A DNA stretch of 64,000 nt from an uncultured delta proteobacterium (GTDB lineage Bacteria > Myxococcota_A > Polyangia > Polyangiales > Polyangiaceae), in the NCBI GenBank assembly GCA_963841435.1, contig CAWJCS010000003.1, positions 576,001 to 640,000 on the forward strand, read 5' to 3'. This document shows, piece after piece, positions 1 through 64,000 of this stretch. The translations under genes were made by a program, and so were the position numbers. Numbering within the stretch: the stretch's first letter is position 1; every line of letters starts with the position of its first letter. Under the pieces are notes generated by a model. That model saw only the letters and a program-made list of their open reading frames with translations, was not told where the DNA came from and searched no databases.

Positions 1-543
1 CAAGAGCCCGCCCGTGTCGGACCCCGTGTGCTCGCCGTCGCGCGCCGCGAGAAGCGGCACCACCGCGAGTAGAGGGATGGCCGCGATGTCCTGGAACAAC
101 AGGATGCCGAAGGCCGTGCGCCCGACGGGGGCGCCGAGCAGGTTGCGCTCGGTCATCGTTTGCATCGCCACGGCGGTCGAGGACAGCGCGAGGGTGAGAC
201 CGACGACGAGCGCCGCCTGCCAGGACAACCCGAGCGCGAGGGCTCCGGCTCCGAGCGGCACCGCCGCGACCGCGAGCTGCAGGACGCCACCGCCGAACAC
301 CGCGCGCCGCATGGTCCAGAGACGCGAAACGTCGAGCTCGAGCCCGATCACGAAGAGCATGAGCACGACGCCAATCTCGGCAAAATGCATGGTCGCCGTG
401 GCGTCGGCGACGAGCCTCAGCCCGTAGGGGCCGATGAGGCACCCCGCGGCGAGGTAGCCGAGCACCGAGCCCAGGCGGAGGCGGCTCGCGAGTGGCACGC
501 AGACGACCGCCGCCGCGAGATACACGATGGCGTTCGCCAGCAT
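1..543 (-). CDS. kefC: Glutathione-regulated K+ efflux protein KefC/KefB-like (CPA2 antiporter), N-terminal part, runs off the window start
   Basis: Not in the ORF track. Manual translation gives [45 protein letters not shown]...[19 protein letters not shown], the typical KefC N-terminus. AAGGAG RBS precedes ATG 543; gene lies downstream of kefF. Confidence 0.88.
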
Positions 544-634
544 CGAGGGCTCCTTCACGGCATCGTTCCTTCCGCGCCGAGCAGGCGCTGCACCTCGGGC
601 GCGAGAAGCCGTTTCATGCCGCCGGGCGAGCTTT

Positions 635-1177
635 TCACGGCTCGGCCCCTTCCTCGGCGAGCAGCGCTTCGAGCCGTTTTCGATACTCGCGTGCATGCGC
701 GTCGAGCTCCGCCGCTCCGAGGCGGTGCGCTCCACTGACGACGATGGGCGGCTCCCAGCGCATGCCGCAAAAGAGCGCCGTCTGCTCGACGACCGGCGCG
801 TATTCGGCAAACGGCCGCCCATGCATGCCGTTCGGTCCGTACGCGGCATCGTCGCCCCCCGCCGTCGTGACCCAGAGGCAACGTTTGCCCCGAAGCGCGA
901 CGCCACCGTCGCCATAGGCCCAGCCTCGCGCGAGCACCTTGTCGAACCAGTGCTTGAGGAGCCCGGGTACCGTGTACCACTGCACGGGATGCTGCCAGAC
1001 GACGACGCGCGCCGCCGCGAGGGCGGCCTGCTCCGCGTCCACGTCGATGTCGAAGCCGGGGTAGCGATCGTAGAGCGAGCGCAAGTCCAGACCCGGCAGG
1101 TCGCTCACGGCGTCGAGCAGCCGCCGGTTGGCGCGCGAGCGGTCCGGGTAAGGGTGCGCGAAGACGAGGACAATCAA
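635..1177 (-). CDS. kefF: Kef ancillary NAD(P)H oxidoreductase KefF (flavodoxin-like)
   Basis: [44 protein letters not shown] and LKHWFDKV motifs; adjacent to kefC. TTG start at 1177 chosen by family N-terminus. Confidence 0.88.
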
Positions 1178-1236
1178 GCAGCCGTTAATAGCCCCACCCG
1201 GCTCCCGCACATCGGCAGAAATGCTAAGTAACCGGG

Positions 1237-2977
1237 ATGCGTTCGCTTCTGGTCGCTACCTTCGGCTCGCTCTGGCTGCTCGGCGTCGCATGCTCCGCCT
1301 CCTCGGGAGTTCAGGCCGAAAGCGGGAGCATCGAGGCGGGCGGCACGGGCGGTTCGAGCGCCACGAGCGGTGGCAGCGGGACGAGCGGCGGCCGGGGCGG
1401 CGGGGGCGGTACGGTCACGGTGTGCACCGGCTCTGATTGCCCCGACTCGGGCCCTCCCGTCACGGGCGTTTGCGGCGACGGAATCTTGACGGACGACGAA
1501 GCCTGCGACGACGGCAACACCGACGATGGCGACGGTTGCGCCGCGGACTGCCTGTCGGTCGACCCCGGCTACTCGTGCAGCCCGCCGGGGGCCAAGTGCC
1601 ACGTGGTGGCGCTCTGCGGCGACGGCTTCCGATCGTCGAACGAGATGTGCGACGACGGCAACGCCGACGACGGCGACGGCTGCTCGCACCGCTGCCAGCT
1701 CGAGACGGGCTACAAGTGCGAGGGCAGCCCGAGCAGCTGTTCGAGAACCATCTGCGGCGACGGAATTCGCGAAGGGGCCGAAAGCTGCGACGACGGCAAC
1801 GACATCCCGCTCGACGGCTGCTCGGCCACCTGCCAATCCGAGCCCGACTGCAGTGGGGGCCCGTGCACGTCGTACTGCGGCGACGGCCTCATCATCGACG
1901 AGGAGTGCGACGACGGCAACACGCTCGACGGCGACGGCTGCTCGTCTGACTGCAAGCGCGAGCCCGGTTTCGAATGCGTCCAGCGCCCCGCGTGCGAGCC
2001 CGTGGGCGACGGCTGCGGGCTGCGTGTTCCCACGGTGTTCCGCGACTTCACGCAGTCGCACGACGACTTTCACTGCGGCGGCGCGACCGATCCGCCGACG
2101 CTCGATCCGGTGCTCGACGCCGAAGGCAAGCCCGTGCTCGTCCAGGGCAACCCCGGGTGCGTCGCGTCGCCCGAAAGCTTCGCCGAATGGTACCGCGACG
2201 GCGACGACGACCGCACCATCCCGAGCAGCCTCTTGCTCTTCGACAACGGCATGGGCGGCTACGTCAATCGCTTCGGACCGAACGGCGAGCGCTGGGTCGA
2301 TTTCGAACGGCATGGAGCTCGACGGGAATCCGGCGTTTTTGCCGATCGACGACGCACCCAACGCGTTCATGGACACGGTGAGCGTCGCCACGATTCCGCC
2401 CGAATACACCGGCGACAACAACTGGCACCCCGAAAGCGACTTCGTGCCGGGCGCCGGGACGCACAATTTCTTGTTCACGACCGAGGTCGAGTACTGGTTC
2501 CGCTTCGACCCGGGCTTCGACGCCACGCTGGACTTCTTGGGCGACGACGACTTTTGGGTGTTCGTGAACGGCAAGCTCGCGCTCGACCTCGGCGGCCTCC
2601 ACACGCCCGAGAGCGGCAGCGTCGCGGTGAGCGACGCGACGGCGGCGACCTACGGGCTCGAAAGCGGCCGCGTTTACGCCATCAAGGTGTTCCACGCCGA
2701 GCGCAACCCCACGGGTTCCTCGTTCAAGCTCACGCTCTCCGGTTTCCAGAACACTCCGAGCGAGTGCGACCCGATCTGCGGCGACGGCATCGTGAGCCTC
2801 GGCGAGCAGTGCGACGACGGCACGAACGACGGTGGCTACGGTGAGTGCGAGCCCGGCTGCAAGGTTGGCCCACGCTGCGGCGACGGTATCGTCCAGGAGG
2901 ACGAAGACTGCGACGACGGCAACCGCCTCGACGGTGACGGCTGCGGCAGCGCGTGTCGCGACATCGTCGTGAAGTGA
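1237..2977 (+). CDS. Myxococcus Cys-rich repeat (DUF4215) + fibro-slime/PA14-like lipoprotein, frameshifted near 2301
   Basis: Lipobox LLGVAC, Gly-rich linker and CGDG...E.CDDGN..DGDGC repeats in ORF 1237..2844. Fibro-slime motifs HNFLFTTEV, FLGDDDFWVFVNGKLALDLGGLH and FHAER lie in ORF 1526..2977. Removing one T from TTT at 2301-2303 fuses the two. Confidence 0.85.
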
Positions 2978-3001
2978 ACGACCGCCCGCGCGGCGGCCGG
3001 G

Positions 3002-5137
3002 CTACTTGCGGGCGGCCGCTTCCTTGGCGATCCTCTCGCGATACGCCTTGATCATCTCTTCCTGTTCTTGCTTGGGGACGGGGGCGTAACGCGCGAATTC
3101 CATCGTGAAGTTGCCCTTGCCCTGGGTCGCGGAGCGCAGATCGGTCGAATAGCCGAACATCGTGTTGAGCGGCACTTCGGCGACGATGGTCACGTTTTCA
3201 TCGCTCTGCGTTTCGAGGATCACGCCGCGGCGCTGGTTCACCTGGCCGACGACCGAGCCCTGGAACTCGACGGGCGCCTCGACCTCCACCTTCATGATGG
3301 GCTCGAGGATGGTCGGCTTCGCGTTGGCGTACGCTTCGCGGAAACCCATGAGCGCCGCGGTCTTGAAGGCCTGCTCGGACGAGTCCACGGCATGGTGCAG
3401 ACCGTCGTTGATGGTGGCGCGCACGCCCACGACGGGGAACCCGATCAGGCTGCCCTTCTTGATGCCCTCTTTGAACCCCTTGTCGCAGGCGGGGATGAAC
3501 TCCTTGGGGATGGAACCGCCCACGATCTCGTCGACGAACTCGTAGGCTTCCACGGCATCCGGCGGGAGCGGCTCGATGAAGCCGTTCACGCGCGCAAACT
3601 GCCCCGAGCCGCCCGTCTGCTTCTTGTGCGTGTAGGCGATCTCGCTTCGTTGCGTGATCGTCTCGCGGTAGGCGACCTGGGGCTTGCCGGCGATAACGTC
3701 GCAGTTGTACTCGCGGCGCATGCGCTCCATGTAGATGTCGAGGTGGAGCTCGCCCATGCCGCTGATGATGGTCTGCTGGCTCTCCTCGTCCTGGTGGACG
3801 CGAAAGGTCGGGTCTTCCTTGGTGAAGCGGTTCAGCGCCTTGGAGAAGTTCGTCTCGGCGGCGCGATCCTTGGGCGCAACGGCGAGTGAGATGACCGCCG
3901 CCGGCACGTGCATCGACGTGAGCGTGACGTTCACCTTGCCGTCGGTGAAGGTTTCGCCGGAGCTCGCCTCGACGCCGTAGAAGGCCACGATGTCACCGGA
4001 CTCCGCCGTCTGAACCTCTTCCCGGTCGTCGGAGTGCATGCGGAACATGCGGGGGACGCGCACCTTTCGCATCTCGTTCGAGGTGTTGTAGATGGTGTCG
4101 CCGCTCGTCACTTGCCCCTGGTAGATGCGGAAGTAGGTGAGCTGCCCGTATTTGTCCTGCTGCAGCTTGAAGGCGAGCCCGATGAACGGCTTGCTCGAGT
4201 CCGACTCGATGACGATCTTCTCTTCGTTCTTGGTCTGGTCGTGACCCTCGTTCACGACCTCGGTCGGGTTCGGCAGGTAGTAGATGACGCCGTCGAGCAA
4301 GAGCTGAACGCCCTTGTTGCGAAAGGCAGAGCCGCACATGACCGGCGTCATTTTCAGTGCCAGCGTGGCGCGGCGAATGGCCGCACGGAGCTCGTCGTCG
4401 GAGACGACCTCCTCGTTCAAGAACTTCTCGGCAAGCGCGTCGTCGACCTCCGCCACTTCCTGGTAGATGTGCTGCCGCGCCTCCTTGGTTTTCTCGGCAA
4501 ATTCGGCGGGCACCGCTTCCTCGCGGATGATCTCACCGTCTTCGCCGTCGAAGTAGAAGGCCTTGCCGATGATGGGGTCGATGATCCCCTCGAATTTGTC
4601 CTCGGCGCCGATCGGCACCTGCAGCCGGACGGGGTGATGGCCGAGCTTCTCCTTCAGCATGTCGGCCACGCGCTCGTAGTTGGCCCCCGGGTTGTCCATC
4701 TTGTTGACGAACGCGATGCGAGGGACGCGGTAGCGCTTCATCTGCCGGTCGACCGTGATCGACTGGCTCTGGACGCCCTTGCCGGAGTCGAGCACGAGGA
4801 TCGCGCCGTCGAGCACGCGCAGCGCGCGCTCGACCTCGATGGTGAAGTCGACGTGCCCGGGCGTGTCGATGATGTTGACGTTGTAGTCCGGCGTGTCTCC
4901 CTTGGAGCCCTTCCACACGCAGTACGTGGCCGCCGACTGGATGGTGATGCCCTTTTCGCGCTCGAGATCCATCGAGTCCATCTTGGCGCCGACGCCGTCC
5001 TTGCCGCGCACCTCGTGGATGGCGTGGATGCGTCCGGTGTAAAAGAGGATGCGCTCGGTGAGCGTCGTCTTACCCGAGTCGATGTGGGCGGAGATGCCGA
5101 TGTTGCGAATGCGTTCGAGAGGGATGCGCGTAGCCAC
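3002..5137 (-). CDS. fusA: Elongation factor G (orphan copy, mtEFG1/spdEFG1-like)
   Basis: [65 protein letters not shown] and LRSATQGKG motifs; GTG start at 5137. Confidence 0.96.
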
Positions 5138-5376
5138 GTGATTTGGTCTTTCGCTGGTTTTGGTAGGCGGCGACGTAGCAAACCTCCGCAAAAAGGGAAG
5201 GCTCTCGTGGGTGTCGCAGCGTTTTTAGCCAGGAAGCGACCCCTTGCGGGCGGGGGGATCAACCCTCACGCGGGGGGACGCCGGGTGCCTTCGGGAAGCC
5301 GTCCGGGGAGCGTCCGCCAAGGACGCCGGCCCCTCGAGCGCCGCCGGGCGGGCTCCCGGCGACTCGCTTGGCGCGA

Positions 5377-6102
5377 CTAGGGCTCGCCGCGTTCACCGAC
5401 TAGCGAGCGCACGCGGCGGGCGTAGGGGCCGTCGGCGTGCTTGTCGAGGAACCGCCGGCCGAGCCGCTCGGCCGACGCACGCTCGCCGGCCGCCGAGAGC
5501 GTCTCGATGCGCAACACCATGGCCTCCGTGTCGAGGCGGCGATGGGTGAAGCGGCGCCGATAGGCGTCCAGCAGATCGAGCGCCTCGGCATAGTTGCCTC
5601 GCGCGAACGCCTCGCGCGCCTGCTCGACGGCGTCGAGCTCCAGCGACAACGCATCGGGCGCACGCACGCCGCTCTTCGCAGCTGGCGTCGCGGTCGGGGG
5701 CTCCTCTGCCAGGGCGGCGATGCCTCGTGGAGCAGGAGACTCGGGCGCGCGCGCTCTGTCTCGGGCTCGCTCCTCGGGAGCAGAACGAAGCGTGGTCGCT
5801 TCCTTCGGCGCGCTCGGCGCGGGGGTCGCTGCCACGCTACTGCCAACCCAAAGCGCTGCGGCACCCACGAAGACCGCGCCGCCCGCGATGGCGGTCGCGT
5901 AGCTTGCCTGGGCAGCGGCCGCCTTGGCGGCAGCAGCGAGCGCCGCGAGCGACCAGATGCCGCCCATGCCGAGCCTCGAAAGGATGTGGTGACGGCTGCG
6001 CAGGGAGACGGCGTCGCGACGCGCCGAGCGCAGCAGCCGCCGCTCGAACGCGCTATCAGCGGTTCGTGCGAGCCGATCGGTCTCGCTTGCGTCGTCGCCC
6101 AC
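5377..6102 (-). CDS. Hypothetical single-TM protein with Pro/Ala linker and C-terminal TPR-like domain (anti-sigma-like)
   Basis: ERRLLRSARRD N-region, hydrophobic segment, PA-rich linker, and C-terminal LSLELDAVEQAREA...RFLDKHADGPYARRV resembling the tail of the FecR protein at 8767. Start uncertain. Confidence 0.6.
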   Translation of the reverse strand: MGDDASETDRLARTADSAFERRLLRSARRDAVSLRSRHHILSRLGMGGIWSLAALAAAAKAAAAQASYATAIAGGAVFVGAAALWVGSSVAATPAPSAPKEATTLRSAPEERARDRARAPESPAPRGIAALAEEPPTATPAAKSGVRAPDALSLELDAVEQAREAFARGNYAEALDLLDAYRRRFTHRRLDTEAMVLRIETLSAAGERASAERLGRRFLDKHADGPYARRVRSLVGERGEP

Positions 6103-6305
6103 GGAGCCTTGCCTCAGTGGGGAATGCCCGCTTCCGGGTCGTCCGTATCTCGACGACGAGTAAATGCGGGAGAAAGACGCGTGTCGCGTACGACTGGATT
6201 TCGCAGGGCCAAGCTGGCGACAAAAGCCGCTGGCTCTCACTTCCGCGTACCCGACCCCACATCCGGCCCGTCGTCGCTGGGGCGAGGGCACCCAAAGCGG
6301 AAAGC

Positions 6306-7957
6306 TCAGCCTGGTGGAGCCCACCCGCCGAGCACCGTGGCCTTGTCGCGCATCATCTGCGCCTGCGAGGAGCTGATCTGAGTCGAGCCCGCCGCCCGGC
6401 CGCTCGTGTTGATCGCGGCGCCCCCCGGCGCGTGGCTCTGATATTCCCAGAAGCGCAGGGCGGAAGTGGGGGTGCCGCCGGTGACGGTCCAGCCGGCGGC
6501 GGAGATGTGGCTGCCGAGCTCGCAGTTGATGTAGGCGACGTGGCTGCTCGGGTACGCGCTCACGTCGATACGCGCGAGAACGTTGCCGGTGATACCGGCG
6601 TCGCTCGTGATGCGCGAGTCCACGAAGACGTAGCCATAGCCACTACTCGTGTTGCGCGCTTGCACGTTGTACCCCGAGCGGCCCACGGTGCGGATCTCGC
6701 ACGTGTCGAAGTACGCCGCCCCCGTGCCCCAGACGAAGTTAACGTTGCCCGCGATCAAGCAGTTCTTCGCGTACACGGTCCCACTCCAGAGGAGCGTATC
6801 CTGAAGGCTCAGGATGTCGGCATCTCGCACGATGCAGTGAGTGCAGCTCTGCAGGCGCAGTGCCTCCGCCTGTGAGCCGCCCTGCGGCGTCAGATTTTCG
6901 ATCGTGAGATTTTCGATGACGAGCCCCGTGAGGCTGTCGCCGCCGAACAGCGCCCGCCCGCGCGTGCTCGGGTTGAGGTTGTTGTTGTTGGTCGCGGCGA
7001 TGATCGTGCCGGAACGACTTTCGCCGTGGAGCGTGACGTTGTTCTTGCCGCTCACGTAGATGACCTCGTGGTACGTGCCCGCGGCGACGTTGATCGTCGT
7101 GGGCGGCGCTGTTGCCGTTCGGCAGGGCGTCGAACGCGCCCTGAACGGAGCAGAACTGACCGCCCCCGTGCGAATCGACGCCGAGCGCCGACAGAGAGCT
7201 CGGCGCCGCGGACCTCGTGGTGAAACGCCAGGTGGTGCTGTCGGCGATGCCGAAGCTCCCCCCGCCGGGTGGGACGATCGCGCCACTCGCGATGTTCACG
7301 TAATAGCTCTGGCCGTAGGAAAGCGCGCCGTGCGGGAGGTAGATGACGGCCTCGTTGCCATCCACGTACGCCGCGCGCGGCAGGGAAAACGATTGCCCGC
7401 CGATCGTCTGCGTGACGGTCATCGTCGCCATGTTCACGGTGGCGGCGACGGCGCCACCCGTGCGAAACACCTGGAGGGTGCCGCTCGAGCCGAGCGTGGG
7501 CGGCGAGGGGAAGGTGATGCGGAGCGCAGGATCGGGACAGACGCTGGTCGCATCGGGACCCGGAAAGAGCGCGCTGACGCCCGTCGGGAGACCGGCCGCT
7601 CATGCCAGCCGAACCGCTCGCGCCAGCGGCCCCAGCGCCACCGCTGCCCCCGCCAGCCCCCGCGCTTCCACTCCTTCCCCCGACTCCTGCGCCTCCCGGA
7701 CCCGTACCTGCGCCGGCAACACCCCCGGACGCCGTCGCGCCACCGGCGCCAGGGGCGCCCGCCGCACCAGCGCCGCCCGCTCCTCGGGCGCCCCCTCCCG
7801 CCGTGCCGCCCCCAGTCGTGCCGGCCGCGCTCGCGCCGGCCCCCGGAGCCGAGCCCCCCCCGCCGCCAGCGTCGTCCGGCGCGGCAGCCGTACAGCCGAA
7901 ACCCACAGCCAAGGAGAGGAGCAGGAAGAACGCGCTGGATCGTGCGGATCGAATCAT
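6306..7957 (-). CDS. Pectinesterase (CE8)-family lipoprotein with Ig-like domain; two frameshifts near 7596 and 7102
   Basis: Lipobox AVGFGC and Gly-rich linker (ORF 7052..7957), Ig-like middle (ORF 6739..7470), CE8 motifs GTYHE, QAEAL, QDTL and GNVNFVWG (ORF 6306..7286). Removing one C at each junction gives one ORF. Confidence 0.8.
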
Positions 7958-8119
7958 GATGCCAGCCTCGAAAACACCCGATTGGTTGCACGCCTACATC
8001 GGCCCCGGTCATCAAGGCGCTCCTAGCCGCTAGGCTCGGTCGATTTCCTGGCTGGCGGAGGCCCCGACCGGCAACTTTCCTGGAAGACACCTCGAGCTCC
8101 GCTCGCATCCATACCGACC

Positions 8120-8770
8120 ATGGCCAACGTTCCGAGCCCCCTGCCGCGACCCGGCGCCTCCGAGCGCTCGGTGACCCGCTTTCCGCTCGGGCGCCTGGGT
8201 GACGCGGAGCTCGTCGAGGCGGCCGCGCGTGGAGACCGCGAAGCCGTGGGCGTCGTGTGGGAGCGCTACGCGCCGCTCGTGAGGGGCGTGGTGCGCGGCG
8301 CGCTCGGACCCGATTCTTCGCTCGAAGACCTCGTGCAGGAGGTGTTCGTCGCGTTCCTCAAGGGCGCGCGCAACGTGAAGGAGGGCGCCGCCCTGCGCGG
8401 TTATTTGATGGGGGTCGCCGTGCGGCTCGCCGCGCTCGAGCTCCGGCGCCGCAAGGTGCGGCGCTGGGTCACGCTCACGCCGACCGGCGTGTTGCCCGAG
8501 CCGCCTTCGGCTCCGCTCGACCCCGAAGCCCGCGCCGCGCTGCGCGCGCTATACCGTGTGCTCGATGGCTTCTCGTCGCGCCGCCGGCTCGCCTTCGTTC
8601 TGAGGCACGTGCAGGCCCTCGAGGTCGTGGAAGTCACCCGACTGCTCGGCATCTCCGAGTCCACGCTGCGCCGCGAGCTCACGCGCGCTCGCGCCCAAAT
8701 CGTGCGCGCGAGCGACCGCGAGCCGGAGCTCCGTCGCTACCTCGCGCGTTGGGCGGAGGCATCGCCATGA
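8120..8770 (+). CDS. ECF RNA polymerase sigma factor
   Basis: DAELVEAAARGDREA, EDLVQEVFVAF (region 2) and RRLAFVLRHVQALEVVEVTRLLGISESTLRREL (region 4). Confidence 0.9.
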   Translation: MANVPSPLPRPGASERSVTRFPLGRLGDAELVEAAARGDREAVGVVWERYAPLVRGVVRGALGPDSSLEDLVQEVFVAFLKGARNVKEGAALRGYLMGVAVRLAALELRRRKVRRWVTLTPTGVLPEPPSAPLDPEARAALRALYRVLDGFSSRRRLAFVLRHVQALEVVEVTRLLGISESTLRRELTRARAQIVRASDREPELRRYLARWAEASP

Positions 8771-10068
8771 CGCGCGACGTCGGCCACGAAGCGACGCTCG
8801 AGCAGCTCGCCACGCTGATGCGCGAGGCGGCCCGAGCGCCGGTGGACCCCGGCCTGGACCGGTCGGGTGCGGCCGTCGTCGCATCACGCCTCGAGGGCGC
8901 GAAGCCACGCGTTGCAACGCGAACGCGCGTCGTCTTGCTCGCAGCGGGGTTCGCCGCGCTTTCGGCGGCCGTCGCGCTCGTCGAGCTCCGTCCGAGGCCG
9001 CTCGCGTACGAGGTGCACGGCGGGTCGAGCAGCGGCTCGTACGTGAGCGTTCCGACGCCGGGGGCCGCGGAGCTTTCGTTCACCGATGGCAGTCGGCTGT
9101 CCTTGACCGCGGGCTCGCGCCTGCGTGTCGAGGAAGAGCAGGAAACGGGCGCGCGCATCCTGCTCGAGCGCGGCCGTGCCAACGTGAGCATCGTTCATCG
9201 GCCGGACTCGAGCTGGACGTTCGCGGCGGGGCCCTTCGACGTGCGCGTCACCGGAACGCGCTTCGAGCTCGAGTGGGATCCGGCAAGCGAAAAGCTCACG
9301 CTCGCGCTCCTGGCGGGCGCCGTCGAGGTGCGAGCGCCGTTTTCCGGTGCGCCGATCCCGGTACGCGCCGGGCAGCGCTTCCACGCCGACATGGCGACGC
9401 GCAGCATGACCGTCATCGACGGCACCCCGACCGCCGAGCAAGGCGCAGCGCCGGGCGCCGCGAGCACCGCGGCGCCTGGGACGAGCAGCGCGGACGATCA
9501 CGAGCCAGCCACGCTCGCGCCCGGCGCAACCGCGGCATCGTCGGCGACGACGGCCAGAAGGGCGGCGCCAGTGCCCGCTGCGTCCACGGAGTCGACCGCC
9601 GCGCACGAGCCCTGGGCGAAGCTGGTCGCCGACGGCAAGTTCGAGACGGTCGTACGCCTGGCGGTCGAGCGCGGGCCGGCGAGCTGCATCTCGAGCTGTA
9701 CGGCGACGGATCTGCGTGCGCTCGCGGACGCCGCCCGCTACTCCGGTCACCGCGAGCTCGCCATGGAGGCGCTGCTCGCGCTGCGCCAGCGCTTCGCGGG
9801 AAGCGTCGAGGAGCGTCCGGCCGCGTTCTTGCTGGGCCGCATCGAGGAAGGCCGCGGTGCCCTCGCCCGCGCCGAGACCTGGTACGAGACCTACCTCAGG
9901 GAACGGCCACGGGGTGAGCTCGCAGCCGAGGCCCTGGCGGGGCGAATGCGGGCGCTCGGAGGGACGAGCGGAAGCAGCGCTGCACGAACGGTTGCACGGG
10001 AGTACCTTTCCCGATACCCGGACGGGGTGCATGCCAAGGCGGCCCGCGCGATTCTCGAAGCGCCCTGA
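8767..10068 (+). CDS. FecR-domain anti-sigma factor with C-terminal TPR-like domain
   Basis: ATGA overlap with the sigma gene; TM helix; FTDGSRLSL, LERGRA and AGPFDVRVTGTRFEL FecR motifs; helical TPR-like C-terminus. Confidence 0.85.
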   Translation: MTRDVGHEATLEQLATLMREAARAPVDPGLDRSGAAVVASRLEGAKPRVATRTRVVLLAAGFAALSAAVALVELRPRPLAYEVHGGSSSGSYVSVPTPGAAELSFTDGSRLSLTAGSRLRVEEEQETGARILLERGRANVSIVHRPDSSWTFAAGPFDVRVTGTRFELEWDPASEKLTLALLAGAVEVRAPFSGAPIPVRAGQRFHADMATRSMTVIDGTPTAEQGAAPGAASTAAPGTSSADDHEPATLAPGATAASSATTARRAAPVPAASTESTAAHEPWAKLVADGKFETVVRLAVERGPASCISSCTATDLRALADAARYSGHRELAMEALLALRQRFAGSVEERPAAFLLGRIEEGRGALARAETWYETYLRERPRGELAAEALAGRMRALGGTSGSSAARTVAREYLSRYPDGVHAKAARAILEAP

Positions 10069-10123
10069 GCGCATCCGAAGCTTCGGACCTCGCGTTCTCG
10101 GGCTGCTTCTGACGCTCGTCACG

Positions 10124-11098
10124 TTGCTCGTCGCGGGCAACGCGTGGGCTCAGCGAGTGCTGCTCGTGCGACCCAAGGCTCCCGACAGCCTGCTGCGCGA
10201 GGCGTTCAACCGCCTGCGCGCGGAGCTCTTGTTGCAAGATTTCGATGTCGTCGTGAAGGACGCGGGAGAAGACACCGGCTCGCCGCAGACGATCGCGCTC
10301 GCAGCCGAGCGAGCGGGCGCCTTCGCCGGCATCTCGCTCACGCTCGAAGCCGGAACGCGTTCGGCCAACGTGTGGCTCGCCGATCGCGTGACCGGGAAGA
10401 CGACGATGCGGTCCTTCGCGCTCTCGCGAACGGAGGACGCCCCCTCGGTGCTGGCCGTGCGCGCCGTCGATCTACTGCGCTCGAGCCTCAGGGAGTTCGG
10501 GCCGGACGGCGCGCCACCCGCCGATGTCACGGGCGTCGATCGCCAGCCCGTGCCGGTCGAGGTGCGGGCCTTCTCGGCGCCGGCGCCGGCGGCTTTCGGA
10601 CTTTCGATCGGGGCGGCCGCGCTTGCCGAGGTCTCCGACCTCGGCGCCGCCTACGGTCCCACGGCCGCGTTCGAGCATCGCGTCACACCGCGGGTCGGGC
10701 TCGCGCTCGTGATCGCGGGCCCGCTGCTCGGCGCGTCGTTCGGAGCTCGCGGCGGGCAGGCGTTCCTGCGGCAGGAGCTCGCGGCCGTCGAAGGCCGGCT
10801 CACGGCTTGGCACGTTCCACCGCTCGATCTCGGCTTCACGCTCGGGCTCGGAGTCTACCATCTGAACGCTCGTTCCGAGGTCGATCCGCCGCTCGTTGCG
10901 CAGAGCGACCAGGTCACGAGCGCGCTCGGCAGCGCGGGTCTCGAGCTCGAGGCCCGCGTCACCGACAGCGTGGGGGCCACGGCGTCCGCTTCGGCCATCG
11001 GGCTCCTACCCCGCCCGGGCGTCGCCGTGGAAGACGACCGATTGCTCTTCAAGCTGCCGCTCGTCAGGGCGACCCTCGCCCTTCTCGTGGATTTCTGA
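10124..11098 (+). CDS. Hypothetical exported protein, probable outer-membrane beta-rich protein
   Basis: Signal-like ...VAGNAWA-Q, amphipathic beta-strand C-terminal half ending in Phe (LALLVDF); lies within the ECF-FecR operon. Start codon uncertain. Confidence 0.6.
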   Translation: MLVAGNAWAQRVLLVRPKAPDSLLREAFNRLRAELLLQDFDVVVKDAGEDTGSPQTIALAAERAGAFAGISLTLEAGTRSANVWLADRVTGKTTMRSFALSRTEDAPSVLAVRAVDLLRSSLREFGPDGAPPADVTGVDRQPVPVEVRAFSAPAPAAFGLSIGAAALAEVSDLGAAYGPTAAFEHRVTPRVGLALVIAGPLLGASFGARGGQAFLRQELAAVEGRLTAWHVPPLDLGFTLGLGVYHLNARSEVDPPLVAQSDQVTSALGSAGLELEARVTDSVGATASASAIGLLPRPGVAVEDDRLLFKLPLVRATLALLVDF

Positions 11099-11109
11099 GA
11101 TCGGACGCG

Positions 11110-12792
11110 ATGCTTCTCGTGCGTCTCCTCCTCGCCTGTCTCGCGCTCTCGGCGATCGCGTGCAGCAACGTCGCGCAGACCGCGTACCGTATGCGCGAGA
11201 GCGGGCTCGACTGCGGCAGCGACGAGCAGACGACGCTCCCGTCGGACCCGGCGCTCGGCGGCGGCGCCACCATCGCCGATTGGGTGCTCGCGCGGGGCAG
11301 CTATGGCATCGGGCAGGGGCCGGGCATCGCGCTCGTGGCGCGCGACGCCTTTCGGCTCTTCGTCAACGGGCGCCTGCTCGCCGAAAACGAGGAGCCCCTG
11401 CGGCCGGTGTTCGTGCCGCTCACGCTCCTGCCGGGCGACAATGCCGTCACCGTCGTCGTGAGCGCCGCGGGGGGCGAGCCCGCCGTGCTCTTCGAGGTCG
11501 ACGAGCTCGAGCGCGAGATCGTCTCGGACGGCGCCGTGCGCGTCAGCGACGCGCCGAGCGGCGACTACACGGCGGCTGACTACGACGACAGCGCGTGGAA
11601 CCGCGCCGTGGATCGCGGCAGCGTCGCAGACAATCCCCGCTGTCGGCCGGCGGCGGGATTCCCGGCCGCCTCGACCGCGCACTGGCTCACCGCACCCGCC
11701 CCCGCCCAGAGCGTTGCGTTCCGCCTGGCCGTGCGCATCGCGCCGGTTGGCTTCGGAGCACCGACGACCGGCGGCGACACGGCCGAGCCCGTGCTCGTGT
11801 CGGACGCAGCGACGCTGACGGACGCTCTCGCTGGCGACGAGCCCGCGGTGATCCTCGTCCCCGAGGGGCGCCTCAACGTCCGGCGGGCCCCCATGGAGGC
11901 TGCCAACTTCGACACGTGCCCCACAGCTTGCCCCAGCGGCACCGGGACGACGTACAACGTCCTTTCGGCGGGCCAGACCTGCGACGTTCCCACGATCAGC
12001 ATGCCGCGCAACGAGCGACGCATGCGCATCGGGTCGAACAAGACGCTCGTGGGGCTCGGCCGCGGAGCGCAGCTCCGCGGTGCCTGGTTCGACGTGGGCG
12101 TGAGCAGCAACGTCATCTTGCGCAACCTGGCGATCTACGACGTGAACCGCGACCTCATCGAGGCGGGCGACGGCATCAGCGTCGGGGGCGTCGATCGCCT
12201 TTGGGTTGACCACGTGACCTTCAAGTGGATCAGCGACGGATTCATCGACGTGAGCGCGGACTCGACCAACGTCACGTTCTCGTGGCTCCGCTACGACGGC
12301 GAGAACCCCGCGGCTTGCCTGGGCCGGCACCCGCGGGCCAACGAGCTCGTGAACGCGATGGTCACCTTTCACCACACGATCTGGACCCACGTGAACGGGC
12401 GCGCTCCCCTCGTCACGCACTCGCTCACGCAAGCGCACTTGTACAACGACCTGTTCAGCGATGACGTCGACTATGCGGTGGGAGCGGGCTGCGACGCACA
12501 GATCCTGCTCGAAGGCAGCTACTTCGAAAAGGTCGTGACACCTTCGTCCAAGCGCGAGTGTACCGACGGGACGGTGGGGCTCGGCGCGATCCAGGCGCCC
12601 GCGGGCTCGAACGCCTACGGTGTCGACGTGGGGTCGCACGACGACGGGGGCACGCCGAGCGGCGAGCCTCACGACGCCGTGTTCACACCGCCGTATTCCT
12701 ACACACTCGACCCCACCGACGACGTGCGCTTCCGTGTCGGCGAACGTGCCGGCGCGGGCGCGCGCTGGGCGTTGCCACTCACACTCGACTGA
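11110..12792 (+). CDS. Pectate lyase (PL1)-family lipoprotein with N-terminal jelly-roll domain
   Basis: Lipobox LSAIAC; GFGAPTTGG, IGSNKTLVG, NVILRNL, GDGISV, LWVDHVTF, DGFIDV and GRAP motifs. Confidence 0.85.
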   Translation: MLLVRLLLACLALSAIACSNVAQTAYRMRESGLDCGSDEQTTLPSDPALGGGATIADWVLARGSYGIGQGPGIALVARDAFRLFVNGRLLAENEEPLRPVFVPLTLLPGDNAVTVVVSAAGGEPAVLFEVDELEREIVSDGAVRVSDAPSGDYTAADYDDSAWNRAVDRGSVADNPRCRPAAGFPAASTAHWLTAPAPAQSVAFRLAVRIAPVGFGAPTTGGDTAEPVLVSDAATLTDALAGDEPAVILVPEGRLNVRRAPMEAANFDTCPTACPSGTGTTYNVLSAGQTCDVPTISMPRNERRMRIGSNKTLVGLGRGAQLRGAWFDVGVSSNVILRNLAIYDVNRDLIEAGDGISVGGVDRLWVDHVTFKWISDGFIDVSADSTNVTFSWLRYDGENPAACLGRHPRANELVNAMVTFHHTIWTHVNGRAPLVTHSLTQAHLYNDLFSDDVDYAVGAGCDAQILLEGSYFEKVVTPSSKRECTDGTVGLGAIQAPAGSNAYGVDVGSHDDGGTPSGEPHDAVFTPPYSYTLDPTDDVRFRVGERAGAGARWALPLTLD

Positions 12793-12842
12793 ATCACCCA
12801 CCGCGCGCCGCGAGCTCGCGAGGCGCGCCGACGAGATGTCGC

Positions 12843-15800
12843 TCAGATCGCCGCCGCGAACTCGCGACCGAGCTCGAGCGGCGAGGGGCGGTCCTTCGGA
12901 TCGGGAAGCGTCGCCGCCCTGAGCACCTTGGCCACGGCGGCGGGGAAGGGCTTCAGGCGCTCGGCGTCCTCGAACGGGTCACGACGCATGTGGGCGATGA
13001 TGCGATCGCGCTGATTGTCGATCTCGTCGAAGAACGACCGCCCCGTCGTCACGTTGTACACCGTGGCCGCGAGCGCGTAGACATCGGAGCGTGGATCGAG
13101 CTCCACGGGATCGAGCACCTGCTCGGGAGCGATGTAGCCCGCCGTGCCGGCGACGAAGCGCCCGCTTGCGTCCTCGCTGACGCGGATGGCTCGCACCATG
13201 CCAAAATCGATGACCACGGCCGAGAGCGGTTGCGTGCGTGCCGGGTCGCGATGCTTGTGCGGATCGAATTTCTCGCCGTGCGCGAGCGGTAGGCGGAGCC
13301 AGATGTTCGCCGGCTTGATGTCACGGTGGACGAGCCCCGCGGCATGCAGTGCGGCGAGCCCCGCGCACGATTCGATGACCACTTGACGCACCTCGAACAT
13401 CGACATGAGCCGCGCGGCGGCGTACTGCTTGAGGTCGGCGCCGATCAGGTACTCGAGCACGAGGAAGGGCACGCTGTCGGCCACGCCGCGGTCGATGATG
13501 TTCGCGACGTTCGGGTGGTAAAGCCCCGCGAGCGCTCGCGCCTCCTCGACGAAGGACGCGAGAATGCCCTCCCGCTCGACGTCCGTCGCGTTCTGCAGCG
13601 CCTCGGCCTTGGGGATCTTGAGCACGAACAGGCGATCGGCGCCCGGCTTGCGCACGAGCCACACGGAGCCGATGCCGCCCTCACCGAGCGGCTGCACGAG
13701 CTCGTAGCCCTCGATCGTCTTCGGTTCCTGCTTCTTGGCGCGAGGCGGCGGCGGCGGCGTGCGCTGGATGGCCCCGCGAATCGCACCTTCGAGCAGCGCC
13801 GACGCCACGGGGCCGAGTGACGCGAACCAGACGTCGAGCAGGGAAATCTCGCGAGCGCGAATCGCTCGGGCCACGAGCCCCGCGACGCGCGGTGCGTTTT
13901 CCTGCGCGCGCCGCGCGGCCTCGGCGGCGACCTCGTCCTCGTCGGAGGTCGGGAAGAGCGCCTTGACCGGGTCGGCGAGCGCCGCCTGCAGCCTCTCGCC
14001 TGCAATCACGAGCTCCTGACAGAGTGCCTCGAGGTGCGCCTTCGGGCCCGCCGCGGCGCGGAACGCTTCGAGCGCCCCCGAGAGACCGGAGAGAGCGCGC
14101 GCGAGCTCGGTGTCGTCGGCGTGCAGCGACTCGAGCGCGTCGGCCGCCGCCGGGCCCCACTGCGCATCGACGGTGCCCGCCGCGACGGCCGTGCGCAACG
14201 TTTCGGCCCGGTCGCAGCAGCTCGCGAGCGCGCCCTCGGCCATCATCGGCAGCGCCGTCGCGAGCTGCAAAAGCATCGCGGGTCGATCGATGACGAGCGC
14301 CCACCAAGCCGCGAACGGTCCGAGCCAGCGCACGTCGTCGACCTCGCCGAGCGCGGTGCCGCGCGTCGTGTCGACGAGCCGCCAGAAAAGCATGCTGAGC
14401 GAGCCTTTCATGGCCGGCGAGAGCTCGCGCGTACCGTCGGCCAGCCCCTCGACCTTGCGCAGCCAGAGGCAGGTCGCGTGGGCCGTCGGTCCGCGCCCCG
14501 GCCCGAGCGCGGCGTCGGCCCCGCACGCGTCGAGGGCATAGCCGCCGAGGCGAATCGCTAGCACCTCGAGCGGCTCGGCGACCTCGGGTGTTGCGCCCTC
14601 CTGTCGCCGCTCCTTGACGAGGTCGAGGATCTCGGCAGGCGCCCGCGCGATCGCCTTCCAGGTTTCCTCGAGGTCGGGCTCGTCGGGGCGCTCGCGCCCG
14701 GCGTGGGTCGCCAGGAGCGGGTTCCAGAGCCGCAGCGCGAACACGCGTGCGCCGCCCTCGAGGGCATTGATGGCCGCCGCTCGTTGCCGCAGGCGGCCGT
14801 CGCCGAACACGATGCGCCGTGCTTCCGCGAAGGTACGCCCCACGGAGAGCGCGAAGCGGGCTGCACGCGCGTCGGCTTCCTCGTCGTCGTACTGCGCGGC
14901 GATGCGCACGAGGTTCTCCAGGCCGAGCTCGAGGTCGAGCGGGTCGCGTTCGGCGGCGTCGATGAGGTCCGTCGCCGCCGTCACTTCGATCCAGCGCCGC
15001 ATTTCGTCGAGCGACGTTGGCCGCGCTCGGCGCGCGAGCTCCCTGAGCGCACGCAGCGGTGTCTCGATCTCGGGCTGCCGTAGACCCCGCCGGTGCAGCG
15101 ATGCGAGCCCGCGCGCGAGGGCACGCGCGGCGATCGCTCCGCCGTCGCCCGCGAGGATGCGCTTGGCCAGCCGATCCCACAGTGATTTCCGCTCGAAGAA
15201 CAGGTACGGCGTCGCCACGGCGACGGACGCGAGGACCCAGTCCTCGTCGTCGCGCGACTCGAGCAGCGCGACGAGCTGGCTCGCCAGGAAATTCAGGCGC
15301 TCGGCAGGCAGCGACGCGAAGGCCGTCACCGCGCGCTGGCGCAGGATTTTCGACTCTCCGAGCACCCAGTCGAGCAGCGTGCCCTCGAGCTGCTCGAGAC
15401 GGCCGGTGAGCCGTCCGAGCGCGCGGGCGGCGTGCACCCAGACGAGCGGCTCGGGGTGCAGGAGCAGCGGCTGCAGCACTTGCAGCGTACGCCCCAGAAG
15501 CTCCTGATCGGCGCTCTCGGGCATACCGCACACGCTGACCTCGAGGCAGCGTGCCGAAAGCACGCGCCCGCGCAGCATGGCGTGCGCGGGCCGCCCGATG
15601 AGCTCTTCGTAAGTCGACCTCGCCGACCAGATCCAGCGCCCGAGGGCGGGCACCTCGAGAGCACTGGCCCCCGCCTCCCAGAGCAGGATCTCGAGACGCG
15701 CCCGGGCCTGTGCGTTTTCGGGGGCGGCGAGCGCCACGCCGTCGCCGAGCAGGGGCGCGCACTCGAGAGCGTCGAACAGCGGCCCCTCGACCACGCGAGC

Positions 15801-16166
15801 GCGCACCCCGCGCAGCGCCGAGGGCGCAAGCTCCGGGACGTCGAGCGCGGCGGCAAAGAGCGGCGCGAGCCGCGCGTCGCGCCGGAAGGCGCTCGCCTCG
15901 CAAAATGCGGCGAGCACGCGGCCCGAAGAGCCCTGGAAGCACTCGACGATGCTCGCCGTGTCGGTGAGCGTCACGGCGGGGAGCACGGCGGCGAGCTGGT
16001 CGGCGGCTTTGAGCTCGTCGGCGCTCAGCTCGAGCGCCGGAGGCTCCGTGATGCGCTCGGAGGCCCTGCGACGAAAGCGCCGACGCAGCGAGTCCCCAAT
16101 CTCCGGTCGCGCGTCGAGCGCCGCCGAGAGGGTCGCGAGCGCTTGCTTTGCATCCTCCGGGAGCAT
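12843..16166 (-). CDS. Ser/Thr protein kinase with about 800-aa N-terminal alpha-helical (HEAT-like) region and C-terminal kinase domain
   Basis: LGEGGIGSV, VLKIP, HRDIKPANI, DFG, GTAGYIAPE and DVYAL at the C-terminus; no obvious TM. Confidence 0.88.
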   Translation of the reverse strand: MLPEDAKQALATLSAALDARPEIGDSLRRRFRRRASERITEPPALELSADELKAADQLAAVLPAVTLTDTASIVECFQGSSGRVLAAFCEASAFRRDARLAPLFAAALDVPELAPSALRGVRARVVEGPLFDALECAPLLGDGVALAAPENAQARARLEILLWEAGASALEVPALGRWIWSARSTYEELIGRPAHAMLRGRVLSARCLEVSVCGMPESADQELLGRTLQVLQPLLLHPEPLVWVHAARALGRLTGRLEQLEGTLLDWVLGESKILRQRAVTAFASLPAERLNFLASQLVALLESRDDEDWVLASVAVATPYLFFERKSLWDRLAKRILAGDGGAIAARALARGLASLHRRGLRQPEIETPLRALRELARRARPTSLDEMRRWIEVTAATDLIDAAERDPLDLELGLENLVRIAAQYDDEEADARAARFALSVGRTFAEARRIVFGDGRLRQRAAAINALEGGARVFALRLWNPLLATHAGRERPDEPDLEETWKAIARAPAEILDLVKERRQEGATPEVAEPLEVLAIRLGGYALDACGADAALGPGRGPTAHATCLWLRKVEGLADGTRELSPAMKGSLSMLFWRLVDTTRGTALGEVDDVRWLGPFAAWWALVIDRPAMLLQLATALPMMAEGALASCCDRAETLRTAVAAGTVDAQWGPAAADALESLHADDTELARALSGLSGALEAFRAAAGPKAHLEALCQELVIAGERLQAALADPVKALFPTSDEDEVAAEAARRAQENAPRVAGLVARAIRAREISLLDVWFASLGPVASALLEGAIRGAIQRTPPPPPRAKKQEPKTIEGYELVQPLGEGGIGSVWLVRKPGADRLFVLKIPKAEALQNATDVEREGILASFVEEARALAGLYHPNVANIIDRGVADSVPFLVLEYLIGADLKQYAAARLMSMFEVRQVVIESCAGLAALHAAGLVHRDIKPANIWLRLPLAHGEKFDPHKHRDPARTQPLSAVVIDFGMVRAIRVSEDASGRFVAGTAGYIAPEQVLDPVELDPRSDVYALAATVYNVTTGRSFFDEIDNQRDRIIAHMRRDPFEDAERLKPFPAAVAKVLRAATLPDPKDRPSPLELGREFAAAI

Positions 16167-16250
16167 GGAGGCTAGAAAGCTTAGCAAAGCTTGGCGCGGG
16201 ACCCCTATAAACACGCCGCGCGGGCGGGAAATCGCCCCAGGGGGCCGAGG

Positions 16251-17144
16251 CTAGTGGCCGAGCGGGCTCGAGATCGTCGTCGAGCGGTGCGCGTCGGCGG
16301 CGGGGCGCGCGGTCGCCGACCCTGCGTGGCTTCCGCTGCCCACGCAAACGCCATCCCGCGCCGTGCAGAGCTTGACCTGAGCACACACCGTCGAAGCGGC
16401 GCAGTCGGCCGAGGACGCCGCGATGCACACGCCGTTCTTCGCCGAGCAGTTGCCTTCGAGCTTGCAGCGCGCGGAGCTTCGACAATCGGCGTTCGAGACG
16501 GCGGCGCAGGCACCGTCGTCTTCGCTGCAGACCCCGTCGCGCTCGCAGGCCTTCGATTTCTTGCAATCCTCCGCCGTGGCCACACAGCGGCCGTCCTTGG
16601 GGGCGCACGCGGCGCCCTCCTTGCAGCGCTTCGAAAGCTTGCAGTCGGCTTCGGTCGCCGCGATGCAACGACCGCCCTCCGGCGTGCAGAGGCCGAGACG
16701 CGCGCAGGGGCTCTCGGGGTCCGGTGTCTCGTCCGCCGTGCCCGCGCAGTGCCGCCTCGAGAGCGCGCTGCACTTGCCGTCCTTCGTCACGCAGAGTCCT
16801 TCGGCGACGCAGCTTTTCAGGCACTCGTCGTGCACGACTTTCGCGGCGTCCTCGCAGACCCCAGCGTGGGCACTGCAAAGCAGCGCCTTTTTGCAATCTT
16901 CGGAGGCCTTGCAGCCGTCGTCGCTCGTCGCGGCACACTTCGCGCCCTCTGCCCCGCAGAGACCGTGCAGCTTGCAGTCCTCCGAGCCGCGACAGTCTTC
17001 GTCGGACTTGACGATGCAGGCGCCGTTTTCGTCCGCCGAGCAACGACCGTGCTTCGCGCAATCCGGCTTGGCCTTACAGGCCTCGGACGCGTCACAGCCC
17101 ATGACGAAAATCCCGAGAGCGAGCAGCCGAAGAAGCGCGTTCAC
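16251..17144 (-). CDS. Cys-rich repeat lipoprotein (about 9 repeats of about 24 aa)
   Basis: GTG start, lipobox IFVMGC, repeats of pattern C-x2-S-x2-C-x3-G-x-C-x4-G-x-C-x-A. Confidence 0.75.
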   Translation of the reverse strand: MNALLRLLALGIFVMGCDASEACKAKPDCAKHGRCSADENGACIVKSDEDCRGSEDCKLHGLCGAEGAKCAATSDDGCKASEDCKKALLCSAHAGVCEDAAKVVHDECLKSCVAEGLCVTKDGKCSALSRRHCAGTADETPDPESPCARLGLCTPEGGRCIAATEADCKLSKRCKEGAACAPKDGRCVATAEDCKKSKACERDGVCSEDDGACAAVSNADCRSSARCKLEGNCSAKNGVCIAASSADCAASTVCAQVKLCTARDGVCVGSGSHAGSATARPAADAHRSTTISSPLGH

Positions 17145-17445
17145 GGGGACTTCTCTATCACGAGTCTTGCGCGATCCGCGACGCCAGAAGCGCGAAGCGT
17201 GCAGCTCTTGGCCCGAGCCGATTTGCTCGTCACACCGTTCCCGTAAATCTCGATCGAGCCCGGAACGCTCGACGTGCTCGTGCGGGCGGCCGGGTGGTCG
17301 AGAGCCCGGTGCTCGGCATCCAGGCCGGCCCGACCCGCCGTCGCGGCGCGAGGCAGACGAAAGAGGGCTCTTTCGCGGGCGAGACGGCGCGGTGATAGGA
17401 GATGGCCCCGGGCCGTCCGCGCAAGCTCGGGAGGAGAACGTACCC

Positions 17446-18132
17446 ATGTCGAGCGTCGCTGCCCTCGCGAAAATAATCGACCACTCGCTGTTGCGTGCCG
17501 ACCTCACGGCCGACGCGCTCGACGCGGGTTGCCGCCTCGCGCTCGAATGCAACGTCGCGAGCGTCTGCATTCTGCCCTTCGCGCTCTCGCGCGCCGTCGA
17601 GCTCCTCGCGGGGTCGACGGTGGTTCCGACGACGACCGTCGGCTTTCCGCACGGCGCCAACACGACGCGCGTCAAGCTCGGTGAGGCCGAGGAGGCGCTC
17701 GACGCCGGCGCCGGTGAGCTCGACATGGTCGTCAACGTCAGCTGGGTGAAGAGCGGCGCGTTCGCCGCCGTCGCAGAGGAGATCGGCGCGGCCGTCGCGC
17801 TTTGCCACACGCGGGGCGCGAAGCTCAAGGTCATCTTCGAGAACGCCTACCTGACCGACGCGGAGAAGATCCGTCTTTGCGAGATCTCGAGCAACTCGGG
17901 CGTCGATTTCGTGAAGACCTCGACGGGCTTCGGGCCTTCGGGCGCGACGGTCGAAGACGTGGCGTTGATGCGCCGGCACTGTCCACCGTCGGTCGCCGTC
18001 AAGGCGGCGGGCGGCATTCGCGACCTCGACCTCTTGCTCGCCCTGCGTCGGGCGGGCGCCACGCGATGCGGCTCGAGCTCGACGCGAGACATTCTCGGCG
18101 AGGCGAGGCGGCGCGCCGCCGTCTCGCCCTGA
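17446..18132 (+). CDS. deoC: Deoxyribose-phosphate aldolase
   Basis: IDHSLL, VGFPHG, ELDMVVN, LKVIFE, FVKTSTGF and VKAAGGIR motifs; GGAGGAG RBS. Confidence 0.95.
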   Translation: MSSVAALAKIIDHSLLRADLTADALDAGCRLALECNVASVCILPFALSRAVELLAGSTVVPTTTVGFPHGANTTRVKLGEAEEALDAGAGELDMVVNVSWVKSGAFAAVAEEIGAAVALCHTRGAKLKVIFENAYLTDAEKIRLCEISSNSGVDFVKTSTGFGPSGATVEDVALMRRHCPPSVAVKAAGGIRDLDLLLALRRAGATRCGSSSTRDILGEARRRAAVSP

Positions 18133-18165
18133 AACGCAAACCCCAAGCTCCGACCCTCGACGCGG

Positions 18166-18948
18166 TCAGCCCTCGGGTCGACCGAGCGCGATCGCCGTCG
18201 CGAAGGCGCGCCAGCGCAGCGCCACCCACCCGAACGCCGTGGGCGCGCCGCTCTCCGGATCAGCGACGAGCAGGATCGTGCCGAAGCCGAAGCCCGTGCG
18301 ACCGACGCGCGTGTCCTCGTCGTGCAGGAGGCGCGTCGAGTCCGCAATGCGCACGAGGTAGGCGTTGTCGTAGCCGGGCGCGAGCACGGGGGGCACGAGC
18401 ACGAACGCGACGTGACCCGTGTTCGGCGACTCGATCTCGACGGGCTTGAGCCACGCCACGACATCGCCGGGCGCAAGGTCGGCGACCCGAGCGACTCGCC
18501 GCCATCCGCCGCGCGCGCGGTCGAGCGGCGCGCGCGCGATGCGACGCTGGAAGTCGCGCGCCAGCGGACGCTTCTCCGAGCCGTACGCCATCGTGGCCGC
18601 GGCGCGCGGAGCGGCTCGCCCGAGCACCCATTGTACCATGCCGGAGCAGTCGAACCGATAGATGCCCCGCTTCTCGTCAACGAAAAAACCGTAGGTGTAG
18701 GAGGCATCTTCGAGCGTCGCGGAGACCTTGCCGAGGCGTCGCATCACGGCGTTTCGGTCCCAGTCGATGGCGGCGTCGTCGAAGAACGGGCGCGGTTCGG
18801 GCGGCGCCGGCGCGCTCGCGAACGTGAGCGCCGGCCGCCGATCGATGGGACGGGGCGCGCGCGAGCGCTCGCAACCGCCCAGGGCACCGAGCACGGCGAG
18901 CCCGGCGGCGACCGGAGCCGTCACCCGCATTGAACCGGCGTCACGCAT
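18166..18948 (-). CDS. Lipoprotein with NlpC/P60/CHAP-like Cys-His motifs (putative peptidase or amidase)
   Basis: Lipobox ALGGC; FDCSGMVQW, LAPGDVVAW, TGHVAFV and IADST. Confidence 0.6.
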   Translation of the reverse strand: MRDAGSMRVTAPVAAGLAVLGALGGCERSRAPRPIDRRPALTFASAPAPPEPRPFFDDAAIDWDRNAVMRRLGKVSATLEDASYTYGFFVDEKRGIYRFDCSGMVQWVLGRAAPRAAATMAYGSEKRPLARDFQRRIARAPLDRARGGWRRVARVADLAPGDVVAWLKPVEIESPNTGHVAFVLVPPVLAPGYDNAYLVRIADSTRLLHDEDTRVGRTGFGFGTILLVADPESGAPTAFGWVALRWRAFATAIALGRPEG

Positions 18949-18994
18949 CCTCGTTCGACACGCCCCGCCGACGGGGCTTGGGACCCGCCGCCGC

Positions 18995-19855
18995 TCAGCC
19001 GCCGGTCTCGAAACCGGGGTAGAGCGTCATGCCGCCATCGACGTAGATGGTGGCGCCCGTGATGTAGTCCGAGTCGTCCGAAGCGAGCCACACGGCGGCC
19101 CGGCCGATCTCGGTCGGCTCCCCGATGCGCTTGTAGGGGATGAGGGTCATCAGGGAGTTGTACGCCTCGCGAGTGCCCCAGGCGTCCATGTTGATCGGGG
19201 TGCGTACGGCTCCCGGCGAGAGCGCGTTCACGCGGATCCGCTGCGGAGCAACCTCCTGGGCGATGCTCTTCATCATCATCGAGACGCCACCCTTGGAGGT
19301 CGCGTAGTTGACGTGCCCCGCCCAGGGGATCACGTCGTGAACGGAGCTCACGCACAGGATCTTGCCGGCCGAGCACGACACGTCGCGCACCACGCCGCGG
19401 CGCTTGAACTCGCGCACGGCGGCGCGCGAGCAAAGAAACTGGCCTTTTAGGTTCACGTTCATGACGAGATCCCAGTCGGCCACCGTGAGCTCCTCGAAGG
19501 GCGCGTCCTTCTGTAGGCCCGCGTTGTTCACGAGGATGTCGATCGTGCCAAACTCCGAGACCATCGTGCCGAACATGCGCTCGACCTCCGCCTCCGAGCT
19601 CACGTCGGCACGGTGTGCGTAGGCTCTAGCGCCGCAGCGCTGGATTTCCGCAACCACCTTCTGCGCCTCTTCCTCGCGCGAGACGTAGTTCACGACAACG
19701 TCGGCGCCGGCGTGACCGAGCGCCTCGGCAATGGCGCGGCCAATGCCCGAATTGGCGCCCGTCACGAGGGCCTTCTGGCCCGACAGGTTCTTGATGATGG
19801 GACACACCGGCAGCACTGCTTCCGGCAAGCCTTGTTCACTGTAGTAGTCGCGCAT
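18995..19855 (-). CDS. SDR family oxidoreductase, glucose 1-dehydrogenase-like
   Basis: TGANSGIG, NNAGLQ, SSVH, YATSKGG, RVNALSPGAVRTPIN and DGGMTLYPGF. Confidence 0.92.
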   Translation of the reverse strand: MRDYYSEQGLPEAVLPVCPIIKNLSGQKALVTGANSGIGRAIAEALGHAGADVVVNYVSREEEAQKVVAEIQRCGARAYAHRADVSSEAEVERMFGTMVSEFGTIDILVNNAGLQKDAPFEELTVADWDLVMNVNLKGQFLCSRAAVREFKRRGVVRDVSCSAGKILCVSSVHDVIPWAGHVNYATSKGGVSMMMKSIAQEVAPQRIRVNALSPGAVRTPINMDAWGTREAYNSLMTLIPYKRIGEPTEIGRAAVWLASDDSDYITGATIYVDGGMTLYPGFETGG

Positions 19856-19877
19856 CGTTCTGGTCTCCGGTTGGCTC

Positions 19878-19902
19878 TACGGCTCCAGGGCGCCGCGGTT
19901 AC
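19878..19902 (-). promoter_or_regulatory. Putative ECF sigma promoter GTAACC-N15-CGTA
   Basis: Exact motif 22 nt upstream of the SDR ATG; identical to the site at 33035-33059. Confidence 0.65.
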
Positions 19903-19980
19903 CCGCGCGTCGCGCGCTCCCTCATGGGGCGGCGAAGCACGGCTTCACGAACGATGGATCCAGAGCGCGCCGCTCGCCAT

Positions 19981-20005
19981 GAAACCGCGGAGGCGAGCGC
20001 TCGTA
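19981..20005 (+). promoter_or_regulatory. Putative ECF sigma promoter GAAACC-N15-CGTA
   Basis: Exact motif upstream of the GMC gene; identical to the site at 33075-33099. Confidence 0.65.
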
Positions 20006-20048
20006 GACGGCCCGGCAAGAGCGGGATTCTCTTTTCACGGAGACGGCC

Positions 20049-21630
20049 ATGGACCAAGCGGAACGCTACGACATCGTCATCATCGGTACGGGAGCGGGCG
20101 GCGGCACGCTGCTCCGGGCGCTGGCACCCACGGGCAAGCGCATTCTCGTGCTCGAGCGGGGTGGCTACTTGCCCCGTGAGCGCGAGAACCAGAGCTCGGA
20201 GGCCGTGATGGTCAACGCCCGGTACAAGGCCAAGGAAACCTGGCTCGATGCCGCGGGCAACCCGTTCCACCCGAGCATTCACTACTGGGTCGGCGGCAAC
20301 ACCAAGATGTACGGCGCCGCGCTGATCCGCTTTCGCGAGCGCGACTTCGGGCAGGTCCGCCACTATGGCGGGGTCTCGCCGGCCTGGCCCATCGGCTACG
20401 CCGAGCTCGAGCCGTACTACGCGGCCGCCGAGCGGCTCTACCACGTGCACGGCGCGCGTGGCTCGGACCCGACGGAGCCCTGGGCGTCGGAGCCATACCC
20501 GAACGCGCCGGTGAGCCACGAGCCGGCCATCGCGGAGATCGTGCATGGGCTTGAAGCGCTGGGAAGAAAGCCGTTCCCGATGCCGGTCGGCATCGATCTC
20601 GACGAGAGCAACCGCGAGAAGAGCCGCTGCATTCGCTGCAACGCCTGCGACGGTTACCCCTGCCTCGTCAACGGCAAGGCGGACGCTCACGTCGTCGGCG
20701 TGCGACCCGCGCTCGCGCACGAGAACGTGACGCTACTCACGCACGCGCTCGTCGAGCGCCTGGAAACCGACGCGAGCGGGGCGCGGGTGTCACGCGTCGT
20801 CGTCGCGCACGAAGGCAAGCGGCTCGAGGTGCGCGCCGACGTCGTCGTCGTGGCGTGCGGCGCGGTGAACTCGGCGGCGCTGTTGCTCCGCTCGGCGAAC
20901 GAGCGCCACCCCCATGGCCTTGCCAACGGCTCGGGCCAGGTCGGCAGAAACTACATGGCCCACACGAACTCGGGCCTGGTGTGCGTGTCCAAGCGTCCCA
21001 ATCCGACGGTCTTCCAGAAGACCATGGGGCTCAACGACTTTTACTTCGGCGCGGAGGACTCGGAGCTGCCGCTCGGGCACCTCTCGATGCTCGGCAAGCT
21101 CGACGGCATCGCGCTCAAAGCCGGCGCTCCGCCGCTCGTGCCACTTGCCGTGCTCGACTCGGTGGCACGCCACTCCTTCGATTTCCTGGCTCACGAGCGA
21201 GGACCTACCCATGGCCGACAATCGCGTCACCCTCGAGCAGGACGGTCAGGTGAGGCTCAGCTACGAGCCGAACAACCTCGAGGCGCACGCACGCCTCTTG
21301 CGCAAGGTAAAGGGCATCGTGCGCGAGCTCTTGCCGTACGGCATTCGCCTCGCGCGGCGCATCCCGCTCTCGGGTACGGCGCACCAGTGCGGCACCCTGC
21401 GCTTCGGTGACGACCCGGAAACGTCGGTGCTCGACCGCGACTGCCGAGCCCACGAGCTCGAGAACCTGTTCGTCGCCGACGCGAGCGTGTTCCCGTCCGC
21501 GGCCGCCGTGAATCCCGGCCTCACCATCATGGCCAACGCGCTCCGCGTTGCGGACGCGATTGGCGCGCGCCTGGGCGCCTCCGTGGGCGCGAGCGAGCTC
21601 GGGCGCCCGCTTGCCATGGCCGCCGAGTGA
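20049..21630 (+). CDS. GMC family oxidoreductase, frameshifted near 21186
   Basis: IIGTGAGGG, VGGNTKMYGA, CIRCNACDGYPC and GRNYMAH in ORF 20049..21410. AHQCGTLRFG and AVNPGLTIMANALRV lie in ORF 20914..21630. Removing one C at 21185-21186 fuses them. Confidence 0.88.
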
Positions 21631-21636
21631 GTACCG

Positions 21637-21662
21637 GTAACCGCAGAGCTTCAGGAAACGTT
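21637..21662 (+). promoter_or_regulatory. Putative ECF promoter variant GTAACC-N16-CGTT
   Basis: Lies in the short gap directly before ATG 21672 of the glucosidase. Confidence 0.45.
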
Positions 21663-21671
21663 GAGGATCAC

Positions 21672-24416
21672 ATGTCACACGAGCACGGCCGAGTACTTTC
21701 GGAGATCAAGAACCTGACGAAGGGGGCGAGCGACCCGGAAACCCAGCGCCTGGGCGAGGACGGTCGCCGCGAGAAGAATTGGAAGCGCTTCGGCCCGTAC
21801 TTGAGCGAGCGCCAGTGGGGCACCGTGCGCGAGGACTACTCGGAGCACGGCAACTGCTGGGACTACTTCCCGCACGAGCACGCCCGCAGCCGCGCCTACC
21901 GCTGGGGCGAGGATGGCCTGTTCGGTTTCTCGGATCGCCAGGCGCGGCTCTGCTTTTCGCTCGCGCTTTGGAACGAGCGCGACCCGATCCTCAAGGAGCG
22001 CCTGTTCGGCCTCACGGGGCCCGAAGGCAACCACGGCGAGGACGTGAAGGAGCTCTACTATTACCTCGACGCCACGCCGACCGCCTCCTACCTCAGGGGC
22101 CTGTACAAGTACCCGCAGGCCGAGTACCCGTACCGCCGGCTCGTGGAAGAGAATCGCTCGCGTGGCAAGCACGAGCACGAGCTCGAGCTCATCGACACGG
22201 GCGCGCTCGACGCCGATCGCTACTACGACGTGTTCGTCACCTACGCGAAGGCGGAGCCCGAGGACGTGCTCGTCGAGATCACGATCGCCTCTCGCTCCGA
22301 CGAGGCGGCCCGCCTGCACGTCCTACCGACGCTGTGGTTCCGCAACACGTGGAGCTTCGGCAGCGACGCCGCGGGCACGGACGACGCGTCGGGCGCGCGC
22401 CCCACGCTTCGCGCCAACGCGGCAACGAGCCTCGACGTCTCGCACCCCGAGCTCGGCGAGTACGAGCTCTTCTTCGAGCCCCGCGCGGAGCTCCGCGAGC
22501 TCGTCTTCACCGAGAACGAGACGAACAACGAGAAGCTCTTCGGCGTGCCATCGGCCACGCCGTACACCAAAGACGCTTTCCACCGCCGCGTCGTGAACGG
22601 CGAGGTCGAGGCCACGAACCCGGCGCGAACGGGCACGAAGGCCGCCGCCTGGTACGTGCTCGAGCTCGGCCCGAAGGAGACCGTGACGCTCCGAGCGCGC
22701 CTCAGGCGCCGGGGCTCGAGCCCGCTCGTCGAGGCCTTCGGCCCGGGCTTCGATCGCGTCGTCGAGGCGCGACGCGAGGAGGCCGACCGATTCTACGAGG
22801 GGGTCCACCCCGAGGCGCAGTCCGCCGAGGAGCGCCGCGTCGCGCGTCAGGCGTACGCCGGGCTCGTGTGGTCCAAGCAATTTTACCACTACGCCGTCAA
22901 GACGTGGCTCGAGGGCGACCCCGGGCAGCCCACACCGCCCGGCTCGCGACACTACGGCCGCAACGACGATTTTCGGCACGTGTACTGCCGGGACGTCATC
23001 TCGATGCCCGACAAGTGGGAGTACCCGTGGTTTGCCGCCTGGGACCTCGCCTTTCACATGATCCCCTTCGCGAAGATCGATCCCGAGTTCGCCAAGCAGC
23101 AGCTCATCCTCTTCTTGCGCGAGTGGTACATGCACCCGAACGGTCAGATCCCGGCGTACGAGTTCGCGCTCTCGGACGTGAACCCACCGGTCCACGCCTG
23201 GGCGGTGTGGCGCGTGTACAAGATGACGGGGCGCCGCGGCGAGCGCGACAGGGTCTTTTTGGCGCGCGCCTTCCAGAAGCTGCTCCTGAACTTCACGTGG
23301 TGGGTGAACAGGAAGGACGTCGAGGGCAACAACCTGTTTTCAGGCGGCTTTTTGGGCCTCGACAACATCGGCGTGTTCGACCGCTCGCAGCCCCTGCCGA
23401 CGGGCGGGCACCTCAAGCAAGCCGACGGCACGGCGTGGATGGCCTTCTACTCGGCGACGATGCTCTCGATGGCCCTCGAGCTCGCCGACGGCGACCCCGC
23501 CTACGAGGACGTCGCTTCCAAGTTCTTCGAGCACTTCGTGACGATCGTCGATTCGATGAACCGCTTCGGCGGCACGGGCCTGTGGGACGACGGCGACGGC
23601 TTCTATTACGACCAGCTGTCGCTCGACGGGCAGACGATTCCCCTTCGCACGCGCTCGATGGTCGGCGTGCTCCCCATCATCGCCGTCGAGATCCTCGAAG
23701 ACCACGTGATCGACAAGCTTTCGGGATTCAAGAAGCGCATGCAATGGTTCTTGGACAACCGAAAGGATCTCGCGGAGCACATCCCGTACCAGGAGCTCGC
23801 GAGCGGGAGCCACGGCCACCGTTTGCTCGCTGTCCCCTCGCGCGAGCGTCTCGAACGCGTTCTCCGCTACGTGCTCGACGAGAGCGAGTTCTTGTCACCG
23901 CACGGCCTACGCTCGCTGAGCCGCGTTCACAAGGACGACCCCTATCGCTTCTATTCGCACGGGGCGGAGCACCGTGTCGAATATGCCCCAGGCGACTCGA
24001 CCACCGGGCTTTTCGGCGGCAATTCGAACTGGCGAGGCCCGGTCTGGTTCCCGCTGAACTACCTCGTCGTCGAGGCGCTCGAGCGCTATCATCACTATTA
24101 TGGTGATTCGTTCCGGGTCGAATGCCCCACCGGCTCGGGAGTATTCATGAATCTCGGCGAGGTCGCGAACGAGCTTTCGGCGCGTCTGTCCAGCATCTTC
24201 TTGCCGGGCGAGGGCGGGCGCAGGCCATGCCACGGCTCCGAGTCGCGCTACGCCTCCGATCCTCACTTCAAGGAGCTCGTGCTGTTCCACGAGTACTTTC
24301 ATGGCGAGGACGGGCGGGGCGTCGGCGCGAGCCACCAGACGGGTTGGACGGCACTCGTCGCCCGGGCCATCGAGGCGCTCGCGCACGGCCGCAGCGCGAA
24401 GGAGCGTGCAGCGTGA
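21672..24416 (+). CDS. GH63/MGH1-like glucosidase
   Basis: WKRFGPYLSERQWGTVREDYS, SRAYRWGEDG, SMPDKWEYPWFAAWDLAFH, GFLGLDNIG, GGNSNWRGPVW and GASHQTGWT motifs; GAGG RBS. Confidence 0.92.
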   Translation: MSHEHGRVLSEIKNLTKGASDPETQRLGEDGRREKNWKRFGPYLSERQWGTVREDYSEHGNCWDYFPHEHARSRAYRWGEDGLFGFSDRQARLCFSLALWNERDPILKERLFGLTGPEGNHGEDVKELYYYLDATPTASYLRGLYKYPQAEYPYRRLVEENRSRGKHEHELELIDTGALDADRYYDVFVTYAKAEPEDVLVEITIASRSDEAARLHVLPTLWFRNTWSFGSDAAGTDDASGARPTLRANAATSLDVSHPELGEYELFFEPRAELRELVFTENETNNEKLFGVPSATPYTKDAFHRRVVNGEVEATNPARTGTKAAAWYVLELGPKETVTLRARLRRRGSSPLVEAFGPGFDRVVEARREEADRFYEGVHPEAQSAEERRVARQAYAGLVWSKQFYHYAVKTWLEGDPGQPTPPGSRHYGRNDDFRHVYCRDVISMPDKWEYPWFAAWDLAFHMIPFAKIDPEFAKQQLILFLREWYMHPNGQIPAYEFALSDVNPPVHAWAVWRVYKMTGRRGERDRVFLARAFQKLLLNFTWWVNRKDVEGNNLFSGGFLGLDNIGVFDRSQPLPTGGHLKQADGTAWMAFYSATMLSMALELADGDPAYEDVASKFFEHFVTIVDSMNRFGGTGLWDDGDGFYYDQLSLDGQTIPLRTRSMVGVLPIIAVEILEDHVIDKLSGFKKRMQWFLDNRKDLAEHIPYQELASGSHGHRLLAVPSRERLERVLRYVLDESEFLSPHGLRSLSRVHKDDPYRFYSHGAEHRVEYAPGDSTTGLFGGNSNWRGPVWFPLNYLVVEALERYHHYYGDSFRVECPTGSGVFMNLGEVANELSARLSSIFLPGEGGRRPCHGSESRYASDPHFKELVLFHEYFHGEDGRGVGASHQTGWTALVARAIEALAHGRSAKERAA

Positions 24417-26381
24417 GTCATCCGCTTCCGGTTCAACGACGTAACGGAGTGGCTGGAAGCAGACGGCCTCGGTGGCTTCGCGAGCGGCACCACGTCGGGC
24501 GTTCGCACGCGGCGCTACCATGCGCTCCTGCTCGCCGCGGCGAATCCACCTGCTGATCGGCGCGTGCTCGTGCAGAGCTTCGTGGCAAAGCTCGTCACGC
24601 CCCAAGGCACAGCCGAATTCTGGCCCCAGATTTACGCTGGCGGCTGGCTCAGCGGTCGCGACGTGACGCGCGTCGAGTTCACGCGCGACCCTTGGCCCAG
24701 CTGGCGCTTCGAGACCCCGCTCGGCGGCGTCGTGGTCGAGCTCTTCGTCGTGCACGAGAGCCCGACCGTCGTGCTCTCCTTCCGGCTCGAAAAGCCCGTG
24801 CCTGGAGCGCGCCTCGAGGTGCGCCCGCTCATGTCGGGGCGTGATTTCCACTCGGCGCATCACGAGAACAACTCGTTCCGGAGCGGCGCCGAGCGCTTCG
24901 GCGAGGCGCTGCGTTTCGAGCCGTACCCCGGGGTGCCCGCCGTGCTCTGCCTCGCCAACGGCGAATACCGGCACGACCCGGATTGGTACCGCAATTTCTA
25001 CTACACCGAGGAGGCGGCGCGCGGTCTCGATGCGACCGAGGACCTCGCGAGCCCGGGCGTTCTCGACTTCGACATCGGCGCGCGCGAAGCGCTCTGGGTG
25101 CTCGCTGCCGATCTCGCGGGTGCGCCCGAGCTCGGCAATACGAGCGCCGAGAAGCTCGTGGAGCGCCTGCGCCGCGCGGAGCGCACTCGCCGCGCGGCTT
25201 TCCCGAGTGTGCTCGAGCGCGACGCGAACGCTTATCGCGTACGCCGCGGCGACGGCACGACGCTCATCGCCGGCTACCCCTGGTTCGGCGACTGGGGCCG
25301 CGACACCTTCATCGCGCTGCGCGGCCTGTGCCTCGCGACGGGCGACCTTTCGACCGCGCGCTCCATCATCCGCGAATGGGCCGGCGTCGTCTCGGAGGGC
25401 ATGCTCCCGAACCGCTTCCCCGACGACGCGAGCGCCGAGGCCGAGTACAACTCCGTCGACGCCTCGCTGTGGTTCGTGCTCGCGGCCAACGAGCTGCTCG
25501 CGCACCCTCGCGCGCACGAGCACCTGGCGGGCTCGGATCGAAACCGCATCGAAACCGCCATCGATCGCATCGTCGAGGGCTACACCAAGGGCACGCGCTA
25601 CGGCATCCGCGCCGACGCAGACGGGCTGCTTTCGGCCGGCGAGCGCGGCGTGCAGCTCACGTGGATGGACGCGAAAGTCGGCGACTGGGTCGTCACGCCC
25701 CGCATCGGGAAGCCCGTCGAGGTCCAGGCGCTGTGGGTGCACGCGCTGCTCGCTGCGGGCCGGCGCGACAGCCGCCACGTGGCCCTCGCGCAGAGTGCGC
25801 GGGTCGCCCTGCAGCAGCGCTTCTGGAATGCCGAGCGCAGCATGCTCTTCGACGTCGTCGACGACGGGCACGTCCGCGGTCGCGTTGACGCGTCGTGCCG
25901 GCCGAACCAAATCTTCGCGGCGGGCGGCCTCCCCTTCACCCTGCTCGACGCCGAGCAGGCGCGACAGGTCGTGGACGCCGTCGAGCGGGAGCTCCTCACG
26001 CCGCTCGGCCTGCGCTCGCTCGAGCGCGATCACCCCGAGTACGTGCCCCGCTACGAGGGCGGCGTCTTCCAGCGCGACGCGGCCTACCACCAGGGCACAG
26101 TCTGGCCCTGGCTCATGGGTCCGTTCGTCGAAGCCTGGGTGAAGAGCCGCGGCAGCACCCGCGCCGCCAGGGCCGAGGCGCACCGCCGCTTCGTGACGCC
26201 GCTCGTCGAGCACCTCGACCGAGCCGGCCTGGGCCACGTGAGTGAGATTGCCGACGGCGACCCACCGCATGCGCCGAGGGGGTGCCCGTTCCAAGCGTGG
26301 TCGTTGTCCGAGCTGATTCGGCTCGAAACGACGGTCCTCGCGGACCTTTCCGGAAGCCAGACGCTCCGCCGGGCCGTATGA
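24413..26381 (+). CDS. Amylo-alpha-1,6-glucosidase (glycogen debranching enzyme), frameshift near 24430
   Basis: EWLEADGLGGFASGT and RTRRYHALL lie upstream of the listed ORF; IAGYPWFGDWGRDTFI, TWMDAK, RPNQIFA, YHQGTVWPW and GCPFQAWS follow. The GTGA-overlap start at 24413 needs one G removed at 24430-24431. Confidence 0.9.
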
Positions 26382-26403
26382 TCGGTCAGCGCTGGCGTCC
26401 GGC

Positions 26404-27102
26404 ATGAGCCCTACCCCCACCTCCCCGCAGTCCGAGGCCGTCTTCGACGAGGTGCCGGACCCTCTCGCGGGCGTGCCGGCGCCGAGGCTTCCCGACGTGC
26501 GGGCGCCCTCGCGGCGCCCCACGCGCGGGGACCTCGCGCGACGCGGCCGCCTGGCGTTCGTGCTGTCGATTGGCTGGATGGGCGCGGAGCTCGCCTGGTT
26601 CGGGCTGCGGGGCGACCTCGCGCACGTCTCCGGGCGATATCTCCTGCTGATGGTCGGCGCGCCGCTCGTCACGGCGATACTCTGCATCGCGGCGGCGCTC
26701 TCCCACGGTCGGCTCGGCCTCGGCGCGCGCATCGGCGTGCTGTTCGCGGTCGCGACGCTGCCACTCGTCGCGATGGTCGGGGCGGTGCTCGTCACGTCGC
26801 CGGCCGTGCCCGACGGCACGCCGGGCACGCTCGGCGAGAGTGCCTACTGCTTCAACACGACGCTCGGTTTCGCATCACTGCCGCTGCTCGCCGCCGCGTT
26901 CGCTCTGCGGCATGCCTTCGTTTCGCGCGCCGTCTGGCGTAGCGCCGCGCTCGGCGTCGGCGCCGGCCTCGCCGCGGTCGGCCTCGTCAACCTCCACTGC
27001 GATCGCGTCGGGGCGCTGCACCTGATGGTCGGGCACGTCGGCGCCCTCTTCGTCATCGCGCTCGCCGGTGCCGCTCTGCTCTCGTATCAGAGCAGGGTCT
27101 GA
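26404..27102 (+). CDS. NrsF/DUF1109-like multi-TM anti-sigma factor
   Basis: About 6 TM helices; Cys pair and His (AYCF, LHCD...LH..VGH); paralog of 29637..30329. Confidence 0.7.
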   Translation: MSPTPTSPQSEAVFDEVPDPLAGVPAPRLPDVRAPSRRPTRGDLARRGRLAFVLSIGWMGAELAWFGLRGDLAHVSGRYLLLMVGAPLVTAILCIAAALSHGRLGLGARIGVLFAVATLPLVAMVGAVLVTSPAVPDGTPGTLGESAYCFNTTLGFASLPLLAAAFALRHAFVSRAVWRSAALGVGAGLAAVGLVNLHCDRVGALHLMVGHVGALFVIALAGAALLSYQSRV

Positions 27103-27156
27103 GCCACTCGCGGGGGGCGTGTCGTCCCGGGGCGATGGGGCGCTCGGCCAGGCGGG

Positions 27157-28794
27157 CTACGGGTTCTCTGCAAGGCGCAGCGTCGCGCCGTACCCAACGT
27201 TGTAGTTCGCTCCGTTGCCGCTCGTCACCTCGAGCACCGCGCCTTGGCCGACGGCGGCGTAGTGACCGGAGTCGTCGGCGCCCTGCTGGTTCGGAGCCCA
27301 ATTATTGCCGACGGCCGAGATGAACGTGGCGTCCGACGTGAGCACGGCGACCCCCGTGGTCGTGGCGCCGAACGTGTTGTTCCCGGGGTCGGCGAGCGTG
27401 CCAAGGTCGAACGTCGAGCCGTCGGCCGCGGCAAGGCGCAAGCTCTCGGTCGCATTTTCGAACGTCGTGCCGCGCACCGTGAGCACGACGAGGTTCGCGC
27501 CGCCCCCGCCGCCAAAGAACCGCGCGCCGAAGGTGTTCGTGTCGTGGAAATTCGAGTCGATGATGTTGATGACCCCGCCATCGCCACTCGAAAACTCGAG
27601 CCCGTCGAACGACATGTCGTAGATCTCGGTGCCGACGATATCGATCTGCGCGGGCGGTGAGCCGTTGATGCCGGTACTGCAACCGTGCAAGAAGGAATCG
27701 CTGATCGAAATCACCCCCGCGGCGTTGGCGTTCGACTGGATGCAAGCGTAGGCGATGGTCGCCGAGGGATCGATCGAGAGGTCGCTGTCGATGATCGAAA
27801 GCGACGGCGCGCCGTTGATCGTGGCAACGCTGTCGCCGAGCGTGACGACGGTGCAGCCGACCAGGCTGGCGACCGACGCATCGTTGAGCAGCAAGAGCGG
27901 ACGGTTGCCGTCCGCCGCCGTGAGATCCGATAGCGCCAGCGCGGCTTGATCGTCCACCGTGAAGGCGGTGGTCCCGACGGGCGAGGTGAAGTGCATGACG
28001 CCACCGCTCACGTTCAACGCCCCGTCGGCGTAGGCGTGACCGAGACTCGGGCAGGTACCCCAATCGTTCGACGTATCGGTCGAGAGCTCCACCTTCGCCT
28101 GCCCGCCGACCTCGAGCGCGCTCGCGCCCGCGTTCGCGCAATTGTCGAACGAGCTGTCGCTGACTCGGACCGTGCCGCTCTTGCCTTCCGCGAGGACGAC
28201 CGTCGCGTAGCCGTCGAAGCGGAGCCCACCGATGTTGGAGCTACCCTTGGCCTCGAGCAGCGTTTCCCCGCTGCCGGAAAGCTTCGCCTGACCCGCATGC
28301 TCGGCGACGAGGTCGACGCCGTCCGCAAGGGAAACGGGGCCGGCCTCCGCGTAGTTGCCGTCGAGCAGCACGATCGTGTCGCCGCTCGTGGCAACGCTCG
28401 CGGCTTTGGCGAGACTCGCGTAGGGATCGTCGCGCGTCGACTTGCCCTGGTCGCTGCCGTTCGTGCCGACGTAAACGCCGTGGAACGGTGCGCCACCGCC
28501 GGCCTCGCCACCTTGGCCAGCTTCGCCAGCAGCGACTCCCGTGCCGCCCGTGGTGCCGCCCGAGCCGCCTCGCCCGCCCGTGACGCCGCTCCCCGCCTCA
28601 CCCCCCGCCGCGGACTCACCCATCCCTCCTTCTCCCGCCATCGTGCCCCGGGTGCCGCCGCCTTTCCCAGCGGCTCCTCCCGTGGTGCCGCCCAAGCCGC
28701 CCGCCGCCGGCGTCTTCGCCCCCTCGTCGTCCCCGCAACCTAGCGCGACACCGACCGCAACCAGAGACACCCAAAAGCAAGACACAAGCCGCAT
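27157..28794 (-). CDS. DUF1565/right-handed beta-helix lipoprotein
   Basis: Lipobox VALGC, Gly-rich linker, YVGTNGSD...PYASLAKA...GDTIVLLDGNY, beta-helix-like repeats and FDLGTLADPGNNTF. Confidence 0.7.
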   Translation of the reverse strand: MRLVSCFWVSLVAVGVALGCGDDEGAKTPAAGGLGGTTGGAAGKGGGTRGTMAGEGGMGESAAGGEAGSGVTGGRGGSGGTTGGTGVAAGEAGQGGEAGGGAPFHGVYVGTNGSDQGKSTRDDPYASLAKAASVATSGDTIVLLDGNYAEAGPVSLADGVDLVAEHAGQAKLSGSGETLLEAKGSSNIGGLRFDGYATVVLAEGKSGTVRVSDSSFDNCANAGASALEVGGQAKVELSTDTSNDWGTCPSLGHAYADGALNVSGGVMHFTSPVGTTAFTVDDQAALALSDLTAADGNRPLLLLNDASVASLVGCTVVTLGDSVATINGAPSLSIIDSDLSIDPSATIAYACIQSNANAAGVISISDSFLHGCSTGINGSPPAQIDIVGTEIYDMSFDGLEFSSGDGGVINIIDSNFHDTNTFGARFFGGGGGANLVVLTVRGTTFENATESLRLAAADGSTFDLGTLADPGNNTFGATTTGVAVLTSDATFISAVGNNWAPNQQGADDSGHYAAVGQGAVLEVTSGNGANYNVGYGATLRLAENP

Positions 28795-28890
28795 CGCGCA
28801 TCGGTAGTTCGGGGGTGACCGCCCGGCAATCCCCGTCGTCTCGAGCGCGTGCTCGCCGGGGCGGGCTGCCCCGAAACGCCCCACGGCGCG

Positions 28891-29499
28891 TCAGCCCAGG
28901 CTGGCCTCGCGTTCGACGGCGCGCCTGAGCTCCTTATACGCGCGGTGGGCGCGCACCTTCACGGTGCTGAGACGTTGGTCGAGCGCGCGCGCCACCTCGG
29001 GGAATGGACGCTCCTCGAGCCAGTGCATCTCGACGACGCGGCGTTGCGCAGGCTTCAGGGACGCGAGGGCCTGCCGTGCGAGGGCGACCTGCGCGGCGCG
29101 GTCCAGCTCCTCGTCTTCGGGGGCGGCGGCCAGCTCGACGGGATCCACGTCGGCGTTCGGACGGCGCTGCTGAGCACGACAGTGGTCCACGCACAGGTTC
29201 ACGACGATGCGCGTGATCCAGGGGCGGAACATGCTGCCAAGCTCGAAGCGATCGCGGGCAACGTGTGCGTTCAGAAACGCCTGCTGCACGAGGTCAGCGG
29301 CAACGTCCTCAGTGCCGACCCGTCGCCGCGCAACGGCGACGAGGTACGGAAACAGCCGCTCATAGAGCGCGTGGAATGCGCCCTGATCGTCGTGCACGAC
29401 GTACGCGAGCGCGAGCTCGTCATCGGAAACCAGCGTGAGATCGGGACGGCCGGGCGCACGTCCAGTGCGCGCGCGCGACCAGGGGCCTGCGTGAATCAT
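28891..29499 (-). CDS. ECF RNA polymerase sigma factor
   Basis: AFHALYER, DLVQQAF, FRPWITRIVVNLCVD and EVARALDQRLSTVKVRAHRAY. Confidence 0.9.
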   Translation of the reverse strand: MIHAGPWSRARTGRAPGRPDLTLVSDDELALAYVVHDDQGAFHALYERLFPYLVAVARRRVGTEDVAADLVQQAFLNAHVARDRFELGSMFRPWITRIVVNLCVDHCRAQQRRPNADVDPVELAAAPEDEELDRAAQVALARQALASLKPAQRRVVEMHWLEERPFPEVARALDQRLSTVKVRAHRAYKELRRAVEREASLG

Positions 29500-29544
29500 G
29501 GAAGATACCCTCGCGTCACCGGGGAGAGGGCCTGAGCCTTCGAA

Positions 29545-29569
29545 TCACCGAGGCTCGGGCACCGGTTCC
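29545..29569 (-). promoter_or_regulatory. Possible ECF promoter variant GGAACC-N15-GTGA
   Basis: Upstream of ECF 28891..29499; same spacing and -10 as the site at 30343-30367. Confidence 0.35.
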
Positions 29570-29636
29570 GGCGCTCACTTCCTCCTACGGCGGCCCCGAG
29601 ACTTGGTGTCGTCGAAAGTGAACGCGCGCGCTTTGC

Positions 29637-30329
29637 TCAGGCCCGCGTCACGCGCGAGAGCACCAACGCGCCGAGCAGCGCGCTCGCAATCACGGCGCCA
29701 CCATGGCTGAGCCCCATGTGTAGCGCTCCGGAGAGCGGGCAGCGCAGCATGCTCGTCGTCGAGACGAGCAGCCCCGCGCCGGCGCCGATGAGCGCGCTCT
29801 TGTAAACGGCCGAGGTCGCGAAGGCGTTCCTCAGCGCAAACCCCGCGACGATGAGCGGCACGATGGTGAACGCGAGGGCCATGTTGAAGCAGAACACCCC
29901 GTGCATGAGCTCGCCGAGCGGCGCACCCGGGTAGGGCGGCGAAAAGGCGTAGGCCGACACGGCGAAGGCCACGGGACCGAGCAGTGCGAGGAGAGCCAGC
30001 ACACCCACCCGGAGCCCGAGCCCGAGGCGCCCGGGACTGAGGGCGACGAAGAAACACAGTGCTCCCGCGAGCGCCGGCGCCACGGCGAATCCCAGCGTGT
30101 AGCCGAGCGGCACCTTGGGCATGTCACCCCGGATGCCGATGATCCCGAGCTGCCCGGCGAGCCAGACCGCGCTCACCAGGAGGCCCAGCCAGCGGGTTCG
30201 CCGCAATGTGCCGCGGGCCGGCCCCGCCCCGATCCCAGGGCCGGGAACGGGAGGCGGGAGCAGCTCGGCCGCCCCGAGCGGATCGGGAATCAGGTCGAAA
30301 TCAGGCAGGGCGGAGGGGGGGACGGGCAT
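29637..30329 (-). CDS. NrsF/DUF1109-like multi-TM anti-sigma factor
   Basis: About 6 TMs; VFCF and LRCP...LHMGLSH; directly downstream of an ECF sigma. ATG at 30329. Confidence 0.72.
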   Translation of the reverse strand: MPVPPSALPDFDLIPDPLGAAELLPPPVPGPGIGAGPARGTLRRTRWLGLLVSAVWLAGQLGIIGIRGDMPKVPLGYTLGFAVAPALAGALCFFVALSPGRLGLGLRVGVLALLALLGPVAFAVSAYAFSPPYPGAPLGELMHGVFCFNMALAFTIVPLIVAGFALRNAFATSAVYKSALIGAGAGLLVSTTSMLRCPLSGALHMGLSHGGAVIASALLGALVLSRVTRA

Positions 30330-30342
30330 GGCACCAGGCGGG

Positions 30343-30367
30343 TCACAGGGGACCCCGAAGGCGTTAC
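30343..30367 (-). promoter_or_regulatory. Possible ECF promoter variant GTAACG-N15-GTGA
   Basis: Lies in the gap between the ECF stop and the anti-sigma start. Confidence 0.35.
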
Positions 30368-30387
30368 GGCGCCCGAGCACGTTGGTG

Positions 30388-31023
30388 TCATGAAGATTTT
30401 CGGGCGAGGGGCAGGCGCTCGAGCCTCGTCATTTCCTCACGGATGGCCTCGTAGGCCTGAAACGCCCGGAGCTTCACGGCGTTTTCCGTGGCCCCGAGGA
30501 TTTCCGCCGCGTCGGCGATGCTCATTCCCTCGAACCGGATCAGCACGAACGCCTCACGGCGAGCATCCGACATCTCCGAAAGGGCCCGCTCCACGGCGCG
30601 TGCGGTTTCGCGGGCCAGTACCGTGCTCTCCGCCTCGGCGCCCACGCTCGGCTCGGCAACCACGTCCGTCTCGGCTCCCGCGAGGGGCCGTGGCGCTCGC
30701 CGGCGGGCTCGGGCGCTATCGACGAACACGTTGCGAGCGATGGTGTACGACCACGGCAAGACGGCCGACCCCGGACGAAACGCGCCGCGCCCCTGGTGCA
30801 TGCGGAGCAGGGTGTCCTGGAGCAGGTCCTGCGCAACGTCGTTGGCGCCACAGAGCCGACGTAAAAACCGTTCGAGCCTCGGACCGATCGCCGCGAACAC
30901 CTTGGCGAAGCTGGCGTCGTCGCCGTCGGCATAGCGCGACATCGCAACGTCTACTTCCCCCAACGGTTGGCCGTCGGCGCCTCCGGCCGAGAGCGAAGCG
31001 CTCGTGATCGGCACCGTGCTCAC
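30388..31023 (-). CDS. ECF RNA polymerase sigma factor (SigF/NrsF-type pairing)
   Basis: MSRYADGDDASF, DLLQDTLLRMH, LPWSYTIARN and FEGMSIADAAEILGATENAVKLRAFQAY. Confidence 0.9.
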   Translation of the reverse strand: MSTVPITSASLSAGGADGQPLGEVDVAMSRYADGDDASFAKVFAAIGPRLERFLRRLCGANDVAQDLLQDTLLRMHQGRGAFRPGSAVLPWSYTIARNVFVDSARARRRAPRPLAGAETDVVAEPSVGAEAESTVLARETARAVERALSEMSDARREAFVLIRFEGMSIADAAEILGATENAVKLRAFQAYEAIREEMTRLERLPLARKSS

Positions 31024-31075
31024 CTGAGGCGGCGTATAGGCGCGCCTCGGGCCGGCGGCAACGACCGCGCTCGTT

Positions 31076-33022
31076 TCAGCTCCGTATCGCCCCCGTCGGC
31101 GTCACGAGCACGAGACCGTGCGCACCCTGTCCGAGCGGCGGCGCGGGCGGCGGAGCCGAGGTTTCCCTCGGTTCGGCAGCGGCGGCGCCGGTCGCGTGGT
31201 CGGCGTGGTCCGCGTGGTCGTGGCTCGCGTCGGCTTCGAGCCGTTCGCGAGTGGCGTGGATTTGCGAGCTCGAGCGCTCGACGAAAAGATCGAGCGTCCA
31301 GTCGAGCACGACGCGCACCTTGTTGCCGAAGCCGACGAGCTTTCCGAGATAGAGGGTGCGCCACACCACCCACGCCAAAAAGCCGCTCAGCCGCACACCG
31401 ACCAGGCGCACCGCCGCGAACTGGTGCCCCACGCTCACGAGCTGACCGAAGTCGAAGTAGCGAAACGGCTCGGTGCCCTCGCCGCGCAGCAACCGCGCGA
31501 TGTTCCGCGCCGTCTGGGAGCCTTGCTGGAACGCCACCTGCCCGAGCGGCGGCAGCGGGCGGCCGTCCTTGCCCTTGTACGTCGCCGCGTCACCGAGCAC
31601 GAACACGTTCGGGTGCGCGGGCACCCGGCAGTCGGCGTCCACCTCGACGCGCCCCGCGCGGTCGAGGGCGAGACCCGTGCGCTCCAGCAACGGCGACGCC
31701 TTGACGCCTGCACACCAGCACGTCGTGCGTGCCTCGAGGCAGGTCCCGTCGGCGAGGCGAACCCAATCGGTCCCGATCTCGCTGACGCGCGCACCGTGCA
31801 GCACGCGCACGCCGAGTCCGCCGAGCTGCGTCTCGGCGCTCGTCGCCACGGCCGCGTGCCAACCACCGAGGACACGCTGCCCCGAGTCGACCAAGATCAC
31901 GTCGATGAGCGACGCGTCGAGCTCCGGGTAGCGCGGCAGGAGCACCTCGTTGACGAGGTCCTTGACCTCGGAGGCGACCTCGACGCCCGTCGGACCAGCG
32001 CCGACGACGACGAACCTGAGCATCTTCTTCTTGAGCTCGAGATCCGGCTCGCGCGCGGCCGTCTCGAAGCTGTCGATGATGTGATTCCTGAGCGCAATCG
32101 CATCGCCGAGCTCGCGCATCATGAACGCGCGGTCGCTGCCCTTCGTGCCGAAGGTCTGCGTCGTCGAACCCGGCGCGAGCACGAGGTAATCGAACGGCGT
32201 CTCGTCGTGGCGCACGCGAAGCTCCCCGCTCGAAACGTCGGCATCGACATCGACCTTGGACACCACGACGCGCCTCGCGAGGTCGATGTGCTCGACCGTC
32301 TCCTTCTTGAAACGCACGTTCGTGGCCTCGAAGATGCGCCGAAACGGGTACGTGACCTGCCGTGTTTCGATCGCCCCCACGGCGACACTCGGCAGGAGCG
32401 GCGGGAACAGAAAGTAGTTCTTCTTGTCGATGACCGTAAGCTCGAGGCGCTCGCTGTAGCCGAGCTCGCGGTCGAGGCCGACGGCCGTGTAGAGCCCCGC
32501 GAACCCGCCGCCGACGATCACGACGCGCACGGGCTTCTCGGGCGGCGAGGGCCAGTTGCGGCGCCGCCACATCGCCAGAAGCGGCGCTCCGATGAGGTAA
32601 CCGAAGAGCCCCGTGAGCCCGAGCACCACGACGCCAAGCGCCATCCGCGCCGGAGCGAAGACCGGGACGACGAGCCAAAAGAGAACGTCGAGCCCCGCGA
32701 GCGCGCTCGCGACGACGAACAGGGCCCGGCGGCTCAGGCGGGGCAGCGGCATGTGCCGGATCAACGCGAGCGTCACGGGCAGGATGACGAGCAGCGAGAG
32801 TAGGTGGGCGAGAAAGAGCCCGGCACGAAGCGTGGGGCTCAGCATCGAAAGACGAACGCCGAAGTCGAGCAGCGTTCCCAGGGAGAGCCCCCAGTTGACC
32901 GCCGTCACCGACACCACCCATCCGAGCCCGAATAGCGTGAACGCGACGAGCAGCACGCTGGAGAGCAGAAGCTTCGTCCAGACGGCCAGGTTTCTGAGCG
33001 TGTAAACGTTGCGGCGGGCCAT
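31076..33022 (-). CDS. ndh: Type II NADH dehydrogenase-like FAD oxidoreductase with extra N-terminal membrane domain
   Basis: VVIVGGGFAG, LFPPLLPSVAVG, FDYLVLAPGS, VVGAGPTGVE, WCAGV, VFVLGD and GFLAWVVWR; about 150-aa hydrophobic N-terminal extension. Confidence 0.85.
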   Translation of the reverse strand: MARRNVYTLRNLAVWTKLLLSSVLLVAFTLFGLGWVVSVTAVNWGLSLGTLLDFGVRLSMLSPTLRAGLFLAHLLSLLVILPVTLALIRHMPLPRLSRRALFVVASALAGLDVLFWLVVPVFAPARMALGVVVLGLTGLFGYLIGAPLLAMWRRRNWPSPPEKPVRVVIVGGGFAGLYTAVGLDRELGYSERLELTVIDKKNYFLFPPLLPSVAVGAIETRQVTYPFRRIFEATNVRFKKETVEHIDLARRVVVSKVDVDADVSSGELRVRHDETPFDYLVLAPGSTTQTFGTKGSDRAFMMRELGDAIALRNHIIDSFETAAREPDLELKKKMLRFVVVGAGPTGVEVASEVKDLVNEVLLPRYPELDASLIDVILVDSGQRVLGGWHAAVATSAETQLGGLGVRVLHGARVSEIGTDWVRLADGTCLEARTTCWCAGVKASPLLERTGLALDRAGRVEVDADCRVPAHPNVFVLGDAATYKGKDGRPLPPLGQVAFQQGSQTARNIARLLRGEGTEPFRYFDFGQLVSVGHQFAAVRLVGVRLSGFLAWVVWRTLYLGKLVGFGNKVRVVLDWTLDLFVERSSSQIHATRERLEADASHDHADHADHATGAAAAEPRETSAPPPAPPLGQGAHGLVLVTPTGAIRS

Positions 33023-33034
33023 GTCGCCGGGTGG

Positions 33035-33059
33035 TACGCGGGCGGCCGCCGGCGGTTAC
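33035..33059 (-). promoter_or_regulatory. Putative ECF promoter GTAACC-N15-CGTA
   Basis: 12 nt upstream of the ndh ATG, heading the ndh-ECF-antisigma run. Confidence 0.65.
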
Positions 33060-33074
33060 CGCTTCACTTTGTGG

Positions 33075-33099
33075 GAAACCGGGGCCCGGGTCCGCCGTA
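33075..33099 (+). promoter_or_regulatory. Putative ECF promoter GAAACC-N15-CGTA
   Basis: Upstream of the doxX-precursor-DUF692-DUF2063 operon. Confidence 0.65.
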
Positions 33100-33177
33100 G
33101 GGGATGCGACGCCGCGAGCACTCGTCGCTCGCACGGTCGATTCGAAATGCCCCGTTTCGGGGTGAGAGGAGCTCGTC

Positions 33178-33681
33178 GTGGATGCCTCACATTGGCTCGC
33201 ACGCGCGCCCAAGCGCGCCTTGGATTTGCTGAAGAAGGTGGAATTTACCGGGCCGCTCCTGGCCCGCATCACGCTCGGCGTGCTCTTCATGAGCACCGGT
33301 TGGGGCAAGGTGCACTCGCTCGACAAGGTGACCGCGTTCTTCATGGACCTCGGTATCCCCGCGCCGGGCTTCCATGCGCACCTCGTGAGCTTCGTCGAGC
33401 TCATCGGTGGTGGGCTCCTACTCGTCGGGCTCGCGTCCCGCCTCGCCGCCCTGCCGCTCATCGTCTCGATGGCCGTGGCGATCGTCACCGCGCAGCGCGA
33501 AGACGTGCACGGCCTGGCGGATCTGTTCGGCCTCGTCGAGTGGACGTACCTCGCGCTCTTGTTCTGGATCGCGGTCGCGGGCCCCGGCAAGGCCTCGCTC
33601 GATCACCTGCTCACGTCGCGCCGCTCTGGCACGCGCGCCGAGCCCAAGACGAATGCCGAGCTTTCCGCGAAGACCACGTAA
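33178..33681 (+). CDS. DoxX family membrane protein (BufD-like)
   Basis: LLARITLGVLFMSTGWGK, ELIGGGLLLVGLASR and GPGKASLD. Confidence 0.9.
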   Translation: MDASHWLARAPKRALDLLKKVEFTGPLLARITLGVLFMSTGWGKVHSLDKVTAFFMDLGIPAPGFHAHLVSFVELIGGGLLLVGLASRLAALPLIVSMAVAIVTAQREDVHGLADLFGLVEWTYLALLFWIAVAGPGKASLDHLLTSRRSGTRAEPKTNAELSAKTT

Positions 33682-33729
33682 GGCTCGGGATCTCGAACCG
33701 TAACCGAAAGAAAGAAGGAGAACCAACTC

Positions 33730-33963
33730 ATGACCTCGATCCTGATGGCGGCCGCAATCTCTGGCATCGTGAGCGGCGCAGAGCAGACCGAAACCAGCAT
33801 GCGCTCAGCCAACGCGTTCGGCGCGCAGAGGCTCGCCGACGGCGCCGGCAAGCACAGCTGCAAAGGCAAGAACGCTTGCAAGGGCCAGGGCGGCTGCAAG
33901 ACCGACAAGCACGCCTGCAAAGCCCAGAACGCTTGCAAGGGGCAGGGTGGCTGCAAGGGCTGA
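33730..33963 (+). CDS. Cys-rich MNIO RiPP precursor (bufferin BufA2-like)
   Basis: Strong AAGGAG RBS; hydrophobic N-terminus; six Cys in two repeats (KHSCKGKNACKGQGGCK / KHACKAQNACKGQGGCK); directly upstream of DUF692. Confidence 0.85.
   Translation: MTSILMAAAISGIVSGAEQTETSMRSANAFGAQRLADGAGKHSCKGKNACKGQGGCKTDKHACKAQNACKGQGGCKG
33850..33960 (+). repeat. 57-bp (19-aa) tandem duplication in the precursor core
   Basis: Unit 1 starts at 33850 and unit 2 at 33907; both contain AACGCTTGCAAGGG and GGCTGCAAG. Confidence 0.85.
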
Positions 33964-33985
33964 GCCCCGCCCGGGAGTAACCCGG

Positions 33986-34840
33986 GTGGTCGCGGACTCC
34001 GCGGCCGCCCGGGGACACTTCCCCGAGCTCGGCGTGGGCGTCGGTCTTCGCACCACGCACTTCGCCGAGATCCTCGAGACGGCGCCCGACGTCAACTTCT
34101 TCGAGGTGCTGAGCGAAAACTTCATGTACACGTCGGGGCGTCCGCTCGAATTTCTGGACGCCATCGCCGAGCGCTATCCGCTCGTGATGCACGGCGTGTC
34201 GCTGTCGATAGGCTCGAGCGATCCTCTGGATTTCCGCTATCTGGCCGAGCTCAAGGCGCTCCGAGACCGGATTGGCGCGTCGCTCGTGTCCGATCACTTG
34301 TGCTTCACGGGCGTGCTCGGAAAGAACCTGCACGACCTCCTGCCTCTGCCGCTCACCGAGGAAGCCCTCCACCACGTCGCTTCCCGCGTTCGAACCGTCC
34401 AGGACTATCTCGGGGCGCCGATCGCGCTCGAGAATCCGTCCACCTACGTCGAATTCGCTGGCTCGACGTTGCGTGAATGGGAGTTCTTGTCTGCGCTCAC
34501 CGCCGAGACGGGCGCGCTCTTGTTGCTCGACGTGAACAACGTCCACGTGAGCGCTTACAACCACGGGTTCGATGCGCACGAGTACCTGCGCGGCATTCCG
34601 ATGGAGCGGGTCGCGCAGTTTCACGTCGCGGGTCACACGCACTACGGCACGCACATCATCGACAGTCACGTCGGTCCCGTGCCGGACCCCGTGTGGCATC
34701 TGCTCGCCGAGGCCGGCGCGCTCGGGGCCCGAGCGCCCGTGCTGCTCGAGTGGGACGCAGAGATTCCACCGTTTTCCGTCGTGCACGCCGAGGCGCGACG
34801 TGCCGAGCGCTACCTTTTGCCCGAGGCCGGTGCGGCATGA
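33986..34840 (+). CDS. DUF692 multinuclear non-heme iron-dependent oxidase (MNIO, BufB-like)
   Basis: GVGLR, FEVLSENF, HGVSLSIG, SDHLCF, HDLLPLP, LENPSTY, LLDVNN, FHVAGH, IDSH and LLEWD. Confidence 0.95.
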   Translation: MVADSAAARGHFPELGVGVGLRTTHFAEILETAPDVNFFEVLSENFMYTSGRPLEFLDAIAERYPLVMHGVSLSIGSSDPLDFRYLAELKALRDRIGASLVSDHLCFTGVLGKNLHDLLPLPLTEEALHHVASRVRTVQDYLGAPIALENPSTYVEFAGSTLREWEFLSALTAETGALLLLDVNNVHVSAYNHGFDAHEYLRGIPMERVAQFHVAGHTHYGTHIIDSHVGPVPDPVWHLLAEAGALGARAPVLLEWDAEIPPFSVVHAEARRAERYLLPEAGAA

Positions 34841-35691
34841 TGTCGAGCCCCCCGCTCGCCACGCTACAGGCGTGGTTCGCCGCCGTCACCACGAATCCGC
34901 GTGGCGTCGAAGCCGGGATCGCCGACGCCGAGCGCGGCATCTCCCTCGGGGCCGACAACGAGCTCGGCCTCCTCAGGCTCGTCACGAAGGGTCCGGCGCT
35001 TTCCGCGCTCGACCGCCTCGCGATTTACCACGCCGGCTACCACGCGCGTCTCGTCGAGTGCCTCCTCGACGACTACCCGGCCGTGGCACATTGGCTGGGC
35101 GAGGACGAATTCGCGGCGCTCGCGCGGTCGTACATTTTCGCGAACCCGTCACGCTCACCGAGCCTGAACCGCTTCGGCGAGCGCTTCGCGGAGCACTGCC
35201 GTGGGCAACCCGGCACGTGGGGCGCCTTCGCCGCCGATCTCGCGCGACTCGAGTGGGCGATCGTGGAAGCCATCCACGCCCCCTCCCCCGCACCGCTCGA
35301 TCGCAGCGTCATCTTCGGCGTACCCGAAGACGCCTGGGCGACGACCCAGCTCGTGCCGAGCCCATCGCTCCGACTCGTGCGCTCGGAGTACCCGGTGAAC
35401 GACTACTACGTCGCCTTTCGCGAGGGCTCCGACCCGGACCCGCCGAGCCGCGCCGCGAGCGCCACGGCGGTGCTCCGGAAAGGCCAGGCCGTCTGGCGCT
35501 ACGACCTCCCTCCTCGCATGGCCGACCTCCTCCAAGAGCTGATGCGCGGCACACCGCTCGGCGTGGCGCTCGGTGCGCTCGAAGGTCGCATCCACGATCA
35601 CGAGGGTCTCCTCGCACTGCGTCGCCAGCTATCCGAATGGTTCGCGACCTGGGTCGAATCGAGCTTCTTCGCGGGCGTCCGACGGACCTAA
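34837..35691 (+). CDS. DUF2063 MNIO partner protein (BufC-like)
   Basis: ATGA overlap with DUF692; RLAIYHAGYHARL, YPAV..LGEDEF, SRSPSLNRFG and DLARLEWA. Confidence 0.88.
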   Translation: MMSSPPLATLQAWFAAVTTNPRGVEAGIADAERGISLGADNELGLLRLVTKGPALSALDRLAIYHAGYHARLVECLLDDYPAVAHWLGEDEFAALARSYIFANPSRSPSLNRFGERFAEHCRGQPGTWGAFAADLARLEWAIVEAIHAPSPAPLDRSVIFGVPEDAWATTQLVPSPSLRLVRSEYPVNDYYVAFREGSDPDPPSRAASATAVLRKGQAVWRYDLPPRMADLLQELMRGTPLGVALGALEGRIHDHEGLLALRRQLSEWFATWVESSFFAGVRRT

Positions 35692-35785
35692 TCCCCACGA
35701 CGAACGCCCAGCACGCGCCAGCCGATTCGGCCCACCACGCCAGAAGCAAGCGCTGGCAACCCGCGGCCCCGCTCGCGAACACCCC

Positions 35786-36256
35786 CTATTTGCGCACGAT
35801 GAACACCGAGCAATGCGACTTTCGCATCAACGTCTCGGCAATCGACCCGAGCAGGAGACGCTCGAGCCCCGCACGGTCGTCGGTGCCGATCACGAGCACG
35901 TCCGCCTTGAGCTCCCCCACGGTGCGCAGGACCTCGCCCGTGGGGTCACCCACGAGGAAATGCCCGGTCACCGTGTTCCGGCACTGCGCGCGCGCCGCGC
36001 GAACGTGCGCTTCGAGGTGCTCCTTCGAATCCTCGAGCGCGGCGCCGCTGGTCTCGGTGGACCAGGAGTGACCACGTTCGAAGCGGCTCGTCCGGAAGAC
36101 GTGAAGGATGTGGACGTTCGCCTCGGGTAGCGCGCGGGCGAGACGGGCCGCCATCGACACGATGCGCTTGCTCGCGAGGGAGCTGTTGACGGCGGCAACG
36201 ATCACTTCGGGCTCTTCGCCCGTGTTCTGGAGGGGCGGCAGTTCGCTCTCGGTCAC
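35786..36256 (-). CDS. Universal stress protein
   Basis: VHILHV, GDPTGEVL, ADVLVIG and LLLGSIAETLMRKSHCSVFIV. Confidence 0.88.
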   Translation of the reverse strand: MTESELPPLQNTGEEPEVIVAAVNSSLASKRIVSMAARLARALPEANVHILHVFRTSRFERGHSWSTETSGAALEDSKEHLEAHVRAARAQCRNTVTGHFLVGDPTGEVLRTVGELKADVLVIGTDDRAGLERLLLGSIAETLMRKSHCSVFIVRK

Positions 36257-36321
36257 GACCCGGCCTCCAAAACGATTGGCTCAGGAGAAAATTGGATGCT
36301 CATCTTGCACCATCCGTTGCT

Positions 36322-37596
36322 TCAGCGCTCGAGCAATACGAAAGCCAGGGTCAAGACCAGGTGTACCGGCAACATCGCAAAAAACGCAAATACTGCGTAC
36401 CGAACGAAGCTCGGTAGAGTGTACCCCGACCGTTCGGCGATTGCCTTGACCATGAGGTTCGGCCCGTTGCCGATGTACGTGGTGGCGCCCATCACCACGG
36501 CGCCGGCGCTGATGGCAGCGAGCTTGAGCGGCTCGATCCCCGCGACGAGGTCGGGCAAACCGTGCCCGAGACCGCGCGCCAGGGCGGCGAAGGCGGCGTA
36601 GGTGGGCGCGTTGTCGAGCAGCGCGGAGAGCGAACCCGCCGCCCAGAACATCTGCCAGGCCTGCTGGATGGGCATCTCGGGTGCGCGTACGGCAAGCTCC
36701 TTCTCGATGGGCACGAGGCAGACGAACAGGCCGACGAAGAGCACCGCGACCTCGAGAATCGGTCCGAAGCTGAAGCCATTGAGCTTTCGCACCTCGTGCT
36801 TGGTCGTGAAGTAGGCCGCGGCACCGATGCCGAGCATCGCGACCTCACGGACGACGTGGGGGAGGAAGGCAGCACCAATCACGGCGAGCAGCCAGAGGAG
36901 GTTCGTCGACCCCTGCAGCGAAATCGGCTTCTTTTCGGCGCGGTCGAGCGCGAGCGCCTCGGCGGTTTCCTTCTTGTACGCGCGCCGGTCGAACACGTAG
37001 AGCGCCACGGCGAAGAAGGCCACGTACAGGAACCAGACGGGGAAGAGGCGCAGCGTCCAGAAGAACGGCACGCCGCTCACGAAGCCGACGAGTAACGGCG
37101 GATCACCGAGCGGGGTCAGCATGCCGCCCGCGTTGGCGACACCGAGAATGAAGAAGGGCACGAGGTGCGCGGTGTGCGCGCGCTGCGAGTTGGTGCGGAG
37201 GAACGGCCGGATCAGCAGCATGCTCGCGCCGGTGGTTCCGATGAGACTCGCGAGCAACGAGCCAATCAGCAAGAAGGTGACGTTCGTCCGCGGTGTCGCC
37301 TCGAGATCGCCGGTGGCGTAGACACCGCCCGCCGCGATGAACAGCGCACCGAGCGTGCTGATGAAAGTGACGTAGCCGGACACCGCATGCATGACCTCTT
37401 CGTGCTGGCCGTGCAGGACGAGGTAACCGACCACTGGGCTCGCGCAGGCGAGCACGACGAGCCCCTGGAACCAGTGATGCTCCCAGGCGTGAGGAAGCAC
37501 CAGGGGCAGCACCGCCATGCCGAGCACGAGCGCCACGAAGGGCGACATCGTCCACATCGGCAGGGTTTCGACGGCGGCGTGAGAGAGCTCGTGCAA
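36322..37596 (-). CDS. Sodium:proton antiporter / IT-superfamily permease (CitMHS_2-like)
   Basis: Multi-TM; IGTTGASMLLIRP, ANAGGMLTPLGDPPL, LDNAPTY and GATTYIGNGPNLMVK. Start uncertain. Confidence 0.85.
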   Translation of the reverse strand: MHELSHAAVETLPMWTMSPFVALVLGMAVLPLVLPHAWEHHWFQGLVVLACASPVVGYLVLHGQHEEVMHAVSGYVTFISTLGALFIAAGGVYATGDLEATPRTNVTFLLIGSLLASLIGTTGASMLLIRPFLRTNSQRAHTAHLVPFFILGVANAGGMLTPLGDPPLLVGFVSGVPFFWTLRLFPVWFLYVAFFAVALYVFDRRAYKKETAEALALDRAEKKPISLQGSTNLLWLLAVIGAAFLPHVVREVAMLGIGAAAYFTTKHEVRKLNGFSFGPILEVAVLFVGLFVCLVPIEKELAVRAPEMPIQQAWQMFWAAGSLSALLDNAPTYAAFAALARGLGHGLPDLVAGIEPLKLAAISAGAVVMGATTYIGNGPNLMVKAIAERSGYTLPSFVRYAVFAFFAMLPVHLVLTLAFVLLER

Positions 37597-37640
37597 GTTG
37601 TGGATTCTCTTCCGGAAACGTCGAGTTTTCGCTCGGGCCC

Positions 37641-37691
37641 AAAAAGGGCGGGCCCGCACCACCACGCCTTGGCGCGACGGTACGGGCCCGC
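37641..37691 (-). terminator. Rho-independent terminator after amtB
   Basis: Inverted repeat GCGGGCCCG(T/C)ACC (37648-37660 and 37679-37691) followed by CC and then TTTTT on the minus strand. Confidence 0.65.
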
Positions 37692-37719
37692 TCGCTTCTC
37701 TCTGACTCGAGTTACGATC

Positions 37720-39147
37720 TCAGCCCGCTTCGGCCTCCATGGGAGCGGCCAACGCCGAGCCGGCCGAAAGTGCCGAGGTCGGCACCGCCGTGCGCGGCAG
37801 ATCGTCCGGATAGGCTTCCATGCCCATCTCGGTCGCGTCGAGACCCGCTTCTTCGTCCTCGGCCGAGACGCGGATACCGATGGTCACCTTGAGCAGCCAC
37901 CACACGAGAGCGGAGATTGCGAAGGTGAACGCGCCGACGGCGACGACGCCCTTGAGCTGCACCATGAACTGTGCGGCGCCGCCGCCGAGCAACAGACCGC
38001 CCGACTTCAGGTCCACGCCAGCGACTTCCTTGGCGACCGTGAGGTCACCGAAGAGGCCGATGCAGAGGGTGCCGAAGACGCCATTCAGGAGATGCACGCT
38101 GGTCGCGCCCACCGGATCGTCGATCTTGATCCGGTCGAAGAAGAGCACGCCTTCGACGACGAGGAAGCCTGCGATCGCGCCGATCACGATCGACATCGTG
38201 CCGGTGACGAAGGCGCAGGGTGCCGTGATCGCGACCAAGCCCGCGAGGCAACCGTTGCAGGTGAGGCCGAGATCGGGCTTGCCGAGGCGCTTCCAGGAGT
38301 AGATGGTCGCGACCGCCGCGCCGGCGGCCGCCGCCATGTTCGTCGTGAGCACGATGTGCGCGATCGGTCCGGCGCTGGCACCCATGGTCGAGCCCGGGTT
38401 GAACCCGAACCAGCCGAGCCACAGGATGAACGTGCCGAGCGTGGCGCTCGTCATGTTGTGGCCGGGGATGGCCTTCGGCTTACCGTCCTTGCCGTACTTA
38501 CCGATACGCGGTCCGAGGAAGATGATGCCCGCGAGCGCCGCCCAGCCGCCGATCGAGTGAACGACGGTGGAGCCGGCGAAGTCGAACATGCCGTCGGAGC
38601 CGAGGAAGCCACCGCCCCAGATCCAATGACCTCCGATCGGGTAGATGATGGCGCCCATGACGACGCTGAAGATGAGGAACGCTCCGTAGTGGATGCGTTC
38701 CGCAACAGCGCCCGACACGATGGTGGCCGCGGTTCCGGCGAACACCAGCTGGAAGAAGAACTTGGCGTAAACCGGCACGGAGGTCCAAGACAGGGCCTCG
38801 AACACCTTGGGGTCGTTCGGAACGAACCAGCCGCTCATCCCGATGTAATCGTTGCCATTCCCGAACATCACCCCGAAGCCCACGAAGTAGTAGATGAGCG
38901 TCGTTGCGGCGAAGACCAGGAAGTTTTTACCGAGGATATTGACCGTGTTCTTCTTCCGGCAAAATCCAGATTCGACGAGGGCAAAGCCCGCGTTCATCCA
39001 GAAGACCAGGAAGCCAGTGAACAACACCCAGATGGTGTCGGCGGTGACCTTCAGCTCGGCCGTGGTGGGGCCGTCATCTGCCAGTGCCAAGGCCGGCACG
39101 AGCAGAAGGCTCAAGATCGTCAGAAGAATGCGATGACTCTTTCTCAT
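37720..39147 (-). CDS. amtB: Ammonium transporter
   Basis: MNAGFALVESG, FFFQLVFA, IVSGAVAER, DFAGSTVVH, LWLGWFGFN, LAGLVAITA and DDPVGATSVH. Confidence 0.95.
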   Translation of the reverse strand: MRKSHRILLTILSLLLVPALALADDGPTTAELKVTADTIWVLFTGFLVFWMNAGFALVESGFCRKKNTVNILGKNFLVFAATTLIYYFVGFGVMFGNGNDYIGMSGWFVPNDPKVFEALSWTSVPVYAKFFFQLVFAGTAATIVSGAVAERIHYGAFLIFSVVMGAIIYPIGGHWIWGGGFLGSDGMFDFAGSTVVHSIGGWAALAGIIFLGPRIGKYGKDGKPKAIPGHNMTSATLGTFILWLGWFGFNPGSTMGASAGPIAHIVLTTNMAAAAGAAVATIYSWKRLGKPDLGLTCNGCLAGLVAITAPCAFVTGTMSIVIGAIAGFLVVEGVLFFDRIKIDDPVGATSVHLLNGVFGTLCIGLFGDLTVAKEVAGVDLKSGGLLLGGGAAQFMVQLKGVVAVGAFTFAISALVWWLLKVTIGIRVSAEDEEAGLDATEMGMEAYPDDLPRTAVPTSALSAGSALAAPMEAEAG

Positions 39148-39240
39148 GGGGAACCTCGTCCGTGGGGGGAGCCCTTTCGTTCGCCCCACATCCTCGTCAC
39201 GTGAGTTGTCGGGGATGTTTCGTGAAAACGACCTGTGTGA

Positions 39241-39266
39241 CACGATTCTCCAAGCCGGACGGTTTC
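39241..39266 (-). promoter_or_regulatory. Possible ECF promoter variant GAAACC-N16-CGTG upstream of amtB
   Basis: Partial match to the local motif, in the correct orientation. Confidence 0.3.
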
Positions 39267-39692
39267 AAGGTCGCAGAAAGGGGCCGCCGCAATCCGCCTT
39301 CAGTGAAAGACTCTCGCGCCGATGGGGGGCCTCGACCGTGGCGCCATGGGGCAGCCGATAGAGGTCGATTCAATCATTTCCGCGACTTCACTCTAGGGGC
39401 TCGAGACCCCGAGGGTCGACGACGCAACGCGTGAGATAGTGGAAGCCCCAACCGATGGGGGGCGGAGCGCGGCGAAGAAAAAAATGAAGCCGACGAAGGC
39501 ACCCGGCGCCCGAAGACGCCGCGTCGGCGCGCTGCGCCACGACGACGCTCGACGCGCGCGAGCTCGGCGCGGTCGAAGCGACCAAACGACGACAATCCGG
39601 CCCCGCGCGTCGAGGCGGAACGGGCGAGACGAGGCGCTTTCGCGACCCGATCGTCGCGGTCCCGGGTGGCGCTCCCGAAGAGGACCGGCGCG

Positions 39693-40688
39693 CTAGCCGC
39701 CAGTGAAGCTCTCGCCGCTCACGGAAGAGCGCACGTCGAGCGCGAGCGCGCACGCATCGACGGACGCGGCGTATTCGGCGCGCGTCGCCGGCGAGAGGGA
39801 GCTCGGGTCGACGCGCCGTCTCACGGCGAACAGGAGTTTCTTCGAGGTCAGGTCGACGAGCCCCACGCGCACGTCGTGCGGGCGCTCGCCGTCGAGCTCC
39901 GCGGGCTTTCTGCGGTCCCCGGGCTCGTCCATGGCGTAGAGCAGAAGCTCCGCCTTGGCTGCGGCCTTGGCGTCCGCGAGGGGCGCCCGCTCGACGACGC
40001 GCACGAGCTCCCCGAGCTCGCGGGGGTCGGACGCCGCGAGCACGCGCGACTCCCAGGCGGCTCCGAGCAGCGGCAACCCCACGAGCGCGTGGTGCAGGCG
40101 CGCGACGTGCCCCGCGGCGCGCACGACCCGCGCGCCGCCGCCGTACGCAGAGCGGGCACGGCCGAGCAACGCCTTTTCGGTACGCGAGCTCGGCGGCTCG
40201 AGCAAGCAAAGGACGAACGCGTCGTTGAAGGAGCTCATGGCGGCCTCGGCGACTCCGGAGGGCCCGGCGAAGCTCTCGAGCGGGCCACGCACGTACACCG
40301 TCGGGCGCGCGAGCGCGCTCGCCAGGGCGCCCTCGGCGCGGAGCGCGGGCTCGATGGTGTCGCTCACGAAGGGCCCGGCGCAGCGCTCGAGCCAGCCCTC
40401 GACGCGAACGCCGAGATTCTTCTGCTCGGCATTCAGGGACGCGGATTCGCTTCTGAGCTTCGAAAGCAGCGCCGCTCGCTGCCGCTCGAGATCGTCTCGC
40501 GCGCGCTTTCGCGCGACGATGAGGCTCGAAATCGCCACGACCATCGCCACGACGAGCCCCACCCGCAAGATCGAGAGCGCGAGGGGCAAGACGCGCCGCG
40601 TGGAGCGAGGCCCTCGTCCTCGGACGCTCGCCTCCACGCGCGCACGCAGCTCCGGCGACATGCGCGGGGTCGTGAGCAGGGTCGGCAT
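39693..40688 (-). CDS. Hypothetical single-TM protein
   Basis: ATG overlaps the MutS-like gene's stop (TGATG); TM segment LALSILRVGLVVAMVVAISSLIV. Confidence 0.65.
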   Translation of the reverse strand: MPTLLTTPRMSPELRARVEASVRGRGPRSTRRVLPLALSILRVGLVVAMVVAISSLIVARKRARDDLERQRAALLSKLRSESASLNAEQKNLGVRVEGWLERCAGPFVSDTIEPALRAEGALASALARPTVYVRGPLESFAGPSGVAEAAMSSFNDAFVLCLLEPPSSRTEKALLGRARSAYGGGARVVRAAGHVARLHHALVGLPLLGAAWESRVLAASDPRELGELVRVVERAPLADAKAAAKAELLLYAMDEPGDRRKPAELDGERPHDVRVGLVDLTSKKLLFAVRRRVDPSSLSPATRAEYAASVDACALALDVRSSVSGESFTGG

Positions 40689-42346
40689 CAGGCCTGCCCC
40701 CACCCCGGGGGCGGATTTGCCGTGCGCGCCCGGATGTTTTTCTCGATGAGCGAGAGCAGCTGCTCGCCCGTGACGCCGAGCCGTTCGGCTGCGTGCCCCG
40801 CGAGCGACGTGTGAGCGACGCCAGGCACGAACTGGTAGGTGGCGCGCCGATCGGGTCCGAGCTCGACCTGCAGAAAACCGAGGTTCGGGATCTTGTTTTC
40901 CTTGTCGAGGCGGGCTGCAAACGCGAGAAAGTGGGTCGTGATGAAGGCCTGCGGCGCGAGCCGCGACAGCATGGCGAGGACGAGCTCGAAGATCTCTTCG
41001 CCTTCGGATGGATTGGTGCCCGAGCAGAGCTCGTCGAGCAGCACCATGGCCCCGGGCGGGAGCCGCTCGAACAGCTCGCGGATGCGCACGAGCTCCATGC
41101 CGAGGCGCCCCTCGGCCTGATCGATCTTCGTCTCCTGAATCAGCGAGACGACGAGGCCCGGCACGAGCGCGATGGTGCCGGAGCTCGCGGGCACGAAGAG
41201 CCCCGACTGCGCGAGTAGCTGCGCGAGGCCGACCGCTTGCAGCAGACGTGTCTTGCCGCCCGAGTTGGGCCCGGTCACGAGCACGGTGTGGGTCAGGCTG
41301 GCGGAGGAAAGATCGCAGGGGACCGGCTTGATCCCGCTCACGAGCAAGAGCGGATTGAACAGTCCCCGAAAAGCGCGCGGTCGGTCGGGGCCGACGATCT
41401 CGGGCAGGCAGACCTCGAGCCCCGCCTCGTGCGCGCGGTCGCGCAGGCCGAGGGCGCCGAGGTAAAATTCGAGGTCGCCGAAGAGCTCGACCAGCGCGAC
41501 GAGCTCGTCCTCGAAGCCGCTCCATACGGCGTCGACGAGCCGAGCCATGACCTCTCCGTCGCCGAAGCGGTAGCCCCGCACGAAGAGCTCGAGCTTCGCG
41601 AGCCAGCGTCGAAAAGGTGCGCTCACGAAGGGGTTGTCGGCGTGCTCCTCGAGCGACACGATCTGAAATCCGCGAATCCTTCCGTCGGCACCGATGCCCA
41701 CCTTGAGGCTCACCGTCGCGAGGCGCGCGTCGTAGCGCATCAGATCCGCGAGGGCGCGATACGGTTCGCTCGCTTGCACCGACAGGCCAAAATGCGACAA
41801 GCGCGAGAGCCCCGAGCGCGAACGCGCGAACCCGCCGGCCAGCGCATCGAAGATTTCCTTGAGCAGCCCCAGAACGTCGAGCTGGCGGCGCGTCGCGTCC
41901 CAGGTACGACCGCCGCTCGCGTTCTCGAGCAGGCCACGAAAGCGGCCGATGAGCTGGTAGAGCCGCTCGAGCTCGGCGCGAAGCTCCGCGCTTTCCATGA
42001 GCTCGCCGAGCACGCCACGACGGTAGGAAACGACAGCCGGATCGGCGGGTGGGTGCGCGAGCAGGCGGGCCAAGTGCGCCGCCATGAGCGTGGGCTCGTT
42101 CCTGCCGATGCGAACGCGGAACCCTTGCGCCACGAAGCGCTCGAGGAACAGGTCGTTGACGAATCCGGCCGGATCGAAAGTCGAGGGCGCGAGCGTGGCC
42201 CGTGCGAGCGCGTCACTGAAGAGGCCCCCGGAGACGCCACCCGCGAACGCCAGCGTCATGCTGAGCTTGGTGCGCTCGGAGTTGACGCGCCGGAGCGGGA
42301 CCGGGTGCAAGAGGTCGGGTAAAAGAGCGGGCTCGAAGGTCGTCAT
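40688..42346 (-). CDS. MutS-family ATPase (domain V) lacking the mismatch-binding domain
   Basis: LVTGPNSGGKT, LAQSGLFVPA, LLDELCSGT and ITTHF. Confidence 0.85.
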   Translation of the reverse strand: MTTFEPALLPDLLHPVPLRRVNSERTKLSMTLAFAGGVSGGLFSDALARATLAPSTFDPAGFVNDLFLERFVAQGFRVRIGRNEPTLMAAHLARLLAHPPADPAVVSYRRGVLGELMESAELRAELERLYQLIGRFRGLLENASGGRTWDATRRQLDVLGLLKEIFDALAGGFARSRSGLSRLSHFGLSVQASEPYRALADLMRYDARLATVSLKVGIGADGRIRGFQIVSLEEHADNPFVSAPFRRWLAKLELFVRGYRFGDGEVMARLVDAVWSGFEDELVALVELFGDLEFYLGALGLRDRAHEAGLEVCLPEIVGPDRPRAFRGLFNPLLLVSGIKPVPCDLSSASLTHTVLVTGPNSGGKTRLLQAVGLAQLLAQSGLFVPASSGTIALVPGLVVSLIQETKIDQAEGRLGMELVRIRELFERLPPGAMVLLDELCSGTNPSEGEEIFELVLAMLSRLAPQAFITTHFLAFAARLDKENKIPNLGFLQVELGPDRRATYQFVPGVAHTSLAGHAAERLGVTGEQLLSLIEKNIRARTANPPPGWGQA

Positions 42347-42496
42347 GCGCAGGGGCCGACACCCCCCTCGGGCCAATGTTCCCCGGGTGAACCGGGCCCG
42401 CAAGGCGAACGAGGGCGTCGGGCGACCGCCCTGACCGCCGGCGCCGGTCACGGGCTGGAAAGCAGGCCGAAACGCGTGCCGAGAGACGATTCTCTC

Positions 42497-43865
42497 ATGG
42501 CGATTGGGCTCACCGTCCTCGAGCGAGCCGGACGCGTCGTCGCCAGGGATCTGGAGATCGAGGTTCTCGGGCCCTGTACCTTCCCCTCGCCCATGGCCGC
42601 CCGGCTCGCCCAGTCGACCATCCACTACGTGGGTGAGGCGGACCGCGTGCTGCTCGAGGACAAGCTGTCGCAGGTGCTCGGGCGAGCGGACGATCTCGCG
42701 GCGACACCAGCGTTCGAGCTCGCCGGGCCGCGCGACAAGATCTTCTTCGACCCCTCACGCCTGAGGTGCGGCATCGTCACGTGCGGCGGTCTGTGCCCGG
42801 GCCTCAACAACGTCGTTCGCGGGCTCGTGCTCTGCCTCACGGAAAGCTACGGCATCGAGCAGATCCTCGGCTTCCGCTACGGCTACGCGGGGCTGGTGCG
42901 CAAGAGCGGGCTCGGCGCCGTCCGGCTCACGCCGACCGTCGTCGCGGACGTTCACCAGCAGGGTGGCACGATGCTCGGCACGTCGCGCGGCGGTCAGGAC
43001 GCCGCGGACATGGTCGACCGGCTGGAGGAGCTCGAGATCGGGGTCTTGTTCGTCGTCGGGGGCGACGGCACGTGCCGCGGCGCGATGGCGCTCGTCGAGG
43101 AGATCCGGAAGCGCCAGGTGCCCATCGGGATCGTCGCCATTCCGAAGACCATCGACAACGACATCCACTTCATCGATCGCAGCTTCGGCTTCGAAACCGC
43201 CTACTCTGCGGCCGTCAACGTGATTCGCAACGCCCACGTCGAAGCCATGGGCGCTCGCAACGGCATCGGCCTCGTCAAGCTCATGGGGAGGCACTCCGGG
43301 TTCATCGCTTGCCACGCCGCGCTCGCCTCGACGGACGTTAACGTCGTCTTGATCCCCGAGATCCCCCTGCGACTCGAGGGTCACGGAGGGCTGTTCGAGG
43401 TGCTCGAGGCGCGGCTCGAGCAGACCGAGCACGCCGTGGTGGTCGTCGCCGAGGGCGCGGGTCAGGAGCTGTGTCGCCCGGAGCGCGAGAGCGGGCCCCC
43501 TTCGACCGACGCCAGCGGCAACGCGAAGCTTCTCGACATCGGCATCGTGCTCAGGGATCGCATCGTCGAGCACTTCCGGCGCAAGCACGTCGAGATCACG
43601 CTCAAGTACCTCGACCCGAGCTACTCGATCCGCAGCGTGCCGGCTTCTCCCGCCGACAGCGTTTATTCGTGGCACATGGCGCGCAACGCCGTGCACGCCG
43701 CGCTCGCCGGCAACACCAATATGCTGATCGGTCGCTGGCACGGGCGCTTCGTGCACGTGCCGCTGCCGCTCGTGACCCGCTTCCGCAAACACGTCGATAC
43801 GACGGGCGACCTGTGGGCGGCCGTGGTCGAGTTGAACGGGGCAACCCTTTTCCTTCGGCGCTTGA
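42497..43865 (+). CDS. pfkA: ATP-dependent 6-phosphofructokinase (probable +1 error near the 3' end; listed ORF runs to 43948)
   Basis: ELAGPR, VTCGGLCPGLN, GTSRG, GGDGT, PKTIDND, KLMGRHSG and YLDPSY. Removing one A near 43835 restores a family-like ...TGQPFSFGA* end. Confidence 0.9.
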
Positions 43866-43970
43866 GACCGGTGCCGACCCGGGCGAAATGGCGTAAGACG
43901 CAAGCTTTCGCGGCGGGCGAGTTGACTCTCCCTTCGGGCGAGCGATAGAAATCCCCGCCGCGAGTCGCGC

Positions 43971-45539
43971 ATGCCTAGAGTCGCCGTCTTTGGTTGGGGC
44001 GTCGTCGCCCCGCGCTCGGCGAACGTCGCCCGCTTCGCAGAAAACCTCGAGCAGGCAGGGCACTGGCTCGAGCCGTTCAACGGCTTCGGCCCCGACAACT
44101 TCCTCGTGGGCCGACCCGATTTCGATTTCGCGACCTACCGGCCGTGGGTCGAGAAGCGTTTCCTGCCCGGGCGCTACAACCAGCTCGTCGAGAAGATGGA
44201 CGAGACGGCGCTCTACGCGGTGGGCGCGTTCATCCAGGCGCTCGAGCAGAATCCCGGCGTCGAACCGCGTCTGACCGAGCTCGGCAGGCAAGCGCACGTC
44301 TACGTCGGCACGGCGCTCGGAGCCTTCCCGACGATCCACGAAGCGTCGATCGCCCATCATCGCGCCCAGCGGCGCTGGAACCGCTTCTGGGCCGATCCCG
44401 CGCGCAACGCCGCGCTCGCCGCGTACCTCGCCGGCGACGTGCCTGCCCCCGAAGGGCTTCCACCCGCTCCCTCGGCCGAGCTTTCCATCGACGAGCGCGA
44501 GGAGCGCGAGGACGCGTGGCAGGCATTCTGGGCGGCGCGCTCGGCCGCGCTCGGTGATTACCTCGCCGACCTCCGCGCGATCGAGGGGCTCGGCGTCGAG
44601 GGCAACGTGGACGCGAAGAAGCTCAACGTGATCCGCGAGAAGCGGCGGCGGCTCGCAGCGCTCACGCAGCGCACGGGAACACCCGATCCGCCGTGGACGG
44701 CCATCAGCCCCAACGTACTCTGGAACGTCTCGAACACGCCGGCGAGCCAGATCTCGATGCTCGGGAAGATCACCGGCATGTGCATCGCGCCCGTCGCCGC
44801 CTGCTCGACGTTCGGCGTGTGCCTCAAGCTCGGCATGGACGCGATCGCGCGCGGCAGCGCCAAGCTCGCGGTGATCGGCGCCTGCGACCCCCCGCCGCAT
44901 CCCCTCACGGTCGGCGCGTTCTACTCGGCGCGCGTCCTCTCGGCCGACGGCGAGGTGAGCCGACCACTCACGCGTCTCAAGGGCACGCACGTCGCGGGCG
45001 GGGCCGCGGTTTGGATCATCGGTGACCTCGAGTACGGGCGCGCACACGGCTTCGAGCCGCTCGGCATGGAGCCCGTCAGCGTCGGTGTGAGCGCGGATGC
45101 CGAGCACATCATCACGCCCTCGCAGGACGGGCCGCGCGCCGCGATGGCGGAAGCACTCGAAAAGGCCCACGTGAGCGCAAAAGAGGTCGCGTCGTTCGAT
45201 CTACACGCCACGGCGACGCCCGGCAACGTCTCCGAGGTGGAGAACGTGCGGAGCCTCGTGCCGTCGGCCCTCGTCACGGCGCGCAAGGGCACGTTCGGGC
45301 ACGGTATGGGCGTCGGCGGGGGCTGGGAGCTCACGGCGCAATATCTCGGATACGAGCGCGGCAAGCTCTTCGCGACGCCGCTCGCGGAGGAGGACCTGCA
45401 TGCCGCGGTGCGCGAGCTCGGACAGCGTTTCGTGTTCGACCAGCCCGTCGACTTTCCGCGCGGCCCGGTCGGCAAGCTCTCGATGGGCGTCGGGGGCATC
45501 AATGCCTGCGTGATCTCGCGACCATGGACGAAGGACTGA
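43971..45539 (+). CDS. Stand-alone beta-ketoacyl synthase-like protein with a large insertion
   Basis: Catalytic Cys-His-His motifs AACSTFG, DLHATATPG and KGTFGH; C-terminal MGVGGINACV. Confidence 0.8.
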   Translation: MPRVAVFGWGVVAPRSANVARFAENLEQAGHWLEPFNGFGPDNFLVGRPDFDFATYRPWVEKRFLPGRYNQLVEKMDETALYAVGAFIQALEQNPGVEPRLTELGRQAHVYVGTALGAFPTIHEASIAHHRAQRRWNRFWADPARNAALAAYLAGDVPAPEGLPPAPSAELSIDEREEREDAWQAFWAARSAALGDYLADLRAIEGLGVEGNVDAKKLNVIREKRRRLAALTQRTGTPDPPWTAISPNVLWNVSNTPASQISMLGKITGMCIAPVAACSTFGVCLKLGMDAIARGSAKLAVIGACDPPPHPLTVGAFYSARVLSADGEVSRPLTRLKGTHVAGGAAVWIIGDLEYGRAHGFEPLGMEPVSVGVSADAEHIITPSQDGPRAAMAEALEKAHVSAKEVASFDLHATATPGNVSEVENVRSLVPSALVTARKGTFGHGMGVGGGWELTAQYLGYERGKLFATPLAEEDLHAAVRELGQRFVFDQPVDFPRGPVGKLSMGVGGINACVISRPWTKD

Positions 45540-45714
45540 CGTTGCCACCGGCTGCCTGAGAGCCCATCCAACCGGATCGAGCTGTCGGGCGACGGCCCCT
45601 TCCTGCGCTCCGTATACGGGCTGTTAACGCCAGCTGGCGGGGCCGGGAGCGCGGAAGCGGGCTTATTTCGCGGGGTCAGAAGCCTCACTCTGCACGAGCC
45701 GGGCCGACGGGTGC

Positions 45715-47532
45715 GTGGGCACGCACCTTGCTCCGGCGGAGGGGGTGAGAACGGAGCGCTGGTCATGGATTGGGCTTTGGGGGATGGCGCTCGTGGCCTG
45801 CACGGGCCGCGTGGAGCGGGACGCCGGCGGCGCACCGAGTGGGAGGACGAGCGGCGGCTCGGCGGGCACCGCGGGCAACGGCGTGGCCGCCTCGAGCGCC
45901 GTGGCTGGCGCAGGCGGCATCGGCAGCGGGGGCAGCGGCGGCACGGGCTCGACGAGCGGCGGCGGCGCCGCAGGGGGCGCGGGTGAGAGCACGCTCGTCG
46001 AAGGCGAAGGAGTCGGCAAGGCGGGTATGCGCCGCCTGACGATCGCGGAGCTCGACCGGACGCTCGAGGATCTGCTCGGCGACGCCACGCGCCCGGCGCG
46101 CCAGGCGCTGCAGGAGGAGCAGCTCGGCCCGTTCGAGAACGACTACACGAAGCTCACGGTCTCGAGCGTCCTCGTCGAGGGTCTCGAGCGCCTGGCGACC
46201 GACGTGACGCGCCGCTTGCTGGCCGATCCGGCGCGGCGCGATCGCGTGATCGGCTGCTCGCCGAAGGACGCGACGAGCGAGGACAGCTCTTGCTTTCGTG
46301 GCTTCATCTCCGAGTTCGGTCGGCGGGCGCTGCGCCGCCCGCTGACCGACGCGGAGGTGGACGTTTACGAGCAAGCGGGAGCGCCGTTCGTCGCCCGCCA
46401 GGGCGATTTCTACGCGGGCGTCGAGGTCGCGCTCCGGGCCATGCTCCAGCATCCGGCGTTCCTCTACCGCGTCGAGGTCGGAGCGCCGGTGCCCGGCATG
46501 CCCGGCGTTTACCGGCTCGACGACTGGGAGGTCGCGACCCGCCTCTCGTACCTCGTTTGGGGGTCGACGCCTTCCGACGTGTTGCTCGAGCGCGCCGAAC
46601 AGAGCTTGCTCGAGACCCCGGACGGTGTGCGCGACGCCGCGCTCGAGATGTTCGCGTCACCACGCACGACGGAGAATCTCGATCAATTCCACGCGCTCTG
46701 GCTCGGTTACTCCGTCTTGCCGCACTCGCAATCGCTGACGACCGCCATGCGGCGCGAATCGGCCATGCTCGTGGCACGAGCGTTCGACGAAGACGCGTCG
46801 TGGCTCGACCTCTTCCGCGCGACCGACACCTACGTCAACGACGAGCTAGCAGCGCTCTACGGCCTGCCGGCACCGGCGGGCGGCGAAGGCTTCGTTCCGT
46901 ACGGCGACACGGGGCGGCAAGGGTTGCTCTCGCACGGCTCGTTCCTCTCGATCCTCGGCGACACGCTCGACACGAGCCCCACACGTCGCGGCAAGCGCGT
47001 GCGCACGCAGCTCCTGTGCGAAGACGTACCGCCACCCCCGCCCAATGTGAACGCCGATGCACCGCCCGCAGGCACGGGCAGCCCCTGCAAGTGGGATCGC
47101 TACGCCGAGCATCGCTCACCGAGCAGCTGCGCCGGCTGCCACAGCCAGATCGATCCCATCGGCTTCGGCCTCGAAAACTACGATCGCGAAGGCCGGTATC
47201 GCACGCACGACATCGACACGCTCGACGGCTCCCCGACGTTCGGCGAGGAGCTGCCCGAGTGCGAGATCACTGGCGAGGGCGAGGTGGACGGGCTCGGCAC
47301 GTTCCGCGGTCCCGCCGAGCTCGAAGACCTTCTGATCGACAGCAACCGCATCGGGCCTTGTGTCGCGAAGCAGTACTATCGCTTCGCCACGGGGCGACCG
47401 GAAGACGCCGACGACGCCGCAGCCATCGCCGAGCTCCAGGCGCGCTTCGAGGGCTCGGGCTACGCGTTTCGCGAGCTCGTGCTCGGCACCGTCACTTCGA
47501 ACGCCTTCGGCTATCGCCGGGAGGAGCCCTGA
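45715..47532 (+). CDS. DUF1587/1595/1592/1588/1585 cytochrome c-motif lipoprotein
   Basis: Lipobox ALVAC; RRLT..E, ATRLSYLVWGSTP, TSPTRRG and CAGCHSQIDPIGFGLENYD. Confidence 0.88.
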   Translation: MGTHLAPAEGVRTERWSWIGLWGMALVACTGRVERDAGGAPSGRTSGGSAGTAGNGVAASSAVAGAGGIGSGGSGGTGSTSGGGAAGGAGESTLVEGEGVGKAGMRRLTIAELDRTLEDLLGDATRPARQALQEEQLGPFENDYTKLTVSSVLVEGLERLATDVTRRLLADPARRDRVIGCSPKDATSEDSSCFRGFISEFGRRALRRPLTDAEVDVYEQAGAPFVARQGDFYAGVEVALRAMLQHPAFLYRVEVGAPVPGMPGVYRLDDWEVATRLSYLVWGSTPSDVLLERAEQSLLETPDGVRDAALEMFASPRTTENLDQFHALWLGYSVLPHSQSLTTAMRRESAMLVARAFDEDASWLDLFRATDTYVNDELAALYGLPAPAGGEGFVPYGDTGRQGLLSHGSFLSILGDTLDTSPTRRGKRVRTQLLCEDVPPPPPNVNADAPPAGTGSPCKWDRYAEHRSPSSCAGCHSQIDPIGFGLENYDREGRYRTHDIDTLDGSPTFGEELPECEITGEGEVDGLGTFRGPAELEDLLIDSNRIGPCVAKQYYRFATGRPEDADDAAAIAELQARFEGSGYAFRELVLGTVTSNAFGYRREEP

Positions 47533-47533
47533 G

Positions 47534-48985
47534 ATGAACCCCTTGCCACGCTTGAATCGCCGCACGCTGCTGAGGGGCGCGGGGACGACCGCGCTCGCGC
47601 TGCCGCTGCTCGAGATCATGGCTCCGAGGCGCGCTCAGGCGCAGACCCTGCCGCTTCGCTACGTCGTGCTCTACGGTTCGTACTCGCTTTCGCCCGACGA
47701 CGATCCTGCCCAGAACCTCATCGTGCCGAGCCGGACGGGCCCCGACTACGACCTCAAGGACGGCCTCCTGCCGCTCGCGCCCGTTCAATCCGAGGTGACC
47801 GTCGTATCGGGGCTGGCGCTCGAGGGCGTGGGGCACCCCGACGCCGGCGACGGCATCCCCATCCACTGGCACAACGACGCGATCTTCGCCGGCGGCACCA
47901 CCCAGCAGAACGGGCTCACGATCGTTTACACGCACCCCACGTCGGACCAAATCGTCGCCGATGCGGCCGGCGGCGCGACGCCATTCCCGTCACTCGCCTT
48001 CCGCGTGCAGGCGTCGCAGTACGTCACGGGAACCGCGTCCGACGCGCTGAAGGGAACGATGTCGGCGCGCTCGGACGGCAACGGCGGCATCGTCGGGATG
48101 ACGCCCAACGCGAGCCCGCACGCCGCCTTCGACTCCCTGTTCGGAGCCGTGAAGACACCCGACCCGACGCTGGACGCTCGCGCGGCGCTCGAGCTCGACC
48201 AGCGAAAGAGCGTGCTCGACGTCGTGGACCGCAGCATGAAAGGCCTCTACGACCGGCTGGGCCGCGCCGACCAGACGCGCCTCACACAGCACTGGGACGA
48301 GATCCGCGCGCTCGAGAAGCGGCTCGCCGCGCTGCCCGCGACGACACCGAGCTCGGCGGCCTGCCAGCCCATCACCGACCCTGGGCCCGATCCGGCCGTG
48401 GGCGGCAGCATCGCCGATCCCAACGGCTACGACGCGAATGCCGGCTACAGCGACGAGGACGCGCGCGCGGCGGTGTTCACCGATCTCACGGCGATGGCCC
48501 TCGCCTGCGACATGACGCGCTCGATGACACTGATGCACACCTTCGTGCAAAGCTTCATGAACGCGGCCGCGATTGCCCAGGTGAGCCGCACCGTGCACGA
48601 TGCTCACCACCAGGGCGGCCCCACGGTCCAGAAGATTGCTCGCATCGCTGCCTGGCACATGAAGCACTTCGCCGCGCTCATCGAGCGCCTACGCTCGCTG
48701 CCCGAAGGCAACGGCACCGTGCTCGACAACACGGCGCTCGTCTACCTCAACGAAGCCGGCATCGGCGTGGACAAGAACGGCGTGCCGAACTCGCACTCGG
48801 GTGACCAGATGATGGCGCTCGTCGCAGGCGGCGCGGGCGGGCTCGTACGCGGCGTCCACATGGTGGCCCCACCCGACGTACGCGACGTGGCCAACGTGCT
48901 CATCACGGCGATGAACGCCGTGGGCGTGCCCACGCAGTCGCTCGGCAACGTCTCCGGCGGCGAAATCCCAGGGCTCCGCGCATGA
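47534..48985 (+). CDS. DUF1552 (HXXSHH-like) Tat-exported protein
   Basis: Tat signal LNRRTLLRGAG..LALPLLE, ALACDMTR, HDAHH and GTVLDNT; usual partner of DUF1592. Confidence 0.88.
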   Translation: MNPLPRLNRRTLLRGAGTTALALPLLEIMAPRRAQAQTLPLRYVVLYGSYSLSPDDDPAQNLIVPSRTGPDYDLKDGLLPLAPVQSEVTVVSGLALEGVGHPDAGDGIPIHWHNDAIFAGGTTQQNGLTIVYTHPTSDQIVADAAGGATPFPSLAFRVQASQYVTGTASDALKGTMSARSDGNGGIVGMTPNASPHAAFDSLFGAVKTPDPTLDARAALELDQRKSVLDVVDRSMKGLYDRLGRADQTRLTQHWDEIRALEKRLAALPATTPSSAACQPITDPGPDPAVGGSIADPNGYDANAGYSDEDARAAVFTDLTAMALACDMTRSMTLMHTFVQSFMNAAAIAQVSRTVHDAHHQGGPTVQKIARIAAWHMKHFAALIERLRSLPEGNGTVLDNTALVYLNEAGIGVDKNGVPNSHSGDQMMALVAGGAGGLVRGVHMVAPPDVRDVANVLITAMNAVGVPTQSLGNVSGGEIPGLRA

Positions 48986-49024
48986 GTGGCGGGCACGAGC
49001 CCCCGTTCTTGGCAAGATAACCGG

Positions 49025-49864
49025 ATGGCCGAGCGCAGCGACCTCGAAGTCTACGACTACCTGGATCACCGCGCCTTTCTCCGGGACTTTTACCTCGAGC
49101 AGAAGGGCAAGCGGCCGTTCTCGTTTCGCAAGTTCAGCCAGGAGGCGGGCCTCAAGTCGCCGAACTACCCGAAGCTCGTGATCGACGGGCAACGCAATCT
49201 CTCGGATGCCATGGCGCGGCAGTTCGCCAAGGCGCTCAAGCTGTCGGGTGAATCCCGCGACTACTTCCTCGAGCTCGTGCGCTTCAACCAGGCGACGACC
49301 CCAGCAGCACGAGACGAGGCGTACGCCAAGCTCACGGGCTTTCACCGCTACCACGCCGGGCGCACGCTCGAGCAGGCGCACGCCGCGTATCATGCCACCT
49401 GGTATTTACCCGCGATTCGCGAGCTAGCAGCGGCGCGGGCCTTCAAGAGCGACCCCGCGTGGATCGCCGCGCACATGAAGCCGCGCATCACGCGCCTCGA
49501 GGCCAAGCAGGCGCTCGATATCCTGCTCGAGCTCGGTTTGCTGGTCAGAAACGACCGGGGCGAGCTCAAGCAGGGGCAAGCCGTGGTTTCGACGGGACCC
49601 GAAACCCAGGGCCTCCACATCGCCAACTATCACCGCGAAATGATCGGTCGGGCGCGGCTCGCCATCGACGAGCACCGCGCGGGCGAGCGGGACATTTCAT
49701 CCCTGACGCTGTGCGTGGGCGAAGAGGGGCTCCGGCTCATCAAGGAACGCATCCAGCGCTTCCGGCGAGAGCTGGTCGAGCTGGCCGTGCTCGAGGACGC
49801 GCCGCGGCAGGTGATCCAGGTAAACTTCCAGCTTTTCCCACTATCCGAGATCTGTGAAAAGTAG
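49025..49864 (+). CDS. TIGR02147 family protein
   Basis: YLDHRAFL, FSFRKFSQEAG, VIDGQRNL, WYLPAIREL, RDISSLT and QVNFQLFPL. Confidence 0.88.
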   Translation: MAERSDLEVYDYLDHRAFLRDFYLEQKGKRPFSFRKFSQEAGLKSPNYPKLVIDGQRNLSDAMARQFAKALKLSGESRDYFLELVRFNQATTPAARDEAYAKLTGFHRYHAGRTLEQAHAAYHATWYLPAIRELAAARAFKSDPAWIAAHMKPRITRLEAKQALDILLELGLLVRNDRGELKQGQAVVSTGPETQGLHIANYHREMIGRARLAIDEHRAGERDISSLTLCVGEEGLRLIKERIQRFRRELVELAVLEDAPRQVIQVNFQLFPLSEICEK

Positions 49865-49871
49865 CACCCCC

Positions 49872-50585
49872 ATGATGCTCGCCTGCCGCGCTGCTTCCCT
49901 GCTCGCATTCGCCGTTGCGATCGCCTGCGCCCCGACCGAGACGGGAAACCCGCCTGCAAGCGATAGCCTGCTCTTTACCGCAGGCAGTTCGGCACCCGAC
50001 GACATTGCAGTTTCACCGGACACGGCCCCCGTCAGCGTGGAGGCGTTGTGGCTTGGCTCCACGACGCTCGGCTACATCCCCTGCGACGGCGACGCGACGA
50101 ACTCCGTCTACCTCAAGCAAGAAGCAAGCGCGATGGAGCTCGTGAGCGGGGACGGCGCGCTAGCGGTCGGCGCGGTGCCCGACGGCAGCTACTGCCTCAT
50201 CTTCATGCAGGGCTCGGCCGTGCCGGGCGACGAAGTACCCGCCGAGCTCCACGACTACTCGTTTTTTTCCACGGGCAGCCTCGCGAGCGGCGCGAAATTC
50301 GAGATTTTGGGTGACGACATCGGCCTCGAGCATGCGTTCCCGAACCCGATCGTCCGCGGTCCGAGCTCTCCGAACCTGTTGCTGGAGCTCGACGTGGCTC
50401 ATCTGCTGTCCCCTCTCGCTCTCGACCAGGCGGCGCCCGACACGGACGGCGTCGTCCACGTCAACAAGTCGATTGTCACGGGAGATCCGAGCGGTTTCCG
50501 CGAAGGCTTCCGCACCTCGGTGAGCCTGCACGAGGATCTGAACGGCAACGGGCGCGTGGACGCGAACGAACCCGACCTGTTCTGA
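49872..50585 (+). CDS. Hypothetical lipoprotein (TETGNP motif)
   Basis: Lipobox VAIAC followed by PTETGNP; EF-hand-like DLNGNGRVD at the C-terminus. Confidence 0.65.
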   Translation: MMLACRAASLLAFAVAIACAPTETGNPPASDSLLFTAGSSAPDDIAVSPDTAPVSVEALWLGSTTLGYIPCDGDATNSVYLKQEASAMELVSGDGALAVGAVPDGSYCLIFMQGSAVPGDEVPAELHDYSFFSTGSLASGAKFEILGDDIGLEHAFPNPIVRGPSSPNLLLELDVAHLLSPLALDQAAPDTDGVVHVNKSIVTGDPSGFREGFRTSVSLHEDLNGNGRVDANEPDLF

Positions 50586-50726
50586 AACCGGGGGCGCGTG
50601 CTTCGTGTCGGCGCGCGCCTGGCGGCTTCGTGGACGACTGAACATGATCCCGGGACTCTCGGCCATGGTTGACCTGCTGGGCTCGCCTGATAGGCGATCC
50701 CGACACCAGAAACGGAGGAAGCTGAC

Positions 50727-51404
50727 ATGAAGATCGGAGTCTTGGGGACCGGGATCGTGGGTCGAACCATCGCAGAAAAGCTTGCCGAGCTCGGACATAC
50801 GGTCACCGTCGGGACGCGCGACCCGGCCGCCACGCTGGCGCGCTCCGAGCCCGACGGCATGGGCAACCCACCCTTCAAAGTCTGGCGCGAGGCGCATCCG
50901 AAGATCGACCTCGGGACGTTGGCGCAGGCGGCGGCGCACGGCGAGCTCGTCGTCCACGCCATGTCCGGCAAGGGGGCCCTCGATTCTCTGAAGGAGGTGA
51001 GCCGGGAGCTCGGCAGCAAGGTGCTCGTCGATATTTCGAACCCCCTCGATTTCTCGAAGGGCTTTCCCCCCACGCTCAGCGTCTGCAACACCGACTCACT
51101 CGCCGAGCAGATCCAGCGTGAGCTGCCGAACGTCAAGCTGGTCAAGACGCTCAACACCGTGAACGCCAACCTCATGGTGGCGCCGGACCTGCTCGCCGGG
51201 GGCGATCACACCATGTTCGTCGCCGGCAACGACGCCGCCGCCAAGGCCAGCGTCACGAAGCTACTCGAGAGCTTCGGCTGGAAGGATATCGTGGATCTCG
51301 GCAACGTCAGCATGGCGCGCGGACTCGAGATGTACCTGCCGCTCTGGGTTCGGGCGTTCGGCGCCGTCAAGACGCCGATGTTCTCGATCAAGCTCGTGCG
51401 CTGA
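50727..51404 (+). CDS. NADPH-dependent F420 reductase-like / NADP oxidoreductase
   Basis: MKIGVLGTGIVG, VDISNPLDF, SLAEQIQ, VKTLNT and DLGNV; GGAGG RBS. Confidence 0.88.
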   Translation: MKIGVLGTGIVGRTIAEKLAELGHTVTVGTRDPAATLARSEPDGMGNPPFKVWREAHPKIDLGTLAQAAAHGELVVHAMSGKGALDSLKEVSRELGSKVLVDISNPLDFSKGFPPTLSVCNTDSLAEQIQRELPNVKLVKTLNTVNANLMVAPDLLAGGDHTMFVAGNDAAAKASVTKLLESFGWKDIVDLGNVSMARGLEMYLPLWVRAFGAVKTPMFSIKLVR

Positions 51405-51417
51405 CGGCGGGCGCGGG

Positions 51418-52213
51418 ATGGGCGAAGAAGCCTCGAAACGGACCTGCCTCGTCACGGGGGCGAGCCGCGGGCTCGGCCTCGAAACGTGCCGGGCTCTCGC
51501 CACGAAGGGGCTCCGCGTCGTGCTCACGAGCCGAACGGCGGCCGGGCGCGACGCGGCCCAGAGGCTCGGAGCGAGCGGACTCAACGTCTCGCACCGCCTG
51601 CTCGAACGTCGCGGATCCGAACAGCATCCTCGAGCTCGGGGAGGCCTGCCGCCGCGACGCTCTCGACATCGACGTGCTCGTGAACAATGCGGGCGTCGCA
51701 CTCGACGGCTTCGATGCGCGCGTGGCACGCGACACGATGGAGACGAACTTCTTCGGTCCCTTGCGTGTCACCGAAGCGCTGCTCCCGTCGATCCGCGACG
51801 GGGGTCACGTCGTGATGGTTTCGAGCGGCATCGGGGAGCTTTCGGGGATTGCCTCGCCGCTCAGAGAGCGCTTCGCGGACCCTCTGCTCACTCGCGACGG
51901 GCTCATCGAGCTCGCGCAATCGTTCGTGGCGGCGGTCGAGCAGGGGCAGCACGCCGCACTCGGCTGGCCGTCGTCCGCGTACCGCATCTCGAAAGTGAGC
52001 CTGAACGCGCTGACGCGGGTCTTTGCGGCGAGCCTCGCGCCGCGGCGGATCCGGGTGAATGCCGTGTGCCCCGGGTGGGTGCGGACGGACATGGGGGGCC
52101 CCGGAGCGGCGCGGAGCATCGAGCAGGGTGCCGCCTCAATCGTGGGGCTCGCCCTCACGGAGAGCGGCCCCACGGGCGGCTTCTTCCGGGACCAGAAGCC
52201 CATCCCCTGGTGA
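51418..52213 (+). CDS. SDR oxidoreductase (carbonyl reductase-like), frameshift near 51605
   Basis: TGASRGLG in ORF 51418; LVNNAG, YRISK and CPGWVRTDMGG in ORF 51674..52213. Removing one A restores LDVAD. Confidence 0.85.
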
Positions 52214-52245
52214 GCGCCTCGCCGCCCCGTGACGGGGCGACGCCG

Positions 52246-53862
52246 CTACTTGGCGTAGGGCGACATCAGATCGAGAGCCGCCGCCCTGGGCGCGTGCTTG
52301 ACGTGCACGGGAGGCGCGGACGACGGCGGGCTCGCCGGCACGTTTTGCGCGCCCGCCGCACCGCTTTTTCGGGCCCCGTGCGCCACCGCGCGCGGCGGGG
52401 CCCCGCTCGAGGCGACCGCGGAAGCGGAAGGCGCGGACGAGGCAGCAAGCGGCACAGCCGCGGTGTCGAGGGGCGGCCCGGCAACAGCGGACGGGTCGGT
52501 CGGCGCGGGAGCCGCAGGCGCCTCGGCCGCGCGTGCTGGTAGCTCGGGCGCAGGGAGCGTGACTTCTGGCGCGACCGCTGCGAACGCGGCCGCGTCGGCC
52601 GCGGGTGTGTCGCGGGCACCGAGCGCGTGCGGTGGTAGCGATCGCGCGGCGACGAACGCGGTGGCACCGATCGCCACGGCGACGGCCGCCCCGATCATCC
52701 TGTTGCGCGAACGGCGATGCCGACCGAGCTCGGTCGGCATCTCACTCGGTCGCGCCTGTGCCAACTGTATGGAGGGCACGTTGTTGACGAGGATCGCGCG
52801 TAGCGATCCGCCGCTCTGGGACGGCGCCGGCGAAAGAAGTCCATTTTCGACGCCGACAAGCTGCCGCTCGTCGGCCGCGAGCAGGAAGCGACGCATGGCC
52901 TCGCGCCGCGCGGCGGCCCGGTCGCCCATGGTGCGCGACACGAACTCCCTGAGCTGCACGTCAACGAGCGGCACGAACGCCTGCGGAACGGCGTTCTCGA
53001 GCGCGAGCCGCAGTGCATCGGCCGTCTGATAGCGCTTCTCGGGCTCCTTCTCGAGGGCCTTCAGCAGCACCGCCTCCAGCGCGGGGGAGCACGCTGGCAC
53101 GAATTTCGAGGGCGGTGGGGGCAAGTGCTCGCCGGTGATCGCCGCGAGGACGCTGATTTTCGTGTCGACCTTGAAGGGGTGCCGGCCGGTCACGAGCAGG
53201 TAGAGCACGATGCCGAGCGCGAACACGTCGGCGCGCCGATCGATCTCACCTCCCAGCACCTGCTCCGGCGCCATGAACGAATACTTGCCCTTGACCTCGC
53301 CGTTGGCCGTGAGCGAGCTTTCTTCGTTGGTCGCCTTGGCGATCCCGAAGTCCACGAGCTTGATCTGACCCGAGTGCGTCACGAGCATGTTGTGCGGCGA
53401 CACATCGCGGTGCACGACACCGAGGTGCACGCCGAGGTCACTCGTGAGCTCGTGCGCCGCGTGCAGCCCGCGGCACGCCTGGGCGATGAAATTCACGCCG
53501 ACGGGCACCGGGACCCAACCTCGCTCCTCGGCGCGCTTGAGCACGAAGTCGAGCGACTCGCCGTCGACCCATTCCATGACGAGGTAGAGCGTGCCCTGGT
53601 GCTCGCCGAGCTCCGTCGTCTGCACGACGTTCGGGTGGTGAATCAGCGACGCGATGCGCGCCTCGGCGAGCAGCATTTCCTCGAGGCGCGCGTCGTGGCG
53701 AAGCTCGGGAAGCAGGGTCTTGATGGCGACGATCTTCTGAAACCCGCGCGCACCCGTGAGCCGTCCGGCCCAGACCTGCCCCATCCCGCCGCGCGCAACC
53801 TGGGCCAGGAGCTCGTAGCGCCCGAGCGAATATCCCGGCGACAGTGATGCGCGTTCGACCAT
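52246..53862 (-). CDS. Membrane Ser/Thr protein kinase
   Basis: [26 protein letters not shown] and MAPEQ; TM helix; Pro/Ala tail ending LDLMSPYAK. Confidence 0.92.
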
Positions 53863-54027
53863 GCGACGACCCCCGAAGCCTGCGCCGGGGTCCCTCTACC
53901 CGAACGGTCGCGACTCGGACTCATATAAGGTAGCAACTCCTCGTCGCGATATCCAGGCGGAGAGGCGCCCACGTTCACCCACACGCGCCCGCCCCCGCTT
54001 TCCGACCCGCGCGAAAACCTGGCGCGT

Positions 54028-55896
54028 CTACTTCGTGCAAATACCAGCCACGCACGTGCGGTTCCCCATGCACGACGTGCTGCAGCTTCCGCAGTGCTGT
54101 TTGTCGGTCGCCGTGTCAACGCAGGTGCCGCCACACAGCGAATAGCCGGCGTCGCAGGACAGGCCGCACACCCCGCCACCACAGACGCCGGTCGCGTGCG
54201 CGGGGCCGGGGCAGCGTTTGCCGCACATGCCGCAATTGTCAACGTCGGACTGCAGATTCACGCAGCCCGAGTTGCAGAGCGAAGCCGGGCTCACGCACTC
54301 GATGCCACATGTGCCTGCGGTGCAAGTTGGTCGCGCGTTGGTGGCGCCACCGCACACCGCACCGCAGACCCCGCAGTTCGAGGTGTCGGACGAGGTGTCA
54401 ACGCACGCACCGCTGCAGCTCTGTGTGCCGGACGGGCAGCTCATGCCGCACTTCCCGCCGGCGCAGGTGAGACCCGTGGCGCAGGCGTAGCCACAGCTGC
54501 CGCAGTTACCCGGGTTCGTGCTCGCGTTGACGCAGGCGCCGTTGCACGCCGTGTAGCCGCTGCTGCAAGAAAACCCACAGCCGGAGGTCGTGCAGGTGGG
54601 GCTGGCGTTTGCGACGCCCGCACAGGTCTCGCCACACGCGCCGCAGTTCGCGACGTCGGTGTCCAGGCGCACGCACTTGCCGTCGCACGGCGTGTAGCCG
54701 GAGTTGCAGCTCACGGCGCATGCCCCGTCGACGCACTTGGCCGTGCCGTTGGCGGGAACGGGGCAACCCAGCCCGCAACCACCGCAGTTTACGGGATCGG
54801 TGTCCGGATCGACGCACACGCCGCTGCAACCGACCATCGAGCCGGCACAGGACGTGTCGCACGCCCCTGCCTGACAGATGTACCCTTGATCACAGGGCTG
54901 ATCACAACCGCCGCAGTGAACGGGGCTCGACTGCGTGTCGACGCAGGAGTCCCCGCACATCGCGAAGCCCTCCTTGCAACTGAAGCCGCAGGTCGCGTCG
55001 TCGCACGAGGCCGTCCCATTCGTCGGGCTGTCGCAGGGCATGTCGCAACCGCCGCAGTTGCGCACGTCCTTGGAGGTGTCAACGCAGCTCGCGCCGTCGC
55101 AGTCGGAGAAGCCAGGATCGCAGTCGATGCCGCAGCTCCCGCTACTGCACACGCCGCGCCCGCTCGTCGGCATGGGGCACGCCTTCCCGCAGGCGCCGCA
55201 ATTCGCGCGAGAGACGGCGGTATCGACACAGGAGCCGCTGCAGTTGTCGAGCCCTCCCGAGCAGGCGTCACTGCACTTGCCGGCGTCGCACACCTCGCTA
55301 CTGCCGCAGGCTACGTCGCAGTCACCGCAATGCTTCGGGTCGCTCGTCGTATCGACGCACGCCCCGGAACAATCCTCGAATGGATCGTCGCACGCGACAC
55401 CGCACACGCCGTCCACGCAGGTGGGCGAGCCGTCGTCCGGCATCGGGCAGCTCTGTCCACAGCCGCCGCAGTTGTCGATGTCGTTCTTCGTGTCGACGCA
55501 GATGTCGCCGCAGGGCTCGTAGGGATCGGAACAGGTGAACTTGCAGGTGCTCTTCGAGCACGCGGGGTCGCCGTGAGCGGGCGCCGTGCAGGTGGCGCCA
55601 CAGCCGCCGCAATTGTCGGGCGAGGTCGCGAGGACCACGCATCGGCTACCGCAAACCGTCTCGCCCTCGCGGCACACGAGCGGCCCGCCGTCGTCGACCG
55701 GCTCGGCGGTGCCGAGCGGTACGCAGGTGTTCGTCGCCTCGTCGCACTCCCACCCGGGGAGGCATTGCTTGTTAGGATCGCAGGTCTTGCCCTCGAGGCT
55801 GTCGGACAGACCTCCCTGGCACGCAATGGCGACGGCGACGCCGGCAAGCGCGACGGCCAGGCGCCCGAGGCGCGTAGCAGCAAGAAAGCTCCTCAC
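54028..55896 (-). CDS. Cys-rich repeat lipoprotein (Stig1/MXAN_6577-like, 12 repeats)
   Basis: Lipobox VAIAC; 12 copies of CV(D/x)...(N/H)CGxC(G/D)..C. Confidence 0.85.
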   Translation of the reverse strand: MRSFLAATRLGRLAVALAGVAVAIACQGGLSDSLEGKTCDPNKQCLPGWECDEATNTCVPLGTAEPVDDGGPLVCREGETVCGSRCVVLATSPDNCGGCGATCTAPAHGDPACSKSTCKFTCSDPYEPCGDICVDTKNDIDNCGGCGQSCPMPDDGSPTCVDGVCGVACDDPFEDCSGACVDTTSDPKHCGDCDVACGSSEVCDAGKCSDACSGGLDNCSGSCVDTAVSRANCGACGKACPMPTSGRGVCSSGSCGIDCDPGFSDCDGASCVDTSKDVRNCGGCDMPCDSPTNGTASCDDATCGFSCKEGFAMCGDSCVDTQSSPVHCGGCDQPCDQGYICQAGACDTSCAGSMVGCSGVCVDPDTDPVNCGGCGLGCPVPANGTAKCVDGACAVSCNSGYTPCDGKCVRLDTDVANCGACGETCAGVANASPTCTTSGCGFSCSSGYTACNGACVNASTNPGNCGSCGYACATGLTCAGGKCGMSCPSGTQSCSGACVDTSSDTSNCGVCGAVCGGATNARPTCTAGTCGIECVSPASLCNSGCVNLQSDVDNCGMCGKRCPGPAHATGVCGGGVCGLSCDAGYSLCGGTCVDTATDKQHCGSCSTSCMGNRTCVAGICTK

Positions 55897-55898
55897 GC

Positions 55899-56909
55899 TC
55901 AGAAGCTCCCCGCGAGAGAGCCCGTGAGCCCTCCGGGCGCGGGCGAGAGCGTGAGCGAGCTGACTTTTTCGGACTTTCGTCCGGTGAGATCCACGACGAG
56001 GAGCACGCCGCCCAGCACGACGAGCCCACCACCCACGGAGGCGAGCGCGCGCGCCGTCGTGCGCCGGCTCTCCATCTTGTCCAGGTTCTCCTTGTAACCG
56101 ATCTGCGTCGGATCGTCCTTGGCGGCTTTCTCGGAGCTCTGCCGCATCAGCTCGAAAGCGAGCGCGCCGCCGAGCGTCGCGCCGCCGGCGCCGAACGCGA
56201 CCCAGGGCCAGACGCCGAGGCCTCCACCCTGCGCGCGCTCGGCGGCGGGGGGCGTGCCCGCGGGCAGCGGGGCGACCGGCGCGGCCGCGGCAGGGGCGGC
56301 CTGAGGAGCGGCAACGGCGGGCGCACGCGACAGCTCCGCCGTGAAATCGCGCGCGTGCTCGGCGGCGAGCTCGACGTCGCTTTCCGAATCGCGGTAGCCG
56401 CGCAACGTCAAGGCGACGTGGTGAGTGCCGGGCGGCAGGTCAGCGGTCCACGGCGTGACGCCGACGGGCGTCCGATCGACGGCCACGGTGGCACCCGCCG
56501 GCTCCGAAAGCACGGTGAGCTGCTGCACCCCCTTCGCCTGCAGCTTGGCTTCGAAGCGCTCCACGAGCTTTTGCACGTCGGACACGTTGGGGGCATCGCC
56601 GGCGCGCCGGACGTAGTCGCGGTACCAGCGCAGGGCACCCGAATCGTCACCGAGCTTCTCGTAGGCGCGCGCGATGTTGAACGAGAGCGGCGCGCTCGGC
56701 GACAACCGGTCCGCGGCTAGAAACAGATCGACCGCGTCCTTGAAGCGCCCCGCCGTGTACGCATCCACGCCCTTCTCGTAACGAGCCTTGGCATCGGCGA
56801 GGCGCGTGTCGGCGACGGCTTGTTGCGACGGTGCGTCTCCGAGCGCGGGCGTCGTCACGGAGAGCACCACGAGCAAGGCAAGCGTTCGCACGGCCCCAGT
56901 CTTCCCCAT
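55899..56909 (-). CDS. TPR + PEGA domain exported protein
   Basis: Signal peptide; TPR (AKARYEKG...FNIARAYEKLG); PEGA (SEPAGATVAVD..VGVTP...LPPGTHHV.L..GY); hydrophobic C-terminal segments; ends in Phe. Confidence 0.88.
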   Translation of the reverse strand: MGKTGAVRTLALLVVLSVTTPALGDAPSQQAVADTRLADAKARYEKGVDAYTAGRFKDAVDLFLAADRLSPSAPLSFNIARAYEKLGDDSGALRWYRDYVRRAGDAPNVSDVQKLVERFEAKLQAKGVQQLTVLSEPAGATVAVDRTPVGVTPWTADLPPGTHHVALTLRGYRDSESDVELAAEHARDFTAELSRAPAVAAPQAAPAAAAPVAPLPAGTPPAAERAQGGGLGVWPWVAFGAGGATLGGALAFELMRQSSEKAAKDDPTQIGYKENLDKMESRRTTARALASVGGGLVVLGGVLLVVDLTGRKSEKVSSLTLSPAPGGLTGSLAGSF

Positions 56910-56922
56910 GTTCTTTGCCCCC

Positions 56923-58383
56923 TCAATACGGCGTCATCAAATCGAGCTTCGGGGGCGCACTTGGCTGGGGTTTCGCGCTCGGTCTCTCGGTCGGGCTCGC
57001 GCGCCGCGGCGCGGGGCGGCGCACGACGCGAGGCGCCGGTTTTTCGGGCTCACTGGATACCGGCGCCGCGCTCGACGCTGGCTTCGAGCTTTCGGTCGCG
57101 CTGGGGGCCGGGAGAGCTGGCTTTTCGGCGACAGCGCGGTGTGCCGCTGGAATGGGCCCCTGGGGCGTTCGCTCCGCAGTCACGGTCTTCGATGGGCCCG
57201 ACCCCGGCGACGCTGCCCGAAATAGCCAGGCCGCCAGCGTTGCAGCCAGCACCGCGACGATGCCGATCGGGACGAGCGCCGTGCGACGCGGCTGCGATGC
57301 CTTGGTGACCACCGACGCCACGCTCGTCGGCGCGTTCGAGCTCACCTTGCGGCCCGTAGTCTCGAAGCGCACGGGCGTGTGCGATTCGAGACCCACGACG
57401 CCGGACAGCGATTCCATCGTGGCCCGGCTGAACCGGCCCCCCGAGTCGGAGCGACGGTTGAGCCAGCGTGCGTCGATGCTCGTGCCCGCGATATCCTCGA
57501 ACACACCCTGTCCGAACAGCCAGTGCGCGAGCGCCGTTCCGAGCTCGTTCATCGATTGATACCGCTCGGCTCGGAACTTCGACAGTCCCTTCTCGACGAC
57601 GTCGGAGAGCTCCCCATCGGCGGCGATGAGCTCGCGCAAAGTCCGCGGCGGCTGCTCGATGATCGCGCGCAGGAGCGCGTGGTAGTTCTGGCCGTCGAAG
57701 GGTGGGCTGCCCGTGATCACCTCGTAAAGCAGCACGCAGAAGGACCACACGTCGGAGCGCTGATCGATGTCGTCGTCACCGCGGGCCTGCTCGGGCGACA
57801 TGTAATCCGGGCTGCCGATGAGATCACCCTTCTGCGTGAGCTTCGAGCTCACGTCGCGGTGCTCGAGCTTGGCGATCCCGAAGTCCACGAGCTTGGGACG
57901 CAGATCGCCCGCCTCGTACGCGAGAAAGACGTTGTCCGGCTTGATGTCGCGATGGACGATACCCTTGGCGTGCGCCGCGCAGAGCGCGTCGGCGATCGGC
58001 AAGAGCATGCGGACGGCGTCGATGGCGCTCAGGCGCGCCCGGCGAGCGAGCAACGCGGCCACGCTCTCGCCCTCGAGCAGCTCCATGACGATGAATGGCT
58101 CGCCGCGGTCGGTCTGGCCGACATCGAACACCCGAACGATGGCCGGGTGCCCGAGGCGAGCTACGGCGCGCGCCTCCTGCAGCAGGCGGTCGTTCATGTC
58201 GTTGCGATCGATCTCGCCGCGGATGAGCTTGATGGCGACCGCGGCGTCGAGCGCGACGTTCTTCGCCTCCCAGACGGAGCCCATGCCGCCCTCGCCGAGC
58301 AGCTTCTCGAGCCGATACTTCCCCCCGATGACGGCTCCGGACGCGTGCAGCGCGGGCTCCTTGGACTTGGGCGGCGGGTTCAT
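56923..58383 (-). CDS. Membrane Ser/Thr protein kinase
   Basis: LGEGGMGSV, VAIK, HRDIKPDN, DFGIAK and YMSPEQ; TM helix; Pro/Ala tail ending LDLMTPY. Confidence 0.93.
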   Translation of the reverse strand: MNPPPKSKEPALHASGAVIGGKYRLEKLLGEGGMGSVWEAKNVALDAAVAIKLIRGEIDRNDMNDRLLQEARAVARLGHPAIVRVFDVGQTDRGEPFIVMELLEGESVAALLARRARLSAIDAVRMLLPIADALCAAHAKGIVHRDIKPDNVFLAYEAGDLRPKLVDFGIAKLEHRDVSSKLTQKGDLIGSPDYMSPEQARGDDDIDQRSDVWSFCVLLYEVITGSPPFDGQNYHALLRAIIEQPPRTLRELIAADGELSDVVEKGLSKFRAERYQSMNELGTALAHWLFGQGVFEDIAGTSIDARWLNRRSDSGGRFSRATMESLSGVVGLESHTPVRFETTGRKVSSNAPTSVASVVTKASQPRRTALVPIGIVAVLAATLAAWLFRAASPGSGPSKTVTAERTPQGPIPAAHRAVAEKPALPAPSATESSKPASSAAPVSSEPEKPAPRVVRRPAPRRASPTERPSAKPQPSAPPKLDLMTPY

Positions 58384-58569
58384 GGGCGTGCGGATCGGTC
58401 TTGGTACCGGCTGCGGCTTAGCGCAATCCTACGAACATACCATTTTCGCCCCCGTTTCCAGCGGGCGCGGACGGATCGGGCGCCGGCACGACTTGACACC
58501 ATTCGTTCGTGGCGCGACGGACTCGTTCTTTCCGAGCGTGGCGCGTGAAGCAAACCGCTTTCGCTCGGT

Positions 58570-61398
58570 CTATTTCGGCGGCTCGACCGGAACCGAGCGG
58601 CAAGTCTCCGTGCAGGTGCTGTTCGTCGCCGTGCAACCGCTGTCGCCACTCACCATGTTGGACGTCGTCGCGCCACCGAGCCCCGGGTCGCACTGTTCGG
58701 GAGGTTGGACCACACCGTCGCCGCAATGGGGGCCCAGCTCGCAACGCGTGGTGCAGCCCCCATACACGCCGTCGGCATTTTCGGGACCGAGATCGCATGC
58801 CTCGCCCGCTTCGGCCTGGACGACCCCGTCCCCACAGCGGGGCCCGAAGTGGCAGTCGGTCGAGCAGCCCCCATAGGAGTTGTCATTGATGCCGTTGTCG
58901 CATTCCTCGGGGGCCTGCGTGACGCCGTCGCCACAGAACGCCGGCACGCCGCAGCCCGTGGTGCAGGCGCCCGGCATGCCGTTGTTCGGTCCGTCGTCGC
59001 ACTGCTCGCCGAACTCCTCCTGAGTCACGCCGTCGCCGCAGCGCTCGGCCGGCACGCAGCCCATGCCGCACTGGTTGTAACCGCCGATGTTGACACCGTC
59101 GTCGCACTCCTCGCCGCACTCGCTCTCGACGATCCCGTCGCCACAGCGCGGGCCGAAGGTGCAGTTCGTGCGGCAAGCGCCGCAGGCATCGTCGCTGTTG
59201 GCGGCTCCGTCGTCACACTCTTCGAACACGGTCACGACCCCGTCGCCGCAAGTGGGCGCGCAGTCGCTCGGCTGAAGGCTGAAGCCGCTCAGCGTGAGCT
59301 TGAACGTCGACCCCTCGGGCTGACGCTCGGCGTGGAAAATGCCGATCTGGTACACGCCGCCATCCGTCAGGCCGTAGGTCGCCGCGGTGGCGGAGCCGAT
59401 GGTGACCGACCCGTCGAGCGGGACGTGCCAGCCGCCGAGGTCGACGGCAAGCTTGCCGTTGACGAACACCCACACGTCGTCGTCGCCCGTGAAGTCGAGG
59501 CGCATGGTCGTAGCGGCGTCGTAGCGGAACCACCAGCGCACCTCGGTCGTGAAATGGAAGTTGTGCGTGGCCGAGGGGAACGGCGCCGTTGCGGTCTGCA
59601 GCGCGGCCGCGATACCGAGGCGCTGGGCCACGTCGAGCTCCCACGGCCAGCCGTTCCATCCATACTGGTCGGGCACCTTCGCCGCGAGGCGCGTGTCCGT
59701 GAGGATGCCGGCGGTCGGTGGGTCAACCGGGAAGAACAGCGGATTGCCGTCGTAGGGGACCGCGGCCGCGAAGCATGCCTGAGTGCTCGCGCCCCAGGGG
59801 AAGCAGTCGTCGAGGCACACGATCGACGAGCCGGGCGGCGCGGCCACGCCGTTGAGCGTCGTCGGGATGGTGGCGCAGTTGGCTGCCGTGCAGTCGGTGT
59901 CGGAGCACTGCTGCGGATTCGGGTAGGTGACCCCGCCCACCGTGCCCTGCGGGTAGCCGTACCAGGGCTCGCCGTTCAATCCCCAGCGGTTGACGAACGA
60001 TCCGTTCGCCGTCTGCCAGAGACGGATCGTTCCCGGAATCGCGTTGCTCGCCTTGCTGCCGGTACCGCCGGGCTCGTTCGCGCTCCGGTACCACTGCTTG
60101 AAGTTGTCCTGCCCGTGCATGAAGCCGTTGCTCTCGCTCGCCGTCGCCGAGAGCACCGGCTTGCGGTCCGCGTCCCAGTTGGGCTGGACGAGGCCCGTGA
60201 ACACGCCGGGACTGTTGTAACCGGGATGAAAGTCGGGATGTCCGTTCGTGGAGGTGCGCGCGTTGAAGTCGCGGAAGACGGCGGGCACGCCGATGGCACA
60301 TTGCCCGTTGACCATCAGGCAGGCCGGTGTTTGGCAGGTGAAGCCGGCCTCGTTCTGGCAGGTAGCGGAGCAACCGTCTCCGCCCAACGTGTTGCCGTCG
60401 TCGCACTGCTCGGTGCCCTCGACGATGCCGTTGCCGCACTTGGCCGTGCAGGCGCCCGTGGTCGGACAGGCCGGCTCGCAGCGGCAATCGGGCGCGCAAC
60501 CGTCGAGCGAAAGCTGATTGCCGTCGTCGCAGCATTCCGAGCCCTCGACCTTGCCGTCGCCGCACACCGTGCCACGACAGGGCTGACCCGGCATCGTGCA
60601 CAAGAAGCCGGGTTCCTCGCGACACGTGCTCGAGCAGCCGTCCATCGAGTTGGCGTTGCCGTCGTCGCATTCCTCGGCGCCCTCGAGCGTACCGTTGCCG
60701 CAGATCGGCACGAGCTGACAGGGCATGCCGGGCTGCGTGCAGCGCCAGCCCGGCTCGACGCGGCAGAGCGCGCTGCAGCCGTCGCCGTCGACCGTTCCGC
60801 CGTCGTCGCAGGTCTCGCCCGGCTGCACGCGTGAATCCCCGCAAACGCCGTCGGAATGCTGGCACGGCTCGCCCGGCGTCGGGCAATACCAGCCCGGCTC
60901 GACGAGCATGCAGTCGCCGGAGCACCCGTCGCTGTCGGCGTTGTTCGCGTCGTCGCAAGCTTCGCCCGGAGAACGCTGACCGTCACCGCAACGCAACGTC
61001 GAGCTGCACGCTCCGCCCGCGGGCGGACAGCTGAAGTTCGGCTCCATCACGCAGACGCCCGTGCAGCCGTCGCCCGGCAACGGGTTGCCGTCGTCGCAAG
61101 CCTCACTCGCCTGATTGACCATGCCGTCGCCGCAGTAGGGCCCCGTTTCCGGCACGCACTCGGTCATGCCCGAGCTGCCGCCGACGGCGATACCGCCAGC
61201 GGCCCCGCCCGTGCCGGGCCCAGCGCCACCGGTGCCCGGCCCGGCCGCGATGCTACCGCCCGCGCCGAGACTGCCACCGGCGTTGCCGGTGCCCCCGTCG
61301 CTGACATCGGCGCCCTTGCCGGCGACGCCTCCGCACCCCGTGCTCGCCCACACGAGCCATGCCCCTCCAAAGAAGAAGATCGAGCGCCACCAAGCCAT
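58570..61398 (-). CDS. DUF4215 Cys-rich repeat + fibro-slime domain lipoprotein
   Basis: Lipobox ASTGC; many CGDG/CDDGN repeats; HNFHFTTEV, FTGDDDVWVFVNGKLAVDLGGWH and FHAER. Confidence 0.9.
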   Translation of the reverse strand: MAWWRSIFFFGGAWLVWASTGCGGVAGKGADVSDGGTGNAGGSLGAGGSIAAGPGTGGAGPGTGGAAGGIAVGGSSGMTECVPETGPYCGDGMVNQASEACDDGNPLPGDGCTGVCVMEPNFSCPPAGGACSSTLRCGDGQRSPGEACDDANNADSDGCSGDCMLVEPGWYCPTPGEPCQHSDGVCGDSRVQPGETCDDGGTVDGDGCSALCRVEPGWRCTQPGMPCQLVPICGNGTLEGAEECDDGNANSMDGCSSTCREEPGFLCTMPGQPCRGTVCGDGKVEGSECCDDGNQLSLDGCAPDCRCEPACPTTGACTAKCGNGIVEGTEQCDDGNTLGGDGCSATCQNEAGFTCQTPACLMVNGQCAIGVPAVFRDFNARTSTNGHPDFHPGYNSPGVFTGLVQPNWDADRKPVLSATASESNGFMHGQDNFKQWYRSANEPGGTGSKASNAIPGTIRLWQTANGSFVNRWGLNGEPWYGYPQGTVGGVTYPNPQQCSDTDCTAANCATIPTTLNGVAAPPGSSIVCLDDCFPWGASTQACFAAAVPYDGNPLFFPVDPPTAGILTDTRLAAKVPDQYGWNGWPWELDVAQRLGIAAALQTATAPFPSATHNFHFTTEVRWWFRYDAATTMRLDFTGDDDVWVFVNGKLAVDLGGWHVPLDGSVTIGSATAATYGLTDGGVYQIGIFHAERQPEGSTFKLTLSGFSLQPSDCAPTCGDGVVTVFEECDDGAANSDDACGACRTNCTFGPRCGDGIVESECGEECDDGVNIGGYNQCGMGCVPAERCGDGVTQEEFGEQCDDGPNNGMPGACTTGCGVPAFCGDGVTQAPEECDNGINDNSYGGCSTDCHFGPRCGDGVVQAEAGEACDLGPENADGVYGGCTTRCELGPHCGDGVVQPPEQCDPGLGGATTSNMVSGDSGCTATNSTCTETCRSVPVEPPK

Positions 61399-61602
61399 GC
61401 CGAGGGTACCTCCGCGGTTGACTGAAACCGGTTTCTCATGGTGGGCTCGAAGGCGCGAATCGGCCCGATAAAACAGCTCATCGAGCTGCTTTTTGGGGGG
61501 CCCGACGCGCTCGGCGTGTGGTGCCTTGTCGGTCGATGTACGCGGGACGCGCCGAATCGACTCGCGGCGCTGTGAATTTGCACGCTCAAGAGAGAGCGAG
61601 CG

Positions 61603-62634
61603 TCATGCGCTCTCGACGGGGTATCCCGCTTGCTTCCAGGCGGCGAGACCTCCATCGAGCGCGAGCGCGCGCTGATACCCCATGGTGCGGAGCGTGTAGG
61701 CCGCGAGCGTCGAGATCCTACCGAGCTCGCAGTACGTCACGATCCGCAGCGTGGGATCGGGCAGCTCGCGGTCGGCGCGAAGCTCCAGCTCACCGCGCGG
61801 CAGGTTCCGCGCTCCGGGAACGTGCCCCGCACGAAAAGCTCCCGGCTCGCGCACGTCGAGGATCACGAGATCGTCGACTCCGCTCCCGACGCGGCGAGCG
61901 AGCTCGCGCATCGACATGAAGGCAATCTGCCGCGCCGCCTCGGCGATCAGCTGGTTGACGGTCTTGCCGCCGGTGCGGTTCGTGCGAAGCGCCTCGGTGA
62001 GGTGCTTGGGCATGCCGAGGTCCAGCCCACGCATGAGCTCCACGAAGGCGGCGCGCTCGCGCTGCTTCAGTCGGGGGTTTTGGGCTTTTTCGTCGCCGAG
62101 CGTCGACCCGCTCACGCCCTTGTAATCGTGCGCCGGAAAGACCGAGAGGGCATCGGGGAGCGTCAACAGCTTGCCGAACAGGCTCTCGTACAGGGCTTCG
62201 GGGTCACCCGTCGGCAGATCGGTGCGCCCCGTGCCGCCGACGAGCAGCGTGTCCCCCGTGAGCACGCGATCACCGACGACGAGACACACGGAATCCTCCG
62301 TGTGTCCCGGGGTGCCGAGCACCTCGAAGCGCAGCTCGCCGACGGCGAGCGTATCGCCGTCCTCCACTCTGAGGTTGACGTACGGCGCGGCGCTCGACCG
62401 ATGCATGACCACGGGGACGCCGAGCTGGCGCTTGAGCTCGAACGCGCCGCTGAAGTGATCGGCATGCGTGTGCGTGTCGATGAGGTATCGCAAGCGGAGA
62501 CCGCGTTCGCTCGCGAGCGTCAGATACCGATCGGCCTCGGCGAGCTCGGGGTTGACCACGACGGCGCTGCGCGTCACGTCGCACCCGATGAGATACGAAA
62601 GACAGCCCCCGTGGCGTACCTGCTCGAAAATCAT
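61603..62634 (-). CDS. MBL-fold persulfide dioxygenase-like hydrolase fused to rhodanese
   Basis: THTHADHFSG, TPGHT, TGDTL, GRTD and PAHDY; C-terminal LDVREP..GHVPGA, YCELG and LDGG..AW. Confidence 0.88.
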   Translation of the reverse strand: MIFEQVRHGGCLSYLIGCDVTRSAVVVNPELAEADRYLTLASERGLRLRYLIDTHTHADHFSGAFELKRQLGVPVVMHRSSAAPYVNLRVEDGDTLAVGELRFEVLGTPGHTEDSVCLVVGDRVLTGDTLLVGGTGRTDLPTGDPEALYESLFGKLLTLPDALSVFPAHDYKGVSGSTLGDEKAQNPRLKQRERAAFVELMRGLDLGMPKHLTEALRTNRTGGKTVNQLIAEAARQIAFMSMRELARRVGSGVDDLVILDVREPGAFRAGHVPGARNLPRGELELRADRELPDPTLRIVTYCELGRISTLAAYTLRTMGYQRALALDGGLAAWKQAGYPVESA

Positions 62635-62713
62635 GTCGGCATCCTAGTGTCTGCGTTGCCAAGCGACAGCGTCGCGACGCGTCGTCGAGCTGGCCCGGTC
62701 GTTTCTTGGTCGC

Positions 62714-64000
62714 TCACTTGCGCCCGCTCGCTCGCGCGAGCGAAACCACGTGGCCGAGAACGGGCTCGAGCTCATTCCCGCTGCCGCGCTCGCGAGCGAG
62801 CGCATGAAGCCCCCGGCGAAACCACACGTCGATGCCGGTTTCGGCCACGAGCCTGACGGCGACGACATAGCGGTCGCTGGACACTTCGAGCGCTTGCACG
62901 AGCCCGAGATCCGCAATCGCCAGCGCGCCCTCGAGCGCCTCGATGGGCCGCAACCGCTCGGGCAAGCTCGCCGTCGCGGCGGCGAGCACGTTGGCGACGA
63001 ACGCGATTTCCTCGAGACGTTCGGCGTGCCCCGCACGGTCGGCGAGCGCGAGCTCCGTGAGCGCGGCGTCGAGGAGCCGCGAAGGAGCCGGCACGACCGC
63101 CGCCGACGCTTGCAAAGCGGGAGGCAACGCGGGCCGCGGGGCCGCCTGCGTCCGCTCGATGACGCGCGCCCGCTCGAGCACGGCGAGTAGGGCTCCCGGG
63201 TCCGCTCGCTCGTCCGGCTTCGCCGCCACGCGACGGGCCGGACCGGGCGGCGGATTTCGTTCGAGCTCGCGAAAATACGCGCGCGTGATCGGATCTCGCT
63301 CGGCGGCCTCGTCACGGAGCGCGAGCTTCAAGAACGCACGCGCGTCGGCGGGCGACACGAACCCGAGCTTGGCGCGCCGGTCGTCGCGATCCGCCCGCGC
63401 GTCGCTCTCGAGCATTTCGTCCGAGGTGAGCGCGGCGCAAAGCCCCCCGTTGTCCTCGATGAAACTCGAGCTCGCGGCGGCGACGCGCTCGAGGATGCGC
63501 CGCAATAGCCCGTGATGCTCGCGATCGAGGGCGAGGAGCGCGTGGATCACGTCGTCCCACGCCGTGGCGTCGCGCGCGATGATGCGAAACTCCTCCCACT
63601 CCTCGTAGAGCGAGCTCTCGAGCGCCTTCTCGACGTTGTCGACCTCGTCGCCGCCCTCGGAAAGCTCGATGCCCAGCTGGTCGATGTCCACGACCAGCAC
63701 GAGCCTCGCCACGGCGAGCGCGAGGAAGTCGATCGGCAGCGCCAGGAGGCGCTCGACGAGGCGGGTGTCGCCGGCCTCGCCGAACGCGTGCAGCCACAGC
63801 GCAAAACGAGCTCCGTCGAAACGCTCCTCGGCGTCGTCGTCCGTACCGCGCCACAGGTCTTCGTCGAAGATGGCCGCGAGCTGCTCGGTGCTGGCAAGGG
63901 CAACGAGCTCACCCGCGTCCTCCAGGCCGACGGACTCGACGACGCGTCCGAGAATCGGCGGAGAGAGCTCGCGGACGGCAGCGACGAGCCCCGGGTCTTC
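62714..64000 (-). CDS. DUF6178-like hypothetical protein, 5'-truncated by the window end
   Basis: Frame stays open to 64000: VGLEDAGELVALASTEQL..IFDEDLW...FALWL and RRAKLGFVSPADARAFL. Confidence 0.65.
   Translation of the reverse strand, partial: EDPGLVAAVRELSPPILGRVVESVGLEDAGELVALASTEQLAAIFDEDLWRGTDDDAEERFDGARFALWLHAFGEAGDTRLVERLLALPIDFLALAVARLVLVVDIDQLGIELSEGGDEVDNVEKALESSLYEEWEEFRIIARDATAWDDVIHALLALDREHHGLLRRILERVAAASSSFIEDNGGLCAALTSDEMLESDARADRDDRRAKLGFVSPADARAFLKLALRDEAAERDPITRAYFRELERNPPPGPARRVAAKPDERADPGALLAVLERARVIERTQAAPRPALPPALQASAAVVPAPSRLLDAALTELALADRAGHAERLEEIAFVANVLAAATASLPERLRPIEALEGALAIADLGLVQALEVSSDRYVVAVRLVAETGIDVWFRRGLHALARERGSGNELEPVLGHVVSLARASGRK

Follow-up and report, generated by a model that had tools for sequence, protein, structure and literature searches.

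Four genes, for a DoxX-family membrane protein, a 77-residue Cys-rich peptide, a DUF692 enzyme (MNIO) and a DUF2063 protein, follow one another on the plus strand of the window, the whole 64,000-nucleotide stretch that was analysed. They form one operon, in membership and extent as an earlier sequence-only reading had it (Table 1). The longest MNIO frame spans 33947-34840, and its likely start is a GTG preceded by GGGAG at 33973-33977 and placed 22 nt 3' of the precursor stop, while the ATG of the DUF2063 gene at 34837 overlaps the MNIO stop (ATGA). Scanning of positions 32900-36400 gave no sigma-70 promoter-like site and five terminator-like sites against 2.0 expected, none of them placed so as to mark an operon boundary at the end of a gene. 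Rfam at gathering thresholds had no match in the whole window.

Table 1. Features of the bufferin 2-type operon and of the divergent unit beside it (positions in the window)
Feature	Position	Strand	Evidence or remark
NrsF-family anti-sigma factor	29637..30380	-	Pfam NrsF 26.8 bits, exactly equal to the cutoff
ECF sigma factor, candidate regulator	30388..31023	-	Pfam Sigma70_r2, Sigma70_r4_2; NCBIfam sigma70-ECF 63.6 bits (cutoff 42.9)
NDH-2-like flavoprotein, divergent from the operon, with N-terminal hydrophobic extension of ~160 aa	31076..33022	-	Pfam Pyr_redox_2 144.6 bits
Second SigF-like motif, GTAACC-N15-CGTA	33035..33059	-	13 nt 5' of the NDH-2-like ORF start
ECF (SigF-like) promoter-like motif, GAAACC-N15-CGTA	33075..33099	+	79 nt 5' of the DoxX start; putative function
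DoxX-family membrane protein (BufD/HvfX-like), operon gene 1	33178..33681	+	Pfam DoxX 70.9 bits
77-aa Buf2-type (Cys-Lys) precursor	33730..33963	+	NCBIfam BufA2 39.1 bits, E 6.6e-10 (cutoff 60)
Precursor parts	residues 1-17, 18-40, 41-77		Hydrophobic signal/leader-like segment ending SGA; variable linker; six-Cys core
Core half-repeat 1 (KHSCKGKNACKGQGGCK; Cys44, Cys50, Cys56)	33850..33900	+	Pairwise comparison, Tandem Repeats Finder
Core half-repeat 2 (KHACKAQNACKGQGGCK; Cys63, Cys69, Cys75)	33907..33957	+	Pairwise comparison, Tandem Repeats Finder
MNIO (DUF692) maturase, BufB type	33986..34840	+	NCBIfam MNIO_BufB 341.3 bits (cutoff 310); start inferred
DUF2063 partner (BufC / PME type 1)	34837..35691	+	Pfam DUF2063 70.7 bits (cutoff 27.2)

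The MNIO scores above the NCBIfam cutoff for BufB and below the respective cutoffs of HvfB, ApyH, MbnB and ChrH; it also matches Pfam MbnB_TglH_ChrH (PF05114) at 344 bits and PDB entry 3bww at E 1.4e-45. The DUF2063 gene lies 3' of the MNIO gene in most relative loci as well, and its product matches NCBIfam HvfC weakly (41.1 bits, cutoff 142) and nothing in the PDB at E<=0.01 by sequence search. DoxX reaches 69.5 bits against NCBIfam HvfX, under the cutoff of 80. The precursor profile search that the sequence-only reading had proposed returned BufA2 (NF050166) as the sole family, below its cutoff and with the match ending at position 62 of 79. With the MNIO above the BufB cutoff and the precursor matching BufA2 alone, the assignment of the genes to a bufferin-type MNIO/DUF2063/DoxX RiPP operon is upheld. 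The locus is a somewhat divergent member of the bufferin 2 family, which has already been described, and not a new kind of system.

Spurious frames are frequent in high-GC DNA (73 ORFs of >=40 aa in 9 kb), and a 77-codon frame might be one of them. The probability of this is negligible, since conservation already refutes it: the frame belongs to a conserved family of thousands whose synteny is conserved too, a strong ribosome-binding site (AAGGAG at 33715-33720) precedes its ATG, and its GC3 of 0.86 is similar to that of the adjoining genes (0.88 for doxX). Among 2452 candidates, 2344 were homologous to the precursor at E<=0.01; 1141 representative clusters were found at E<=0.001 and at least 520 genome stretches encode a relative. 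BufA2 was the best family for all 150 representative homologues, 129 of which lie under its cutoff; each of the 21 that reach 60 bits does so with two or three matched stretches. The same was seen with 15 precursors taken from loci, all of which match BufA2, 14 below the cutoff and one reaching it. Grouped by record titles, 80 loci comprise about 40 from Acidobacteriota, 11 from Verrucomicrobiota, four from Planctomycetota, 23 of myxobacterial type and two labelled Pseudomonadota. The view that this precursor type is specifically myxobacterial is not supported, as its relatives occur in Acidobacteriota, Verrucomicrobiota, Planctomycetota and Myxococcota.

The core was correctly recognised beforehand as a Lys-rich tandem duplication with six Cys. 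Tandem Repeats Finder reports a period of 57 with 2.0 copies, 87% matches and a score of 177, and the two halves share 14 of 17 residues and 45 of 51 bases; Lys follows each Cys, and nine of the 37 core residues are Lys. Two details of that description did not hold. The frame ends in Cys-Lys-Gly-stop, not directly after the last Cys, and the duplicated architecture is not atypical, since the block C-x5-C-x5-C-x6/7-C-x5-C-x5-C, twice three Cys, is the normal Buf2 signature and was found in all 81 precursors (window and 80 loci). Buf2 precursors are described as carrying six conserved Cys, or 12 in duplicated forms (PMC12452194), and NACKG is named as a 5-mer of common occurrence (PMC12452194; PMC13097082). 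In an alignment of 38 precursor sequences (A1), the invariant positions are A8, A9, G12, G16, H42, C44, N48, C50, K51, G52, G54, C56, C63, N67, C69, G71, G73, G74 and C75. What sets the myxobacterial group apart is the likeness of its halves, 13-17 of 17 residues compared with 9-12 in Acidobacteriota and Verrucomicrobiota. The local context x-C-K-G/A is shared by all six Cys of this clade; in Acidobacteriota, Ala follows the last Cys. Judged from these alignments, the near-identical halves are a real clade-level peculiarity. The other features proper to the clade are a two-residue C-terminal tail, the lack of a basic residue before the hydrophobic N-terminus, an MNIO with Ala-Glu where other clades have Asp, and doxX as first gene. 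AlphaFold2, run on the precursor with the 38-sequence alignment, gave a mean pLDDT of 49.7, a pTM of 0.15 and no secondary structure, a low pLDDT that is not evidence for disorder; Buf2 models are described as folded in the literature.

Comparison with other MNIO systems places the operon apart from each of them in turn. Bufferin 1 (buf1ABCD with sigF-nrsF), whose product is reported as a periplasmic copper-binding peptide with 5-thiooxazoles (PMC12452194; PMC11626156), shares the MNIO, DUF2063 and DoxX genes and the adjoining ECF sigma and NrsF genes. A DUF2282 (Buf1) precursor is nevertheless ruled out, as the window precursor matches no Pfam family at E<=0.01, DUF2282 included; it also has six Cys, not four, and is not predicted to fold in the low-confidence AlphaFold2 model. 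Oxazolin, fontiphorin and gonophorin (EGKCG, Lys-Cys captophorins; HvfABC) are similar in having a PME-1-dependent MNIO whose substrate is described as a signal-peptide-bearing precursor with repeated Cys motifs; DoxX is often present as well. In the window, however, the repeat reads C-K and not K-C-G, the EGKCG motif is absent and the HvfB score of 255.4 bits stays below the cutoff of 360, which rules this type out; an NACKG substrate is reported not to be processed by FonBC (PMC13097082). The CxxxxC precursor family is excluded by the spacing, here C-x5-C. Methanobactin (MbnA/MbnB/MbnC) likewise involves oxidation of Cys in a ribosomal peptide by an MNIO to give a copper ligand, but the window MNIO reaches 48.6 bits against the MbnB cutoff of 325 and its partner is of another type, so that methanobactin is ruled out too. 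Methanobactin is described as having a precursor without signal peptide and as an oxazolone-thioamide product for copper uptake.

The precursor N-terminus, MTSILMAAAISGIVSGA, is well defined because an in-frame TAA at 33679-33681 is followed by no ATG, GTG or TTG before the precursor ATG. It contains neither Lys nor Arg, and the sequence-only reading was right in describing a hydrophobic N-terminus devoid of a basic n-region. Sec export is therefore not assured. The peptide might not be secreted at all. Its N-terminal segment would then be no more than a leader for the MNIO complex or a membrane anchor that stays uncleaved, and the site of action would be the cytoplasm or the inner membrane, jointly with DoxX, whose gene lies immediately 5' in the same operon. 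In keeping with this, basic residues ahead of the hydrophobic stretch are missing from the window precursor and from 9 of 79 locus precursors, each belonging to a locus of myxobacterial type, and the window offers no alternative upstream start. Retention in the cell is nonetheless improbable. The same place carries one to four basic residues in 70 of 80 family members, whose segment is otherwise alignable, and the precursor of a close relative (L004) begins MKSTLM. The end of the segment, Ser-Gly-Ala, conforms to the small-x-small pattern, and a Cys soon after the hydrophobic stretch, resembling a lipoprotein signal peptide by a crude test, occurs in 14 of 22 myxobacterial paralogues.

Linkage to the maturase is the prevailing arrangement. 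An MNIO gene lies directly 3' of the precursor in 63 of the 75 loci with >=1500 nt of downstream sequence, and also in all five shorter ones. In 11 of the 75 the precursor has no neighbouring MNIO; among them are L001-L004, the closest relatives of the precursor, which keep DoxX directly upstream and show neither MNIO nor DUF2063 nearby. Many precursor genes are likewise reported to be unlinked to MNIO genes (PMC12452194). Such orphans could suggest that the small Cys/Lys-rich peptide buffers metal or redox state without being modified, in partnership with DoxX, the downstream MNIO pair being dispensable. This is very improbable in view of the prevailing linkage and of the tight spacing in the window, with the MNIO start close behind the precursor stop and the MNIO stop overlapping the next start. 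Moreover, one MAG combines an orphan precursor (L009) with a complete locus (L038), and modification in trans is therefore possible.

Upstream, the motif GWAACC-N15-CGTA faces both the operon and the divergent NDH-2/ECF sigma/NrsF unit. The window contains four matches against 0.07 expected, a number reached in none of 100 shuffles. The same motif precedes DoxX in L001, L002, L004, L005 and L006, and L003 has a near variant (GTAACT-N15-CGTA); overall, 9 of the 11 loci with the motif have it conserved 5' of either DoxX or the precursor. NDH-2 neighbours with 65-71% identity adjoin DoxX in L001, L002 and L004, and in L004 the arrangement is alike, with the motif at 5261-5285 on the minus strand ahead of NDH-2. 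The window NDH-2-like protein itself matches Pfam NDH2_C at 26.8 bits, slightly below the cutoff, and its transcript is predicted to be leaderless. NrsF relatives adjoin the precursor loci L001, L002, L004, L005, L006 and L034. The motif resembles the SigF site of Caulobacter, GTAACC-N16-CGAA (PMC3511200), from which it differs slightly in spacing (N15) and in the -10 element (CGTA). An ECF sigma factor and NrsF nearby, together with a SigF-like motif before the operon, point to a SigF/NrsF-type regulon.

The closest known system is Bufferin 2 of Caulobacter vibrioides (buf2ABC: BufA2, BufB2, BufC2), the BUF_6/12Cys or Buf2 family of Cys-Lys captophorins. In both loci the precursor has six Cys, Lys after every Cys and a hydrophobic segment at its N-terminus, and it is followed by the MNIO and its DUF2063 partner; SigF-type control, described for Caulobacter, would apply here as well. 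The window precursor departs from Bufferin 2 in remaining under the BufA2 cutoff (39.1 against 60 bits, with the truncated match noted above) and in its short tail, uncharged N-terminus and near-identical half-repeats, and the window MNIO has Ala-Glu, not Asp, after the presumed catalytic Asp. Also unlike Bufferin 2, doxX is the first gene here, while Caulobacter buf2 is described as having no doxX (PMC11626156). Sigma and NrsF genes adjoin the window operon, in contrast to the Buf2 clusters of the published survey, in which such genes are reported beside Buf1 and not Buf2 clusters (PMC12452194).

On these grounds, the operon is considered a bufferin 2-type (Cys-Lys captophorin) biosynthetic cluster with a probability of roughly 80%, its steps being read by homology; most likely, the iron enzyme of the four-gene operon turns a small Cys-rich peptide into a copper-binding compound. 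A SigF-like ECF sigma factor would be held by NrsF until metal or oxidative stress and, once released, would transcribe doxX-bufA-bufB-bufC from the GWAACC-N15-CGTA promoter. The precursor would then be bound by the MNIO-DUF2063 complex, probably via the conserved hydrophobic N-terminal segment, in which A8, A9, G12 and G16 are invariant in four phyla, and the complex would convert core Cys to 5-thiooxazoles, each with a loss of 4 Da. Sec export and cleavage after Ser-Gly-Ala17 would yield a 60-residue product that may buffer periplasmic copper. By analogy with Caulobacter Buf2, a Cys44-Cys75 disulphide would form and Cys50, 56, 63 and 69 would be modified. In Caulobacter Buf2, each of the four central Cys is reported to lose 4 Da and Cys I to be joined to Cys VI by an S-S bond, with the product absorbing near 305 nm and protecting against copper (PMC11626156); the 5-thiooxazole assignment is extended across the MNIO group in PMC13097082.

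A different modification pattern or metal preference was suggested by the sequence-only reading. It is unlikely that the same enzymes lead to an outcome other than that of Caulobacter Buf2, with all six Cys converted and no terminal disulphide, or with a metal other than copper preferred. The uniform Cys context of the myxobacterial halves and the tail of merely two residues would be in keeping with such an outcome. So would the enzyme. Within the motif LLEWDAEIPPF (MNIO residues 253-263), the window reads E-W-D-A-E, so that Ala258-Glu259 follows the presumed catalytic Asp, where D-D stands in most related MNIOs (49 of 66) and D-A-E or D-A-D in a further 15; the Ala-Glu MNIOs (16 rows) form one group on a quick tree whose branch support was computed by SH-aLRT. 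The Asp at this place in Cys-Lys MNIOs (BufB2-Asp251; PMC13097082) is a logo feature and not a strict definition, and the Ala-Glu position appears to correspond to it according to that passage and the 3bww alignment, a mapping that we infer and that tempers the argument. The AlphaFold2 model shows no fold joining Cys44 and Cys75, which is weak evidence because the model is of low confidence. Against a different outcome, the precursor and MNIO are clearly homologous to the Buf2 set, and in Caulobacter this promoter and NrsF context is described as tied to copper and other heavy metals.

A bolder proposal, which we hold to be rather unlikely, would make the myxobacterial Buf2 branch a functionally distinct subtype. 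Its precursor, with both three-Cys units homogenised, hardly any tail and no charge at the N-terminus, would have co-evolved with the change from Asp to Ala-Glu in the MNIO pocket, so that all six Cys would be converted or a different metal bound. The peptide, DoxX and a membrane-anchored NDH-2 would then constitute one SigF/NrsF-controlled envelope redox/metal module, whose DoxX-precursor core could exist without an MNIO in cis.

Among copper-handling RiPPs, bufferins and captophorins are described as a class that is very large and was recognised only recently, and the locus adds little to that concept. It does reveal that a whole soil-bacterial branch, from Myxococcota, Acidobacteriota, Verrucomicrobiota and Planctomycetota and comprising the 1141 representative clusters, falls under the curated BufA2 cutoff. 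All five named NCBI entries among the 120 matches listed are called "hypothetical protein". For five Polyangia genomes examined in a published survey table, MNIO genes are given in four, DUF2063 genes in three and Buf2 precursors in none, and the precursors of this branch may therefore be under-counted. A literature search for bufferins in myxobacteria found no dedicated paper among the matches listed; as "bufferin" also matches "buffering", absence from print is not claimed. In addition, SigF/NrsF control with a recognisable promoter motif, reported earlier beside Buf1 and not Buf2, appears here beside a Buf2-type cluster. An enzyme with Ala-Glu in place of Asp and a substrate with homogenised repeats make up a natural pair on which to test the published proposal that the residue following Cys is recognised by this position of the enzyme.

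The MNIO (DUF692 maturase) scored 341.3 bits against the NCBIfam bufferin maturase equivalog (cutoff 310) and stayed well under the cutoffs of HvfB, ApyH, MbnB and ChrH. Its operon was found as the sequence-only reading had described it, with doxX, precursor, DUF692 and DUF2063 genes closely spaced on the + strand at 33178-35691 and third-position GC of 0.82-0.88, as for real genes. No alternative in-frame upstream start codon exists for the precursor. The only family matched by the precursor was the NCBIfam model BufA2 (E 6.6e-10, 39.1 bits vs a curated cutoff of 60), and the match ends at profile position 62 of 79 owing to the short tail after the last Cys. Homologues numbered 2344 at E<=0.01 in a 90% clustered protein set, and representatives 1141 at E<=0.001 in a 50% clustered set. 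BufA2 was the best family for all of the best 150 of these 1141; only 21 of the 150 reached 60 bits, all with two or three matched stretches, which would mean more Cys units. The model also matched 15/15 genome-locus precursors from four phyla, its cutoff being passed by one, a 12-Cys form. From these matches and sub-cutoff scores, the precursors form a large, coherent branch, clearly related to BufA2 yet beneath the NCBI equivalog threshold.

Features of the operon and of the region upstream of it
Feature	Coordinates	Strand	Remarks
SDR/glucose-1-dehydrogenase-like gene	18995-19855	-	flanks second motif pair
Promoter-like motif	19878-19902	-	second pair
Promoter-like motif	19981-20005	+	second pair
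GMC-oxidoreductase-like gene	20049-21410	+	flanks second motif pair
GH63-like gene	21627-24416	+	same + strand run
Glycogen-debranching-like gene	24564-26381	+	same + strand run
Second NrsF gene	26404-27102	+	end of + strand run
Second ECF sigma gene	28909-29535	-	
NrsF gene	29637-30380	-	upstream, divergent from operon
ECF sigma gene	30388-31023	-	upstream, divergent from operon
NDH-2-like gene	31076-33022	-	upstream, divergent from operon
Promoter-like motif	33035-33059	-	13 nt ahead of NDH-2 ORF
Promoter-like motif	33075-33099	+	79 nt ahead of DoxX
DoxX gene	33178-33681	+	Pfam DoxX 70.9 bits
Precursor ORF	33730-33963	+	77 codons; AAGGAG ahead of start
MNIO/DUF692 gene	longest ORF from 33947	+	inferred start GTG 33986 behind GGGAG; Pfam 344 bits
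DUF2063 gene	from ATG 34837	+	start overlaps MNIO stop

The precursor consists of MTSILMAAAISGIVSGA, a 23-residue linker and KHSCKGKNACKGQGGCK-TD-KHACKAQNACKGQGGCK-G. The two core units are identical at 14/17 residues and 45/51 bases, and Tandem Repeats Finder gave the duplication a period of 57 (2.0 copies, 87% matches). The duplication is as first stated; the ORF ends in Cys-Lys-Gly and not at the last Cys. A second period of 18 nt, found by the same program at 33847-33938 (4.9 copies, 66% matches), is a six-residue C-K-G-x-x-x sub-period beneath the three-Cys unit. Such a core had been considered atypical. Nevertheless, C-x5-C-x5-C-x6/7-C-x5-C-x5-C was present in 81/81 precursors (the window and the best 80 of at least 520 genome loci), and all six Cys plus the Asn, Lys and Gly of both halves were invariant in a 38-sequence alignment. 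Forms with 9 or 12 Cys exist too (proteins P0006 and P0034, loci L042 and L049). This Cys block agrees with published descriptions: bufferin 2 (Buf2, formerly BUF_6/12Cys) has six conserved Cys in 90% and twelve in the remainder (PMC12452194), and BufA2 exemplifies the "Cys-Lys" precursor group among captophorins, where NACKG is a commonly occurring 5-mer (PMC13097082). NACKG occurs twice in the window core. The interpretation of a bufferin-type system was right, and that of its atypicality wrong. According to our grouping by record titles, the 80 loci comprise ~40 from Acidobacteriota, 11 from Verrucomicrobiota, 4 from Planctomycetota, 23 myxobacterial and 2 labelled Pseudomonadota. Therefore, the precursor type is not specifically myxobacterial. 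In the N-terminal segment, A8, A9, G12 and G16 were invariant across phyla in the same alignment, which is unusual if the segment serves only as a signal peptide. This agrees with the bufferin authors, who count the signal peptide among the elements recognised by BufB-BufC.

In 75 loci the sequence extends 1500 nt or more past the precursor: 63 of them have a same-strand MNIO gene directly downstream, one has it 3 kb away, and in 11 none was found near the precursor. The beginning of an MNIO gene was visible in 5/5 shorter loci. DoxX, searched by tblastn with the window DoxX as query (E<=1e-3), follows the DUF2063 gene (order bufABCD) in 43 loci, stands ahead of the precursor in the same orientation in six (L001-L006), as in the window, lies upstream on the opposite strand in six and was undetected in 25. 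The closest precursor relatives, L001-L004 (65-70% identity), have DoxX directly upstream and neither MNIO nor DUF2063 at the locus. The order in L001 (4952-9346) is NDH-2(-), DoxX, precursor, NrsF, sigma-54 activator and ECF sigma; immediately ahead of NrsF stands another copy of the promoter motif. In one MAG record set, an orphan precursor preceded by the promoter motif (L009) and a complete locus with lipoprotein-type precursor, MNIO and DUF2063 (L038) lie on two contigs. Since both belong to one genome bin, Polyangia may keep two paralogous precursor types, one modified in trans.

Half-repeat identity was 13-17 of 17 in myxobacterial precursors (mean 15.1, n=22), 10-13 in Planctomycetota (n=4) and 9-12 in Acidobacteriota (n=40) and Verrucomicrobiota (n=11). 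The tail past the last Cys measures 2-3 residues in the myxobacterial clade vs 8-13 in most Acidobacteriota. No Lys or Arg precedes the hydrophobic segment in 10/80 sequences (window, L001, L002, L003, L008, L017, L020, L038, L061 and L069); between one and four are present in the remaining 70. After its conserved Glu, the MNIO reads W-D-A-E in the window and 14 loci; of 66 relatives, 49 have (W/R)-D-D-x, two have W-D-A-H and one has W-D-A-D. The 16 A-E/A-D enzymes formed one group in a quick maximum-likelihood tree (SH-aLRT 84), inside a 99-supported split from acidobacterial and verrucomicrobial MNIOs, with L005, L006 and L008 nearest to the window. In Cys-Lys MNIOs, Asp is reported to come next after the catalytic Asp, and a model sets the substrate Lys against it (PMC13097082). 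An alignment with PDB 3bww placed its E-R-D-F opposite the window E-W-D-A, and we infer that the window Ala occupies the position of that Asp. The enzyme pocket would then be changed, which counts as a weak point for the Buf2 reading, as do the precursor score under the curated cutoff, the uncharged N-terminus, the lack of an MNIO in cis in L001-L004 and an AlphaFold2 model of the precursor without confident structure.

An alignment of L001-L006 and the window revealed G(T/A)AACC-N15-CGTA common to the regions upstream of DoxX. GWAACC-N15-CGTA has 4 sites in the 64 kb window vs 0.07 expected, with 0/100 shuffles reaching four; GTAACC-N15-CGTA with one mismatch recovered the same four vs 0.75 expected. 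Two of the sites face away from each other within the 155-nt divergent region, and the short distance to the NDH-2 ORF suggests that its transcript could be leaderless. The motif was present in 11/80 loci, all myxobacterial, and upstream of DoxX or precursor in 9/11. In L008 (Polyangiales) it lies at 6278-6302(+), between precursor (end 6258) and MNIO (from ~6580), not upstream of the precursor. It resembles the Caulobacter SigF site, given as GTAACC-N16-CGAA in PMC3511200, but has N15 and CGTA. Both buf operons of Caulobacter are under SigF/NrsF control during metal stress. A published survey detected sigma and NrsF genes in Buf1 clusters and not in those of Buf2 (PMC12452194), whereas the Buf2-type cluster of the window adjoins both. 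The NDH-2-like protein, kept beside DoxX in L001, L002 and L004, has a ~160-residue N-terminal hydrophobic extension and a flavoprotein Pfam match from residue 166; E. coli NDH-2 is discussed as a cupric reductase in the literature. ECF sigma and NrsF-family genes each occur twice within 5 kb; the two NrsF are 41% identical to each other and the two sigma factors 30%. A second back-to-back motif pair, in another divergent region, together with its gene run suggests that one and the same sigma factor serves a larger regulon. An 88-nt tRNA-Asp called by ARAGORN at 27751-27838(+), inside ORF 27157-28884(-), is probably a false positive; Rfam at the gathering threshold gave no tRNA in the window.

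By analogy with Buf2 of Caulobacter vibrioides and captophorins, the four central Cys of the core would be converted (-4 Da each), the terminal Cys pair would form a disulphide, the modified peptide would absorb near 305 nm and the product would protect from copper. These properties, with absorbance at ~305 nm, are described for Caulobacter Buf2 in PMC11626156. The Cys modification would be a 5-thiooxazole by analogy with captophorin work, where it was so assigned (PMC13097082). The five Polyangia rows examined in the supplementary table of PMC12452194 list 0 Buf2 precursors, with MNIO in four and DUF2063 in three: Sorangium cellulosum (5 MNIO, 3 DUF2063), Labilithrix luteola (2, 2), Sandaracinus amylolyticus (3, 1), Haliangium ochraceum (3, 0) and Polyangium aurulentum (0, 0). 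Sorangium and Labilithrix MAG loci of the present analysis (L013, L055) contain precursors. The operon joins the known bufferin 2 kind, and some of its clade-specific traits merit biochemistry.
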